Of a stretch of DNA of 64,000 nucleotides, positions 1 through 64,000 are shown one piece after another. Both the position numbers and the translations under genes were made by a program. Below the pieces are notes generated by a model. The model was given only the letters and a program-made list of their open reading frames with translations, ran no database searches and was not told where the DNA came from. Numbering within the stretch: position 1 is the first letter of the stretch; every line of letters starts with the position of its first letter. Source of the DNA: Eledone cirrhosa (taxonomy: Eukaryota); contig CAXHJY010000814.1 in assembly GCA_964016885.1 (NCBI GenBank), positions 1-64,000 of the forward strand, read 5' to 3'.

Positions 1-78
1 TATGTCTATATATACATACTATATATATATACATACTATATATATATACATACTATATATATATATATATACTATATA

Positions 79-134
<56 letters not shown>

Positions 135-196
135 GTATGTGTATATGTATGTGTGTATATAAATATATATATATATATATATAGTGAATTTCAAAT

Positions 197-236
<40 letters not shown>

Positions 237-256
237 TAGTATATATATATATATAC

Positions 257-331
<75 letters not shown>

Positions 332-358
332 TATTATATATATATATATATATATACA

Positions 359-435
<77 letters not shown>

Positions 436-445
436 TATTTATATA

Positions 446-513
<68 letters not shown>

Positions 514-515
514 CA

Positions 516-593
<78 letters not shown>

Positions 594-1010
594 CAGGGTG
601 GGGCTCTGTGGGTGTATAGTAACAAAGGTATTCCACCCTCCCACACACATTATCAAGAGGAATTCATATTTGCATATTTATAAGACCCCACGTATGTAAT
701 TAATTTTGAATATGTATATATGTATGTATATAGTTGTATATATACATATATATATATATGTATACATATATATATATATATATGTATACACACAAACACA
801 TATATATATAATATATGTGTACATATATAAATATACATATATATATATATATATGTATGAATTTATGTATTCACACAGACACATATATATATATATGTGT
901 ATGCATACATATATGTATACCTATATATATATAAATAGATAAATAGTATATATATATATATAGATATATATATATAATATATGTGTGTGTGTGTATTTAT
1001 ATATATATTT
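1..1010. repeat. (TA)n/(TATG)n microsatellite tract (similar tracts at ~4170-6570, 6790-7090, 7705-7925, 19970-20500, 22820-23330, 23830-24310, 36460-36560)
   Basis: Direct: long imperfect TA dinucleotide runs; these account for all the YIYI-type ORFs. Confidence 0.98.
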
Positions 1011-1015
1011 ATATG

Positions 1016-1915
1016 ATAATAATGATATTGAAATTATTGTGTACAGTGCTCAGGTGCACTACAACTCATCAAAGGTGCATGTATAGTACATAGAATAATG
1101 TACAAATGTCAGGAAAGTGAACAGTGTATGAGTCATGATATACATGTGCTTGTGTGTGTGGAGGGGGGGATATCAGGTGTAGTGTTGGCGAATTTCAGAA
1201 AGCATGGAGGTTTTAAAGGATGCAGTGTCTCGACAGCTAACAACTGATGCAGGTAGTTTGTTCCATGGAGGTTTTAAAGGATGAAAGTGTCTCGACAGCT
1301 AACAACTGATGCAGGTAGTTTGTTCCATGGAGGTTTTAAAGGATGCAGTGTCTCGACAGCTAACAACTGATGCAGGTAGTTTGTTCCATGGAGGTTTTAA
1401 AGGATGAAGTGTCTCAACAGCTAACAACTGATGCAGGTAGTTTGTTCCATGGAGGTTTTAAAGGATGCAGTGTCTCGACAGCTAACAACTGATGCAGAGA
1501 GTTTGTTCCATGGAGGTTTTAAAGGATGAAGTGTCTTGACAGCTAACAACTGATGCAGGGAGTTTGTTCCATGGAGGTTTTAAAGGATGCAGTGTCTCGA
1601 CAGCTAACAACTGATGCAGGTAGTTTGTTCCATGGAGGTTTTAAGGATGCAGTGTCTCGACAGCTAACAACTGATGCAGGTAGTTTGTTCCATGGAGGTT
1701 TTAAAGGATGCAGTGTCCCGACAGCTAACAACTGCTGCAGGTAGTTTGTTCCATGCCTTCAGCAACTCTGAGCGGGAAAAAATGTTTCTGAAAGTCATGG
1801 GAGCTGTGCTGTTTTCTGATTTTGTAGACATGTCAACATGTGTTAGACACATGGAAGTCAAAAGGGTGCTCAGGGTTGTTGTTGCAAGATGGTTAATGAT
1901 CATATAATTATATAC
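1016..1915 (-). mobile_element. CR1-like LINE 3' end (ORF2 C-terminus + 3'UTR) with an internal 61-bp tandem array
   Basis: Minus strand reads approx. TRRHVYKIRK..HFFPLRV..AWNKLPAAVVSCRDTASFKTSM, the TRGH..K..FFS.RV..WN.LP..VV....FK C-terminal motif of CR1 ORF2; ends in an (ATT)n-like tail. Confidence 0.8.
1203..1755 (-). repeat. 61-bp minisatellite, ~9 copies, derived from CR1 ORF2 C-terminus
   Basis: Unit CCATGGAGGTTTTAAAGGATGCAGTGTCTCGACAGCTAACAACTGATGCAGGTAGTTTGTT. Confidence 0.97.
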
Positions 1916-1924
1916 TTCTGTGTG

Positions 1925-3279
1925 TGTATACATATATATAAAGGTATATACTTATGTATACATATATATAAAGGTATATACTTATGTATATATATATATA
2001 TATAAAGGTATATACTTATGTATATATATATATATATATAAAGGTATATACTATGTATATATATGTATAAAGGTATATACTTATGTATATATATATATAT
2101 AAAGGTATATACTTATGTATACATATATATAAAGGTATATACTTAATGTATATATATATATAAAGGTATATACCTTATGTATATATATATATAAAGGTAT
2201 ATACTTATGTATATATATATATAAAGGTATATACTTATGTATACATATATATAAAGGTATATACTTATGTATACATATATATAAAGGTATATACTTATGT
2301 ATACATATATATAAAGGTATATACTTATGTATACATATATATAAAGGATATACTTATGTATACATATATATAAAGGAGTATACTTATGTATACATATATA
2401 TAAAGGTATATACTTATGGAGGCACATGGCTTAGTGGTTAGAGCATTGGCCTTGCAATCGAAGGTTGTGAGTTCAATTCTCAGACCGGGTGGTGATGTGT
2501 TGTTTCCTTGAGCAAGGCACTTTATTCACATTGCTCCAGTTTACTCAGCTGTAGAAATGAGATGATAGGGACTGGTGTCCCTATCATTCCACTGTAAAGT
2601 GGTCGTGGAGGTGCCACGGCAAAAAAAGCACCCAGCACTCACTGTAAATGAGGTTGGTGTTTAGGAAGGGCATCCAGCTGTAGAAATCAAGCCAGCATCA
2701 GTTCCCATCCCACCCTTGGCAAGCAGGAAAAAGCGGATGTAAAATGAAATGATGATGATGATGATGATACATATATATAAAGGTATATACTTATGTATAC
2801 ATATATATAAAGGTATATACTTATGTATATATATATATATATAAAGGTATATACTTATGTATATATATATATATATATAAAGGTATATACTTCTGTATAT
2901 ATACATATATATAAAGGTATATACTTATGTATACATATATATAAAGGTATATACTTATGTATATATATATATATATATAAAGGTATATACTTATGTATAT
3001 ATATATATAAAAAGGTATATACTTATGTATACATATATATAAAGGTATATACTTATGTATACATATATATAAAGGTATATACTTATGTATATATATATAT
3101 AAAGGTATATACTTATGTATACATATATATAAAGGTATATACTTATGTATACATATATATAAAGGTAGATACTTATGTATATATATATATAAAGGTATAT
3201 ACTTATGTATACATATATATAAAGGTATATACTTATGTATACATATATATAAAGGTAGATACTTATGTATACATATATA
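1925..3279. repeat. ~30-bp AT-rich minisatellite (ATATAAAGGTATATACTTATGTATACAT) interrupted by a SINE
   Basis: Direct tandem periodicity on both sides of 2418-2768. Confidence 0.95.
2418..2768 (+). mobile_element. tRNA-derived SINE, full length
   Basis: A box TGGCTTAGTGG, B box GAGTTCAATTC, (ATG)n tail; family members at 7928-8252, 30010-30160, 35955-36460. Confidence 0.88.
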
Positions 3280-4164
3280 CAGAGTGCGGACGATATTTGT
3301 TTGCAATTTTCAACTGCTAATTTTATGCAAATTCTTTTTACTTCTGTTGTCACTCTTGTCTTCAACAGTGACTATATTTCCATTATTTATTTTCAGAATA
3401 ATTGATTATGAATAATTTTGAACCTGCAAGTTTGTGGAAGAGTCACGGAGTTCTTCTTGGAATCCGCGCTGGGAGGACAAATAAGGAAATTTCAGACTTT
3501 CTCAGCGTCAGCAGGAGAATGGTGTCTCATCCAAAGACATGCCCAGAGTCATGCAGACAAAGTTTCCAGCGACAACATTGGTCTTAGGTGTCGTCAGCAG
3601 TCAAGGTAACGTCATGCCACCTCACTTCTTCCCTGAGGGCCTCAAGCTGAACACTGATGGCTACATCCGTGTTCTGAGCGAAGTAGTAAAGCCCTGGATC
3701 GACCAGGTAGCTGCAGGTAAGCCGTACGTGTGGCAGCAAGACTCAGCGCCCTGCCATACCAGCCGAAAGACCCAAGCCTGGCTGTCAGAGAACTTCGTCG
3801 ACCACACTTCACCTGACATCTGGCCTCCCAGCTTGCCTGACTGCAACCCCCTCGACTTCTTTGTGTGGGGCGCAGTGGAACGAGACGCCAACAGATCTAG
3901 CTCCATACGAAAGATGATCTGAAGGCCAGGATCACAAGTGCCTTTAGGGGCCTAAGTCGGGGGACAGTGACGAAGGCCTGTAGCCGGTTCCAAGGCCGCC
4001 TTGAGGCCGTCATCAAAGCCAATGGCAGGTTTATCGAGTGAGATCAAAAAACAAGCCATGAAGACAAACTGACCCAAGTTTGATAAATATATCTTAAAAA
4101 ATAAAACTACTCTGTTATTTTTTCCTAGACAGTAATTTTGCGAACAAATATCGTCCGCACCCTG
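3280..4164 (+). mobile_element. Internally deleted Tc1/mariner-superfamily element, DD37D (maT) type
   Basis: TIRs CAGAGTGCGGACGATATTTGTTTGCAA / TTGCGAACAAATATCGTCCGCACCCTG flanked by TA; transposase remnant 3539-4041 WQQDSAPCH...WPPSLPDCNPLDF with 37 residues between the last two catalytic Asp. Confidence 0.92.
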
Positions 4165-4539
4165 TATATATATATATATTATATATATATATATATATAT
4201 ATCATCATCATCATCATCATCATTGTTTAACGTCTATCTTCCACGCATACTTACATTTATTTGTATACATATATACATATATATACACACATATATAACA
4301 AAGAGGGTGTGGTAAAGAACCAGGTGGACCATAACGCACCAGAGTACTCAATACTTAGGGTAGTAGAGTGGGTAATAGGGAAAGAGTCAGGGCCCCGACA
4401 GCTGACCTCTAGCTGTCGACACAACCGGAGCTCAGCCGTTGGGGTCCTAACTCCTTCCTATATATACATCCCGTCCAAACCGATGCTAGCGTGGAAGATG
4501 GACGTTAAACGATGATGATGATGATGATATATATATACA

Positions 4540-4594
<55 letters not shown>

Positions 4595-4642
4595 AAATAA
4601 ATGTAAGTATGCTAGAGGAAGAAATAAAATTCTAATTTTATG

Positions 4643-4717
<75 letters not shown>

Positions 4718-4788
4718 CATGTATATACATATGCATATATATATATAAATATATATATATATATGTATGTAATGTATATATATATATA

Positions 4789-5008
4789 TATATTAATCAG
4801 AGGAATTCCAACTTTGTCTGATTTACTTGTTTTATTTACAATCCTTTAAAATATATAATGGTATTATAATGAAATAGTATGGTAGAATATTAACACTTAG
4901 AATTTAATATTCTACCATACTATTTCATTATAATACCATTATATATTTTAAAGGAATGTAAATAAAACAAGTAAATCAGACAAAGTTGGAATTCCTCTTA
5001 TTAATATA
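4789..5008. repeat. Near-perfect foldback, ~105-bp arms and 10-nt loop (4894-4903)
   Basis: Direct: GAGGAATTCCAACTTTG...GAATATTAA mirrored by TTAATATTC...CAAAGTTGGAATTCCTC. Confidence 0.95.
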
Positions 5009-5060
5009 ATCTTCTATACACAATCATACACACCCGTGTATATCTACCTATCTATATCTA

Positions 5061-5110
<50 letters not shown>

Positions 5111-5127
5111 CATGTATATACATATGC

Positions 5128-5158
<31 letters not shown>

Positions 5159-5826
5159 CATGTATATACATATGCATACATATACATATATATATATATA
5201 TACATACATGTATATACATATGCATACATATATATATATATACACACACACATATATGTAGATACATATAGATACACGTATATATATATGTAGATATATA
5301 TACACACACACACATATATATATATATGTGTAGATATATATAGATAGATAGATATATTTACATACATATACATATATATATATATATACATATACATGTA
5401 TGTGTATGTATGTATATAAATATATATATATACATATATATATATATACACACACAAACACACAGACAGTGCATGTATGTTTAAACTAAACCAAGACCGG
5501 GGGAGGGGAGGGGTTTTGCTGACCCTTCCTCTACTCCCCCCTCCCACACCCAGCTACTGTACCTGACAATATACACCTGGGTCACCAATGTTGACCCAGG
5601 TGGCCCCCTTCTCCCCCCCCCCCCCCCCAATAACAATGTTTTAGGTCATAACATATCAACTGACCCCAGAGTTTTCTTTGATGTTCATCATGGGACCTGG
5701 GTTGGGGGAGGGGATTGTCATACATATATATATATATGTGTGTGTGTGTGTATATATATATATGTGTGTATATATTATATGTGTATATATTATGTGTATA
5801 TATTATATGTGTATATGTTATTATAA

Positions 5827-5910
<84 letters not shown>

Positions 5911-6005
5911 TGTATGTATATATATATATAATATATATATATATATATGTATATGTATATATATATGTATATATATATGTATATATATATATATAAATAT
6001 ATATG

Positions 6006-6200
<195 letters not shown>

Positions 6201-6213
6201 GTGTATATATATG

Positions 6214-6338
<125 letters not shown>

Positions 6339-6449
6339 ATGTATATATATATATATGTATATATATACATACATAAATACATATATGCACACACATATAT
6401 ATACACACATGTATATATATATATACATATATATATATATACACACACA

Positions 6450-6506
<57 letters not shown>

Positions 6507-6794
6507 TTATATATATGTGTGTGTGTTTATATGTATGTATATATATATGTATGTGTATATATATATATATCTGTTGATAATCCCAATTTCCATTAAAACC
6601 TAATAAATAAACCATGGGATGGTAGGATGCCGTCATCTGGCTGCTATGTCTAGTAGTTTGAGAAGCCATCTAGAGGACTACACTGACTAGGCAATATATA
6701 TACACGTGCACGTATGTTTAATTAATTCAAGTGTGTATATATACACACTTGATGTGATTTATGTATATACATGACTTCCTTCGGGTTTAATTCA

Positions 6795-6831
<37 letters not shown>

Positions 6832-6899
6832 CACACATACACGCACACACATACACACACACATATATATATATATATACACACATACACACACAAACG

Positions 6900-6942
<43 letters not shown>

Positions 6943-7927
6943 GTGTGTGTATATATATATATATGTGTGTGTACACATACATAAACACGAGTATAGGATG
7001 TATGTGCTTAGTGTGTGTCTATGTATGTATGTATATATGTATGTATATTTGTATGTATGCATGTATGTATGTATATGTATGTATATTTGTATGTCAGGTC
7101 ACCAGTTGGTGCTACTGGTAACATGTATCCCAGTACAACCTGTCTCATGGTCAGGTCATTGGCGACTAAACTGGCAACCCCACCAAGGTTTCTTGGTGAG
7201 GAGGGTGACTTTGGACATCCTGCAGGAATAAAAACAAAACCTGTCAAAGGGCAAAGGAGCTCTTAAGAGTCAATGGCCATCCAAAATCACCGGGAGAGAT
7301 GACCCCTTAGCCTTTGTCAGGGCAGAATTCTAGGAGAAGGAAAACTCTGATATAACACCTGCAACCCTGATGGTATCCAATGATGTTGACTTGTTCTTCT
7401 TTTTGGTAAATATCATCTTGGTTAAGAGAGTGGGACTGGCTTTGTGCAGTGCCTTTGCTCACTATAAAAGCTTCACGGCACAGGCATCGCTTTATATCTG
7501 GAGATCTCTCTGCACTTGTCGTCACATGGTACCATGGGCCCAGCACTATGTGTCAATAATTGTCACAAGTGTAGTGTTTGTACCAGAGTTTTCAAGTCGC
7601 TGGCTGGACTAAAAAGTCACACTCGTTCAGCGCATCGGTAGGGGTTCTCCTACATGGATATAAAGTAGTGGCCGTACTCGAAAACGAGTTGGCAGCCACC
7701 ATATTTGTATGTATGTATATATGTATGTATATTTGTATGTATATATGTATGTATATTTGTATGTATGTATGTATGTATGCATGTATGTATGTATGCATGT
7801 TTATATGTATGTATGTATGTATATTTGTATGTATATATATATATATATTTTTATGTATATATATGTATATTTGTATGTATGTATGTTCGTATGTATATAT
7901 GTATGAATGTATATTTGTATGTATGTA

Positions 7928-8252
7928 TCATCATCATCATCATCATCATTTTACGTCCGCTTTTCCCTGCTTGCAAGGGTGGGACGGGAACTGATTCTGG
8001 CTTGATTTCTACAGCTGGATGCCCTTCCTAACACCAACCTCATTTACAGTGAGTGCTGGGTGCTTTTTTGCTGTGGTACCTCCACGACCACTTTGCAGTG
8101 GAATGATAGCTGTAGAAATGAGATGAGTAAACTGGAGCAATGTGAAATAAAGTGTCTTGCTCAAGGAAACAACACATCACCCGGTCTGAGAATTTAACTC
8201 ACAACCTTTCGATTGCAAGGCCAATGCTCTAACCACTAAGCTATGTGCCTCC
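7928..8252 (-). mobile_element. tRNA-derived SINE (same family as 2418-2768)
   Basis: Reverse-complement similarity including head boxes and (CAT)n tail. Confidence 0.88.
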
Positions 8253-8267
8253 TATATATATATATAT

Positions 8268-8491
8268 AGGAAAATATTCAGGACCCCGACGGCAGAGCTC
8301 AAGCCGTTTCGACGGCTATACCTGGACTCCAGATCTAGTTCAGATATAGCCGTCTAAACGGCTTGAGCTGTGCCTTCGGGGTCCTGAACCTTTTCCTATT
8401 ACCCACTCTACTACCCAAAGTATTGAGTACTCTGGTGCGTTATGGTCCACCTGGTTCCTTACCTCACTTCCTTCGTTATATATATATATAT

Positions 8492-8527
<36 letters not shown>

Positions 8528-8985
8528 GTGTGTATAATGGTAGCTATGGTGCTTCCATAGGCAGTATGCCAAAATTAGCACTCAATATTCTTACAGAGCA
8601 GAGTGTGAATAGTATAAAAAAAAGAAAAATCAGTGATGCATCTGGACTCAGTGAGAAAATTTGCTCCGAACGAACTACCCGTGTCCGAAGGAACCTGCAG
8701 CCGTAGAATCAGCCAGACCCATACAGTGATCATGTCTCGAGCTACCTGCCGGCGAAACAATTGTAACACACAATAAACTGAGACCAGATGCAGCACTGAT
8801 TTTTCGTTTTTTTTATACTATATATATATATATATATATAACGAAGGAAATGTGGTAAGGAACCAGATGGACCATAACGCACCAAAGTACTCAATACTTA
8901 GGGTAGTAGAGTGGGTAATAGGAACAAGTATGACCCCGACAGCAGAGCTCAAGCCATTTTGACGGCTAATTCTAGACGGCTGAGT
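8268..8985. repeat. Nested inverted repeats (hairpin 8277-8390; 8390-8480 vs 8838-8925; hairpin 8625-8806), probably Penelope-like terminal repeat relics; related copy at 4297-4460
   Basis: Direct reverse complementarity; family assignment is inferred. Confidence 0.6.
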
Positions 8986-9902
8986 CTATTTACCTTCAAT
9001 AACTATCCTAAATATAAATACACCTATACCATACATACATATATGTTGTTGACGCCGTGGTTTAGCAGAGACAAGAAAGAAGTATCAAGCCGGGGGAGGG
9101 ACAGAAGACACTCCACCCAAGTCTAAGTGGTGCCTCAGATGCACCCCGGGGAAAAAACGACAAAAGCGATACCTCGGAGAATGGTCAGAGACATCTGCTG
9201 CGACAGCACCTCCTCTTCACAGGACTCCCGCCATCTTTCCTCCTGACTCTATGGAGGTAATCAGCAGTGTGGGGACCAAGGATGCCAGAGGTCTCAACGG
9301 AGTGGAAGAGGTGAGTCAGGCCTCAGTATTTAACTATCTTACCCACCCCTACATTGTGTGCAGCAGAGCCCAGGTTTGGGGCCACAGCTATATTTGAACT
9401 TTTACATGAAATTTCAGTTTTGTATTTTTCACATCTTAAAACTTAATTTTAGTCTTTTGCAGCTCATCTCGTTTCATCTCGCGGTACACAGTTTGGGAAC
9501 CACTGTTCCAGAGACAGAAAAAGTATGTTTTATGCAGGGCTTCCCTGAGACATAAAAACTATTTCAAGAGATCCACATGGGTAAAAAGGTTGAGAAACGC
9601 TGCTCAATGTTCTTCATTTTTTATTCACCTTTAAATTTTAATCATGTATAAAATATCGTATGTGCAAGATTTCATTAAAAGGTGTAAACTTATTTCTGCT
9701 GATCTTGCAGGGGCTAGCTCCAATTGAGAGTTGTACCAAATATAAACATATATCGTGCATGTCAGTCAGATTCGAACTCATAATAACTAAATAAAATTAA
9801 TTCTACATTTCCAGGTAGGGAATGAACTGATAACTTCCCATAACTAGATACTTATTTATTTGATTGTAAATACAAATGCTGCAGAACACACACACATATA
9901 TA

Positions 9903-10295
9903 CGAGGGCAATCCCAAAAGTAAGGTCTCCTTCCGATATTGCAACTTTTCCATTAAAATCCTGTGGATGGTGTTTCGGGAAACCTCAGGAACCAAAATGC
10001 AGAGAGCATCCAGAGTGATCCGCCGATCTTTACGCATGTTTTCCTCGGAAGGAGACCTTACTTTTGGGATTGCCCTCTATATAATAACTGCGCGAAATCC
10101 GCACTTGGTAGTAGCGTTCAACGGGAGCTCCATTCTCAACGGCTGCCAAGCCAAGATTGAGCATCCCAGCAAAACGCGCGCATACTTGTTTGGGAGTGAA
10201 GGAAGCACCAATCACAACAGTGTTGCCAACAGCCGTACGAACAGTTTCTCTGCGTCCCCATCGCTTTGGAGACCTTACTTTTGAGAGTACCCTCG
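9903..10295 (-). mobile_element. Mariner deletion derivative with three TIR copies
   Basis: TIR CGAGGG....AAAAGTAAGGTCTCC at 9903 (+), 10051-10078 (-) and 10268-10295 (-); TA flanks; minus-strand remnants MELPLNATTKCGFRAVI and RKDRRITLDAL..VSRNTIHRILMEKLQYRK (mariner HTH). Confidence 0.85.
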
Positions 10296-10499
10296 TATAT
10301 ATATATATATATAAGCAAGTTTGTTTTGAAACAGATCGAAGTTTGAAGCAAATTATGTCTATATAACGCCAAACATAGTGAGTTCGTATCTGACTGACTA
10401 GTTGGTCATTGCCTCACCCAACAGTTTCAATCGACCTCTAGTGGGAGATATCAACCAGGTTGGGAAACCCTGGTTTAGTAGCCACAGTTGTTACTACGT

Positions 10500-10885
10500 T
10501 TAACATATTCAGGACTTATTAAATAATTATTTTTTCCAGCCTGTGGCATTCGAGACGTTTGGTGGAGTTGGGCTGCTAACAGCGAAGTTCTTGTCATCAC
10601 TGGCGGCTCACCTTACTGAGGTGCCAGGTGATACCCGTGAGGGTGCCTGGTTATTTCAGTGCCTTAGCCTCACCATCACCTCACCTTACTGAGGTGTCAG
10701 GAGATGCCTGTGGGGTTATTTCAGCGCCTTAGCCTCGCCCCACCTGTGGTAATGCTGCCAGTGAGTTGGCTTGCTTCAAAGTGTGTAGTTAACCCTTAAG
10801 GTGTGATGTGTGGCCGATTGTGGCACTTGGTGGGGAATTCCTCTTTTTTCTTTCCTTTATCATTATTGTTCAATAAATTATATTA
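10500..10885 (+). mobile_element. CRE-like (restriction-like endonuclease) non-LTR retrotransposon 3' fragment
   Basis: Translates FQPVAFETFGGVG..TAKFLSSLA.HL..VPGDTREGAWLFQCLSL..GNAAS, matching F.P.A.ET.G..G...FL...G+.RE..WL.QRLS...RGNA; AATAAA tail. Confidence 0.75.
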
Positions 10886-11407
10886 TTATATTTTTATACA
10901 CGGCTTAAACATTATATTTGTAATGTTCTGAACGAACTGCGAGCAATTTATAATGTTATTTACACATTTGTAATGTTATTTATGTATATATTTATATATT
11001 TAAAACATATTGTAATGTTATTCAATTGAAATTAAAGTTGTACTAAAGCCACAAATGTTTTTCTATTCTTTAACTAATTAGATACTTATTTATATATTTG
11101 TAAATACAAGTGCTGCAAAAAACTCACACACACATATATATATATACATACATGCTATAATCCAAGAGAACGAGAGAAGAATGAAGGACAGATATATACA
11201 TGGTAGAAATAACAGCGAAAGACCAGCAGAGAACAGAACGAAGTACACACACAAACACACACATATATATATTTATGTATGTATGTATATGTATAATGGA
11301 ATTATGTAATAAAATGAAGATGTACGAATAAAACTGTCTTTCTTATTTATTATACAAACACTTCGATTGATACCTTACAGAGAAAATCATAAGGAATACA
11401 CATCGTA

Positions 11408-11705
11408 AAGTGCTTTACTATATATATATATATATACAGACACACACATATATGTGTGTGTGTGTATATGAGTACTTTACTATATATATATATATATATA
11501 CAGACACACACATATATGTGTGTGTGTGTATATGAGTACTTTACTATATATATATATATATATACAGACACACACATATATGTGTGTGTGTGTATATGAG
11601 TGCTTTACTATATATATATATATATATATACAGGCACACACATGTATGTGTGTGTGCGTGCACGAGTACTTTACTATATATATATGCAAACACACACATA
11701 TATAT
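11408..11705. repeat. ~65-bp microsatellite-containing tandem repeat, ~5 copies
   Basis: Repeated GAGTACTTTAC(TA)nCAGACACACAC. Confidence 0.85.
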
Positions 11706-13888
11706 TGTTTTGACTGCTATTTCTAGCATATATGGACATTTTAGAAATAGCAGCGAATAACAGAAAGAAGGACACACACACAATTATGTATGCATGTGTG
11801 TGTGTGTTTGTTATGCGGCCACATATATAATAAAGGCGGTGACCCAGCTTGGACAGTTGAAAACGTGAAACGAATAAAATAATAAATAAATACATGAGGC
11901 TGTATGTGTAGGAGTAAAAGAATATGTACTGGGGCCGATATTCACAATTAAATATATTCGATAATGTGCCCCAGCATGGCCTTAGTCGATCGACCAACTA
12001 AGACCAATAATAAAATACTTTAAAATAAATTTAACACCCTAAAATTCGAGGTTACAACTATATTACTGTAATATAAATTAGAAATCCTTTAATTAAACAA
12101 AGCTACGATGCAGCGATTATCAAAACAAACCCCAAAATGTAAACAAACTTCTCGAAGCGGCTGCGAAGATTCACGATAACCTGTGTAGACGAAGAGTAAC
12201 GGGAAGTTTGGTAGCGTTATATCTCTTTCTAATTGGCCCCTATTATATTCGAATTGCCCCCTGTAGGGCGTGCACTCCTCGTTGAGAATCCCTTATTTAT
12301 AAATATACGTAAGTGTGTTGTTATGACTGCTATTTCTAGCAGGTTTCTGGCTGTCCTGTAGACGCACAAGAAAAACCGGAAGTGGCAGCCATTAAAAAAC
12401 TTTGGCTTAAAATCAGCCAAAAGATTTTCAATAATAGTAAAATTTTATTTTTGACAAGGACGATAACTTTTGTCTTACTTAATCGCAAAAATCGAGGCAA
12501 AAATTTTGCGGGTGTGCAGTTTACACGCTAAAATAAACCTGCTAGAAATAGCAGTCATAGCAACTTACATATATTTATATATCATATATATATACATATG
12601 GACACTTTAGGTAATAGCAGCGAACATAAGAAAGAAGCACACACACACACACACATATATATATGTATGCATGCGTGTGTGTTATGCGGCCACATATATA
12701 ATAAAGGCGGTGACCCAGCTTGGACAGTTTAAAACGTGAAACAAATAAAATAATAAATAAATACATGAGGCTGTATGTGTAGGAGTAAAAGAATATGTAT
12801 TGGGGCAGAAATTCACAATTAAATATATTCGATAATGTGCCCCAGCATGGCCTTAGTCGATCGACCAACTAAGACCAATAATAAAATATTTTAAAATAAA
12901 TTTAACACCCTAAAATTCGAGGTTACAACCATATTACTGTAATATAAATTAGAAATCCTTTAATTAAGCAAAGCTACGATGCAGCGATGATCAAAACAAA
13001 TCCGAAAATGTAAACAAACTTCTCGTAGCGGCTGCCAGATACACGATAACATGTGTAGATGAAGAGTAACGGGAAGTTTGGTAGCGTTATATCTCTTTCT
13101 AATTGGCCCCTATTATATTCAAATTGCCCCCTGTGGGGCGTGCACCCCTCGTTGAGAATCCCTGGTATATAAATATACGTAAGTGTGTTGTTATGACTGC
13201 TATTTCTAGCAGGTTTCTGGCTGTCCTGTAGACGCACAAGAAAAACCGGAAGTGGCAGCCATTAAAAAACTTTGGCTTAAAATCAGCCAAAAGATTTTCA
13301 ATAATAGTAAAATTTTATTTTTGACAAGGACGATAACTTTTGTCTTACTTAATCGCAAAAATTGAGGCAAAAATTTTGCGGGTGTGCAGTTTACACGCTA
13401 AAATAAACCTGCTAGAAATAGCAGTCATAGCAACATACTTACATATATTTATATATCATATATATATATATATCAGCCAAACACACACACTTATATATGT
13501 ATGTGTGTGTGCGTGTGTCTATATATATGTGTGTGTGTGTGTTTGGCCGTTATATATATATATAGCAGCCAAACACACACACACATATATATATACATGT
13601 GTGTGTATATGTGTGAGTGTGTGTGTTTGTGTGTGTGTCCTCCTCTCGTCTATGGCTGCTATTTCTACATTTTCTTTCTTTTTGTAATTTTTCTCAGGAT
13701 TTGCCTGGATTCGAACCTGCGGCCACCGTATTTACAATATAGAATCTTTACAGCTTTACTGACTTTTAAGTAATCCAAGTTGTAACCCCGGATTTAGGGG
13801 TGTTTAATTTATTTTGAAGTATTTCATTATTGGCCTTAGTTAGACGATCGACCAAGGCCATGCTGGGGCATATATATATATGTATATA

Positions 13889-13967
<79 letters not shown>

Positions 13968-15510
13968 CCTTCTTTCTGTTATTCGCTGCTATTTCTAAAG
14001 TGTCCATATATATCATATATATGATATATAAATATATGTAAGTATGTTGCTATGACTGCTATTTCTAGCAGGTTTATTTTAGCGTGTAAATTGCACACCC
14101 GCAAAATTTTTGCCTCGATTTTTGCGATTAAGTAAGACAAAAGTTATCGTCCTTGTCAAAAATAAAATTTTACTATTATTGAAAATCTTTTGGCTGATTT
14201 TAAGCCAAAGTTTTTTAATGGCTGCCACTTCCGGTTTTTCTTGTGCGTCTACAGGACAGCCAGAAACCTGCTAGAAATAGCAGTCATAACAACACACTTA
14301 CGTATATTTATATACCAGGGATTCTCAACGAGGGGTGCACGCCCCACAGGGGGCAATTTGAATATAATAGGGGCCAATTAGAAAGAGATATAACGCTACC
14401 AAACTTCCCGTTACTCTTCATCTACACATGTTATCGTGTATCTGGCAGCCGCTACGAGAAGTTTGTTTACATTTTCGGATTTGTTTTGATCATCGCTGCA
14501 TCGTAGCTTTGTTTAATTAAAGGATTTCTAATTTATATTACAGTAATATGGTTGTAACCTCGAATTTTAGGGTGTTAAATTTATTTTAAAATATTTTATT
14601 ATTGGTCTTAGTTGGTCGATCGACTAAGGCCATGCTGGGGCACATTATCGAATATATTTAATTGTGAATTTCTGCCCCAATACATATTCTTTTACTCCTA
14701 CACATACAGCCTCATGTATTTATTTATTATTTTATTTGTTTCACGTTTTAAACTGTCCAAGCTGGGTCACCGCCTTTATTATATATGTGGCCGCATAACA
14801 CACACGCATGTATACATATATATGTGTGTGTGTGTGTGTGTGTGCTTCTTTCTTATGTTCGCTGCTATTACCTAAAGTGTCCATATGTATATATATATGA
14901 TATATAAATATATGTAAGTATGTTGCTATGACTGCTATTTCTAGCAGGTTTATTTTAGCGTGTAAACTGCACACCCGCAAAATTTTTGCCTCGATTTTTG
15001 CGATTAAGTAAGACAAAAGTTATCGTCCTTGTCAAAAATAAAATTTTACTATTATTGAAAATCTTTTGGCTGATTTTAAGCCAAAGTTTTTTAATGGCTG
15101 CCACTTCCGGTTTTTCTTGTGCGTCTACAGGACAGCCAGAAACCTGCTAGAAATAGCAGTCATAACAACACACTTATGTATATTTATATATCAGGGATTC
15201 TCAACGAGGGGTGCACGCCCCATAGGGGGCAATTTGAATATAATAGGGGCCAATTAGTATATAATACAGACCAAACTCCCAGTTACACTTCGTCTACACA
15301 GGTTATCGTGTATCTGGCAGCCGCTACGAGAAGTTTGTTTACATTTTCAAGTTTGTTTTGATAATCGCTGCATCGTAGCTTTGTTTAATTAAAGGATTTC
15401 TACTTTATATTACAGTAGTAACACTTTTACAAGACTTCGTTTCACATTTTATACTGGCCAAGCTGGGTCACCGCCTTTATTATATATGTGGCCGCATAAC
15501 AAACACATCC
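11690..15510. repeat. ~870-bp unit, two tandem copies in each orientation, forming a ~3.8-kb imperfect palindrome centred on 13470-13950
   Basis: Near-identical spurious ORFs at 12229/13099 (-) and 14190/15066 (+) give periods of 870 and 876. Confidence 0.93.
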
Positions 15511-16346
15511 TTATCCATCGCTCATAGACTTACCGTCGCATTAAGCGACTGAGAGTACATATCTCCTCCTAGACATGACGCCAGTCCATCGCAGGGTTAA
15601 CTCCCCAGCTACTGCTGTAAACAACAACAATATCAATAATAATAGTTTCTGATTTAGGCACAAGGCCAACAATTTGAAGGGGAGAGGAAAGTCGACTAAA
15701 TCGAGCCCAGTGCATTACTGGTATTTTATTTTATCGACATCGTAACGATGAAAGGCAAAGCTAACCTCAAATCACGTCGAGTTTAACTCTGCCTTTCATC
15801 CTTAAGGGGTCGATAAAATAAAGTACCAGTAATACACTGAAGTAGATTCCATTCAAAGGGATTTTTTAACTAACAGACTAATTCTATGTAGTCAAATACG
15901 GCAAACTAATCTTCACATTCGTTTGTAAACAACGCCTGGTTATATCAATATATCTATATCTCTCTCTATATATATATCTATATCTATCTATATATATTTA
16001 TATATGCCTTTCATCGTTACAGGGTGGATAAAATAAAGTACCAGTAATACACTGGTGCGATTTAGTCGACTTTCCCCTCCCCTTCAAAGGAAAAGAAATT
16101 GAAAATACAACTGGAGTCTTTTAAGAACATGTATTTATTTACTTTAACAGTTTCACAGTTCTTATAATAATTTTCAAAAGTAAAATTGAGCTGGAAGGTC
16201 TTGTTTCTGTTGTGGTTTGTCTCTCATCTCTTTTATCCGGGTGGGGCATCTTTCTAAAAACCACACTTATATATATATATGTGTGTGTTAGGTATTTCCA
16301 AAGAAAAAGCAAAGGAAAAAAGAGTGCTCTATGTATAGAACAGAGC

Positions 16347-16528
16347 TATTTAATTAGAAAGTGAACAACACAAAATATAACTACTCCATTACCAAAGGTT
16401 TCTGGATGCCAGACAATATTAATATACGCCTGACGACCGACCCAGACGTATATTAATATTGTCTGGCATCCAGAAACATTTGGTAATGGAGTGGTTATAT
16501 TTCCTGTTGTTTACTTTCTAATTAAATA
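16347..16528. repeat. Foldback with ~85-bp arms containing a hammerhead-like core
   Basis: Direct complementarity; CTGACGA..CCAGAC/GTCTGG..GAAAC(A/C)TTTGGTA. Confidence 0.8.
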
Positions 16529-16590
16529 TATATATATATACACACACACACATATATATATATATACACACACACATATATATATATATA

Positions 16591-16779
16591 TAAAGGTAAA
16601 AGGTAAACAGAAATAACAACACAGTCGGTACAGTATATATAGAAGGAATATATTAGGTTAATATATATATATACACACACATATATATATATATATAAAG
16701 GTAAAAGGTAAACAGAAATAACAACACAGTGGGTACAGTATATATAGTAGGAATATATTAGGTTAATATATATATATAT

Positions 16780-16812
<33 letters not shown>

Positions 16813-16892
16813 AAGGTAAAAGGTAAACAGAAATAACAACACAGTGGGTACAGTATATATAGAAGGAATATATTAGGTTAATATATATATAT

Positions 16893-16923
<31 letters not shown>

Positions 16924-17218
16924 AAGGTAAAAGGTAAACAGAAATAACAACACAGTCGGTACAGTATATATAGAAGGAATATATTAGGTTAATATATATA
17001 TATACACACACATATATATATATATATATATAAAGGTAAAAGGTAAACAGAAATAACAACACAGTCGGTACAGTATATATAGAAGGAATATATTAGGTTA
17101 ATATATATATATACACACACACATATATATATATATATAAAGGTAAAAGGTAAACAGAAATAACAACACAGTGGGTACAGTATATATAGAAGGAATATAT
17201 TAGGTTAATATATATATA
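16591..17218. repeat. ~105-115-bp minisatellite, 6 copies
   Basis: Unit AAAGGTAAAAGGTAAACAGAAATAACAACACAGTCGGTACAGTATATATAGAAGGAATATATTAGGTTAA plus variable microsatellite; related single pieces at ~34095 and ~35930. Confidence 0.93.
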
Positions 17219-17244
17219 GTGTTGGAGACAATTTTCTCTCACAA

Positions 17245-18740
17245 ATTTTATTAACAACGATGTACAAAGTAAATAAAGTTTAATAGGAAAAGAAAAGAAA
17301 AATTTAGATTGAGATGACTGGAATGTAAAATAGGTAAATATAGAGAAAGGAGAGAATAAAAGAGAGAAAACGAGATGAGGAGGGGAATGACAAGGACTGT
17401 AGTGTCACAGAAGACTGAGGGGAGGGTGGTTGAGTTCTGGGCCTAGGGCATAGGGGTGGAGAGGCTGTGACCCATGGACAATAGCCTGCGACACCTGCTG
17501 CAACAGTCACCCAACCTCGCCGGGCTCCTTCCTCAGACGGGGCACCAATGTTCTGATCTTGCAGAGGAGGTCGACAGTACGGGGTCCAAATAAGCCTGAG
17601 GTCGACAGTATAGGGTCCAAGTAAGCTTGAGGTCGACTGTACGGGGCCCAAATAAGCCTGAAGTCGACAGTACGGGGCCCAAATAAGCCTGAAGTCGACA
17701 GTATAGGGTCCAAATAAGCCTGAAGTCGACAGTACAGGGCCCAAATAAGCCTGAAGTCGACAGTACAGGGCCCAAATAAGCCTGAAGTCGACAGTACAGG
17801 GCCCAAATAAGCCTGAAGTCGACAGTACAGGGTCCAAATAAGCCTGAAGTCGACAGTACGGGGCCCAAATAAGCCTGAAGTCGACAGTACGGGGCCCAAA
17901 TAAGCCTGAAGTCGACAGTACAGGGCCCAAATAAGCCTGAGGTCGACAGTACAGGGTCCAAATAAGCCTGAAGTCGACAGTACGGGGCCCAAATAAGCCT
18001 GAAGTCGACAGTACGGGGCCCAAATAAGCCTGAAGTCGACAGTACGGGGCCCAAATAAGCCTGAGGTCGACAGTACGGGGCCCAAATAAGCCTGAAGTAA
18101 ACAGCACGGGGCCCAAATAAGGCTGAGGTCAACTGTATGGGGTCCAAATAAGCCTGAGGTCGACAGTACGGGGCCCAAATAAGGCTGAGGTCGACAGCAC
18201 GGGGCCCAAATAAGGCTGAGGTCGACTGTATGGGGTCCAAATAAGCCTGAGGTCGACAGTACGGGGCCCAAATAAGGCTGAGGTCGACAGTACAGGGTCC
18301 AAATAAGCCTGAAGTCGACAGTACGGGGCCCAAATAAGCCTGAAGTCGACAGTACGGGGCCCAAATAAGCCTGAAGTCGACAGTACGGGGTCCAAATAAG
18401 CCTGAAGTCAACAGTACGGGGCCCAAATAAGCCTGAAGTCGACAGTACGGGGTCCAAATAAGCCTGAAGTCGACAGTACGGGGCCCAAATAAGCCTGAAG
18501 TCGACAGTACGGGGCCCAAATAAGCCTGAGGTCTCAACGGCGATTGGTGTGAAATGGAAGCGGCCAGACAGTCCCCTGGTATTTGTTGATTTTCTGTTCT
18601 TGGGCGAGGTGCATCGTGAACTGGGGGTTTAGGTTAGGGTTAGACCGAAGGGACTAAGCTGGAGGCGGAAACATGTGGCACAGAACCAATCTCTGGATCT
18701 CACTGAATTACTTGCTAATGGATTACATTGAGTTCTAGCT
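17245..18740 (-). mobile_element. CRE-like non-LTR retrotransposon 3' fragment with an internal 31-bp array
   Basis: With the array collapsed it reads approx. EQKINKYQGLSGRFHFTPIAVETSGLFGPRTVDLLCKI..LRKEPGEVG*LLQQVSQAIVHG (RLE C-terminus). Confidence 0.75.
17567..18533. repeat. 31-bp minisatellite, 31 copies
   Basis: Unit GAGGTCGACAGTACGGGGCCCAAATAAGCCT; 961 bp between first and last GAGGTC = 31 x 31. Confidence 0.98.
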
Positions 18741-18778
18741 ACAGTATAGCTCCTACCACGGAAGGTAGACCACATTGA

Positions 18779-18819
<41 letters not shown>

Positions 18820-18844
18820 CATGTATATATATATATATATATTT

Positions 18845-18955
18845 GGCTGAGTGGTTAGAGAATTGGATTCGCAATCGTGAGGTTGTGAGTTCGATTCCTG
18901 GACCAGGCGATGCGTTATGTCCTTGAGCAAGACACTTTATTTCACGTTGCTCCTT
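18845..18955 (+). mobile_element. SINE 5' part (tRNA head)
   Basis: TGGCTGAGTGG A box, GAGTTCGATTCC B box, then SINE body CCTTGAGCAAGACACTTTATTTCAC. Confidence 0.75.
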
Positions 18956-19050
18956 CTACCTGGAGTTGCGACCGATAGATAGTATTAGCAATTGGAAAGA
19001 CCAACGGAAACATTGTTCCCTCGGTCCGATTTGACGAACGTCGATCGTTC

Positions 19051-19107
<57 letters not shown>

Positions 19108-19158
19108 AAATATTAAACAAATAATGAATAAACAATTTCTTATATTAAACAAAAAAAG

Positions 19159-19313
19159 TTCATTATTTAACGATCGTTTCTAGGATATATATGTGTTAGA
19201 ATTGGTATGCATATTCAACAGATCTATGTACAAAATTATACAAAATTATACAAATTATCAAGATTAAATATACATACCAAACACATATATACGCCGTCTT
19301 CAGAAATAATGAA
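19159..19313 (-). ncRNA. Type I hammerhead ribozyme motif (inverted copy)
   Basis: Reverse complement of 20893-21047. Confidence 0.72.
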
Positions 19314-19988
19314 GTATATTTATTGATAATAACAACAATTCAAAATTTCAGGTCCGTTTGGGAACAAAAATTGACCAATGAAAACACAAAGGGTTAAATG
19401 CAGTTAGGTGTGTGTATATACATGTAAAACCCTTACACATATTTTACAAAAATGTATGTATAAATTGTATACGCATACTAAAAGGATGGATGCGAACACA
19501 AAATTTCAAGGTTAATGTCTCCGTGAGTTATTGACACTTATGAAGTTAAGTATATAAATATATTTTTTCATACTCACACATATCCGTACAATCACACATA
19601 CACGCGCGTATATGCATAAATATACACATAACCACGAACATACAAACACACACACACCCCCACTCACATTTATATATGTGGATATAAAATCATAAGCACA
19701 TGGATATTAATTCACTCACATAAAACACTGGCATACACATTTTCAGATCAAGATACAGAAATTAGGTGGGAGGGGGGGGGAGGGGTCAGTATTCAACGGT
19801 CTGAACAGACTGCCTAATATAAATGTATCTATAAACTAAGAAAAATAAAACAAATAAAACATAATAAATAAAACATTAAGGAGGAAAGAATAGAAAGAAG
19901 AACAGAAAAAAGAAAAAAGAAAAAAGAAAAAAGAAAAAAGAAAAAAGAAATATATCAAGAAAATAAATATACACATATACACATACAT

Positions 19989-20039
<51 letters not shown>

Positions 20040-20247
20040 TATAAATATATATAAAAAAACATACATATATATACACACATAGACACTTACACATCCATAC
20101 ATAAATATACACACATATATAAATACATACATACATATACACACATCCACACTAAGAACATACATACACACACATATATAAACATATACATATACACACA
20201 TACATACATATACACATATACATACAAATACACATACACATATATAT

Positions 20248-20286
<39 letters not shown>

Positions 20287-20892
20287 TATACATACATATG
20301 CATATACATGTACATATACACACACATATACATATAATCACACATACTATACAGACACAGATATATATAACCATACACATACATGCAAATATACAACACT
20401 TACATACTAATATACATACAGATATACACATACATAGCTATATATACACACAAATATATACAGATTTACATATATACATACAGACAAATACTTACGCATC
20501 TATATATCGCTTATGATTTTATATCCACATATATAAATGTGAGTGGGGGTGTGTGTGTGTTTGTATGTTCGTGGTTATGTGTATATTTATGCATATACGC
20601 GCGTGTATGTGTGATTGTACGGATATGTGTGAGTATGAAAAAATATATTTATATACTTAACTTCATAAGTGTCAATAACTCACGGAGAAATTAACCTTGA
20701 AATTTTGTGTTCGCATCCATCCTTTTAGTATGCGTATACAATTTATACATACATTTTTGTAAAATATGTGTAAGGGTTTTACATGTATATACACACACCT
20801 AACTGCATTTAACCCTTTGTGTTTTCATTGGTCAATTTTTGTTCCCAAACGGACCTGAAATTTTGAATTGTTGTTATTATCAATAAATATAC

Positions 20893-21047
20893 TTCATTAT
20901 TTCTGAAGACGGCGTATATATGTGTTTGGTATGTATATTTAATCTTGATAATTTGTATAATTTTGTATAATTTTGTACATAGATCTGTTGAATATGCATA
21001 CCAATTCTAACACATATATATCCTAGAAACGATCGTTAAATAATGAA
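20893..21047 (+). ncRNA. Type I hammerhead ribozyme motif with long stem II
   Basis: Stem I TTCATTATTT/AAATAATGAA (10 bp), core CTGAAGA (20903-20909), GAAA (21026-21029), palindromic stem III ACGATCGT, GUU site. Confidence 0.75.
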
Positions 21048-21243
21048 CTTTTTTTGTTTAATATAAGAAATTGTTTATTCATTATTTGTTTAATATTTTA
21101 TCTTGACTCTGTATACCGTTTATCTTTCACCGAAAGTGGTTTTTCATTACATCTCTTCTTTCCATGATATCCGGAATACATTGAGTTCTTCATACGGATT
21201 GGACACTACCGTAAACTCTTGGTAGATTTATCTACATATATAT

Positions 21244-21295
<52 letters not shown>

Positions 21296-21375
21296 TCAAG
21301 CCACCAATCAAAACAATATAAACTGAGCAACATATGAGTGTTAGACTGTTTATATCCCATCTATATTCATTCGGT

Positions 21376-21513
21376 CATTACCACAGCAGGGGTCCGACAA
21401 GCTTTTGATTCCAGAGTCGGGCCAGATCAATACAGATCGAACCTTGAACCGATCAATAGTGAAATGCCTGACCCTGGAATCAAAAGCTCAGCAGACCTCT
21501 GCTGGTGGAATGA
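21376..21513. repeat. Imperfect foldback, ~45-bp arms
   Basis: CAGCAGGGGTC..AGCTTTTGATTCCAGAGTCGGGC vs GCCTGACCCTGGAATCAAAAGCT..GACCTCTGCTG. Confidence 0.8.
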
Positions 21514-21782
21514 CAGAATGGAAACTACGCATCAAGGGCTCACTTGGGTGAACCTACAGTAACTGCAAGTTACATTCCCTAGATATATATATAAATCATA
21601 TACATATATATACATATATATACATATATATATAAATCAGAGATATGAGAGAAGGCACATAATAAATTGTTAGATAATAGTGGATAAAGTACTACGCTGG
21701 TGAAGCAGATAAAAACTACACGTCCATCGGAGCATGCAGGCTTCATTTCTTTTCAATCTACACAAGTCTTCTACACACAACA

Positions 21783-22035
21783 CCCAGGTCTCACTACCAT
21801 GTAACATTGCTGTTCATATGGACGCATCATACAGTCTGCCTTTCATTTTGTAGCTAGCAGGGGTAGTAGCTCCCTGGACTTCTTCCATCCCATTCTTACC
21901 CTGGCTACTGTACTTTCAGAACACCCACCTTCGCTGCTAATTTGGTCACCTAGGTAGCAGAAGCTGTCTACTGTTTCTACAGAGCCCTCCCTGAATTTGG
22001 CAGCACCTTTTTCCTGTGGTTGTTTGCTGCTACAT
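21783..22035 (-). mobile_element. RTE-clade LINE reverse transcriptase C-terminal fragment
   Basis: VETVDSFCYLGDQISSEGGCSESTVARVRMGWKK.RELLPLL...KGRLYDA..TAMLHGSETW. Confidence 0.85.
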
Positions 22036-22267
22036 GTAAAGCTTACATTCTTATATATATATATATATAGAGAGAGATATAGATATATATATATAATACA
22101 TTATATATATATATAACATATATATAAACTTTGAATTTGTTTTGCAAGATTTCTTAAACAGATGGGGTGAATCTTCCTATATACGTTATTCCGGGTTGAA
22201 TCAGGGGTAACCACAGTAAGGAAGGTACTCAATACATAGCAGAGTATAAAAGTTTTAATATAGAAGA

Positions 22268-22316
22268 GCTTCTACAGGACTAGAACTGTTTCATTCATGA
22301 GAAATCATCAGGAAGC
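22268..22316 (-). ncRNA. Minimal hammerhead-like motif; rearranged inverted partner at ~22754-22815
   Basis: Minus strand GCTTC-CTGATGA-TTTCTCATGAAT-GAAAC-AGTTCTA-GTC-CTGTA-GAAGC. Confidence 0.55.
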
Positions 22317-22938
22317 TGGTGGTATTTATATGCTTGTGTGTGTACATGTGTAAGTGGGCACGTGTGTGAATGTGCTTGTTGACACCTGGAATATAAATTA
22401 AGAGAAACTTTACAATAAGGGGAAGCACCCCAACACTTAGAACCCTTTCTGCCATTGTCACCCTTATTTCAGCCTTAAAGAATTAGCTTCTAAAGAATGT
22501 CCCTTTTCTTTAAACCAATGAACCCCACCCATCCTGTAGACACCTGACTTACAGGAATTGTTAGTTTAAGAGATAAACAAGGATTGGTATTCAAATTTGA
22601 ATTTGTCTTAGCTTTAAAGAATTAGCTTTTAATGAACTCCCTTTTCTTTAAATCCATCAACCAATGACCTCCACCCATCCCAACCCCCACCCTCCCCTAC
22701 CACCAGAAAAGAAAATAATAAATACCACCACACTTACTTGGACAGCCAGCTTGCTTCCTGATGATTTCTAGTCCTGAAGAAATCAGTTCTAGTCTTGTAG
22801 AAGCTCTTCTATATTAAAAAAAATATATAAATATACATATATATACATACATATATTTACACACAGACACACGCATATATATATATAGATATACTTACAT
22901 ACACATACAACATATATATAAGTATATATACATATATA

Positions 22939-22972
<34 letters not shown>

Positions 22973-24092
22973 CACATATATATATATCTATACATATATA
23001 TACTGTATATGTATAGATATAATAGTATATCTATACATATATATACATAATAGTATATCTATACATATATATACACACACACATTTATATATATACATAC
23101 AACATATATTATAGAAAAAAACGAGGAAGTGTTGTTTACATTTATTTGTTACGTGTGTGTATATATATATATATATACACACACATGTAAATATATATAT
23201 ATGTATACATATATATATATATATATACACATGTATATATATGTATACATGTACATATATGTATACACATATATATATGTATACATGTACACATGTATAT
23301 ATATGTATACACATATATATATATATACATCGTTTATGTGAGAAAGTTTCGAAATAATTTTTTCACCCATTTTAACGATTAAGTAAAGACAGAGTTATCG
23401 TTCTTGAGATTTCCTCCAAGAAAATTTCAAGGAACTGATGTCGCTAAAGCGTCAATAAATTGAGCTACCGTGTTGCATCATGGGATATCTAATGGGTCAG
23501 ATTTATTCACTGGCTACTTCGTTGAACCTTGGTACTGGCTGTGCGGTAGTACGGAATGGCTTGCCAAGGGAAATAACTCGTCTAAATCACTTTTTATTAT
23601 ACGGCTGAGGCCATGCTGGGGCACCGCTTTATTTCATTTTTTTTTTAATAACTTTCTTAATAATAAATATTTTTAATTAAAATTTTGTAGAAATGTGTAT
23701 TAAAATGTGCAGATTCCGATTCTGGAGAGGGAATTAGAATATACGTTAATAGGAAATTTTAACAAGACGAGTTTACTTTTAATCTTGCATTGTAGGGCTT
23801 TAAAATATTTGTACTTATTTAAACTTGTGTGCATGCATACATATATATATATATATAAATGTACATATACACATACACACATACATATATATACATATAC
23901 ACACATACATAAACGTACATACACACATGTATATATATACATATTCATATATATATATATATGCATATATATATATACATGTGTCTATACATATATATAT
24001 ATATATGTATGTATATGTATATATATGCGTGTGTGTATATATATATATTTATACAGGGAATAACGAGTCTATGGCTCCATTAATTTATCATG

Positions 24093-24123
<31 letters not shown>

Positions 24124-24187
24124 CACATATATGTATGTTTATATATATGTTTGTATATATATATGTATGTATATATATATACGTATA

Positions 24188-24225
<38 letters not shown>

Positions 24226-24369
24226 TATGTATATATATATACGTATATATGTGTATATAAATATATATATATATATACATACATATATATATATATATGT
24301 TAGTATGTATATAAGTATGTTTTGAAGCAGGGAGTTTGAAATTAAAGGGTTCTAAACCCCACTATCAGG

Positions 24370-24406
<37 letters not shown>

Positions 24407-24914
24407 CCCACCTCAATATACATACTCGGATGTATGTATCTGTATATCATGATTTATACACTGTTCACTTCCCTGACATTTGTACATTATTCTATCTACT
24501 ATACATGCACCTTTGATGAGTTATAATGCACCTGAGCACTGTACACAATTTTATTATTTACGAGTAGACTTGGCTGTTCTTTCTAGCATTTCCGTTGTTG
24601 TAATTAGTATTTTTTTAATTCTCAGGATGTTATTTGACTGGTGCTTCTAGCATTTTACACACTTAGTGTGTTTGCTTTGAGGGAGATCTTAGCTACTATT
24701 TCTACCAAGTTTTACCGTAATGGGGTGTGTAATTTAAGGGTTGTTAGGCTGCTATTTCTTTCAACATCTTCCTAGTTATTCTTTGAAGGAAATTTGTTAT
24801 AAATTAAGAAAAGAAAGAAAAAATCTATTACATAAATAAAAGATGTTGCAGCATATATATTATCTCTTCTTCCTCTGGATTTGAGTTCAATTTTTCACAA
24901 GTGATAATTGAGAA

Positions 24915-26862
24915 TAGCTGTCGAGATACTGCATCCTTTAAAACCTCCATGGAACAAACTACCTGCATCAGTTGTTAGCTGTCGAGACACTGCATCCTTT
25001 AAAACCTCCATGGAACAAACTACCTGCATCAGTTGTTAGCTGTCGAGACACTGCATCCTTTAAAACCTCCATGGTACAAAATACCTCCATCAGTTGTTAG
25101 CTGTCGAGACACTGCATCCTTTAAAACCTCCATGGAACAAACTACCTACAACAGTTGTTAGCTGTCGAGACACTGCATCCTTTAAAACCTCCATCAGTTG
25201 TTAGCTGTCGAGACACTGCATCCTTTAAAACCTCCATGGAACAAACTACCTGCATCAGTTGTTAGCTGTCGAGACACTGCATCCTTTAAAACCTCCATGG
25301 AACAAACTACCTGCATCAGTTGTTAGCTGTCGAGACACTGCAACCTTTAAAACCTCCATGGAACAAACTAGCTGCATCAGTTAGCTGTCGAGACACTGCA
25401 TCCTTTAAAATCTCCATGAAACAAACTACCTGCATCAGTTGTTAGCTGTCGAGACACTGCATCCTTTAAAACCTCCATGGAACAAACTACCTGCATCAGT
25501 TGTTAGCTGTCGAGACACTGCATCCTTTAAAACCTCCATGGAACAAACTAGCTGCATCAGTTGTTAGCTGTCGAAACACTGCATCCTTTAAAACCTCCAT
25601 GGAACAAACTACCTGCATCAGTTGTTAGCTGTTGAGACACTGCATCCTTTAAAACCTCCATGGAACAAACTAGCTGCATCAGTTGTTAGCTGTCGAAACA
25701 CTGCATCCTTTAAAACCTCCATGGAACAAACTACCTGCATCAGTTGTTAGCTGTCGAGACACTGCAACCTTTAAAACCTCCATGGAACAAACTAGCTGCA
25801 TCAGTTAGCTGTCGAGACACTGCATCCTTTAAAATCTCCATGGTACAAACTACCTGCATCAGTTGTTAGCTGTCGAGACACTGCATCCTTTAAAACCTCC
25901 ATGGAACAAACTACCTGCATCAGTTGTTAGCTGTCGAGACACTGCAACCTTTAAAACCTCCATGGAACAAACTAGCTGCATCAGTTAGCTGTCGAGACAC
26001 TGCATCCTTTAAAATCTCCATGGTACAAACTACCTGCATCAGTTGTTAGCTGTCGAGACACTGCATCCTTTAAAACCTCCATGGAACAAACTACCTGCAT
26101 CAGTTGTTAGCTGTCGAGACACTGCAACCTTTAAAACCTCCATGGAACAAACTAGCTGCATCAGTTAGCTGTCGAGACACTGCATCCTTTAAAATCTCCA
26201 TGGTACAAACTACCTGCATCAGTTGTTAGCTGTCGAGACACTGCATCCTTTAAAACCTCCATGGAACAAACTCCCTGCATCAGTTGTTAGCTGTCGAGAC
26301 ACTGCATCCTTTATAACCTCCATGAAACAAACTACCTGCATCAGTTGTTAGCTGTCGAGACACTGCATCCTTTAAAACCTCCATGGAACAAACTACCTGC
26401 ATCAGTTGTTAGCTGTCGAGACACTGCAGCCTTTAAAACCTCCATGGAACAAACTCCCTACATCAGTTGTTAGCTGTCGAGACACTGCAGCCTTTAAAAC
26501 CTCCATGGAACAAACTCCCTACATCAGTTGTTAGCTGTCGAGACACTGCAGCCTTTAAAACCTCCATGGAACAAACTCCCTACATCAGTTGTTAGCTGTC
26601 GAGACACTGCAGCCTTTAAAACCTCCATGGAACAAACTCCCTGCATCAGTTGTTAGCTGTCGAGACACTGCAGCCTTTAAAACCTCCATGCTTCCTGAAA
26701 TTCGCCAACACTATACCTGATATTCCCCCCTCCATACACACCCACGTATACACTTTTCACTTTCCTGACATTTGTACATTATTCTATGTACTATACATGC
26801 ACCTTTGATGGGTTGTAGTGCACCTGAGCACTGTACACAATAATTTCATTATTATTATTATT
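24915..26862 (+). mobile_element. CR1-like LINE 3' end with ~29-copy 61-bp array (24915-26690), 3'UTR and (ATT)n tail; extra 3'UTR copy at 24459-24560
   Basis: Reverse complement of the unit and UTR at 1016-1755. Confidence 0.9.
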
Positions 26863-27050
26863 GGCAGTGGATTAGCAGTATCGGTTGAGGGTCGGGCGCC
26901 ATGCTTTGACGCATAGAGTTACGACCCTTTCCATTCTGAGTTCAAATCCCGCCAAGGTCAACTTTACCTTTCATTCTTGCGGGGTCAATAAAATAAAGTA
27001 CCAGTAATACACTGGGGTAATTGTGCTGGCCTTGTGCCAAAAGTAGAACT
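26863..27050 (+). mobile_element. Second tRNA-derived SINE family (also 30212-30390; fragments at 15645-15840 and 16005-16088)
   Basis: GAGTTCAAATCC B box followed by GCCTTTCATCC..GGGGTCGATAAAATAAAGTACCAGT body. Confidence 0.75.
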
Positions 27051-29145
27051 GACTTGTGGAGTTATGTCGGACAGCTGTTGTGGCGTGTAGAACGGATCCG
27101 GCTATCGGCCGAGTCCATAGTGAAGATCGACCCGGGGGTGCTCTCGAACCATCGGGTCGTTCAGGATTGGTGGGGTACCTGAGTGAACCCTGGGTGGTCA
27201 GCCCCCCTATTGGGGATTTTTTCTTGTATTTTTATTATTTTGTTATTGTAATTATTGTTTATACATTGTATATGTACCCCCCCCCCCCCCCCACTGTCCC
27301 AGTCTTTTGTATTGTCCCCTATATGTCGGCCCTTGTGGCCAATAAATGAAATCATTATTATTATTATATATACATATATATATTATCACCCGTAACTCCC
27401 AAGGGGTTGTAGGGATCCATATTGATGTAAGGCCCTTATCACAGCACAAAAAAGCTTCACCATCCCAGATCATATTTCTCTCTATGTGAGTAAGAAGAAC
27501 TAAGCCCCGTGAAACTTGGGAGTCTGGTGTAGCTGGAAGAGAGGATGGTTTGGAGTTAAAGGGCTAACCCCTATATCTGAGGGTGTCGTAATTAGCAATA
27601 ATATCAGAAGCTTTCTTAACTGAACCTAACCTAACCCTCTCTGTTAGCATATCTCTAATGAAATACACTGTCCCTTGTGATTTTATATTTTGAAAATGAT
27701 CAAGACTTTAAAGCGATTTAATAACATAGCTTTCTCGTTATTAAGTTGGTGTTTGGAATATAACTTAAAGGTTCTTACATAAAATTATAATGGAAGGTTT
27801 TAAGATAAATATAAGCACTTTAACCCTTTCATTACCATATTTCTAATGAAAGACACTGTTGGTGTTTGGAACTTAACCCTTTAGCATTTCCATTACTTTA
27901 TATATACTATTATATTTTCATGGTAAAGGCTTTACCTCACATAATTATCTCACATAATATCGAATCTATGAGATTTTGAAAGTATTTATTTTGCGAACAA
28001 TACCTTAACATCAGTTTGAGTGACTGGTTACAGCCAGTTTCAACAGAGAGGGGTAGAGAATTCTGGCCGGTTTGAACATTAAAGGGTTAACAAAGGTTCA
28101 TACATAAAATTATAATGGAAGGTTTTTAGATAAATGAAAACACTTAACAAACAATTTTGAAATATATTTATTATAACAAACATTTGACATTATTGTACAA
28201 TATACATAGATTCTACATAATGTTATACATATGTCAACTATATTTTACAGACAAGTTATACAATGATGGAAATATCAAAAAAACATAAAAACCAAATTAA
28301 GTAATGAAAAAAAAACGGGGGTAAAGAAGGGCAGATGTGTCGTGGCGTTGCTTCATGGCTCGTAACAATAATCTTTCATGCGTGATTTAGTTACCGGTTG
28401 ACCAATCGCAAGTCTCGCATGAATATAAACAACTTCCACCCAAAGAAGACATTTCACACTTCTTTGTTGACTAAACTCTAGTTGCTGCTTTGACTTCAAG
28501 AAGATAACATCCATTTTCCTTTCCGTGTCAACACATTGTAAAAATGTAATGGTAATCAAGAAATATTGGCTAGGGAACACTTTCTTTGTATCAAACACGT
28601 TTTTGTTTATTCACTTTTACGGCATGCCGGCACAACATTTTGTAAACCTGTTTCGGTTGTAAATAAATCATGTGAAAATATTATAAAGCCTTATGATATT
28701 TCTGCCACCAACGAATCTGGCATACACACTAAAAAAAAAAAACGTTGGATGTGATATGGGAAAATGCTTTTCCCAAGGTTCTATCATTTTCCACAACAAC
28801 CAGTGAGTATATCTGACTTAGCTAACTCACTTGCCAACAAGTCATTTCACTTGCTTATAACTGTGTTACAGATTCTCTCCATTTGTGGCAACAAACTACA
28901 ACCAAATAACAACTATTATCAACTTCTTCTATGTTACATTTACTGCTAACAAACATTCATCTTCTTGCTATTGCAACTAAACATACTTTTGCTGGTACAA
29001 CAAAATAACATATCTTCCCTTTGCTAAAGATGTGGCTGTATAGGAAAGTAGTGGAAAGGACTATAAACACCATAAATAAGAAGAGGGGGTAAAGAGCTAG
29101 GACTGTTAGGAAACAGGAGTATAGTGGATACATGTGCAAAGCCTT

Positions 29146-29195
29146 AGTGACGTCACTTCCGCCTAAATATGGAGGCGCCAAATCTTTCCCAGTCT
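29146..29195 (+). promoter_or_regulatory. Compact promoter-like element: CRE palindrome, ETS-like site, TAAATA, CAGT initiator
   Basis: AGTGACGTCACT (29146-29157) overlapping ACTTCCG, TAAATA 29164, CAGT 29190, ATCATCATG at 29231. Confidence 0.45.
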
Positions 29196-29230
29196 CCACA
29201 GAACCTCAAAGATATCCAGACACCATCATC

Positions 29231-29871
29231 ATGAATCCTTCAACCAGCAACAACAGCAACTCAGGTCATCACTTCCAACCTGCCAAGACTGACCAATTGG
29301 TTAACTTTCCCACGTTAAATTATTTTTTTAATGTAATTAAGTAAGAAAGATATTAACATTGAATAAATAATTGATTATTGATAAATAGTTGATTATTACG
29401 AGTAATACCAAATTCAACATAAATGCACCATCATCGGAAAGAATGGCATTTATAACTCGGTATACCGAGTTTCTCTTCAACACACAATCACCATTCCTGA
29501 AATATGTGAGAATATATGGAATACATTGTTCTACCAAGACTTTTTTAATAACCTTGTTGACAATGGATTTCACTCAGATGAGGAATATCTTGCTATTATT
29601 ACAGACGACTATAATAGAAAATGTGCCGAAAAACAGTCCAACGAAGCAAATAAAAACCAACAACATCGATTTGGGACTCCGTCTCCAGCTAGATGTGGGT
29701 CAACACTGGTGTTGTCTCCAGCTAGATGTGGGTCAACACTGGCGTTGTCTCCAGCTAGATGTGGGTCAACACTGCTGTTGTCTCCACCAGAGTCAGACAA
29801 CTCCAATAAAGAGAACCGAGGAATCAATGATGCAGTCTCGTACTGATGCACCTCCGCCAGATCCTTTATAA
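29231..29871 (+). pseudogene. Orphan coding relic with two overlapping open frames and an in-frame 33-bp x3 repeat (29681-29786)
   Basis: Overlapping ORFs 29389-29871 and ~29406-29846; shares S.[DE]EYLA.I.D[DE]Y with the satellite monomer. Confidence 0.45.
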
Positions 29872-30009
29872 CATCTTTCGTTCCTTAAGCATGTCTTTAT
29901 TATATAATTCTATTGTGTTGTTGTTATTGTTACAGCTCACACCTAAGCAGGTTTAGCTAGACTCCTCCAAGGTATATCTCGGAGGTGTTTTGGGTGATTT
30001 AATGTTAGG

Positions 30010-30160
30010 GACCCCATCTCATTTCTACAGCTGAGTAAACTGGAGCAACGTGAAATAAAGGGTCTTGCTCAAGGAAACAACACATCACCCGGTCCGAAAA
30101 TTGAACTCATAACCTTTCGATAGCAAGCCCAATGCTCTAACCACTAAGCAATGCGCCTTC
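30010..30160 (-). mobile_element. SINE 5' half
   Basis: Matches the 2418 family head. Confidence 0.8.
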
Positions 30161-30532
30161 ACATAATTCTATTATCAATATTTGTACTTTCTTTCTTTAT
30201 GCATGTCGTGGATTGGCAGTATCAGTAGAGGGTCGGACGCCATGCTTTGCAGCACAGTTACGTCCCTTTACGGACTGAGTTCAAGACCCGCCGAGGTTAA
30301 CTTTGCCTTTCATCCTTAACGGGTCGATAAAATAAAGTACCAGTAATACACTGAAATAATTGCTGGCCTTGTGCCAAAAGTAGAAACAATTATTATATAA
30401 TTCTCTTACCAATATTTGTAATTTTCTTATGTAATAAACTGAAAAAAAAAAAATGAAACGGTAACAAAAGAAAAAGAGGAAGAGAGAGATCATCCAGTAA
30501 GTCGGTCTCTCTCTCTCTTCCTCTTTTTTTAA

Positions 30533-31034
30533 ATCAAGATTAGTTGTAGGCAAGAGACTACTGACAATCATCTCTACCTATGCTCCCCAAGCAGAAGGAC
30601 TCTTTAACGAGCAACTTCTAGAGAAAAGATATGTGGATGTGTGCTGCATACAAGAGGTGAGATGGAGAAGTGCCCCAGCAAGGATAATTGCAGGCAAACA
30701 TCTTAGCTATAATCTTCTCTGGGCAGGAAATGATGATGGGTTAGGTAGGGTAGGCATTTTACTGGCCAAGAAGTGGACTGACAAGACAGTAGAGGTAGTT
30801 AGAGTCAGTAATAGAATAATTAAGATTAGATTAGTTGTAGGCAAGAGACTGCTGACAATTATCTCTACCTCTGCTCCCCAGGTGAGCCTAGGTAAAGAAG
30901 AGAAGGAACGCTTTTACGAGCAACTTCTGGAGACAACCATAATGACAGAGGACAGAGACCTAGTCATACTAGCAGGGGACTTTAATGGTCACGTTGGTCA
31001 GCTCCAGGATGGATACACTGGGGTACATGGTTGA
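30533..31034 (+). mobile_element. RTE-clade LINE AP-endonuclease fragment (with a short duplicated piece at 30533-30625)
   Basis: VDVCCIQEVRW, G.VGILL, (Y/S)APQ, ILAGDFNGHVG motifs. Confidence 0.9.
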
Positions 31035-31272
31035 TTAGGAGCTGGGGGATCCAACATGTAGAAGACCACAAACATGTTTGCCTAGAGGCTAAATGCTTTA
31101 AATTCCTCCATCTCCCTCCCTCCCAGCTTGTCTCCCTTCACCAAAAGGACGGTGCATTGTGCAAAACTCTTATCAAATTAGGAGTATGATATTACATTTT
31201 ACGCACAGTCAGCCAGAAATATATTTAACATATGGTTAGATGTGGGGGAATGTAACCCAATTCAAATAAATA

Positions 31273-31368
31273 GGCGGGAAGATAATGTTGATGGGTCCAA
31301 ACATGTAAGGCGCGAAAAAAATGCTGACAAGTCAGAACATGTTTCAGAGAGAAAAAAGAATATAAATA
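31273..31368 (+). promoter_or_regulatory. Putative viral early promoter: two E2F-like sites plus TATA box
   Basis: GGCGGGAA 31273-31280, GGCGCGAAAA 31309-31318, TATAAATA 31361-31368, upstream of the NS1 relic. Confidence 0.5.
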
Positions 31369-31934
31369 GATGGCATCTCTGCAGCTGCAGCGCAGGCTGA
31401 CAGAGGAACATTGAGGGAACGGCGTTACCCCATTTGACACAAGACTTCCACACACACAACAGACCATAAGCTACGAAGGCCTAAAGAAAAGAGATGCGGA
31501 GATGCTGGCAGAGTTGTCGGTAAGTCATGCCATTACATTTACCATTTTATAACTAGAGTGGACCATACACGACTGACGTTACTAAGAAGCCTATTAATTT
31601 GGACGAGTGTTGCAGAGAACGGGACATTGATTACGGTAGAAATGACATATCAATAGAAGACGCAGACGAAAAACTCATCAAGTGTGCAGATAACGTCGAA
31701 GGGGTGGCATCGTTCATAGTGAAGTCAGCCATAAAACTGAAAGAACTGATGCCACCTGCATCAACAACCACAAGAGACAACTTCAATTACAATGTTTTGT
31801 GCGACGGTGCCAAGTAGGCACTTACACGGAGTAATCCCTAAAGGGAAGAGGCATGGTAGAACTATGCACATAACAAAGGACAGTCACGGGGCAGAAATAC
31901 TTAAACACACCACTGGCTGGTTTGTTAACAAGTA

Positions 31935-33922
31935 ATGCCATTGTCAATGGTCGATAAGCACTATAAAAAGCAAACATCCACGCCAGACTGTCAAAGCTAC
32001 AAGCAGCAGCAAGCCAAGATTCAATTCAACAACGCAGTTTTCCACGACGAAACAAACACTGAAAACCAGATAGGCTACACATGGGTACACCAATTCGAAC
32101 ACCCAAAGGAAATAACTTGGGATGAAGCTCCCAGAATCAACACACCAGCCAACACTCTTGTCCATGTCGAAGAGGGCAGGAAAAATTACCTTATGAAGGT
32201 AATCTACAAACAGCCTTCCATTCTAATATTCCACAAAGCAGCATACAGCTAAATGAAACACTGCCATGATATTCCGCATTTCCACATAATATCGTGGCAC
32301 AAAGACCATCCATCAAACATACACTCTTTCCAAATGTTAAAAAGCCTAACAAAAAACAAAGGTACAAACCCATATCAACTTACAGTGCAGAAAATATTTA
32401 ACCTGTACGGGTTTTGCCAATACCTGACACAGAATGATGTAAGATGGGTTGTCGCAGCGAACAAAATAGACACCAAAAGCCAAAAACTCATGCTCAAACA
32501 ACTAACAAAGACTAGCGAAGAATCAGACGATGACAAGAACAAAACACTACACACAAACAAAACAGTCCGAGGAGCCAAGTACAATTTCATTAAAAAAATG
32601 ATGAAAAGATGTAACTTCACGGACATGGGCGATATCATGTGTTTGGTATTTCAGCAAAGTGAAATACCAAACACAGTGGGATAATATATCAAAATACCCC
32701 CAACTTATTAAACATCATACAAGCTGCAGTGACAAAGACGAACATCGAAACAAAGGCAACCCGTATATGGGAACAAATACAATAAAAAAACTGAATACTT
32801 TACAACTATGACAAATACATACCATGACGTACAAACATTAGACATATAGTATATGTCTAATGTTTGTAAATATAGTATATATCTAATGGTATATGTCATA
32901 TACCATGAATGGATAGATCACAACTTTAATCATGACGACTTCAACCACCACACATTTGAAGTATGTCATAAAATCAACCCAAAGATTAATGGACTACACA
33001 TCACAGGGCCATCAAACAGCGGAAAGATCAATCCGCAACGGCCTTATGAATTGCGGCTGAATGCAATGCCAAGCATCGAACAACTTCACCTTTGGCAGTT
33101 GTATAGACAAAACCCTCATATACACAGATGAAATGTGGTTCTCCGCTAACAACATCTTGGAGGCAAAGTGCATCTTAGAAGGCACCGCCACATACATAAA
33201 CATCAAACACCAAATCATCATCATTTTACATCCAGAATTCTCAATTGTTGTGTTCATAGTGTTTGGCAGTAGTATTTATACTGGTTGGATGCCCTTCCTA
33301 ACACCAACACCAAAATGAACGAATATTAATACGGACACCGTCTCTGTCAACCATTAATGTGGGCCCTTGGAATGTCGTGCTCCACGAAATAGACGGTTTG
33401 AAAAACCGGCTTTTTTACTATGAGACAAGACGTCACATGCCGAAATTAAAAGACTGGGGCCGCATTGACCTAAACCCCGTCATGTGGCTAACGATATGGA
33501 AGCCATCCATAGACAAATATGTCCAAAATGCATATAACGAAACATACCTAACATCAAGATCCAAGCCAAACAAAAGATACAGAGTTAATGAAAAAGATAT
33601 TCTTTCACCAAACAGGAAACAACAAATAGTAGAAGTAAGACACAACATAGAAAAATAATTAGAAACACCAGCAACATCTAAAATGACAGCATTCACACCA
33701 ACAAAAATGACTACGCCATGCGAAATGGACCTAGAACTAGCACAGGCGTGCGTCATACACGATGCAGATATGAGTGGCTGCAGCTTTCAAAGAACAAAAG
33801 AAGAATGGAGCCCCTTACTAATCACACCAACGTTGTGACTATCACACAAACATAAAAATTACTTCCTATGATTAAGAGCTAGAGAATATACACCAACACC
33901 CTTCAAGAGATTTTCACTTTAA
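31935..33922 (+). pseudogene. NS1: Endogenous parvovirus/densovirus-like NS1 (HUH endonuclease + SF3 helicase) pseudogene
   Basis: LIFH...HDIPHFHII (HUH), FCQYLTQ (catalytic Tyr), GLHITGPSNSGK (Walker A, 33006-33026), NNFTFGSCIDKTLIYTDE (Walker B), EAKCILEG...KH (B'), RTPSLSTIN (motif C), LKNRLF (Arg finger); stops and frameshifts; AATAAA at ~34020. Confidence 0.9.
33215..33314 (-). mobile_element. 100-bp SINE-tail insertion into NS1 with 9-bp target-site duplication
   Basis: AACACCAAA at 33206-33214 and 33306-33314; insert has (CAT)n and TGGATGCCCTTCCTAACACC as in the SINE 3' end. Confidence 0.85.
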
Positions 33923-34180
33923 CAGCAAATATTTCGAAGATTTATATAAACAAGATGCTGATCAATTTTTTTACTTATTTCTGTAACTTTAAAATATTTT
34001 ATTCTCTTCGCTGTCGCTTAATAAAAGAATTGAACTTAAATCTTGCCTTTGTTATCTTTTACATTAATATATATATGTATGTATGTATGTATGTAAAAGG
34101 TAAACAGAAATAACAACACAATCAGTACTGTATATATATATATATATATATAATGTAGGACGTGAGTTTTATTGTAGAAC

Positions 34181-35684
34181 AATGAGGCATTTAATGATAC
34201 AATCATATTTTATTTTAAATAACTCATGAAGAAAAATCATATTTTTATCACGCAAAAGTTTTACAACACATTTTATATTTATCGCTTTTTTTCAAGAAAA
34301 TTCTTAAATTTTCAGATTTAAAATTCAGTAGAATGTTCTCGATTAGGTTTAAGGTAACTTCTAAGGACTATTAAAAACATTACGTCATTATTTGTCTGAC
34401 GACCATCCTGTAAACATTGATAACCGTCCTGTAAACATTGACAATATGGGGAAAAATAAACTGATTGATCAAGACCTCTGTAAACGCATTGTAGACCTTC
34501 ATACAAATGTTGGTTATAGAAAGATATCTTGTCAGTTAAATGTGCCATTGAGTTCAGTTGGTACTATAATTCGTCACTGGAAATCTCATCATTCCATCTG
34601 TCCTCTAATTAGTTCTGGTCGTCCGAGAAAGATAACGGAACGTGCAGCTCGGTTATTGACGAGAAACGTTGGCAGCAACGAACCCCGGTGTACTCTTAAA
34701 AATCTTCAGGATGACCTAGAAGGAAGTGGAGTAAAAGTGAGCACAGATACAATTAGTCGCTCACTTCGTCGATATGATATCTTCTCGAGGTCTCCAAGGA
34801 AAACACCACTTCTTACGAGGAAACACGTTCTTCCTCGATTAAACTTTGCAAATGAACATCTCATCAAACCTGCATCGTTTTGGGAAGATGTACTTTAGTC
34901 GGACGAAAGAAAATTTGAACTTTTTGGTCGAAATGCTGTGGCAAAAGTCTGGAGAAAGAAAGGTACTGAATATTCGCCAAAGAATACTATTCCAACTGTA
35001 AAATTTGGAGGTGGATCAATCATGGTCTGGGGTTGCTTTAGTGCCACAGGTGTAGGAAATATTGAAATACTAGAAGGAAGAATGGAGGTATTTATTATAG
35101 AGGTATTTTGCAAAGGAATTTACATCAAAGTGTACATTCTCTCAGCTTAAAGCCAGGTTGGTTTTTTTCAACAAGATAACGATCCAAAGCATACTGCAAA
35201 GCTAACACAATCTTGGTTAAGTACGAATGGAATAAATGTTCTAAAATGGCCAAGTCAGTCTCCAGATATTAACCCGATCAAAAAATTTGTGGAGAGAACT
35301 GAAACTCAGAATTCAAAAAAGGAAACCCCAAAATATCCCTGAACTAAAGAAAATTTGTTGTGAAGAATAAAAATATTAGCCAAGAAACATGCAAGAAGTT
35401 TGTAGGAGGCTACTCCAAACGCCTACAGGCTGTAATTAGCAACAAAGGTTACGCTACGAAATATTAAGAGATGATTTAATAAATGTGTTGTAAACTTTTG
35501 CGTTATAAAAATATTGATTTTTCTTCACGAGTTATTTCCTTGTTATTTTTTTTTAAATATGATTGTATCATTAAATACCTCATTATAAGTTCTATCAGCA
35601 GTTAAATTTTCATTACCCTAACTTTATTAAAAATTCCTAAAACCACATTTTTCCTAATATGTTGTAAACTTTTGTGGGGCACTG
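34181..35684 (+). mobile_element. Tc1-family (DD34E, IR/DR-type) transposon; outer part of left TIR missing; transposase pseudogene 34446-35467
   Basis: [44 protein letters not shown](K) with 34-residue spacing; right TIR ends CACTG-TA and contains two TGTTGTAAACTTTTG direct repeats. Confidence 0.95.
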
Positions 35685-35721
35685 TATATATACATGAATA
35701 TACGTATATATATACACATAT

Positions 35722-35770
35722 CTGATGAGAATGCAAATATCGGATGATATTTGTTTTTGAAATGCGCATA
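35722..35770 (+). ncRNA. Minimal Penelope-type hammerhead-like motif
   Basis: CTGATGA-G, stem II CAAATATC-GGAT-GATATTTG, GAAA, palindromic stem III ATGCGCAT-A; stem I not evident. Confidence 0.55.
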
Positions 35771-35954
35771 ATAAAATACATGGAACTTTTTTAACCATCT
35801 TTATATTTCTTCTTATATACTCCAGTCCAATAAACTGTTGAGTGCTACTTATCCGATATTTGCATTGCTTTATTGTTCTACAATAAAACTCACCTCCTAC
35901 ATTATATATATATATACATACATATACTGTACCGATTGTGTTGTTATTTCTGTG

Positions 35955-36561
<607 letters not shown>

Positions 36562-36592
36562 TTTATATATATGTATATATGAATATAACATA

Positions 36593-36797
36593 TGATGACG
36601 TCATCACCAGCGAGCCAGCGCTCGCAGGGAAAATAATTATGAGATTGAAATCATTGGTTACGTGACTGACACTTTTCAAATCATCACTTATGCAGTTAAG
36701 TAACAAAAAATTAATGAAGGCACCACCAGTGCAAGGGCTGCGTCGATGTCAACTCTATGTTGTTCTATTTAAAACCAGTCCTGTTGGCAGTGCAATG
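36593..36797 (+). promoter_or_regulatory. Promoter-like region upstream of the PLA2 relic
   Basis: TGATGACGTCATCA palindrome 36593-36606, TATTTAAAA 36766-36774, CAGT ~36788, ATG 36795. Confidence 0.4.
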
Positions 36798-37160
36798 TCG
36801 CAGGAACGCGGTTGCCCCTTCAGCAGGGGCGCCCCTGAACAGACGTAGACAGAAAAAAAAAACATATACACCAGGAAACACATTAGACTTAGCAGCAAAA
36901 CCACATGACTTGGACTACAACAATCCAGACAAATAATTTATCAACGCCACAATACGAAGCAGACCGACTGGGATAATTGCAAGCGGAGCAATCGCTGCAA
37001 AACATTATCTGGGACTTGATAACTACTTCTGGGGTACCCCAGAGCGTCAACATACTTAGCCTGACATTTCTAATAATAATCAGCCTCTACGTGATATGGG
37101 TGAAATGGGGCCATTATCAATCGATTTCTCAGTACGGATGGCAGGGAACACATATCGGAC
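36795..37160 (+). pseudogene. Parvovirus-type phospholipase A2 (VP1u-like) relic
   Basis: Frame of 36871: GAPLNRRRQKKKTYTPGNTLDLAAKPHDLDYNNPDK*FINATIRSRPTGIIASGAIAAKHYLGLDNYFWG; P.N.LD.AA+.HD..Y with HD at 36904-36909; Ca-binding YxGPG loop not intact. Confidence 0.75.
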
Positions 37161-37164
37161 CAGA

Positions 37165-37645
37165 CATACCACCACCAACACTCACCATCTTCCTTTCCTC
37201 ATTACCTACCACCCCGCACCTCATGCGGCTCGTCCACGACCTCCAGTCAGACCCCTCCACCTCCACTGAACTCACACCCCTCCACTCATTCAAGCGCGAA
37301 CGCAACCTCCGGAAACTTCTCATCCATAGCTCCCTTACTCCTCACACCACAGACACCATCACCCTCCACCTCCACTGAACTCACACCCCTCCACTCATTC
37401 AAGCGTGAACGCAACCCCCGGGTCTTCCTCATCCATAGCTCCCTTCCTCCTCACATCAACACCTTCCACCTAACTCACACCACTCCGGAACTTCATCCAT
37501 AGCACCCTTCCTCCGCACATCACACACACCAGCACCCTCCACCCAACACACACCCTCTATCTCCACCCAACACACACCCTCTACCTCCACCCAACACACA
37601 CCCCTCTACCTCCACCCAACACACACCCCTCCACTCATTCAAGAC
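37165..37645 (+). mobile_element. Penelope-like element RT/GIY-YIG linker fragment with tandem sub-repeats
   Basis: LPFLITYHP ... DLQSDPSTS..PLHSFKRERNLRKLLIHSSL matches the PLE linker P+..TYHP / L+.DP / +R..NL+..L+.S. Confidence 0.7.
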
Positions 37646-37649
37646 ACAA

Positions 37650-40644
37650 ACTTTGAAAACTAAGCAACACATCAATTTATACAACAACAAACATAGCGTT
37701 ACTCTCTCCGTCACTCTTCCCTCTCTCTACAATAGATTATTCCCCCCTCTCTATAATTTAACTGCTTTACTCTCTTCATGCTTCGAGGTTTAACACACCT
37801 CCTTATGGTTTCTTAGCTTCACTCTCTCCATCGCTCTTCCCTCTCTCTATAATAGATCTTTCCCCCCTCTTCGTTCAGAAACGCGAAAAAAACTTTGATA
37901 ATTAAGCAACACATAAATTTATACAACAGACAGTCATAACGATGCTCATACATCAAATAACAAAACTTAAAAAGCCGATAACACTACTCATTTGGCTGAT
38001 AACAAAAATCAACGAAAGCAGCACTGACAGCATCATTTCAGCAGAAATACCCAACCCAAAATTGGACAGAGAACTCCACAACATCGTCACTGTTCACATG
38101 GTTCATGGGCCATGCGGGAATGGTTTCAATATGAATTCGCCATGAATTAAAGAAAGAAAGTCCACCAAGAGGTATCCTAGGCCATTCCTCCAAGAAACTC
38201 AGACGGGTGGCGTCAGTTATCCATTATACCGCTGCAGGAAGCCAACGGACAGAGGAATTGTTGTGATAACACCACATCACCACGTCGACAAGCGGTGCAT
38301 TGTACCCTACTGCCCACTTCTGCTTAAAATGTTTAACGCCCACATTAACGTTGAATACTGCCACTCCGTCAAATCAATAAAGTATGTCTGCAAGTTCATC
38401 AATAAGGGGTCCGATGCTGCGTCCTTCGGTCTTACAATGCAGAACAGCCGATACATCAGCAGTAATGAAACGTTCTCACAATTCTTACACTTTACAATAT
38501 ACCATAACTACCCCCCAATCAAACAGTTGGCGGTGCACCTTGAAAACGGTCAAAGAGTCTACTTCACCGCTGCTGAGATAGCAAAGGAACCCAAGGACAC
38601 CACACTTACGGCATTTAAGTTATTCCAAAACGATCCCTTCGCCAAGACCCTCTTCTACTTTCAGGTGCCATCATACTACACATGGAACACAGACAACAGA
38701 ATTTGGTTTAGAAGGGTGAAAGGACAACCCGTTGACGGACATCCAGACATTAAAATGTCCCCAACCCTTGGGAGAGTGTACACCATTAATACCAACAGGA
38801 ATGCTTTTAATCTCCGCCTTCTACTGCATGAGGTGGTAGGACCAACATCTTTCGACGATCTGAAAACAATCAACGGAGAGACTTGTACTTCATTCCGCGC
38901 AGCCTGCCTTAGATGGGGTCTACTGGAAGATGGCACTCAGTGGGATGCGACATTGGCGGAGGCAGCTACAACACGCTCAGTGCGAACTCTTCGGCAACTC
39001 TTTGCGGTGCTACTGCAGACATGCGAGTTAAGCGACCCTGTATCCTAATGGGACAAATACAAAGAGGACCTTTCCGATGACAACATACACCAAGGACAAC
39101 TGCTACTCCCTCATTCCGACGTACGACTCAGCGACGAATTCTTCAACAAAGATCTCATTGACATCGAGGACAAAATCCTAACTGCCGGCGGAAATCACCT
39201 TCCATTCTATGGACTGCCAAAAGTTCAGCGAACGGGCTCAGAGAAACTTCCGAAGCGCATAATTCAGGAAACTGCCTACAACATCGATGCCCTCAAACTG
39301 TTCATCAACGAAAACGAGCCGAAATTGTTGCAGGACCAACAGCGGGCGCGACAGCAAAAAGGAATCGCCCGGGCTGTGGCGGCTTCTGGGATTGCTGCAA
39401 CTCTGCTGCCCGGAGGGAGGACAGCTCATTTCGCATTTAAACTACCATTCAACACGACTTCAGACGACACAATAACCTGCAACATCATCAAGGACTCTGA
39501 CAAAGCGGAAGTCTTGATTGTGTGGGACGAATGCACAATGGCCCATAAAGGATCCCTTGAGGCGTTAGACAGGACCCTACGAGACATCAGGGAATGCAAC
39601 CGGCCGATGGGAGGAGTACCTCTACTGCTGTCTGGCAATTTTCGACAAACTCTTCCAGTTGTTCCAAAAGCCACCAGGGCCGACACTGTGGGGGCTTGCA
39701 TTAAATCATCTCCCCTGTGGCAGGAAGTGACAACTTGACCCTCACAACAAACATGAGAGCCCAACTGCTCGGCGACCGCTCATCAGCAGACTTCTCAAAG
39801 GTCCTCTTAAAAGTTGGTGACAGCACTGCACCTTCAGATGCAGCTGGAGAAATGGCAGTCTCGCAAGTAAGCACTGTTGTCGACACTCTTGACGACCTCA
39901 CAGCCTCTGTCTTTCCCGATATGGCCATCAACTACAAAAACACGAGTCGTTTGTGTGATAGAGCCATATTGGCTCCCAAAAATGTCTCCGTTGCAAAAAT
40001 CAATGAGGACCTTCTGCAATGCATTCCTGGAAACCTCCGTACCTACAAATCTGTTGACAAAGATGAGGTTGACGATTTTCCAACAGAATTCCTCAATTTC
40101 TTGGACCTCTCTGGACTGCCACCTCATTAACTGCGCGTCAAAGTTGGGTCTCCAGTGATGCTGTTGAGGAACCTGGAACCACCACGTCTCTGCAACGGAA
40201 CACGGTTAGTGGCAAGAAACCTCCTGCCGCATGTAATTGAAGCCACAATTCTCACGGGCTGCGGCACTGGGGAAAACGTCTTCATACCCAGAATACCATT
40301 AACTCCATCAGGTATGGAATGCCCCTGTACTCTGCGCCGACTTCAATTCCCCGTTAAACTTTGCTTCGCGGTGTCAATCAACAAGTCTCAAGGCCAAACG
40401 CTATAAACAGCATGCCTACATTTAGCCCAGCCGTGCTTCTCACATGGCCAATTATATGCCGCATGCTCAAGACTTATTCATACTTGCGCCCAAAGGCAGA
40501 ACAAAAAATGTGGTCTACATAGAGGTGTTGTGACTCCTCTATTCAGCACCACTACAGTCTTGCCGGTCTGACATATGGTGAGTAGATGCTATTGTTGTAC
40601 TTTAAAGCAATTAAACTCCGAGCAATGGCGGGCACTTCTGCTAG
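37650..40644 (+). mobile_element. Helitron (5' end not defined) with Rep/Pif1 helicase pseudogene ~37970-40533 and canonical 3' end
   Basis: ISAEIP..HMVHGPCG, VPY.PLL.K.FNAHINVE.C.SVKSIKY, SGIAATLLPGGRTAH, IVWDECTM, FRQTLPVV, MLLRNL..LCNGTRL, QFP..INKSQGQTL, FSHGQLY; 3' CCGAGCAATGGCGG hairpin then CTAG|T at 40641-40645. Confidence 0.96.
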
Positions 40645-43600
40645 TATTAATATAATTTACTATGAATGACATTTATTGTAATTTTTATTTCCCTATGGCA
40701 ATTAAAAAGAAGAAAAGTAAAATTTGATCTAAAAGAAATATGAAAATAGAAGCCAGCCATACATCCCTTACACCTCACATCACAAACACCACCACCCCTC
40801 TACTCATTCAAGCGCAAACGCAACCTCCAAAACCACTTCATTCATAGCTCCCTTCCACCTCCTATCACAAACAGCACCACCCTCCACCTCCACTCATTCA
40901 AGCACGAACGCAACCTCCAGATCTTCCTCATCCATAGCTCCCTTCCTCCTCACATGAAAAAAACACCACCACCTTCCAAGGCCCCAACATCAAATCCCTC
41001 CCTGCCTGCCACTCTTTCTACTGCACCTCCTCCAGCTTTGTCTAGGGACTCATTTGAACGATATCTGGAGTCCCCTATGTCAAATGAACGTTGTTTCTCG
41101 CTAATATCAAATGAGGACACTGACTCATATCTTGCATTTATCTTAGATGAATACGAGGGAGAATTTCAAGAACAACAACCTCAAGGAAACAACGAGCGAA
41201 ATAGGTGACCAAGTGGATTGGGGACTTTGACCCCAGCTTTCACACTGAGTCAGGAATAAAAACAGACACTACCTACTCTGCTCAAGAAAAGAACAAAGAC
41301 AACGAGATTCCTAAGACGACTTCACTGATCAGCAGAAATGGGTGAAATACAGGCACCTAATAAAGTCAAACACAGAAGCACCAAGTCCCACTTTATTAAC
41401 AGATTCTCAATTATAATTTTCTTATATTGCATGTCATATTAATATAATTTACTTTGTATGACATTTATTGTAATTTTTATTTCTCTATGGCAATTAAAAA
41501 GAAGAAACAAAGAAATTTGATCTAAGAAAAATATGAAAATAGATGCCTGCCATAGCTCCCTTCCTCCTCACATCACAAATACCACCACACTCACACCCCT
41601 CCACTCATTCCAGCAAGAACACAACCTCCGGAAACTTCTCATCCATAGCTCCCTTACACCTCACCACAAACACCACCACCATCCAAGGGCCCAAAAGCAA
41701 ATCCTTCTCTGCCTGGCATTCCTCCTACTGCACCTCCTCCAGCTTTGTCTACGGACTCCTTTGAACGGAATCTGGAGTCCCCTATGTCAAATGAACGTTG
41801 TTTCTCGCTAATATCGAATGAGGACACTGACTCATCCGACGAATATCTTGCATTTATCTTAGATGAATACGAGGGAGAATTTCAAGAACAACAACCACAA
41901 GGAAACAACGAGCAAAATAGGTGACCAAGTGGATTGGGGACTTTGACCCCAGCTTTAACACTGAGTCAGGAATACATACAAATGCTGTTTACTCTGCTCA
42001 AAAAAAGAACAAAGACAACGAGATTCCTAAGACGACTTCACCGATCAACAGAATTGGGTGAAATACAGGCACCTAATAAAGTCAAACACAGAAACACCAA
42101 GTCCCACTTTATTAACAGATTCTCAATTATAATTTTCTTATATTGCATGTCATATTAATATAATTTACTTTGTATGACATTTATTGTAATTTTTATTTCT
42201 CTATGGCAATTAAAAAGAAGGAACAAAGAAATTTGATCTTAAAAAATTATGAAAATAGAAGACCGCCATAGCTCCCTTACACCTCACATCACAAACACCA
42301 CCACCCTCTACCACACTCACACCCTTCTATTCATTCAAGCACGAACACAACCTCCGGACCCTGTTCACCCATAGCTCCCTTCCTCATCACATTACAAACA
42401 CCATCACCCTCCTCCACTCATTCAAGTGCAAACACAACCTCCAAAACCACTTCATTCATAGCTCCCTTCCACCTATCACAAACACCATCACACTCCACCT
42501 CCACCAAACTCACAAACCTCCACACATTCAAGGACGAACGCAACCTCCAGATCTTCCTCATCCATAGCTCCCTTCCTCCTCACATCAAAAAAACACCACC
42601 ACCTTCCAAGGGTCCAACACCAAATCCCTTTCTGCATGCCACTCTTTCCACTGCACCTCCTCCAGCTTTGTCTACGGACTCTTTTGAACGGAATCTGGAG
42701 TCCCCTATATCAAATGAACGTTGTTTCTCGCTAATATCAAATGAGGACACTGACTCATATCTTGCATTTATCTTAGATGAATACGAGGGAGAATTTCAAG
42801 AACAACAACCTCAAGGAAACAACGAGCGAAATAGGTGACCAAGTGGATTGGGGACTTTGACCCCAGCTTTAACACTGAGTCAGGAATAAAAACAAACGCT
42901 ACCTACTCTGCTCAAGAAAAGAACAAAGACAACGAGATTCCTAAGACGACTTCACTGATCAGCAGAAATGGGTGAAATACAGGCACCTAATAAAGTCAAA
43001 CACAGAAGCACCAAGTCCCACTTTATTAACAGATTCTCAATTATAATTTTCTTATATTGCATGTCATATTAACATAATTTACTTTGTATGACATTTATTG
43101 TAATTTTTATTTCTCTAAGGCAATTAAAAAGAAGAAACAAAGAAATTTGATCTTAAAAAATTATGAAAATAGAAGACCGCCATAGCTCCCTTACACCTCA
43201 TATCACAAACACCACCACCCTCTACCACACTCACACCCTTCTATTCATTCAAGCACGAACACAACCTCCGGACCCTGTTCACCCATAGATCCCTTCCTCA
43301 TCACATTACAGACACCATCACCCTCCTCCACTCATTCAAGTGCAAACACAACCTCCAAAACCACTTCATTCATAGCTCCCTTCCACCTCCTATCACAAAC
43401 ACCATCACACACCACCTCCACCAAACTCACAAACCTCCACACATTCAAGGACGAACGCAACCTCCAGATCTTCCTCATCCATAGCTCCCTTCCTCCTCAC
43501 ATCAAAAAAACACCACCACCTTCCAAGGGCCCACCACCAAATCCCTTTCTGCATGCCACTCTTTCCACTGCACCTCCTCCAGCTTTGTCTACGGACTCTT

Positions 43601-46600
43601 TTGAACGGAATCTGGAGTCCCCTATGTCAAATGAACGTTGTTTCTCGCTAATATCAAATGAGGACAGTGACTCATCCGACAGACATCTTGCATTTATCTT
43701 AGATGAATACGAGGGAGAATTTCAAGAACAACAACCACAAGGAAACAACGAGCAAAATAGGTGACCAAGTGGATTGGGGACTTTGACCCCAGCTTTAACA
43801 CTGAGTCAGGCATGCAAACAAACACTACTCTACTCAAGAATAGAACAAAGACAACGAGATTCCTAAGACGACTTCACTGATCAACAGAAATGGGTGAAAT
43901 ACAGGCACCTAATAAAGTCAAACACTGAAGCACCAAGTCCCATTTTATTAACAGATTCTCAATTATAATTTTCTTATATTGCATGTCATATTAATATAAT
44001 TTACTTTGTATGACATTTATTGTAATTTTTATTTCTCTATGGCAATTAAAAAGAAGAAACAAAGAAATTTGATCTAAGAAAAATATGAAAATAGATGCCT
44101 GCCATAGCTCCCTTCCACCTCACATCACAAATACCACCACCACACTCACACCCCTCCACTCATTCCAGCAAGAACACAACCTCCGGAAACTTCTCATCCA
44201 TAGCTCCCTTACACCTCACCACAAACACCACCACCATCCAAGGGCCCAAAAGCAAATCCTTCTCTGCCTGGCATTCCTCCTACTGCACCTCCTCCAGCTT
44301 TGTCTACGGACTCCTTTGAACGGAATCTGGAGTCCCCTATGTCACATGAACGTTGTTTCTCGCTAATATCGAATGAGGACACTGACTCATCCGACAGACA
44401 TCTTGCATTTATCTTAGATGAATACGAGGGAGAATGTCAAGAACAACAACCACAAGGAAACGAGCGAAATAGGTGACCAAGTGGATTGGGGACTTTGACC
44501 CCAGCTTTAACACTGAGTCAGGCATACAAACAAACACTACTCTGCTCAAGAATAGAACAAAGACAACGAGATTCCTAAGACGACTTCACTGATCAACAGA
44601 AATGGGTGAAATACAGGCACCTAATAAAGTCAAACACAGAAACACCAAGTCCCATTTTATTAACAGATTCTCAATTATAATTTTCTTATATTGCATGTCA
44701 TATTAATATAATTTACTTTGTATGAGATTTATTGTAATTTTTATTTCTCTAAGGCAATTAAAAAGAAGAAACAAAGAAATTTGATCTTAAAAAATTATGA
44801 AAATAGAAGACCGCCATAGCTCCCTTCCACCTCACATCACAAACACCACCACCACACTCACACCCCTCCACTCATTCCAGCAAGAACACAACCTCCGGAA
44901 ACTTCTCATCCATAGCTCCCTTCCACCTCACATCACAAACACCACCACCCTCTACCACACTCACACCCTTCTATTCATTCAAGCACGAACACAACCTCCG
45001 GACCCTGTTCACCCATAGCTCCCTTCCTCATCACATTACAAACACCATCACCCTCCTCCACTCATTCAAGTGCAAACACAACCTCCAAAACCACTTCATT
45101 CATAGCTCCCTTCCACCTCTTATCACAAACACCATCACACTCCACCTCCACCAAACTCACAAACCTCCACACATTCAAGGACGAACGCAACCTCCAGATC
45201 TTCCTCATCCATAGCTCCCTTCCTCCTCACATCAAAAAAACACCACCACCTTCCAAGGGTCCAACACCAAATCCCTTTCTGCATGCCACTCTTTCCACTG
45301 CACCTCCTCCAGCTTTGTCTACGGACTCTTTTGAACGGAATCTGGAGTCCCCTATGTCAAATGAACGTTGTTTCTCGCTAATATCAAATGAGGACACTGA
45401 CTCATATCTTGCATTTATCTTAGATGAATACGAGGGAGAATTTCAAGAACAACAACCTCAAGGAAACAACGAGCGAAATAGGTGACCAAGTGGATTGGGG
45501 ACTTTGACCCCAGCTTTAACACTGAGTCAGGAATAAAAACAGACACTACCTACTCTGCTCAAGAAAAGAACAAAGACAACGAGATTCCTAAGACGACTTC
45601 ACTGATCAGCAGAAATGGGTGAAATACAGGCACCTAATAAAGTCAAACACAGAAGCACCAAGTCCCACTTTATTAACAGATTCTCAATTATAATTTTCTT
45701 ATATTGCATGTCATATTAATATAATTTACTTTGTATGACATTTATTGTAATTTTTATTTCTCTATGGCAATTAAAAAGAAGAAACAAAGAAATTTGATCT
45801 AAGAAAAATATGAAAATAGATGCCTGCCATAGCTCCCTTCCTCCTCACATCACAAATACCACCACACTCACACCCCTCCACTCATTCCAGCAAGAACACA
45901 ACCTCCGGAAACTTCTCATCCATAGCTCCCTTACACCTCACCACAAACACCACCACCATCCAAGGGCCCAAAAGCAAATCCTTCTCTGCCTGGCATTCCT
46001 CCTACTGCACCTCCTCCAGCTTTGTCTACGGACTCCTTTGAACGGAATCTGGAGTCCCCTATGTCACATGAACGTTGTTTCTCGCTAATATCGAATGAGG
46101 ACACTCACTCATCCGACAGACATCTTGCATTTATCTTAGATGAATACGAGGGAGAATTTCAAGAACAACAACCACAAGGAAACAACGAGCAAAATAGGTG
46201 ACCAAGTGGATTGGGGACTTTGACCCCAGCTTTAACACTGAGTCAAGAATACATACAAATGCTGTTTACTCTGCTCAAAAAAAGAACAAAGACAACGAGA
46301 TTCCTAAGACGACTTCACCGATCAACAGAAATGGGTGAAATACAGGCACCTAATAAAGTCAAACACAGAAACACCAAGTCCCACTTTATTAACAGATTCT
46401 CAATTATAATTTTCTTATATTGCATGTCATATTAATATAATTTACTTTGTATGACATTTATTGTAATTTTTATTTCTCTATGGCAATTAAAAAGAAGAAA
46501 CAAAGAAATTTGATCTTAAAAAATTATGAAAATAGAAGACCGCCATAGCTCCCTTACACCTCATATCACAAACACCACCACCCTCTACCACACTCACACC

Positions 46601-49600
46601 CTTCTATTCATTCAAGCACGAACACAACCTCCGGACCCTGTTCACCCATAGCTCCCTTCCTCATCACATTACAAACACCATCACCCTCCTCCACTCATTC
46701 AAGTGCAAACACAACCTCCAAAACCACTTCATTCATAGCTCCCTTCCACCTCTTATCACAAACACCATCACACTCCACCTCCACCAAACTCACAAACCTC
46801 CACACATTCAAGGACGAACGCAACCTCCAGATCTTCCTCATCCATAGCTCCCTTCCTCCTCACATCAAAAAAACACCACCACCTTCCAAGGGTCCAACAC
46901 CAAATCCCTTTCTGCATGCCACTCTTTCCACTGCACCTCCTCCAGCTTTGTCTACGGACTCTTTTGAACGGAATCTGGAGTCCCCTATGTCAAATGAACG
47001 TTGTTTCTCGCTAATATCAAATGAGGACACTGACTCATATCTTGCATTTATCTTAGATGAATACGAGGGAGAATTTCAAGAACAACAACCTCAAGGAAAC
47101 AACGAGCGAAATAGGTGACCAAGTGGATTGGGGACTTTGACCCCAGCTTTAACACTGAGTCAGGAATAAAAACAGACACTACCTACTCTGCTCAAGAAAA
47201 GAACAAAGACAACGAGATTCCTAAGACGACTTCACTGATCAGCAGAAATGGGTGAAATACAGGCACCTAATAAAGTCAAACACAGAAGCACCAAGTCCCA
47301 CTTTATTAACAGATTCTCAATTATAATTTTCTTATATTGCATGTCATATTAATATAATTTACTTTGTATGACATTTATTGTAATTTTTATTTCTCTATGG
47401 CAATTAAAAAGAAGAAACAAAGAAATTTGATCTAAGAAAAATATGAAAATAGATGCCTGCCATAGCTCCCTTCCTCCTCACATCACAAATACCACCACAC
47501 TCACACCCCTCCACTCATTCCAGCAAGAACACAACCTCCGGAAACTTCTCATCCATAGCTCCCTTACACCTCACCACAAACACCACCACCATCCAAGGGC
47601 CCAAAAGCAAATCCTTCTCTGCCTGGCATTCCTCCTACTGCACCTCCTCCAGCTTTGTCTACGGACTCCTTTGAACGGAATCTGGAGTCCCCTATGTCAC
47701 ATGAACGTTGTTTCTCGCTAATATCGAATGAGGACACTCACTCATCCGACAGACATCTTGCATTTATCTTAGATGAATACGAGGGAGAATGTCAACAACA
47801 ACAACCACAAGGAAACAACGAGCAAAATAGGTGACCAAGTGGATTGGGGACTTTGACCCCAGCTTTAACACTGAGTCAAGAATACATACAGATGCTGTTT
47901 ACTCTGCTCAAAAAAAGAACAAAGACGAGATTCCTAAGACGACTTCACCGATCAACAGAAATGGGTGAAATACAGGCACCTAATAAAGTCAAACACAGAA
48001 ACACCAAGTCCCACTTTATTAACAGATTCTCAATTATAATTTTCTTATATTGCATGTCATATTAATATAATTTACTTTGTATGACATTTATTGTAATTTT
48101 TATTTCTCTATGGCAATTAAAAAGAAGAAACAAAGAAATTTGATCTTAAAAAATTATGAAAATAGAAGACCGCCATAGCTCCCTTACACCTCATATCACA
48201 AACACCACCACCCTCTACCACACTCACACCCTTCTATTCATTCAAGCACGAACACAACCTCCGGACCCTGTTCACCCATAGCTCCCTTCCTCATCACATT
48301 ACAAACACCATCACCCTCCTCCACTCATTCAAGTGCAAACACAACCTCCAAAACCACTTCATTCATAGCTCCCTTCCACCTCTTATCACAAACACCATCA
48401 CACTCCACCTCCACCAAACTCACAAACCTCCACACATTCAAGGACGAACGCAACCTCCAGATCTTCCTCATCCATAGCTCCCTTCCTCCTCACATCAAAA
48501 AAACACCACCACCTTCCAAGGGTCCAACACCAAATCCATTTCTGCATGCCACTCTTTCCACTGCACCTCCTCCAGCTTTGTCTACGGACTCTTTTGAACG
48601 GAATCTGGAGTCCCCCATGTCAAATGAACGTTGTTTCTCGCTAATATCAAATGAGGACACTGACTCATATCTTGCATTTATCTTAGATGAATACGAGGGA
48701 GAATTTCAAGAACAACAACCTCAAGGAAACAACGAGCGAAATAGGTGACCAAGTGGATTGGGGACTTTGACCCCAGCTTTAACACTGAGTCAGGAATAAA
48801 AACAGACACTACCTACTCTGCTCAAGAATAGAACAAAGACAACGAGATTCCTAAGACGACTTCACTGATCAGCAGAAATGGGTGAAATACAGGCACCTAA
48901 TAAAGTCAAACACAGAAGCACCAAGTCCCACTTTATTAACAGATTCTCAATTATAATTTTCTTATATTGCATGTCATATTAATATAATTTACTTTGTATG
49001 ACATTTATTGTAATTTTTATTTCTCTATGGCAATTAAAAAGAAGAAACAAAGAAATTTGATCTTAAAAAATTATGAAAATAGAAGACCGCCATAGCTCCC
49101 TTCCTCCTCACATCACAAACACCACCACCACACTCACACCCCTCCACTCATTCCAGCAAGAACACAACCTCCGGAAACTTCTCATCCATAGCTCCCTTAC
49201 ACCTCACCACAAACACCACCACCATCCAAGGGCCCAAAAGCAAATCCTTCTCTGCCTGGCATTCCTCCTACTGCACCTCCTCCAGCTTTGTCTACGGACT
49301 CCTTTGAACGGAATCTGGAGTCCCCTATGTCACATGAACGTTGTTTCTCGCTAATATCGAATGAGGACACTCACTCATCCGACAGACATCTTGCATTTAT
49401 CTTAGATGAATACGAGGGAGAATTTCAAGAACAACAACCACAAGGAAACAACGAGCAAAATAGGTGACCAAGTGGATTGGGGACTTTGACCCCAGCTTTA
49501 ACACTGAGTCAGGAATACATACAGATGCTGTTTACTCTGCTCAAAAAAAGAACAAAGACAACGAGATTCCTAAGACGACTTCACCGATCAACAGAAATGG

Positions 49601-52600
49601 GTGAAATACAGGCACCTAATAAAGTCAAACACAGAAGCACCAAGTCCCATTTTATTAACAGATTCTCAATTATAATTTTCTTATATTGCATGTCATATTA
49701 ATATAATTTACTTTGTATGACATTTATTGTAATTTTTATTTCTCTATGGCAATTAAAAAGAAGAAACAAAGAAATTTGATCTTAAAAAATTATGAAAATA
49801 GAAGACCGCCATAGCTCCCTTACACCTCATATCACAAACACCACCACCCTCTACCACACTCACACCCTTCTATTCATTCAAGCACGAACACAACCTCTGG
49901 ACCCTGTTCACCCATAGCTCCCTTCCTCATCACATTACAAACACCATCACCCTCCTCCACTCATTCAAGTGCAAACACAACCTCCAAAACCACTTCATTC
50001 ATAGCTCCCTTCCACCTCTTATCACAAACACCATCACACTCCACCTCCACCAAACTCACAAACCTCCACACATTCATGGACGAACGCAACCTCCAGATCT
50101 TCCTCATCCATAGCTCCCTTCCTCCTCACATCAAAAAAACACCACCACCTTCCAAGGGTCCAACACCAAATCCCTTTCTGCATGCCACTCTTTCCACTGC
50201 ACCTCCTCCAGCTTTGTCTACGGACTCTTTTGAACGGAATCTGGAGTCCCCTATGTCAAATGAACGTTGTTTCTCGCTAATATCAAATGAGGACACTGAC
50301 TCATATCTTGCATTTATCTTAGATGAATACGAGGGAGAATTTCAAGAACAACAACCTCAAGGAAACAACGAGCGAAATAGGTGACCAAGTGGATTGGGGA
50401 CTTTGACCCCAGCTTTAACACTGAGTCAGGAATAAAAACAGACACTACCTACTCTGCTCAAGAATAGAACAAAGACAACGAGATTCCTAAGACGACTTCA
50501 CTGATCAGCAGAAATGGGTGAAATACAGGCACCTAATAAAGTCAAACACAGAAGCACCAAGTCCCACTTTATTAACAGATTCTCAATTATAATTTTCTTA
50601 TATTGCATGTCATATTAATATAATTTACTTTGTATGACATTTATTGTAATTTTTATTTCTCTATGGCAATTAAAAAGAAGAAACAAAGAAATTTGATCTT
50701 AAAAAATTATGAAAATAGAAGACCGCCATAGCTCCCTTCCTCCTCACATCACAAACACCACCACCACACTCACACCCCTCCACTCATTCCAGCAAGAACA
50801 CAACCTCCGGAAACTTCTCATCCATAGCTCCCTTACACCTCACCACAAACACCACCACCATCCAAGGGCCCAAAAGCAAATCCTTCTCTGCCTGGCATTC
50901 CTCCTACTGCACCTCCTCCAGCTTTGTCTACGGACTCCTTTGAACGGAATCTGGAGTCCCCTATGTCACATGAACGTTGTTTCTCGCTAATATCGAATGA
51001 GGACACTCACTCATCCGACAGACATCTTGCATTTATCTTAGATGAATACGAGGGAGAATTTCAAGAACAACAACCACAAGGAAACAACGAGCAAAATAGG
51101 TGACCAAGTGGATTGGGGACTTTGACCCCAGCTTTAACACTGAGTCAGGAATACATACAGATGCTGTCTACTCTGCTCAAAAAAAGAACAAAGACAACGA
51201 GATTCCTAAGACGACTTCACCGATCAACAGAAATGGGTGAAATACAGGCACCTAATAAAGTCAAACACAGAAGCACCAAGTCCCATTTTATTAACAGATT
51301 CTCAATTATAATTTTCTTATATTGCATGTCATATTAATATAATTTACTTTGTATGACATTTATTGTAATTTTTATTTCTCTATGGCAATTAAAAAGAAGA
51401 AACAAAGAAATTTGATCTTAAAAAATTATGAAAATAGAAGACCGCCATAGCTCCCTTACACCTCATATCACAAACACCACCACCCTCTACCACACTCACA
51501 CCCTTCTATTCATTCAAGCACGAACACAACCTCTGGACCCTGTTCACCCATAGCTCCCTTCCTCATCACATTACAAACACCATCACCCTCCTCCACTCAT
51601 TCAAGTGCAAACACAACCTCCAAAACCACTTCATTCATAGCTCCCTTCCACCTCTTATCACAAACACCATCACACTCCACCTCCACCAAACTCACAAACC
51701 TCCACACATTCATGGACGAACGCAACCTCCAGATCTTCCTCATCCATAGCTCCCTTCCTCCTCACATCAAAAAAACACCACCACCTTCCAAGGGTCCAAC
51801 ACCAAATCCCTTTCTGCATGCCACTCTTTCCACTGCACCTCCTCCAGCTTTGTCTACGGACTCTTTTGAACGGAATCTGGAGTCCCCTATGTCAAATGAA
51901 CGTTGTTTCTCGCTAATATCAAATGAGGACACTGACTCATATCTTGCATTTATCTTAGATGAATACGAGGGAGAATTTCAAGAACAACAACCTCAAGGAA
52001 ACAACGAGCGAAATAGGTGACCAAGTGGATTGGGGACTTTGACCCCAGCTTTAACACTGAGTCAGGAATAAAAACAGACACTACCTACTCTGCTCAAGAA
52101 TAGAACAAAGACAACGAGATTCCTAAGACGACTTCACTGATCAGCAGAAATGGGTGAAATACAGGCACCTAATAAAGTCAAACACAGAAGCACCAAGTCC
52201 CACTTTATTAACAGATTCTCAATTATAATTTTCTTATATTGCATGTCATATTAATATAATTTACTTTGTATGACATTTATTGTAATTTTTATTTCTCTAT
52301 GGCAATTAAAAAGAAGAAACAAAGAAATTTGATCTTAAAAAATTATGAAAATAGAAGACCGCCATAGCTCCCTTCCTCCTCACATCACAAACACCACCAC
52401 CACACTCACACCCCTCCACTCATTCCAGCAAGAACACAACCTCCGGAAACTTCTCATCCATAGCTCCCTTACACCTCACCACAAACACCACCACCATCCA
52501 AGGGCCCAAAAGCAAATCCTTCTCTGCCTGGCATTCCTCCTACTGCACCTCCTCCAGCTTTGTCTACGGACTCCTTTGAACGGAATCTGGAGTCCCCTAT

Positions 52601-55600
52601 GTCACATGAACGTTGTTTCTCGCTAATATCGAATGAGGACACTCACTCATCCGACAGACATCTCGCATTTATCTTAGATGAATACGAGGGAGAATTTCAA
52701 GAACAACAACCACAAGGAAACAACGAGCAAAATAGGTGACCAAGTGGATTGGGGACTTTGACCCCAGCTTTAACACTGAGTCAGGAATACATACAAATGC
52801 TGTTTACTCTGCTCAAAAAAAGAACAAAGACAACGAGATTCCTAAGACGACTTCACTGATCAACAGAAATGGGTGAAATACAGGCACCTAATAAAGTCAA
52901 ACACAGAAACACCAAGTCCCACTTTATTAACAGATTCTCAATTATAATTTTCTTATATTGCATGTCATATTAATATAATTTACTTTGTATGACATTTATT
53001 GTAATTTTTATTTCTCTATGGCAATTAAAAAGAAGAAACAAAGAAATTTGATCTTAAAAAATTATGAAAATAGAAGACCGCCATAGCTCCCTTACACCTC
53101 ATATCACAAACACCACCACCCTCTACCACACTCACACCCTTCTATTCATTCAAGCACGAACACAACCTCCGGACCCTGTTCACCCATAGCTCCCTTCCTC
53201 ATCACATTACAAACACCATCACCCTCCTCCACTCATTCAAGTGCAAACACAACCTCCAAAACCACTTCATTCATAGCTCCCTTCCACCTCCTATCACAAA
53301 CACCATCACACTCCACCTCCACCAAACTCACAAACCTCCACACATTCAAGGACGAACGCAACCTCCAGATCTTCCTCATCCATAGCTCCCTTCCTCCACA
53401 CATCAAAAAAACACCACCACCTTCCAAGGGCCCAACACCAAATCCCTTTCTGCATGCCGCTCTTTCCACTGCACCTCCTCCAGCTTTGTCTACGGACTCT
53501 TTTGAACGGAATCTGGAGTCCCCTATGTCAAATGAACGTTGTTTCTCGCTAATATCAAATGAGGACACTGACTCATATCTTGCATTTATCTTAGATGAAT
53601 ACGAGGGAGAATTTCAAGAACAACAACCTCAAGGAAACAACGAGCGAAATAGGTGACCAAGTGGATTGGGGACTTTGACCCCAGCTTTAACACTGAGTCA
53701 GGAATAAAAACAGACACTACCTACTCTGCTCAAGAAAAGAACAAAGACAACGAGATTCCTAAGACGACTTCACTGATCAGCAGAAATGGGTGAAATACAG
53801 GCACCTAATAAAGTCAAACACAGAAGCACCAAGTCCCACTTTATTAACAGATTCTCAATTATAATTTTCTTATATTGCATGTCATATTAATATAATTTAC
53901 TTTGTATGACATTTATTGTAATTTTTATTTCTCTATGGCAATTAAAAAGAAGAAACAAAGAAATTTGATCTAAGAAAAATATGAAAATAGATGCCTGCCA
54001 TAGCTCCCTTCCTCCTCACATCACAAATACCACCACACTCACACCCCTCCACTCATTCCAGCAAGAACACAACCTCCGGAAACTTCTCATCCATAGCTCC
54101 CTTACACCTCACCACAAACACCACCACCATCCAAGGGCCCAAAAGCAAATCCTTCTCTGCCTGGCATTCCTCCTACTGCACCTCCTCCAGCTTTGTCTAC
54201 GGACTCCTTTGAACGGAATCTGGAGTCCCCTATGTCACATGAACGTTGTTTCTCGCTAATATCAAATGAGGACACTCACTCATCCGACAGACATCTTGCA
54301 TTTATCTTAGATGAATACGAGGGAGAATTTCAAGAACAACAACCACAAGGAAACAACGAGCAAAATAGGTGACCAAGTGGATTGGGGACTTTGACCCCAG
54401 CTTTAACACTGAGTCAGGAATACATACAAATGCTGTTTACTCTGCTCAAAAAAAGAACAAAGACAACGAGATTCCTAAGACGACTTCACCGATCAGCAGA
54501 AATGGGTGAAATACAGGCACCTAATAAAGTCAAACACAGAAACACCAAGTCCCACTTTATTAACAGATTCTCAATTATAATTTTCTTATATTGCATGTCA
54601 TATTAATATAATTTACTTTGTATGACATTTATTGTAATTTTTATTTCTCTATGGCAATTAAAAAGAAGAAACAAAGAAATTTGATCTTAAAAAATTATGA
54701 AAATAGAAGACCGCCATAGCTCCCTTCCTCCTCACATCACAAACACCACCACCCTCTACCACACTCACACCCTTCTATTCATTCAAGCACGAACACAACC
54801 TCCGGACCCTGTTCACCCATAGCTCCCTTCCTCATCACATTACAAACACCATCACCCTCCTCCACTCATTCAAGTGCAAACACAACCTCCAAAACCACTT
54901 CATTCATAGCTCCCTTCCACCTCTTATCACAAACACCATCACACTCCACCTCCACCAAACTCACAAACCTCCACACATTCAAGGACGAACGCAACCTCCA
55001 GATCTTCCTCATCCATAGCTCCCTTCCTCCTCACATCAAAAAAACACCACCACCTTCCAAGGGTCCAACACCAAATCCCTTTCTGCATGCCACTCTTTCC
55101 ACTGCACCTCCTCCAGCTTTGTCTACGGACTCTTTTGAACGGAATCTGGAGTCCCCTATGTCAAATGAACGTTGTTTCTCGCTAATATCAAATGAGGACA
55201 CTGACTCATATCTTGCATTTATCTTAGATGAATACGAGGGAGAATTTCAAGAACAACAACCTCAAGGAAACAACGAGCGAAATAGGTGACCAAGTGGATT
55301 GGGGACTTTGACCCCAGCTTTAACACTGAGTCAGGAATAAAAACAGACACTACCTACTCTGCTCAAGAAAAGAACAAAGACAACGAGATTCCTAAGACGA
55401 CTTCACTGATCAGCAGAAATGGGTGAAATACAGGCACCTAATAAAGTCAAACACAGAAGCACCAAGTCCCACTTTATTAACAGATTCTCAATTATAATTT
55501 TCTTATATTGCATGTCATATTAATATAATTTACTTTGTATGACATTTATTGTAATTTTTATTTCTCTATGGCAATTAAAAAGAAGAAACAAAGAAATTTG

Positions 55601-58600
55601 ATCTAAAAAAAATATGAAAATAGAAGCCTGCCATAGCTCCCTTCCTCCTCACATCACAAATACCACCACACTCACACCCCTCCACTCATTCCAGCAAGAA
55701 CACAACCTCCGGAAACTTCTCATCCATAGCTCCCTTACACCTCACCACAAACACCACCACCATCCAAGGGCCCAAAAGCAAATCCTTCTCTGCCTGGCAT
55801 TCCTCCTACTGCACCTCCTCCAGCTTTGTCTACGGACTCCTTTGAACGGAATCTGGAGTCCCCTATGTCACATGAACGTTGTTTCTCGCTAATATCGAAT
55901 GAGGACACTCACTCATCCGACAGACATCTTGCATTTATCTTAGATGAATACGAGGGAGAATTTCAAGAACAACAACCACAAGGAAACAACGAGCAAAATA
56001 GGTGACCAAGTGGATTGGGGACTTTGACCCCAGCTTTAACACTGAGTCAAGAATACATACAAATGCTGTTTACTCTGCTCAAAAAAAGAACAAAGACAAC
56101 GAGATTCCTAAGACGACTTCACCGATCAACAGAAATGGGTGAAATACAGGCACCTAATAAAGTCAAACACAGAAGCACCAAGTCCCACTTTATTAACAGA
56201 TTCTCAATTATAATTTTCTTATATTGCATGTCATATTAACATAATTTACTTTGTATGACATTTATTGTAATTTTTATTTCTCTAAGGCAATTAAAAAGAA
56301 GAAACAAAGAAATTTGATCTTAAAAAATTATGAAAATAGAAGACCGCCATAGCTCCCTTACACCTCATATCACAAACACCACCACCCTCTACCACACTCA
56401 CACCCTTCTATTCATTTATGCACGAACACAACCTCCGGACCCTGTTCACCCATAGATCCCTTCCTCATCACATTACAGACACCATCACCCTCCTCCACTC
56501 ATTCAAGTGCAAACACAACCTCCAAAACCACTTCATTCATAGCTCCCTTCCACCTCCTATCACAAACACCATCACACACCACCTCCACCAAACTCACAAA
56601 CCTCCACACATTCAAGGACGAACGCAACCTCCAGATCTTCCTCATCCATAGCTCCCTTCCTCCTCACATCAAAAAAACACCACCACCTTCCAAGGGCCCA
56701 ACACCAAATCCTTCTCTGCCTGGCATTCCTCCTACTGCACCTCCTCCAGCTTTGTCTACGGACTCTTTTGAACGGAATCTGGAGTCCCCTATGTCAAATG
56801 AACGTTGTTTCTCGCTAATATCAAATGAGGACACTGACTCATCCGACAGACATCTTGCATTTATCTTAGATGAATACGAGGGAGAATTTCAAGAACAACA
56901 ACCTCAAGGAAACAACGAGCGAAATAGGTGACCAAGTGGATTGGGGACTTTGACCCCAGCTTTAACACTGAGTCAGGCATACAAACAAACACTACTCTGC
57001 TCAAAAAAAGAACAAAGACAACGAGATTCCTAAGACGACTTCACTGATCAGCAGAAATGGGTGAAATACAGGCACCTAATAAAGTCAAACACAGAAACAC
57101 CAAGTCCCACTTTATTAACAGATTCTCAATTATAATTTTCTTATATTGCATGTCATATTAATATAATTTACTTTGTATGACATTTATTGTAATTTTTATT
57201 TCTCTATGGCAATTAAAAAGAAGAAACAAAGAAATTTGATCTAAGAAAAATATGAAAATAGATGCCTGCCATAGCTCCCTTCCTCCTCACATCACAAATA
57301 CCACCACACTCACACCCCTCCACTCATTCCAGCAAGAACACAACCTCCGGAAACTTCTCATCCATAGCTCCCTTACACCTCACCACAAACACCACCACCA
57401 TCCAAGGGCCCAAAAGCAAATCCTTCTCTGCCTGGCATTCCTCCTACTGCACCTCCTCCAGCTTTGTCTACGGACTCCTTTGAACGGAATCTGGAGTCCC
57501 CTATGTCACATGAACGTTGTTTCTCGCTAATATCGAATGAGGACACTCACTCATCCGACAGACATCTCGCATTTATCTTAGATGAATACGAGGGAGAATG
57601 TCAACAACAACAACCACAAGGAAACAACGAGCAAAATAGGTGACCAAGTGGATTGGGGACTTTGACCCCAGCTTTAACACTGAGTCAAGAATACATACAG
57701 ATGCTGTTTACTCTGCTCAAAAAAAGAACAAAGACATCGAGATTCCTAAGACGACTTCACCGATCAACAGAATTGGGTGAAATACAGGCACCTAATAAAG
57801 TCAAACACAGAAACACCAAGTCCCACTTTATTAACAGATTCTCAATTATAATTTTCTTATATTGCATGTCATATTAATATAATTTACTTTGTATGACATT
57901 TATTGTAATTTTTATTTCTCTATGGCAATTAAAAAGAAGAAACAAAGAAATTTGATCTTAAAAAATTATGAAAATAGAAGACCGCCATAGCTCCCTTCCT
58001 CCTCACATCACAAACACCACCACCCTCTACCACACTCACACCCTTCTATTCATTCAAGCACGAACACAACCTCCGGACCCTGTTCACCCATAGCTCCCTT
58101 CCTCATCACATTACAAACACCATCACCCTCCTCCACTCATTCAAGTGCAAACACAACCTCCAAAACCACTTCATTCATAGCTCCCTTCCACCTCCTATCA
58201 GAAACACCATCACACTCCACCTCCACCAAACTCACAAACCTCCACACATTCAAGGTCGAACGCAAACTCCAGATCTTCCTCATCCATAGCTCCCTTCCTC
58301 CTCACATCAAAAAAACACCACCACCTTCCAAGGGTCCAACACCAAATCCCTTTCTGCATGCCACTCTTTCCACTGCACCTCCTCCAGCTTTGTCTACGGA
58401 CTCTTTTGAACGGAATCTGGAGTCCCCTATGTCAAATGAACGTTGTTTCTCGCTAATATCAAATGAGGACACTGACTCATCCGACGAATATCTTGCATTT
58501 ATCTTAGATGAATACGAGGGAGAATTTCAAGAACAACAACCTCAAGGAAACAACGAGCGAAATAGGTGACCAAGTGGATTGGGGACTTTGACCCCAGCTT

Positions 58601-61600
58601 TAACACTGAGTCAGGAATAAAAACAAACGCTACCTACTCTGCTCAAGAAAAGAACAAAGACAACGAGATTCCTAAGACGACTTCACTGATCAGCAGAAAT
58701 GGGTGAAATACAGGCACCTAATAAAGTCAAACACAGAAGCACCAAGTCCCACTTTATTAACAGATTCTCAATTATAATTTTCTTATATTGCATGTCATAT
58801 TAACCTAATTTACTTTGTATGACATTTATTGTAATTTTTATTTCTCTAAGGCAATTAAAAAGAAGAAACAAAGAAATTTGATCTAAGAAAACTATGAAAA
58901 TAGATGCCTGCCATAGCTCCCTTCCTCCTCACATCACAAATACCACCACACTCACACCCCTCCACTCATTCCAGCAAGAACACAACCTCCGGAAACTTCT
59001 CATCCATAGCTCCCTTACACCTCACCACAAACACCACCACCATCCAAGGGCCCAAAAACAAATCCTTCTCTGCCTGGCATTCCTCCTACTGCACCTCCTC
59101 CAGCTTTGTCTACGGACTCCTTTGAATGGAATCTGGAGTCCCCTATGTCACATGAACGTTGTTTCTCGCTAATATCGAATGAGGACACTCACTCATCCGA
59201 CAGACATCTTGCATTTATCTTAGATGAATACGAGGGAGAATTTCAAGAACAACAACCACAAGGAAACAACGAGCAAAATAGGTGACCAAGTGGATTGGGG
59301 ACTTTGACCCCAGCTTTAACACTGAGTCAAGAATACATACAAATGCTGTTTACTCTGCTCAAAAAAAGAACAAAGACAACGAGATTCCTAAGACGACTTC
59401 ACCGATCAACAGAAATGGGTGAAATACAGGCACCTAATAAAGTCAAACACAGAAACACCAAGTCCCACTTTATTAACAGATTCTCAATTATAATTTTCTT
59501 ATATTGCATGTCATATTAATATAATTTACTTTGTATGACATTTATTGTAATTTTTATTTCTCTATGGCATTTAAAAAGAAGAAACAAAGAAATTTGATCT
59601 TAAAAAATTATGAAAATAGAAGACCGCCATAGCTCCCTTACACCTCATATCACAAACACCACCACCCTCTACCACACTCACACCCTTCTATTCATTCAAG
59701 CACGAACACAACCTCCGGACCCTGTTCACCCATAGCTCCCTTCCTCATCACATTACAAACACCATCACCCTCCTCCACTCATTCAAGTGCAAACACAACC
59801 TCCAAAACCACTTCATTCATAGCTCCCTTCCACCTCTTATCACAAACACCATCACACTCCACCTCCACCAAACTCACAAACCTCCACACATTCAAGGACG
59901 AACGCAACCTCCAGATCTTCCTCATCCATAGCTCTCTTCCTCCTCACATCAAAAAAACACCACCACCTTCCAAGGGTCCAACACCAAATCCCTTTCTGCA
60001 TGCCACTCTTTCCACTGCACCTCCTCCAGCTTTGTCTACGGACTCTTTTGAACGGAATCTGGAGTCCCCTATGTCAAATGAACGTTGTTTCTCGCTAATA
60101 TCAAATGAGGACACTGACTCATATCTTGCATTTATCTTAGATGAATACGAGGGAGAATTTCAAGAACAACCTCAAGGAAACAACGAGCGAAATAGGTGAC
60201 CAAGTGGATTGGGGACTTTGACCCCAGCTTTAACACTGAGTCAGGCATACAAACAAACACTACTCTGCTCAAAAAAAGAACAAAGACAACGAGATTCCTA
60301 AGACGACTTCACTGATCAGCAGAAATGGGTGAAATACAGGCACCTAATAAAGTCAAACACAGAAACACCAAGTCCCACTTTATTAACAGATTCTCAATTA
60401 TAATTTTCTTATATTGCATGTCATATTAATATAATTTACTTTGTATGACATTTATTGTAATTTTTATTTCTCTATGGCAATTAAAAAGAAGAAACAAAGA
60501 AATTTGATCTAAGAAAAATATGAAAATAGATGCCTGCCATAGCTCCCTTCCTCCTCACATCACAAATACCACCACACTCACACCCCTCCACTCATTCCAG
60601 CAAGAACACAACCTCCGGAAACTTCTCATCCATAGCTCCCTTACACCTCACCACAAACACCACCACCATCCAAGGGCCCAAAAGCAAATCCTTCTCTGCC
60701 TGGCATTCCTCCTACTGCACCTCCTCCAGCTTTGTCTACGGACTCCTTTGAACGGAATCTGGAGTCCCCTATGTCACATGAACGTTGTTTCTCGCTAATA
60801 TCGAATGAGGACACTCACTCATCCGACAGACATCTCGCATTTATCTTAGATGAATACGAGGGAGAATGTCAACAACAACAACCACAAGGAAACAACGAGC
60901 AAAATAGGTGACCAAGTGGATTGGGGACTTTGACCCCAGCTTTAACACTGAGTCAAGAATACATACAGATGCTGTTTACTCTGCTCAAAAAAAGAACAAA
61001 GACATCGAGATTCCTAAGACGACTTCACCGATCAACAGAATTGGGTGAAATACAGGCACCTAATAAAGTCAAACACAGAAACACCAAGTCCCACTTTATT
61101 AACAGATTCTCAATTATAATTTTCTTATATTGCATGTCATATTAATATAATTTACTTTGTATGACATTTATTGTAATTTTTATTTCTCTATGGCAATTAA
61201 AAAGAAGAAACAAAGAAATTTGATCTTAAAAAATTATGAAAATAGAAGACCGCCATAGCTCCCTTACACCTCATATCACAAACACCACCACCCTCTACCA
61301 CACTCACACCCTTCTATTTATTCAAGCACGAACACAACCTCCGGACCCTGTTCACCCATAGCTCCCTTCCTCATCACATTACAAACACCATCACCCTCCT
61401 CCACTCATTCAAGTGCAAACACAACCTCCAAAACCACTTCATTCATAGCTCCCTTCCACCTCTTATCACAAACACCATCACACTCCACCTCCACCAAACT
61501 CACAAACCTCCACACATTCAAGGACGAACGCAACCTCCAGATCTTCCTCATCCATAGCTCCCTTCCTCCTCACATCAAAAAAACACCACCACCTTCCAAG

Positions 61601-64000
61601 GGTCCAACACCAAATCCCTTTCTGCATGCCACTCTTTCCACTGCACCTCCTCCAGCTTTGTCTACGGACTCTTTTGAACGGAATCTGGAGTCCCCTATGT
61701 CAAATGAACGTTGTTTCTCGCTAATATCAAATGAGGACACTGACTCATATCTTGCATTTATCTTAGATGAATACGAGGGAGAATTTCAAGAACAACAACC
61801 TCAAGGAAACAACGAGCGAAATAGGTGACCAAGTGGATTGGGGACTTTGACCCCAGCTTTAACACTGAGTCAGGAATAAAAACAAACGCTACCTACTCTG
61901 CTCAAGAAAAGAACAAAGACAACGAGATTCCTAAGACGACTTCACTGATCAGCAGAAATGGGTGAAATACAGGCACCTAATAAAGTCAAACACAGAAGCA
62001 CCAAGTCCCACTTTATTAACAGATTCTCAATTATAATTTTCTTATATTGCATGTCATATTAATATAATTTACTTTGTATGACATTTATTGTAATTTTTAT
62101 TTCTCTATGGCAATTAAAAAGAAGAAACAAAGAAATTTGATCTAAGAAAAATATGAAAATAGATGCCTGCCATAGCTCCCTTCCTCCTCACATCACAAAT
62201 ACCACCACACTCACACCCCTCCACTCATTCCAGCAAGAACACAACCTCCGGAAACTTCTCATCCATAGCTCCCTTACACCTCACCACAAACACCACCACC
62301 ATCCAAGGGCCCAAAAGCAAATCCTTCTCTGCCTGGCATTCCTCCTACTGCACCTCCTCCAGCTTTGTCTACGGACTCCTTTGAACGGAATCTGGAGTCC
62401 CCTATGTCACATGAACGTTGTTTCTCGCTAATATCGAATGAGGACACTCACTCATCCGACAGACATCTCGCATTTATCTTAGATGAATACGAGGGAGAAT
62501 TTCAAGAACAACAACCACAAGGAAACAACGAGCAAAATAGGTGACCAAGTGGATTGGGGACTTTGACCCCAGCTTTAACACTGAGTCAGGAATACATACA
62601 AATGCTGTTTACTCTGCTCAAAAAAAGAACAAAGACATCGAGATTCCTAAGACGACTTCACCGATCAACAGAATTGGGTGAAATACAGGCACCTAATAAA
62701 GTCAAACACAGAAGCACCAAGTCCCACTTTATTAACAGATTCTCAATTATAATTTTCTTATATTGCATGTCATATTAATATAATTTACTTTGTATGACAT
62801 TTATTGTAATTTTTATTTCTCTATGGCAATTAAAAAGAAGAAACAAAGAAATTTGATCTTAAAAAATTATGAAAATAGAAGACCGCCATAGCTCCCTTCC
62901 TCCTCACATCACAAACACCACCACCCTCTACCACACTCACACCCTTCTATTCATTCAAGCACGAACACAACCTCCGGACCCTGTTCACCCATAGCTCCCT
63001 TCCTCATCACATTACAAACACCATCACCCTCCTCCACTCATTCAAGTGCAAACACAACCTCCAAAACCACTTCATTCATAGCTCCCTTCCACCTCCTATC
63101 AGAAACACCATCACACTCCACCTCCACCAAACTCACAAACCTCCACACATTCAAGGTCGAACGCAAACTCCAGATCTTCCTCATCCATAGCTCCCTTCCT
63201 CCTCACATCAAAAAAACACCACCACCTTCCAAGGGTCCAACACCAAATCCCTTTCTGCATGCCACTCTTTCCACTGCACCTCCTCCAGCTTTGTCTACGG
63301 ACTCTTTTGAACGGAATCTGGAGTCCCCTATGTCAAATGAACGTTGTTTCTCGCTAATATCAAATGAGGACACTGACTCATCCGACGAATATCTTGCATT
63401 TATCTTAGATGAATACGAGGGAGAATTTCAAGAACAACAACCTCAAGGAAACAACGAGCGAAATAGGTGACCAAGTGGATTGGGGACTTTGACCCCAGCT
63501 TTAACACTGAGTCAGGAATAAAAACAAACGCTACCTACTCTGCTCAAGAAAAGAACAAAGACAACGAGATTCCTAAGACGACTTCACTGATCAGCAGAAA
63601 TGGGTGAAATACAGGCACCTAATAAAGTCAAACACAGAAGCACCAAGTCCCACTTTATTAACAGATTCTCAATTATAATTTTCTTATATTGCATGTCATA
63701 TTAATATAATTTACTTTGTATGACATTTATTGTAATTTTTATTTCTCTATGGCAATTAAAAAGAAGAAACAAAGAAATTTGATCTAAGAAAAATATGAAA
63801 ATAGATGCCTGCCATAGCTCCCTTCCACCTCACATCACAAATACCACCACCACACTCACACCTCTCCACTCATTCCAGCAAGAACACAACCTCCGGAAAC
63901 TTCTCATCCATAGCTCCCTTACACCTCACCACAAACACCACCACCATCCAAGGGCCCAAAAGCAAATCCTTCTCTGCCTGGCATTCCTCCTACTGCACCT
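40645..64000 (+). repeat. Satellite array: ~715-bp (A) and ~920-bp (B) related monomers forming a 1626-1642-bp dimeric higher-order repeat; runs off the window end
   Basis: A-monomer starts at 41533, 44085, 45810, 47443, 49073, 50709, 52345, 53981, 55614, 57252, 58894, 60520, 62153, 63794. Confidence 0.99.

Follow-up and report, generated by a model that had tools for sequence, protein, structure and literature searches.

A decayed endogenous parvovirus-type element with a phospholipase A2 reading frame ahead of NS1 in Eledone cirrhosa

The interval from 31.2 to 34.05 kb of a 64,000-nucleotide stretch of Eledone cirrhosa DNA (hereafter the window) is almost certainly a dead endogenous parvovirus-type element. 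On the plus strand it carries a broken reading frame for a parvoviral phospholipase A2 (PLA2) followed by an NS1 replication gene, and no gene product is intact today. The sequence-only reading of this DNA had described a single NS1 transcription unit; NS1 is indeed present, but there are two genes and two TATA boxes rather than one. The data show directly which parts are present, in what order they lie, and that the element integrated and decayed; placement in the Parvoviridae would rest on NS1 together with PLA2, and the virus lineage behind the element is likely to be an unclassified, cephalopod-tied one. Our preferred explanation, to which we give a probability of about 0.45, is that the parent was a cephalopod parvovirus with its structural gene first and that an internal deletion removed the capsid body from this copy.

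The NS1 gene comprises an HUH nuclease region (32000-32640), a helical linker with an SF3 helicase spread over several frames (32641-33550; recognized by tblastn, motifs and Parvo_NS1) and a C-terminal tail with a Cys/Cys/His/Cys motif (33551-33838) that closes with a terminal stop at 33836-33838. All of the HUH and SF3 motifs reported earlier are present, in order, on the plus strand and in three frames: HUH motif II (HFHII, 32277-32291) and motif III (CQYL, 32415-32426), then the helicase motifs GPSNSGK (33006-33026), LIYTDE (33115-33132), EAKCILEG (33160-33183) and RTP..T.N (33332-33358). Querying the long 5' frame in a word search brought up four relatives, among them the intact 514-residue protein P0002, which tblastn places on the window in three colinear pieces with 41%, 76% and 61% identity (Expect 1e-122). 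Because these pieces are colinear with an intact protein, the order of the NS1 motifs is not a matter of chance. Most of P0002 residues 24-475 are covered piecewise by the window, the nuclease region matching residues 24-216 at 34-52% identity, and HUH motifs II and III are conserved across the clade. When profiles were searched, the piece at 33061-33315 alone passed the Parvo_NS1 cut-off, so that the best profile matches fall among the SF3 viral helicases and not outside them; P0002 carries Parvo_NS1 with E=1.8e-18.

Comparisons made with intact relatives point the same way. Against PDB sequences the top matches of P0002 are AAV Rep and B19V NS1, and its top Atlas clusters are NS1 (score 0.97). 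Its structural model (pLDDT 88) matches AAV2 Rep68 over both domains (Foldseek 1e-17, 521 columns), and the helicase gives a VIA Z of 22.5 with an rmsd of 3.9 over 258 aligned residues. Among the BFVD matches listed, unclassified Parvoviridae from bird samples come first, followed by ichthama- and chaphamaparvoviruses. The isolated N-terminal domain model of P0003 finds HUH nucleases first, with weak Z scores (RepB 5.7, AAV5 Rep 5.1), and parvoviral NS1 in BFVD at an E of about 2e-5. AAV2 Rep68 and B19V NS1 share the combination of HUH domain, helical bundle and SF3 helicase, but are only about 15-22% identical and come from genomes with a rep-then-cap order. The colinear match to P0002, the Parvo_NS1 profile in that protein and its AAV Rep-like fold together bear out the claim of a parvoviral NS1. 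A bidnavirus-type gene, which had also been considered because it too would encode an SF3 helicase, is very improbable: bidnaviruses are described as segmented, but their helicases as lacking an N-terminal nuclease (accessible text of PMC4061559), and the HUH nuclease found here therefore disfavors them. No PolB was detected among the window ORFs scanned. The best 50 BFVD matches listed likewise include no bidnavirus, which does not amount to an exclusion.

The element is embedded in host DNA. A contig spanning 31004-31546 runs from a LINE endonuclease remnant (Pfam) into the element, this left junction being bridged in all three contig sets, and a 1752-nt contig covers 31523-33274, and with it the PLA2 and NS1 genes, X1 and X2 showing 0-1 differences. 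Within the helicase, the insert noted earlier at 33215-33314 is real and is a fragment of a host high-copy repeat, with a 9-bp target-site duplication; the summed contig depth in this bin is ∼10^4 and contigs bridge both sides. NS1 is interrupted by stops at 32250, 33058 and 33656 and by frame changes near 32640-32684, 32783 and 33027, and it contains two small inverted duplications (∼32638-32675 and ∼32830-32870). In the helicase trees the terminal branch of the E. cirrhosa NS1 measures 0.19-0.23 versus 0.05-0.08 for P0002, a difference that fits decay after insertion. The contigs that join the element to host repeats, together with the stops and frame changes, confirm a fossil in host DNA and leave very little room for contamination or a misassembled exogenous virus. 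Such an origin could appeal to the right junction at 34055, which no contig bridges and which adjoins a microsatellite and a Tc1 element, and to the fact that the three runs represent one sample, but the bridged left junction, the host repeat with its duplication inside the helicase and the many lesions speak against it. The assembly may itself derive from the sample of X1-X3, and the runs therefore speak against misassembly more strongly than for fixation in the species; a RAD-seq run (X4) has hardly any reads on the unique part and is uninformative. The promoter and the sequence past AATAAA are kept and a poly-A tail is absent, which rules out an mRNA retrocopy and indicates that DNA rather than mRNA entered the germ line.

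Upstream of NS1, the E2F and TATA motifs reported previously are present, with E2F cores at 31274 and 31310 (two of the seven in the window) and TATAAA at 31361, and they define a promoter-like region, P1 (31270-31370). An E2F pair with a TATA box occurred in 0 of 2000 shuffles, in a test defined post hoc with the sites already known. Short ATG-led leader frames (31494-31525) lead to a GTAAGT splice donor at 31520, one of eight in the window, which lies 7 nt before the PLA2 start. The frame from the ATG at 31494 reaches this donor in phase 2, as does exon 1 of the L001 genome described below (chance, 1 in 3), and splicing from it is plausible.

The first gene is a broken 96-codon ORF (31527-31817) whose parvoviral PLA2 domain, putatively of the VP1u type, matches Pfam Phospholip_A2_4 (E=4.6e-6; 27.3 bits against a cut-off of 23.9). 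Among PDB sequences it matches only the N-terminus of a parvovirus VP1 (9cuz, E=0.026), and the likeness to VP1 extends ∼10 residues beyond the PLA2 core. A stop at 31554 interrupts the frame, and the catalytic His-Asp pair is not intact. A decayed upstream ORF had been placed at 31599-31817; its broken state and its end are correct, but it starts at the ATG at 31527 and not at 31599, and its PLA2 nature had been overlooked. Behind its clean stop, 145 nt ahead of a second TATA box (31962-31968), there is no capsid sequence. This box lies ∼35-40 nt before the NS1 start of the relatives, and alignment with the N-terminal ends of P0015 and P0030 begins at 32004-32025, where the E. cirrhosa copy has no ATG; it may well have been the NS1 promoter.

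We consider it probable that the order of PLA2 before NS1 is native. Both genes lie on one contig, and the strand composition is continuous, with an AT skew of 0.17-0.47 throughout 31.2-33.8 kb, the insert excepted. A different history, in which the PLA2 piece and NS1 are unrelated viral insertions side by side at an insertion hotspot, deserves consideration given a second NS1 scrap (29389-29846, plus strand), which comprises a Walker C/arginine-finger end and sits 1.4 kb upstream of the PLA2-NS1 unit. This scrap matches P0100 (42% over 38 residues; tblastn E=7e-4, blastp E=1e-4) and, by eye, its motif is nearly that of O. bimaculoides KOF81493 in the part of the 2016 supplement available (PMC5013282). 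It has no Pfam match, an SF3 profile E of 1.8 and Atlas scores all under 0.8, and its sequence assigns it to a parvovirus-like lineage other than that of the main NS1. The sequence-only reading does not mention it. Its presence nearby means that the region does collect viral DNA, and a word search among proteins of 52-168 residues returned no relative of the PLA2 ORF. However, the two genes share a strand, the spacing of promoter, ORF, TATA box and ORF is orderly, no host repeat lies between them and the strand composition does not break, and we regard two separate insertions as improbable.

Genomes with the capsid gene first offer a partial parallel to this layout. The best phmmer matches of P0002 outside its clade are P0020, P0023 and P0028, and both of the loci fetched for this group show the same arrangement, 2 of 279 pattern matches being confirmed. 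In L001 (JACSEC010000037.1) and L002, a leader exon, GTAAGT, capsid gene, acceptor, NS1 and genome end follow one another on the same strand. The capsids are 438 and 445 residues long and match the PmMDV capsid (E=5e-8), IHHNV_capsid staying under the cut-off; this capsid type is one without PLA2, according to the accessible part of PMC11357303. GTAAGT precedes the capsid ATG by 25-38 nt and the acceptor follows the capsid stop by 14-17 nt, with the phases matching, which predicts a position of the capsid inside an NS1 intron. The L001 terminus is a 72-nt hairpin containing AATAAA. A nuclease profile of the clade scores this group at 46-51 bits and the rest of 77 full-length proteins at no more than 24, with a 90%-cluster mate of P0028 at no more than 31. 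On helicase and nuclease scores, these two are the complete genomes most similar to the clade, and the window shares their skeleton of promoter, donor, structural-type first gene, NS1 and tail: GTAAGT precedes the first gene, and NS1 is last with a short AT-rich tail. They differ in having a full capsid, no PLA2 motif and an NS1 split by the capsid-bearing intron, and SF3 identity is only about 34%. The N-terminus of NS1 in the window is not split in this way, and no good phase-2 acceptor for NS1 was found there. The trees lend no support to a sister relationship between the clade and the capsid-first group, nor do they reject one (p-AU 0.148), the stem being long and unresolved.

NS1 is the last gene of the unit. 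It reaches its natural C-terminal motif, the tail matching P0009 (42% over 33 residues), and is followed by an AT-rich, non-coding 3' tail (33839-34055) whose 217 nt contain no long ORF in either orientation and no significant hairpin. The AATAAA at 34020 that had been taken for a polyadenylation signal is present, but 31% of shuffled tails contain such a hexamer by chance. Neither end of the unit folds better than shuffles (z +0.9 and +1.1), and no flanking duplication was found around it. Endogenous copies often lose or decay their ends. A capsid was detected neither among 24 and 13 window ORFs compared with Pfam nor by comparing the L001 and L002 capsids with the window, the flanks of the unit yielded no capsid, and neither a capsid remnant nor a deletion junction was found; because the copy is partial and endogenous, absence of the capsid here cannot show its absence from the virus.

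As to the capsid gene, we lean slightly towards its loss from the upstream slot over its having been carried elsewhere. If it lay to the right, in a megaparvovirus-like order (PLA2, NS1, VP) or an ambisense one, its loss would date from integration or later, for instance from the arrival of the Tc1 element. Megaparvoviruses have their 5'-most PLA2 ORF upstream of NS1 (available text of PMC13426907), ambisense densoviruses splice out a small ORF ahead of NS1, which ends at a central poly-A signal (PMC3820778), and the Tc1 element begins ∼50 nt past the last unique base. In those viruses, however, VP follows or abuts NS1, whereas here the tail is free of long ORFs. The PLA2 stop and NS1 are under 200 nt apart with no second large ORF between them, the minus-strand poly-A hexamer, tried as a candidate signal, is at chance level (49%), and no capsid match occurs beyond the Tc1 element. 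We therefore judge a capsid gene on the right to be unlikely. As far as the text of the megaparvovirus report goes, the SwaBA-MePV-1 lineage resembles the window in its separate 5' PLA2 ORF before NS1 and its endogenous copies but, by description, differs in its 6.4-kb genomes, the second large ORF before NS1, VP after NS1 and beetle hosts (PMC13426907); of these features, PLA2 upstream of NS1 is found in the window, and a second large ORF and a VP after NS1 are not. In endogenous copies of tapeworms, too, VP stays downstream of NS1 (accessible text of PMC6880638).

The PLA2-NS1 unit of ∼2.6-2.7 kb could instead be natural and complete, as a bipartite segment, a capsid-less satellite or a mobile element with a stand-alone, non-structural PLA2. 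The clean stop after 96 codons, followed by a TATA box and NS1, is what such a unit would have. Two intact NS1 proteins of the clade lie on contigs of 2543 and 2363 nt, close to the unit size (variants P0002 and P0006 both on 2543 nt), and contigs of the 37 Logan clusters of the clade never exceed 3746 nt, whereas among 10 more distant clusters 8 extend to 3.8-4.4 kb. However, endogenous copies would be expected to give such short lengths, since contigs built from short reads are interrupted at repeats. Precedents for a stand-alone PLA2 exist in the megaparvoviruses and in the bipartite Acheta domesticus segmented densovirus (AdSDV; Penzes 2023, accessible text of PMC10267136), whose NS molecule also lacks a capsid, but in AdSDV the enzyme is encoded downstream of VP on the segment that carries the capsid gene, and not on the NS segment. 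The missing termini and flanking duplication also tell against a complete unit, as does an Octopus vulgaris transcript with a VP match in the available part of the PMC5013282 supplement, which may represent a capsid or only PLA2. We hold a natural, complete unit to be doubtful, and the same grade applies to its broader form, in which a subfamily-level lineage of squid, cuttlefish and octopus had a ∼2.6-kb PLA2 and NS1 molecule, either a bipartite segment or a capsid-less element, that entered germ lines many times. Such a lineage would descend from parvoviruses with the capsid first, inside an NS1 intron.

The interpretation that we prefer, a structural-gene-first parvovirus with an internal deletion, draws on the layout for its first slot and on knowledge of the family for its functions. 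In the parent virus, an E2F cell-cycle promoter would drive early transcription of the first, structural slot, and the PLA2 head of the structural protein would help particles out of the endosome. NS1 would be made from the second promoter or by splicing from the donor at 31520, and would nick the termini with its HUH domain and unwind DNA with its SF3 helicase for rolling-hairpin replication. Viral DNA would then have entered the germ line, lost its termini and decayed. Weighing against this account, the PLA2-NS1 layout is known from one copy only, L001 and L002 lack PLA2, and the trees leave kinship to the capsid-first group undecided.

By sequence comparison, the NS1 of E. cirrhosa falls within a tight clade numbering about 40 proteins. 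When P0002 was run through a full phmmer scan, 984 proteins scored E<=0.001, and those ranked highest are mostly fragments of 40-78% identity. A profile search gave at least 39 clusters at E<=1e-20. Of these, 37 come exclusively from Logan contigs, and the other 2 are annotated proteins of Acanthosepion pharaonis whose contigs measure 849 kb and 1.5 Mb; this search was word-limited, so that it does not bound the size of the clade. The proposal of a poorly sampled, mollusc-associated lineage thus holds, with two members annotated in a cuttlefish genome. The viral_contigs and metagenome_contigs scans contained nothing of the close clade, and queries with P0040, P0034, alignment A7 and the L001 capsid found nothing in viral_contigs. 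The HUH, Walker A and Walker C motifs are jointly kept in 3 of 48 close proteins, as expected if many are endogenous copies or lie on short contigs, and of the 40 close-clade proteins inspected for the Cys/Cys/His/Cys tail motif, many of them truncated, 8 show it.

In the helicase tree, 40 close rows, the window and both cuttlefish proteins fall on one side of a branch with SH-aLRT 92, unstarred, P0206, P0207 and most distant matches having been left out. In the full-length tree the clade has a support of 100 and a stem of 1.38, its position being unresolved. All trees were quick ones, and one used 110 rows after 19 cluster duplicates and short matches were dropped. SF3 identity is 39-99% inside the clade and 19-40% to 30 other rows; the closest NS1 matches outside the clade are 29-32% identical (phmmer), and named structural matches are at most 29%. 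For comparison, the accessible part of PMC11357303 gives a genus criterion of 35-40% NS1 identity over 80% of the length. From these distances we infer that the clade may be of subfamily rank, the trees containing no classified references.

Taken by itself the find is modest, since pieces of parvoviruses are common as endogenous sequences and fragments from cephalopods were already printed in 2016. In the parts of that report available, Francois et al. list sequences from Euprymna (ESTs DW277466, DW283133 and DW277051; TSA GBHH01003248), Sepia (EST FO193416) and Octopus, and the mollusc ones branch outside known genera (PMC5013282). By eye these rows carry the helicase motifs of the clade, the Euprymna TSA almost letter for letter that of P0009; EST fragments of the clade have therefore been in print since 2016, and cephalopod parvovirus sequences are not new. 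Unlike the element described here, they are helicase fragments of 0.6-0.8 kb, with no gene order, nuclease or PLA2 link in the portion available. Cephalopods are animals for which the accessible review literature names no parvovirus; cephalopod terms are absent from the available text of PMC11071296, and the string 'octop' from that of Verhoeven 2026 (PMC13426907). In the literature covered, the accessible texts of PMC9896142 and PMC11125579 included and most subscription papers, figures and GenBank records falling outside its scope, we found no account of the gene order of the clade or of capsid-first parvoviruses.

The value of the element lies in a near-complete anatomy and a gene order for a deeply divergent, cephalopod-tied clade. 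If the parental order is as we propose, with the structural gene first and the replication gene last, it is likely to be the reverse of the textbook parvovirus, and it directs attention to parvovirus genomes with a capsid gene inside an NS1 intron. A PLA2 apart from the capsid would be a further such case after AdSDV and the megaparvoviruses, one that bears on the gain, movement and loss of this entry enzyme in parvoviruses. The intact relatives can serve as probes for living virus in cephalopod samples. The repeat types around the element, presumably octopus-like, point to a cephalopod host, as do the annotated cuttlefish relatives and the likeness of the scrap at 29389 to an Octopus bimaculoides protein. 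The sole match from Rfam and ARAGORN is a tRNA-like sequence at 36394-36451.

In the parvovirus-like genomes L001 (JACSEC010000037.1, 432-3954) and L002 (1-3328), which we compared with the main element, the capsid gene lies 5' of NS1. From the sequence, this gene is predicted to sit within an intron of NS1, with the donor, acceptor and phase conserved. The capsid itself resembles those of PmMDV and IHHNV. A search of the literature for genomes of this type, with the capsid upstream and in an NS1 intron, found no description.

The window also holds a second NS1 scrap at 29389-29846, which is P0100-like and belongs to a different lineage from the main element, so that two viral insertions lie within 2 kb. 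A tandem repeat of 33 bp occupies 29681-29786 within this scrap. The non-repetitive stretch on its 5' side (28260-29345) is possibly more viral DNA; it carries an Ets-like site at 29156 and, at 29148, one of the two CRE sites in the window, and its short ORFs have no Pfam matches.

Within the NS1 of the main element, two short inverted duplications (32638-32675 and 32830-32870) form perfect-looking hairpins, which are suggestive of an origin by template switching. The promoter region (31054-31342) contains four of the window's 34 ACATGT palindromes. Summed contig depth is higher at 31372-31605 and 32776-33243 than across the rest of the element, and may reflect related pieces elsewhere in the genome.

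To the right of the element lie a decayed, high-copy transposon of the Tc1 type (34095-35960), whose terminal inverted repeats are long, and a decayed Helitron-like Rep/PIF1 helicase gene (37900-40400; PIF1 E=1.8e-36). A tandem array of about 14 copies of a ~1636-bp unit, 95-99.6% identical and with a strong C-over-G skew, fills 40750-64000 and continues past the window end. Two satellites are also present, one of 61 bp in two oppositely oriented arrays (1203-1755 and 24915-26690) and one of 31 bp at 17570-18533.

Follow-up and report, generated by a model that had tools for sequence, protein, structure and literature searches.

The flagged stretch lies on the plus strand of the 64,000 nucleotides of DNA analysed here (the window) and is, as read from its sequence, the degenerate beginning of a parvoviral capsid gene, comprising a VP1u PLA2 and a few following residues. 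At slightly better than even odds (a probability of roughly 0.55), this VP relic (PLA2-VP) and an NS1 relic found upstream (NS1-A) are parts of one cephalopod parvovirus genome in which NS preceded VP on the same strand and which was later split by transposons. The locus is likely to represent the remains of a little-studied cephalopod virus lineage, the layout of which may differ from those of known parvoviruses. A VP1u PLA2 relic is ordinary when considered alone; it is the layout that counts. In 2016, only fragments were reported of the mollusc parvovirus sequences that lean to the vertebrate subfamily, whereas here, NS and VP parts are seen side by side, together with likely signals. New here are a second PLA2 relic that precedes NS1 (PLA2-N) and a fragment of a second NS1 lineage (NS1-B), both missing from the initial annotation. 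Because every viral frame is broken today, the locus is most likely an inert fossil.

The VP1u PLA2 relic and its relatives

PLA2-VP spans positions 36826..37059 (+), in a frame that opens at 36595. The relic includes PGNTLDLAAKPHDLDY at 36871-36918, retains the HD dyad and the following D..Y, and is interrupted by a single in-frame stop at 36934-36936, after which FI...GAIAAKHYLGL is read; the third helix extends to ~37040 and a closing stop is found at 37057-37059. The initial annotation had described a frame outside the ORF track with a PLA2 core, an internal stop and GAIAAKHYLGL, and this was confirmed. Across all six frames of the window, the pattern N.LD.AA..HD..Y has a single occurrence, versus none in 100 dinucleotide shuffles. 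The YxGPG calcium-loop segment, invariant among the relatives of PLA2-VP, is unrecognisable in the window copy and could not be aligned in any of the three upstream frames. Direct comparison with Pfam, a check proposed in the initial annotation, returned no match for any of three versions of the relic, such that the assignment rests on homologues; nor did a sequence-based comparison of PLA2-VP with the PDB yield a match.

When PLA2-VP, with the stop read as X, served as query in a phmmer search of 1.84 billion representative proteins, 10 matches were obtained (best E 9e-9). Seven of these, including the four best (E 9e-9 to 3e-6), carry PF08398 above cut-off and share 44-51% identity with PLA2-VP; one, P0003, is an Octopus vulgaris protein (CAI9735766.1). 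The other three (P0005, P0007 and P0010) were discarded as unrelated repetitive bacterial-type proteins. A VP-family profile built from six of the seven relatives and two cluster members scored PLA2-VP at 70.9 bits, as compared to at most 6.8 bits in 1000 shuffles, a comparison that is partly circular. A weak match of P0008 to AdSDV_VP1 (E 0.006) was not transferred to the VP family, as P0008 aligns with its closer relatives over the PLA2 only.

In the relatives, the PLA2 is fused to VP, lying N-terminal to the VP region, and the sequences continue past the second Met into this VP-type region. When the VP-family profile was compared with the parvoviral VP1 chain 9me0, one collinear stretch running from the PLA2 into the barrel strands was obtained (E 4e-10). 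With the two other PDB chains shown, the capsid part of the profile scored below zero, and that part alone gave no significant match to the PDB, where matches of the VP family are biased to vertebrate viruses. Atlas offered leads only for the VP relatives (VP1_2 0.87), while two AlphaFold models were of low confidence (pLDDT 28.7 and 33.7). The last recognisable VP piece in the window is found at 37136..37174 (+), in a shifted frame; aligned locally to P0001 and P0003 (p 0.002 for each, 500 shuffles), it corresponds to the sequence that the relatives have behind their second Met. After position 37174, the remainder of the capsid gene, including a single jelly-roll capsid, is absent from the window.

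The PLA2X of adintoviruses and Polintons resembles the PLA2 of parvoviral VP1 (PMC8502044), and PLA2-VP could be read as such a PLA2X, unconnected to parvoviruses. This reading is largely refuted and scarcely credible, given that the closest relatives run into a VP-type region, a piece of which the window retains (37136-37174), and that no Polinton gene (pPolB, integrase or capsid genes) was detected among 211 frames of at least 55 codons in 1-41.2 kb, a scan that ran up to the start of the satellite and set aside frames dominated by three residues. The parvoviral VP1u-type PLA2 that the initial annotation had proposed, as opposed to a Polinton one, is thus upheld.

Scanning of metagenomes with the VP family returned two unrelated loci, neither of which matches the NS1 queries. 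These are small contigs (L001:30-1478 and L002:28-1554) in which a stand-alone PLA2 ORF comes after a capsid-like one. In L003:711-2105, a PLA2-like motif is seen at the N-terminus of an S-domain coat protein. All three look like non-parvoviral small viruses with a viral PLA2.

Examination of the region preceding the VP relic revealed features of a promoter-like stretch at 36588..36800 (+), of presumably viral origin and function. This leader, found on a single-copy contig (36590-37282), contains a 12-bp palindrome at 36594-36605 that includes TGACGTCA (36596), a short GCGAGC/GCTCGC stem and a TATA-like box, TATTTAAA, at 36766. TGACGTCA is present in two copies in the 64 kb (29148 and 36596), versus 0.49 expected. 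Folding of the palindromes at 36588-36630 gave a z of -2.3, with 6 of 200 shuffles being equally good, a modest signal that was seen in one of nine stretches folded. As such, the CRE palindrome, TATA-like box and ATG that the initial annotation had placed before the relic are all present, but the ATG at 36795, which follows the TATA-like box, is in a different frame from PLA2-VP and closes after 17 codons. The in-frame ATG of PLA2-VP, at 36757, lies upstream of the box.

NS1 relics and a second PLA2-like relic upstream

NS1-A occupies positions 31929..33838 (+) and is broken by several stops, frameshifts and a repeat insertion at ~33214-33304. Its SF3 helicase, with Walker A at 33006-33026, matches Parvo_NS1 (E 4e-5 for the window piece; E 8e-16 for a relative, P0028) and AAV Rep (E 1e-7). 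HUH-like motifs, namely, HFHII at 32277 and YLTQ at 32421, lie 48 codons apart; for this N-terminal part, Atlas gave Rep_OBD as a lead (0.92), with recognition falling below the Atlas bar, and no matching Pfam hit for HUH was obtained. A word-index homologue search with the N-terminal part, weak as a negative, found none. The relatives of NS1-A form three clusters with 53 members, with identities of 47-77% among the 32 listed (P0025-P0056). A 1988-nt contig from the same sample matches NS1-A at ~79% (window 32520-32781), pointing to at least one further copy of the NS1-A family in the genome. A 68-nt imperfect palindrome is found within NS1-A at 32815-32882, where the relatives align poorly.

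By eye, the NS1-A helicase matches Sepia and Euprymna NS fragments of PMC5013282, the best BLAST match of which was reported there as turkey parvovirus (Parvovirinae). In the same survey, an O. vulgaris VP transcript had AAV as best match, and the mollusc sequences were nearer to vertebrate parvoviruses, yet outside known genera. Accordingly, the premise of the initial annotation that this NS1 is hamaparvoviral finds no support here, and the presence of a VP1u PLA2 beside NS1-A is unsurprising, since the matching cephalopod NS fragments had best matches in Parvovirinae.

NS1-A is followed by ~210 nt of 3' UTR-like DNA (33839..34050, +) with an AATAAA at 34020 and a T-rich downstream run. That this AATAAA is followed by downstream sequence and not by a poly(A) tail points to DNA integration. 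Host insertions then separate NS1 from VP (34067..36587, +). These consist of minisatellite-type repeat ends, a Tc1 with a nested repeat, a 49-bp array, a SINE-like repeat and (TA)n. The initial annotation had reported Tc1, SINE and microsatellite DNA between NS1 and the relic; all were found, the 3' UTR-like DNA, nested repeat and 49-bp array being additions. The truncated VP is followed by a C/A-rich repeat and a Helitron-type PIF1 helicase relic (37175..40403, +).

Elsewhere in the window, a tandem array with a unit of ~1.63 kb extends behind the Helitron relic (40700-64000), with related C/A-rich sequence at 37248-37640. SINE-like copies occur across the window on both strands. Two long minisatellites are found, at 17304-18633 and at 25000-26690, the latter with ~25 copies of a 61-bp unit, and a single C2H2 zinc-finger match (E 6e-5) is seen amid microsatellites at 7468-7638 (+).

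PLA2-N, a second PLA2-like relic, lies at 31527..31817 (+), ending ~110 nt before the NS1-A frame. Its 96 codons, from ATG to stop, contain one in-frame stop. PLA2-N matches PF08398 with 27.3 bits (cut-off 23.9; E 4.6e-6) and, by hhalign, the VP family with an E of 1.3e-6. An Arg is found in place of the catalytic His, such that the protein may have been inactive already in the virus, or may have decayed later. With 14 of 56 aligned residues being identical, PLA2-N is not a recent duplicate of PLA2-VP. No close homologues of PLA2-N were found in a word-index search restricted to lengths of 52-168, again weak as a negative, and a PLA2 tree contained no supported inner branch. When PLA2s with a CC helix were sought by motif, 14 loci were returned, none of which match NS1-A or NS1-B. 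A short ORF with GCG and D.CC..HD..Y motifs is common to seven viral contigs (L010-L016) and, in our reading, resembles a prokaryotic-type PLA2. A short frame at 31789-31932 (+) overlaps the end of PLA2-N and contains an HLHGVI motif like a second HUH motif; this frame has no Pfam match.

The PLA2-N leader (31070..31526, +) is single-copy and presents signals that may have been used, namely, CCAAT at 31257, TATAAA at 31361 and GGTAAGT at 31519. The last of these, just before the PLA2-N ATG, is a consensus splice donor and the sole copy in 28.2-37.3 kb.

The second parvoviral piece, NS1-B (29100..29870, +), matches O. bimaculoides KOF81493 by eye (PMC5013282 supplement), for which an iteradensovirus was given as best match in that survey. 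As NS1-B has no Pfam match, its identity rests on this by-eye match. The NS1-B frame, read from 29389 (fragment 29389-29870), opens with the C-terminal end of the SF3 helicase and scores 0.5 bits against the NS1-A profile. The NS1-B leader contains a promoter-like site (TGACGTCA at 29148; TGACGTCACTTCCG) 240 nt upstream of the frame. A 33-bp repeat in 3.2 copies is found inside the NS1-B region (29681-29786). The stretch at 28300-28930 is moderately repeated (summed depth 230-1830, run X1) and contains CCAAT and TATAAA; it has neither a Pfam match nor a second copy in the window.

One virus or several

Several observations support the assignment of NS1-A and the VP relic to one genome. Only repeats are found between the 3' end of NS1-A and the VP leader, and NS1-A, like the VP family, leans to cephalopod sequences of Parvovirinae-like type. 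The viral contig pieces are at similarly low depth (8.7-14, run X1). Composition agrees as well, in that the NS1-A pieces have an AT skew of 0.25-0.37 and a GC content of 0.39-0.41, with the corresponding VP values being 0.28 and 0.42; the intervals overlap those of NS1-B. When contigs or loci linking the NS1-A family to the VP family were sought, none were found in scans of viral contigs with four protein queries or in the NS1 and VP metagenome scans; the viral contig scans, for which the relic, the C-terminal piece of NS1 and two alignments served as queries, gave one confirmed stretch in one scan and no locus. The initial annotation had taken NS and VP as belonging to one virus. Here, a common origin is likely, but no linked copy was found and the shared orientation is weak evidence, because the neighbouring transposons are on the plus strand as well; indeed, Tc1, Helitron and LINE-endonuclease pieces and NS1-B are all on this strand, as are all coding relics in 29-40 kb. 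We infer the common origin of NS1-A and VP and the use of their promoters, and, from the O. vulgaris protein P0003 and the cephalopod matches, a cephalopod host.

In the favored scenario of a single NS-then-VP genome, the VP1u PLA2 likely entered the germline together with the upstream NS1, and later transposon insertions likely moved the VP relic 2.5 kb away and truncated VP. While the virus was alive, its VP1u PLA2 would have acted in endosomal escape, the established role of the enzyme in parvoviruses (PMC10267136; PMC13426907). The AATAAA at 34020 would have set the end of NS transcripts, and a CRE/TATA promoter of its own would have driven VP; NS and VP were likely separate transcription units.

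A second NS1 lineage is found 2 kb upstream, showing that the region collects viral pieces. As such, the possibility of independent insertions at a hot spot was considered, with VP stemming from an integration other than that of NS1-A, or with two viruses lying in tandem on the same strand (i.e., NS1-B with PLA2-N as VP1u, followed by NS1-A with PLA2-VP). The proximity of the two NS1 lineages, within 2 kb of each other, and the location of all coding relics of 29-40 kb on one strand agree with such a history, as do the start of PLA2-N at a Met, like that of VP1 P0008, its closest row (35%), and the occurrence of TGACGTCA upstream of both NS1-B and VP, but not of NS1-A. By contrast, PLA2-N and NS1-A were recovered on one repeat-free contig (31523-33274) in all three contig runs, from one sample, no capsid-type sequence was found behind PLA2-N, and the VP family and NS1-A lean to Parvovirinae-like sequences, whereas the counterpart of NS1-B has an iteradensovirus as best match. 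On balance, independent insertions are considered unlikely, with odds well short of even.

PLA2-N is about as likely to have been part of this NS cassette as to be the VP1u of a second virus, the NS1 end of which would lie at 29.4 kb. One can thus tentatively envisage, at odds clearly short of even, a single cephalopod parvovirus with two PLA2 genes, one encoding the capsid-bound VP1u and the other, at the front of the NS cassette, a small PLA2-like protein that is non-structural. In such a cassette, unspliced RNA would give rise to PLA2-N, while splicing from the donor at 31519 would skip PLA2-N and lead to NS1. The position of this donor would be compatible, too, with a switch between VP1 and VP2 in a second virus, and two adjacent viruses are the main rival to the two-PLA2 virus. 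Were PLA2-N to belong to the NS cassette, this would present a further arrangement, with capsid-bound and non-structural copies; were two tandem viruses involved instead, the locus would be a small cluster of endogenous viral pieces, of moderate interest. The placement of PLA2-N recalls the NS3 slot of ambisense densoviruses, a likeness for which a literature search found no paper.

The presence of separate NS and VP signals also raises the possibility of a segmented virus like AdSDV (the segmented densovirus of Acheta domesticus), with NS and VP segments of ~3 kb, each with its own promoter and termini, having integrated side by side. The NS cassette indeed measures ~3 kb, with a poly(A) signal of its own at the end, the VP cassette opens with two short palindromes (z -2.3), and several VP relatives are found on contigs of 3.2 kb. 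At the same time, the fold signal is modest (one of nine stretches), other VP and NS1 relatives are found on contigs of 4.5-4.9 kb, with similar sizes for VP and NS1 (4902/4581 and 4893/4540 nt, as a lead only), and no sequence is shared between the NS1-A and VP leaders, the ends of which may be lost, whereas AdSDV segments share their termini. The size of these contigs says little, as many of the relatives are frameshifted and are probably genomic relics. The segmented organisation suggested in the initial annotation thus finds no shared left-end sequence to draw on and is deemed improbable. Iteradensoviruses have a same-strand genome in which NS and VP are polyadenylated separately and the VP unit has a promoter to itself; in such a layout, separate NS and VP signals would need no segments.

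Ambisense densoviruses would likewise accommodate both an NS with a poly(A) signal of its own and a VP promoter near palindromes; the VP half would then have been brought to the plus strand by a replicative dimer or by inversion at a later time. Such a history requires an extra rearrangement, and no minus-strand relic of the VP family was found anywhere in the window, making an ambisense genome a very remote prospect when set against the single same-strand genome favored here.

Comparison with known systems

A literature search for a cephalopod parvoviral element or a two-PLA2 parvovirus, in which subscription journals were mostly not covered, returned nothing beyond the 2016 survey. NS1-A and NS1-B match, by eye, cephalopod sequences reported there (Francois et al., PMC5013282; Sepia FO193416, Euprymna ESTs, O. 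vulgaris JR446908 and O. bimaculoides KOF81493). In the available part of that source, these are short single-gene fragments, presented without genome layout, promoter or PLA2 arrangement.

PLA2-VP and its relatives are like the VP1u PLA2 (PF08398) of Parvovirinae and Densovirinae in that the PLA2 is N-terminal to the shared capsid region and has the HD dyad and a third helix with a KH.LGL end. They differ in that PLA2-VP is broken and truncated in the window, and in that a second PLA2 precedes NS1. In the former Hamaparvovirinae (Hamavirinae, Hepanvirinae and Penbrevirinae), VP lacks a PLA2, as stated in PMC11357303, whereas the VP relatives considered here carry a fused PLA2. The PLA2X of adintoviruses and Polintons is of the same PLA2 motif family (PMC8502044), but the PLA2-VP relatives have, by eye, no pX-type tail, and no polymerase, integrase or capsid neighbours are found among the 211 frames scanned.

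AdSDV shows that NS and VP may occupy separate units and that a PLA2 may be non-structural (PMC10267136). In AdSDV, the PLA2 is encoded on the VP segment by an ORF of its own, downstream of the capsid ORF, whereas here, the PLA2 is N-terminal to VP.

According to PMC13426907, PLA2 is a derived feature of two subfamilies that has been transferred only rarely (AdSDV and megaparvoviruses). In megaparvoviruses (SwaBA-MePV-1 and beetle EVEs) described there, a PLA2 ORF lies 5' of NS1 on the same strand, as does PLA2-N, for which a common origin with NS1-A is presumed. In that description, VP1 of megaparvoviruses is without PLA2, NS1 is separated from the PLA2 by a large unknown ORF, and a splice donor ends the PLA2 ORF; here, the downstream VP has its own PLA2 (if of the same virus), the gap is of ~110 nt, and the donor precedes the ORF. 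Should the two-PLA2 virus be real, its layout would be without counterpart among the parvovirus types compared, as these are described in the sources available, in a lineage that leans to vertebrate parvoviruses, and would bear on the origin of the parvoviral PLA2 and on its role outside the capsid.

Follow-up and report, generated by a model that had tools for sequence, protein, structure and literature searches.

The window analysed here, a stretch of 64,000 nucleotides from Eledone cirrhosa (contig CAXHJY010000814.1, positions 1 to 64,000), ends in a tandem array whose unit is a chimera: it combines a coding segment in decay, with homology to an orphan reading frame upstream, and Penelope subrepeats that are common to a Helitron-like element at the edge of the array. 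We think that the orphan family may be a 5′ accessory gene of an integrated parvovirus lineage, and put the probability of this reading, and of a viral origin for the orphan and the coding piece, at about 0.45.

The array (40645..64000, forward strand) is about 23 kb long, is still open where it reaches the window end, and consists of 28 full units of 712-1013 bp and a partial unit of 302 bp. Units of about 716 and about 917 bp mostly alternate, forming a higher-order dimer of about 1633 bp, and over their last 430 nt units of the same main type diverge by about 0-2% and units of different types by up to 7%. In being long, head-to-tail and homogenised, the array has the structure of a satellite, or complex tandem array. 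The example unit begins with an AT-rich head (41437..41549), the first 48 nt or so of which extend the homology to the 3′ flank of the orphan; the match of the head to the 5′ side of the orphan is marginal, with 31/1000 shuffles reaching its score. Then follow, also on the forward strand, subrepeats derived from a Neptune-type Penelope linker (41550..41685, 70-90% identical to 37248-37661), the coding relic (41769..41960, two blocks of homology with one in-frame stop between them) and a 3′ non-coding block (42116..42200). The linker repeat makes up 20-40% of each unit, with about 2-5 subrepeats per unit by motif count.

The orphan has two overlapping open frames on the forward strand. Frame A (29406..29846, 146 aa) is the one homologous to the satellite; it has no Met, and so would be a spliced exon or a relic, and it contains 3.2 copies of a 33-bp repeat (29681-29786). 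Frame B, which is A+1, runs over 29389..29871 (160 aa, ATG at 29444). The overlap has a P of about 0.015-0.045: the +1 frame was open in 891/20000 codon shuffles of the non-repeat part of the orphan, and in four control ORFs the second frame was only 30-66 codons long. A full HMMER scan with the alignment of orphan and unit gave 0 homologs at E<=0.001 among 1.84 billion proteins, a word-indexed search of proteins of 80-256 aa gave 0/1217 candidates at E<=1, there were none in the ESM Atlas, PDB sequences or JGI metagenomes, and neither orphan nor unit has a domain in Pfam, NCBIfam or PHROGs. That the orphan is a CARD/death-fold protein, as a CARD-like pattern in it had suggested, is not supported, with no match to the CARD profile or fold. 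The structure model is of low quality (pLDDT 46.5), and the search for similar folds, which gave none, is meaningless. Neither the orphan nor the monomer has a protein homolog in these searches, and the Penelope subrepeats of the unit are transposon-derived.

The initial annotation had aligned satellite positions 41829-41870 to 29571-29612, and on recomputation the alignment is the same, with 29/42 nucleotides and 8/14 amino acids identical, four synonymous pairs and two D/E swaps. The similarity to IW[SN][PT]L that it added upstream falls away, since the satellite has it in another frame; the in-frame match is NLESPM/NIWNTL. The homology is real and larger than first described. As DNA, the local alignment covers 125 nt and scores 62, to be compared with 27.5±3.5 in dinucleotide shuffles (0/500 reach it), and the score was reached by 0/1000 in each of three local-window shuffles and by 0/1000 codon shuffles. 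As protein, the score is 65 against 33±4 in shuffles (0/2000 reach it), and the match ranks best among 580 stop-free segments of positions 1-40644. The alignment is in other words above composition-matched chance, except with stringent scoring (2/-3), where it is not significant (26 against 21.5±2.4, reached by 36/500 shuffles); blastn at E<=1 does not report it. All 28 full copies match the orphan, with scores of 48-62 for DNA and 49-76 for protein. The homology forms two collinear blocks, each ranking first of 1620 background tiles of real sequence, and the match in the second block is GLGTLTPA/RFGTPSPA. The 3′ non-coding block, homologous to 29858-29933, starts on the diagonal of block 1 and is weaker; it scores 38 against 21±3 and 0/1000 shuffles reach this, yet it ranks only 5-6 of 1620 real tiles.

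That satellite relic and orphan diverged as protein-coding sequences is supported by the second codon positions being the most conserved, with 18, 30 and 18 of 44 sites identical at the three positions (P=0.003). The offsets between blocks 1 and 2 keep the reading frame, and in 28/28 copies of the unit frame A contains a single stop, compared with 4-7 for the other frames, all of which agrees with the earlier proposal of one protein family diverging under coding constraint. The number of copies given at the time, about 28 or more, also stands, but the motif quoted with it, DSSDEY, is left in only 3/28 copies, so that the relic is decaying; 11/28 copies have a 9-bp deletion and 14/28 have SDRH. 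The Met-initiated frames are 42-46 aa long in 23 of the unit copies and 84-102 aa in 4, and are lacking in 1. Variants in the array are synonymous in 7 cases and non-synonymous in 13 (P=0.11), and indels are in frame in 3/3. The array is likely no longer protein-coding, and no RNA data set was listed as containing its sequence. One further sequencing run contained just a small share (0.07) of the words of the array, which is no evidence either way.

The array begins where a defective Helitron-like element ends (36560..40644, forward strand, 5′ end approximate). The CTAG end of the element (40641-40644) directly abuts the first base of the array and is followed by the target T. The element has a PIF1 helicase region (38146-40490; PIF1 E 8e-36, Pif1_2B E 1.5e-9) and a weak subterminal hairpin (-3.8 kcal/mol); for the HUH Rep domain there is no Pfam match, only stretches that we take to be Rep-like. 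Inside the element, on the same strand, lies a Neptune-type Penelope thumb/linker fragment with a 109-bp duplication (37189..37661), the source family of the array subrepeats. One long unit is collinear with both subrepeat copies of this cargo (83.5% over 188 nt), and on the upstream side more Penelope sequence is preserved in the cargo than in the units. Its motif, PF[TL].TYHP...DP...PL.SFKR..NL...S, matches the Neptune1_Ap row by eye, a comparison that carries no score, and the second half of it is the array subrepeat. Measured against the Neptune-clade Penelope-like elements in the available text of PMC8557442, only about 50 codons are left here, and no RT core, GIY-YIG endonuclease or hammerhead ribozyme was found. 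The initial annotation regarded the satellite as possibly amplified virus-derived sequence, and this remains plausible for the coding piece, with no homolog found, but since the unit is chimeric with a Penelope repeat common to the Helitron-like element, it is not as a whole simply amplified viral DNA.

The units match neither of the Helitron ends and are therefore not rolling-circle concatemers of the Helitron. A Helitron tandem array or a HINE central repeat was rejected as an explanation of the unit for this reason and for the position of the array outside the 3′ end of the element, its far end being beyond the window. The left half of the unit, expected ahead of the Helitron, was not found there. 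In the Helitron/Helentron satellites of Crassostrea gigas (Cg_HINE), as far as the available text of PMC7492417 and PMC8268682 goes, a tandem array is likewise joined physically to a rolling-circle element with which it has sequence in common, and some of the monomers are several hundred bp long. There, the arrays are short and make up the central repeats of non-autonomous elements, whereas ours is 23 kb long, higher-order and outside the 3′ end, with a coding relic and a Penelope fragment in its unit. The orphan has no clear similarity to the Helitron body. Its 5′ region matches the Helitron 5′ region with a score of 34 (4/500 shuffles), but this comparison was singled out afterwards from ten.

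Between the orphan and the Helitron-like element lies an endogenous parvoviral element (31085-34040). On the forward strand it has a stop-broken PLA2 domain of parvovirus type (31530..31742; PF08398 E 1.7e-5, above the curated cut-off) and, downstream, an NS1 with SF3 helicase (32004..33817; tblastn E 1e-122 to P0001, which carries the Parvo_NS1 domain). Stops, frameshifts and an inserted repeat interrupt the NS1, which is followed by repeats and an AATAAA at 34020; apart from the PLA2 domain, no capsid body was found in the element. A Tc1/mariner insertion with 59-nt inverted arms and transposase domains comes after it (34131..35924, forward strand). The tail of the unit matches 33184-33296, in the repeat insertion within NS1, with a score of 46 (0/200 shuffles), which we treat as compositional. 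The unit and the orphan were also tried as a continuation of the right end of the viral element and rejected, the matches not being significant (90, 41 and 133 of 500 shuffles reach them).

The evidence that links the orphan to this element is circumstantial. They are on the same strand and only high-copy repeats separate them, namely SINE-like repeats and a LINE endonuclease fragment (29891..31084; Exo_endo_phos E 4.8e-6, summed depth 10^4-10^6). The core of the orphan has a single copy at 80% likeness, with a read depth of 13-14 against 11-19 for the viral element in clean bins of one run. Depth was taken from four of the seven runs listed; two of the depth runs are one sample, possibly the source of the window, and are not independent. 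The dual frames and the lack of a homolog point in the same direction. On the other hand, 16 NS1-family proteins gave no match to orphan or unit, no known parvoviral protein is homologous to either of these, the DNA of the orphan is not similar to that of the PLA2/NS1 region, and contig searches found no related viral contig showing the gene order around NS1. Beside the orphan there is no terminal hairpin, no 120-nt segment upstream of it having a z below -2.5, but hairpins decay in old insertions. The AT skew of the orphan (0.11-0.16) is lower than that of the viral element (0.23-0.30), and the left edge of the latter joins the LINE fragment directly and could be a true integration border.

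In the available text of PMC13426907, parvoviruses like SwaBA-MePV-1 have PLA2 ahead of NS1 as well as a cassette with an orphan gene, and small 5′ ORFs without a known function occur in hamaviruses. The “megaparvoviruses” of the former kind and their beetle EVEs resemble our locus in having a PLA2 ORF that precedes NS1 in the same orientation, further cassettes without a known function and endogenous copies, a likeness of gene organisation (PMC13426907). Their order is however PLA2, unknown ORF, NS1 and VP, and here it is orphan, PLA2 and NS1, with VP not found; the orphan standing before PLA2 counts against the viral link. So does the fact that the accessory-gene model requires two related integrations within about 11 kb. 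In favour of the link, a second NS1-like sequence, about 80% identical, is present in read data of the same sample, so that related viruses did integrate more than once.

If the orphan is viral, it would be the left cassette of the PLA2-NS1 element, and SINEs and LINEs that inserted later would have come between the two. A second, related virus would have left a diverged copy of an orphan-type gene nearby, and a Helitron insertion, or 3′ read-through, with recombination with the Helitron cargo may have produced the chimeric unit, which unequal exchange then would have expanded and homogenised. A bolder and quite tentative version has two integrations here by an unsampled lineage of parvoviruses whose gene order was orphan-PLA2-NS1. 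The second virus would have contributed its dual-frame accessory gene, which became joined to Penelope repeats carried by the Helitron and grew into a satellite of 23 kb or more, perhaps one that gives rise to antiviral small RNAs. Sequence from a single-stranded DNA virus has been amplified in tandem in the geminivirus-related DNA arrays of Nicotiana, for which a Helitron link has been proposed, but these hold a recognisable Rep, whereas the amplified piece here is an orphan of putative viral origin.

The orphan could instead be a fast-evolving host gene, of which a paralog from a local cluster was captured in the unit, the virus having inserted between two paralogs. This we find unlikely, although one viral integration would then suffice, the orphan is single copy, and sequence of the orphan family flanks the viral element on both sides, with the orphan to the left and the array to the right. 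There is also an exact ETS-CRE composite motif, typical of host promoters, upstream of the orphan (29148..29161, forward strand), ahead of an upstream ATG and candidate splice donors. It is the sole match in the window at <=2 mismatches, where 0.09 are expected, with a pattern derived from this very site; the composite motif is described in PMC3464117. Against a host gene speak the missing protein homolog, the lack of a Met in frame A, the candidate acceptors, which have no pyrimidine tract, and the dual open frames, which are not usual in genes of a host.

It is likewise doubtful that the orphan is a cargo or accessory gene of a mobile element, be it the Helitron, a Penelope or a multicopy element at 28.2-28.9 kb, in which case the array would be wholly transposon-derived. 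The unit already contains Penelope sequence common to the Helitron-like element, and the multicopy element is situated just upstream of the orphan. According to the available texts, Helitron-linked satellites are common in oyster (PMC8268682) and Penelope elements are able to mobilise genes (PMC3846280). However, the upstream element is not single-copy like the orphan core, and neither orphan frame has a transposon domain. A likeness of the 28.2-28.9 kb element to piggyBac has no Pfam support. A chance match of A-rich sequences, finally, has in its favour the result of the stringent scoring and that another, unrelated match of AT-rich sequence scored above its shuffles too (46, 0/200), so that shuffle nulls are generous here, but it is largely refuted by two separate top-ranking blocks in order and in frame, the second-position excess and the best rank among the protein segments.

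The source of most satellites is untraceable, and in this young array the parts can still be seen: in its unit the coding relic and a piece of Penelope, and at its edge the Helitron-like element. With a homolog in single copy 11 kb from the array, the path by which a fragment of a gene became a higher-order satellite can be tested. Should the orphan belong to the host or to a transposon, the satellite would be of the ordinary transposon-linked kind, with a pedigree that is unusually clear. If the orphan is viral, the locus would record an accessory gene of an unsampled lineage of parvoviruses and its unusual order of genes, as well as a route for viral DNA into bulk heterochromatin, and should the satellite indeed come from a second virus, it would be an animal satellite DNA made from the gene of a DNA virus.

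The match between the unit of the satellite array (40645-64000) and the orphan, two overlapping open frames A and B at 29389-29871, holds at the values first proposed for it, 29/42 nt and 8/14 aa, and the 125-nt extended alignment scores 62 against 27.5±3.5 for a shuffled null, with 0/500 shuffles reaching it. It also holds against local-window and codon shuffles (0/1000 each), and at the protein level the score is 65 against 33±4 (0/2000), the top of 580 stop-free segments; under stringent scoring the signal is lost (36/500 shuffles reach it). An AT-rich match unrelated to the homology likewise outscored its shuffles, and we therefore give more weight to ranks among real background tiles than to shuffle P-values. 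The first of two collinear coding blocks ranks 1 of 1620 such tiles, as does the second, which the initial annotation had overlooked, and a third, non-coding block at the 3' side starts on the diagonal of the first and ranks only 5-6. With these ranks a chance match is very improbable.

Over the 44 codons of the ungapped diagonal, first, second and third codon positions agree at 18, 30 and 18 sites, an excess at the second position (P=0.003); for the 20 codons further upstream, which lie outside those used to find the match, the excess has P=0.08. In 28/28 copies the unit's frame homologous to frame A is interrupted by one stop, and the other two frames by 4-7. These patterns indicate that orphan and unit diverged as proteins and, being unlike those of a neutral duplicate, argue for descent from two separately functional genes and not from one recent local copy. 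A Cys is common to the orphan and four units (starts 43989, 47347, 57156, 60424) and a His to the orphan and 11 units, each absent from the other copies; orphan-like residues in some array variants are expected under common descent.

The surrounding DNA is animal and rich in repeats, whose types look octopod-like. To the left lie a 61-bp minisatellite present twice in opposite orientations (1203-1755 with about 9 copies and 24915-26690 with about 29), a MITE-like nest at 12000-15300 in which a single repeat family recurs several times, facing either way, and a 31-bp array at 17570-18533. Just upstream of the orphan's promoter is a multicopy element (28190-28900, summed depth about 160-800 against ~12 for single-copy sequence), adjoined by a short element with TTAA on its flanks (about 27870-28090). 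To the right of the orphan come high-copy SINE and LINE pieces (29891-31084) and then an endogenous parvoviral element (about 31085-34040). Behind it, after a Tc1 element (34131-35924), a minisatellite with a 49-bp unit, a SINE and (TA)n, a defective Helitron-like element (about 36560-40644) borders the array.

The NS1 of the parvoviral element matches P0001 at E 1e-122, a protein carrying Parvo_NS1; the 15 members listed for the P0001 family come from Logan assemblies alone, all NS1 relatives found being unnamed Logan proteins. A high-copy repeat fragment lies inside NS1 at 33196-33305, visible as a depth peak and a gap in tblastn alignments. A parvovirus-type PLA2 domain precedes NS1 by ~260 bp on its strand (the two together span 31530-33817), with no capsid body there, and the element may represent a parvovirus lineage, so far undescribed, in which PLA2 comes before NS1. 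A ~2-kb contig from two sequencing runs of one sample, possibly the source of the window, aligns at 32520-32781 and shares about 80% identity with NS1 across ~270 nt; it is a second related viral sequence in that sample.

The initial annotation had regarded orphan and satellite as one protein family, possibly viral; the protein-type divergence supports the first part, and to a viral origin of the orphan we give a probability of about 0.45. The orphan is single-copy, as is the parvoviral element, and lies on the strand of that element, only high-copy repeats stand between them, its two frames overlap (equalled in 891/20000 codon shuffles, 92 non-repeat codons), and a second NS1-like sequence occurs in the sample. 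Against this, protein, HMMER, ESM Atlas, NS1-family and JGI metagenome searches gave no homolog in any collection, no hairpin was found beside the orphan, a LINE fragment sits at the element's left edge, and two nearby integrations would be required. SwaBA-MePV-1-like viruses run PLA2, orphan ORF, NS1, VP, a precedent for PLA2 before NS1 but, as a further point against, a gene order unlike the one here (PMC13426907). Searches of the literature on endogenous parvoviral and viral-origin satellites, mostly that outside subscription journals, yielded no satellite derived from a parvoviral gene, and nothing on octopus endogenous parvoviruses or on a densovirus PLA2 upstream of NS1. The orphan's ETS-CRE motif fits viral promoters as well as host ones. 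That it fits host promoters (PMC3464117) agrees with a host gene. We consider a host gene unlikely, and cargo of a transposon unlikely to the same degree.

The array unit is, from its composition, a chimera. Subrepeats make up about 20-40% of it and are 70-90% identical to 37248-37661 within the Helitron-like element, a piece that reads, over a frameshift, like a Neptune Penelope-like thumb/linker and by eye matches the Neptune1_Ap row of an alignment in PMC8557442. In the 5' cargo of the element, an open frame at 36977-37200 contains, ahead of this piece, a hydrophobic stretch resembling a membrane helix, and it has no match in Pfam, NCBIfam or PHROGs. Since the Penelope piece is retained more fully in the element than in the units, and one long unit covers both its duplicated copies in order, the units either got their subrepeats from this Helitron-like family or both drew on a common source. 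The array's first base directly follows the element's CTAG. Concatemers of the element were rejected as an account of the units because neither of its ends has a match in them; the array differs from a Helitron concatemer and also from the central repeat of a HINE. The element may have inserted into a unit, or read through at its 3' end, with unequal exchange following. Geminivirus arrays of Nicotiana are a system for comparison.

The array is young and the relic in it is in decay. As had been claimed, amplification reached at least about 28 copies: we count 28 full units (712-1013 bp) and one partial, mainly as a ~716/~917 dimer, with divergence of at most 7%. The DSSDEY motif is intact in 3/28 copies, 9 bp shorter in 11 and replaced by SDRH in 14. 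Variants within the array (7 synonymous, 13 non-synonymous, P=0.11; indels in frame 3/3) neither demonstrate nor exclude constraint on the relic today. Satellites tied to Helitrons are well documented from oyster (PMC7492417, PMC8268682), so that the array works like a known kind, as a transposon-linked satellite whose coding relic can be traced.
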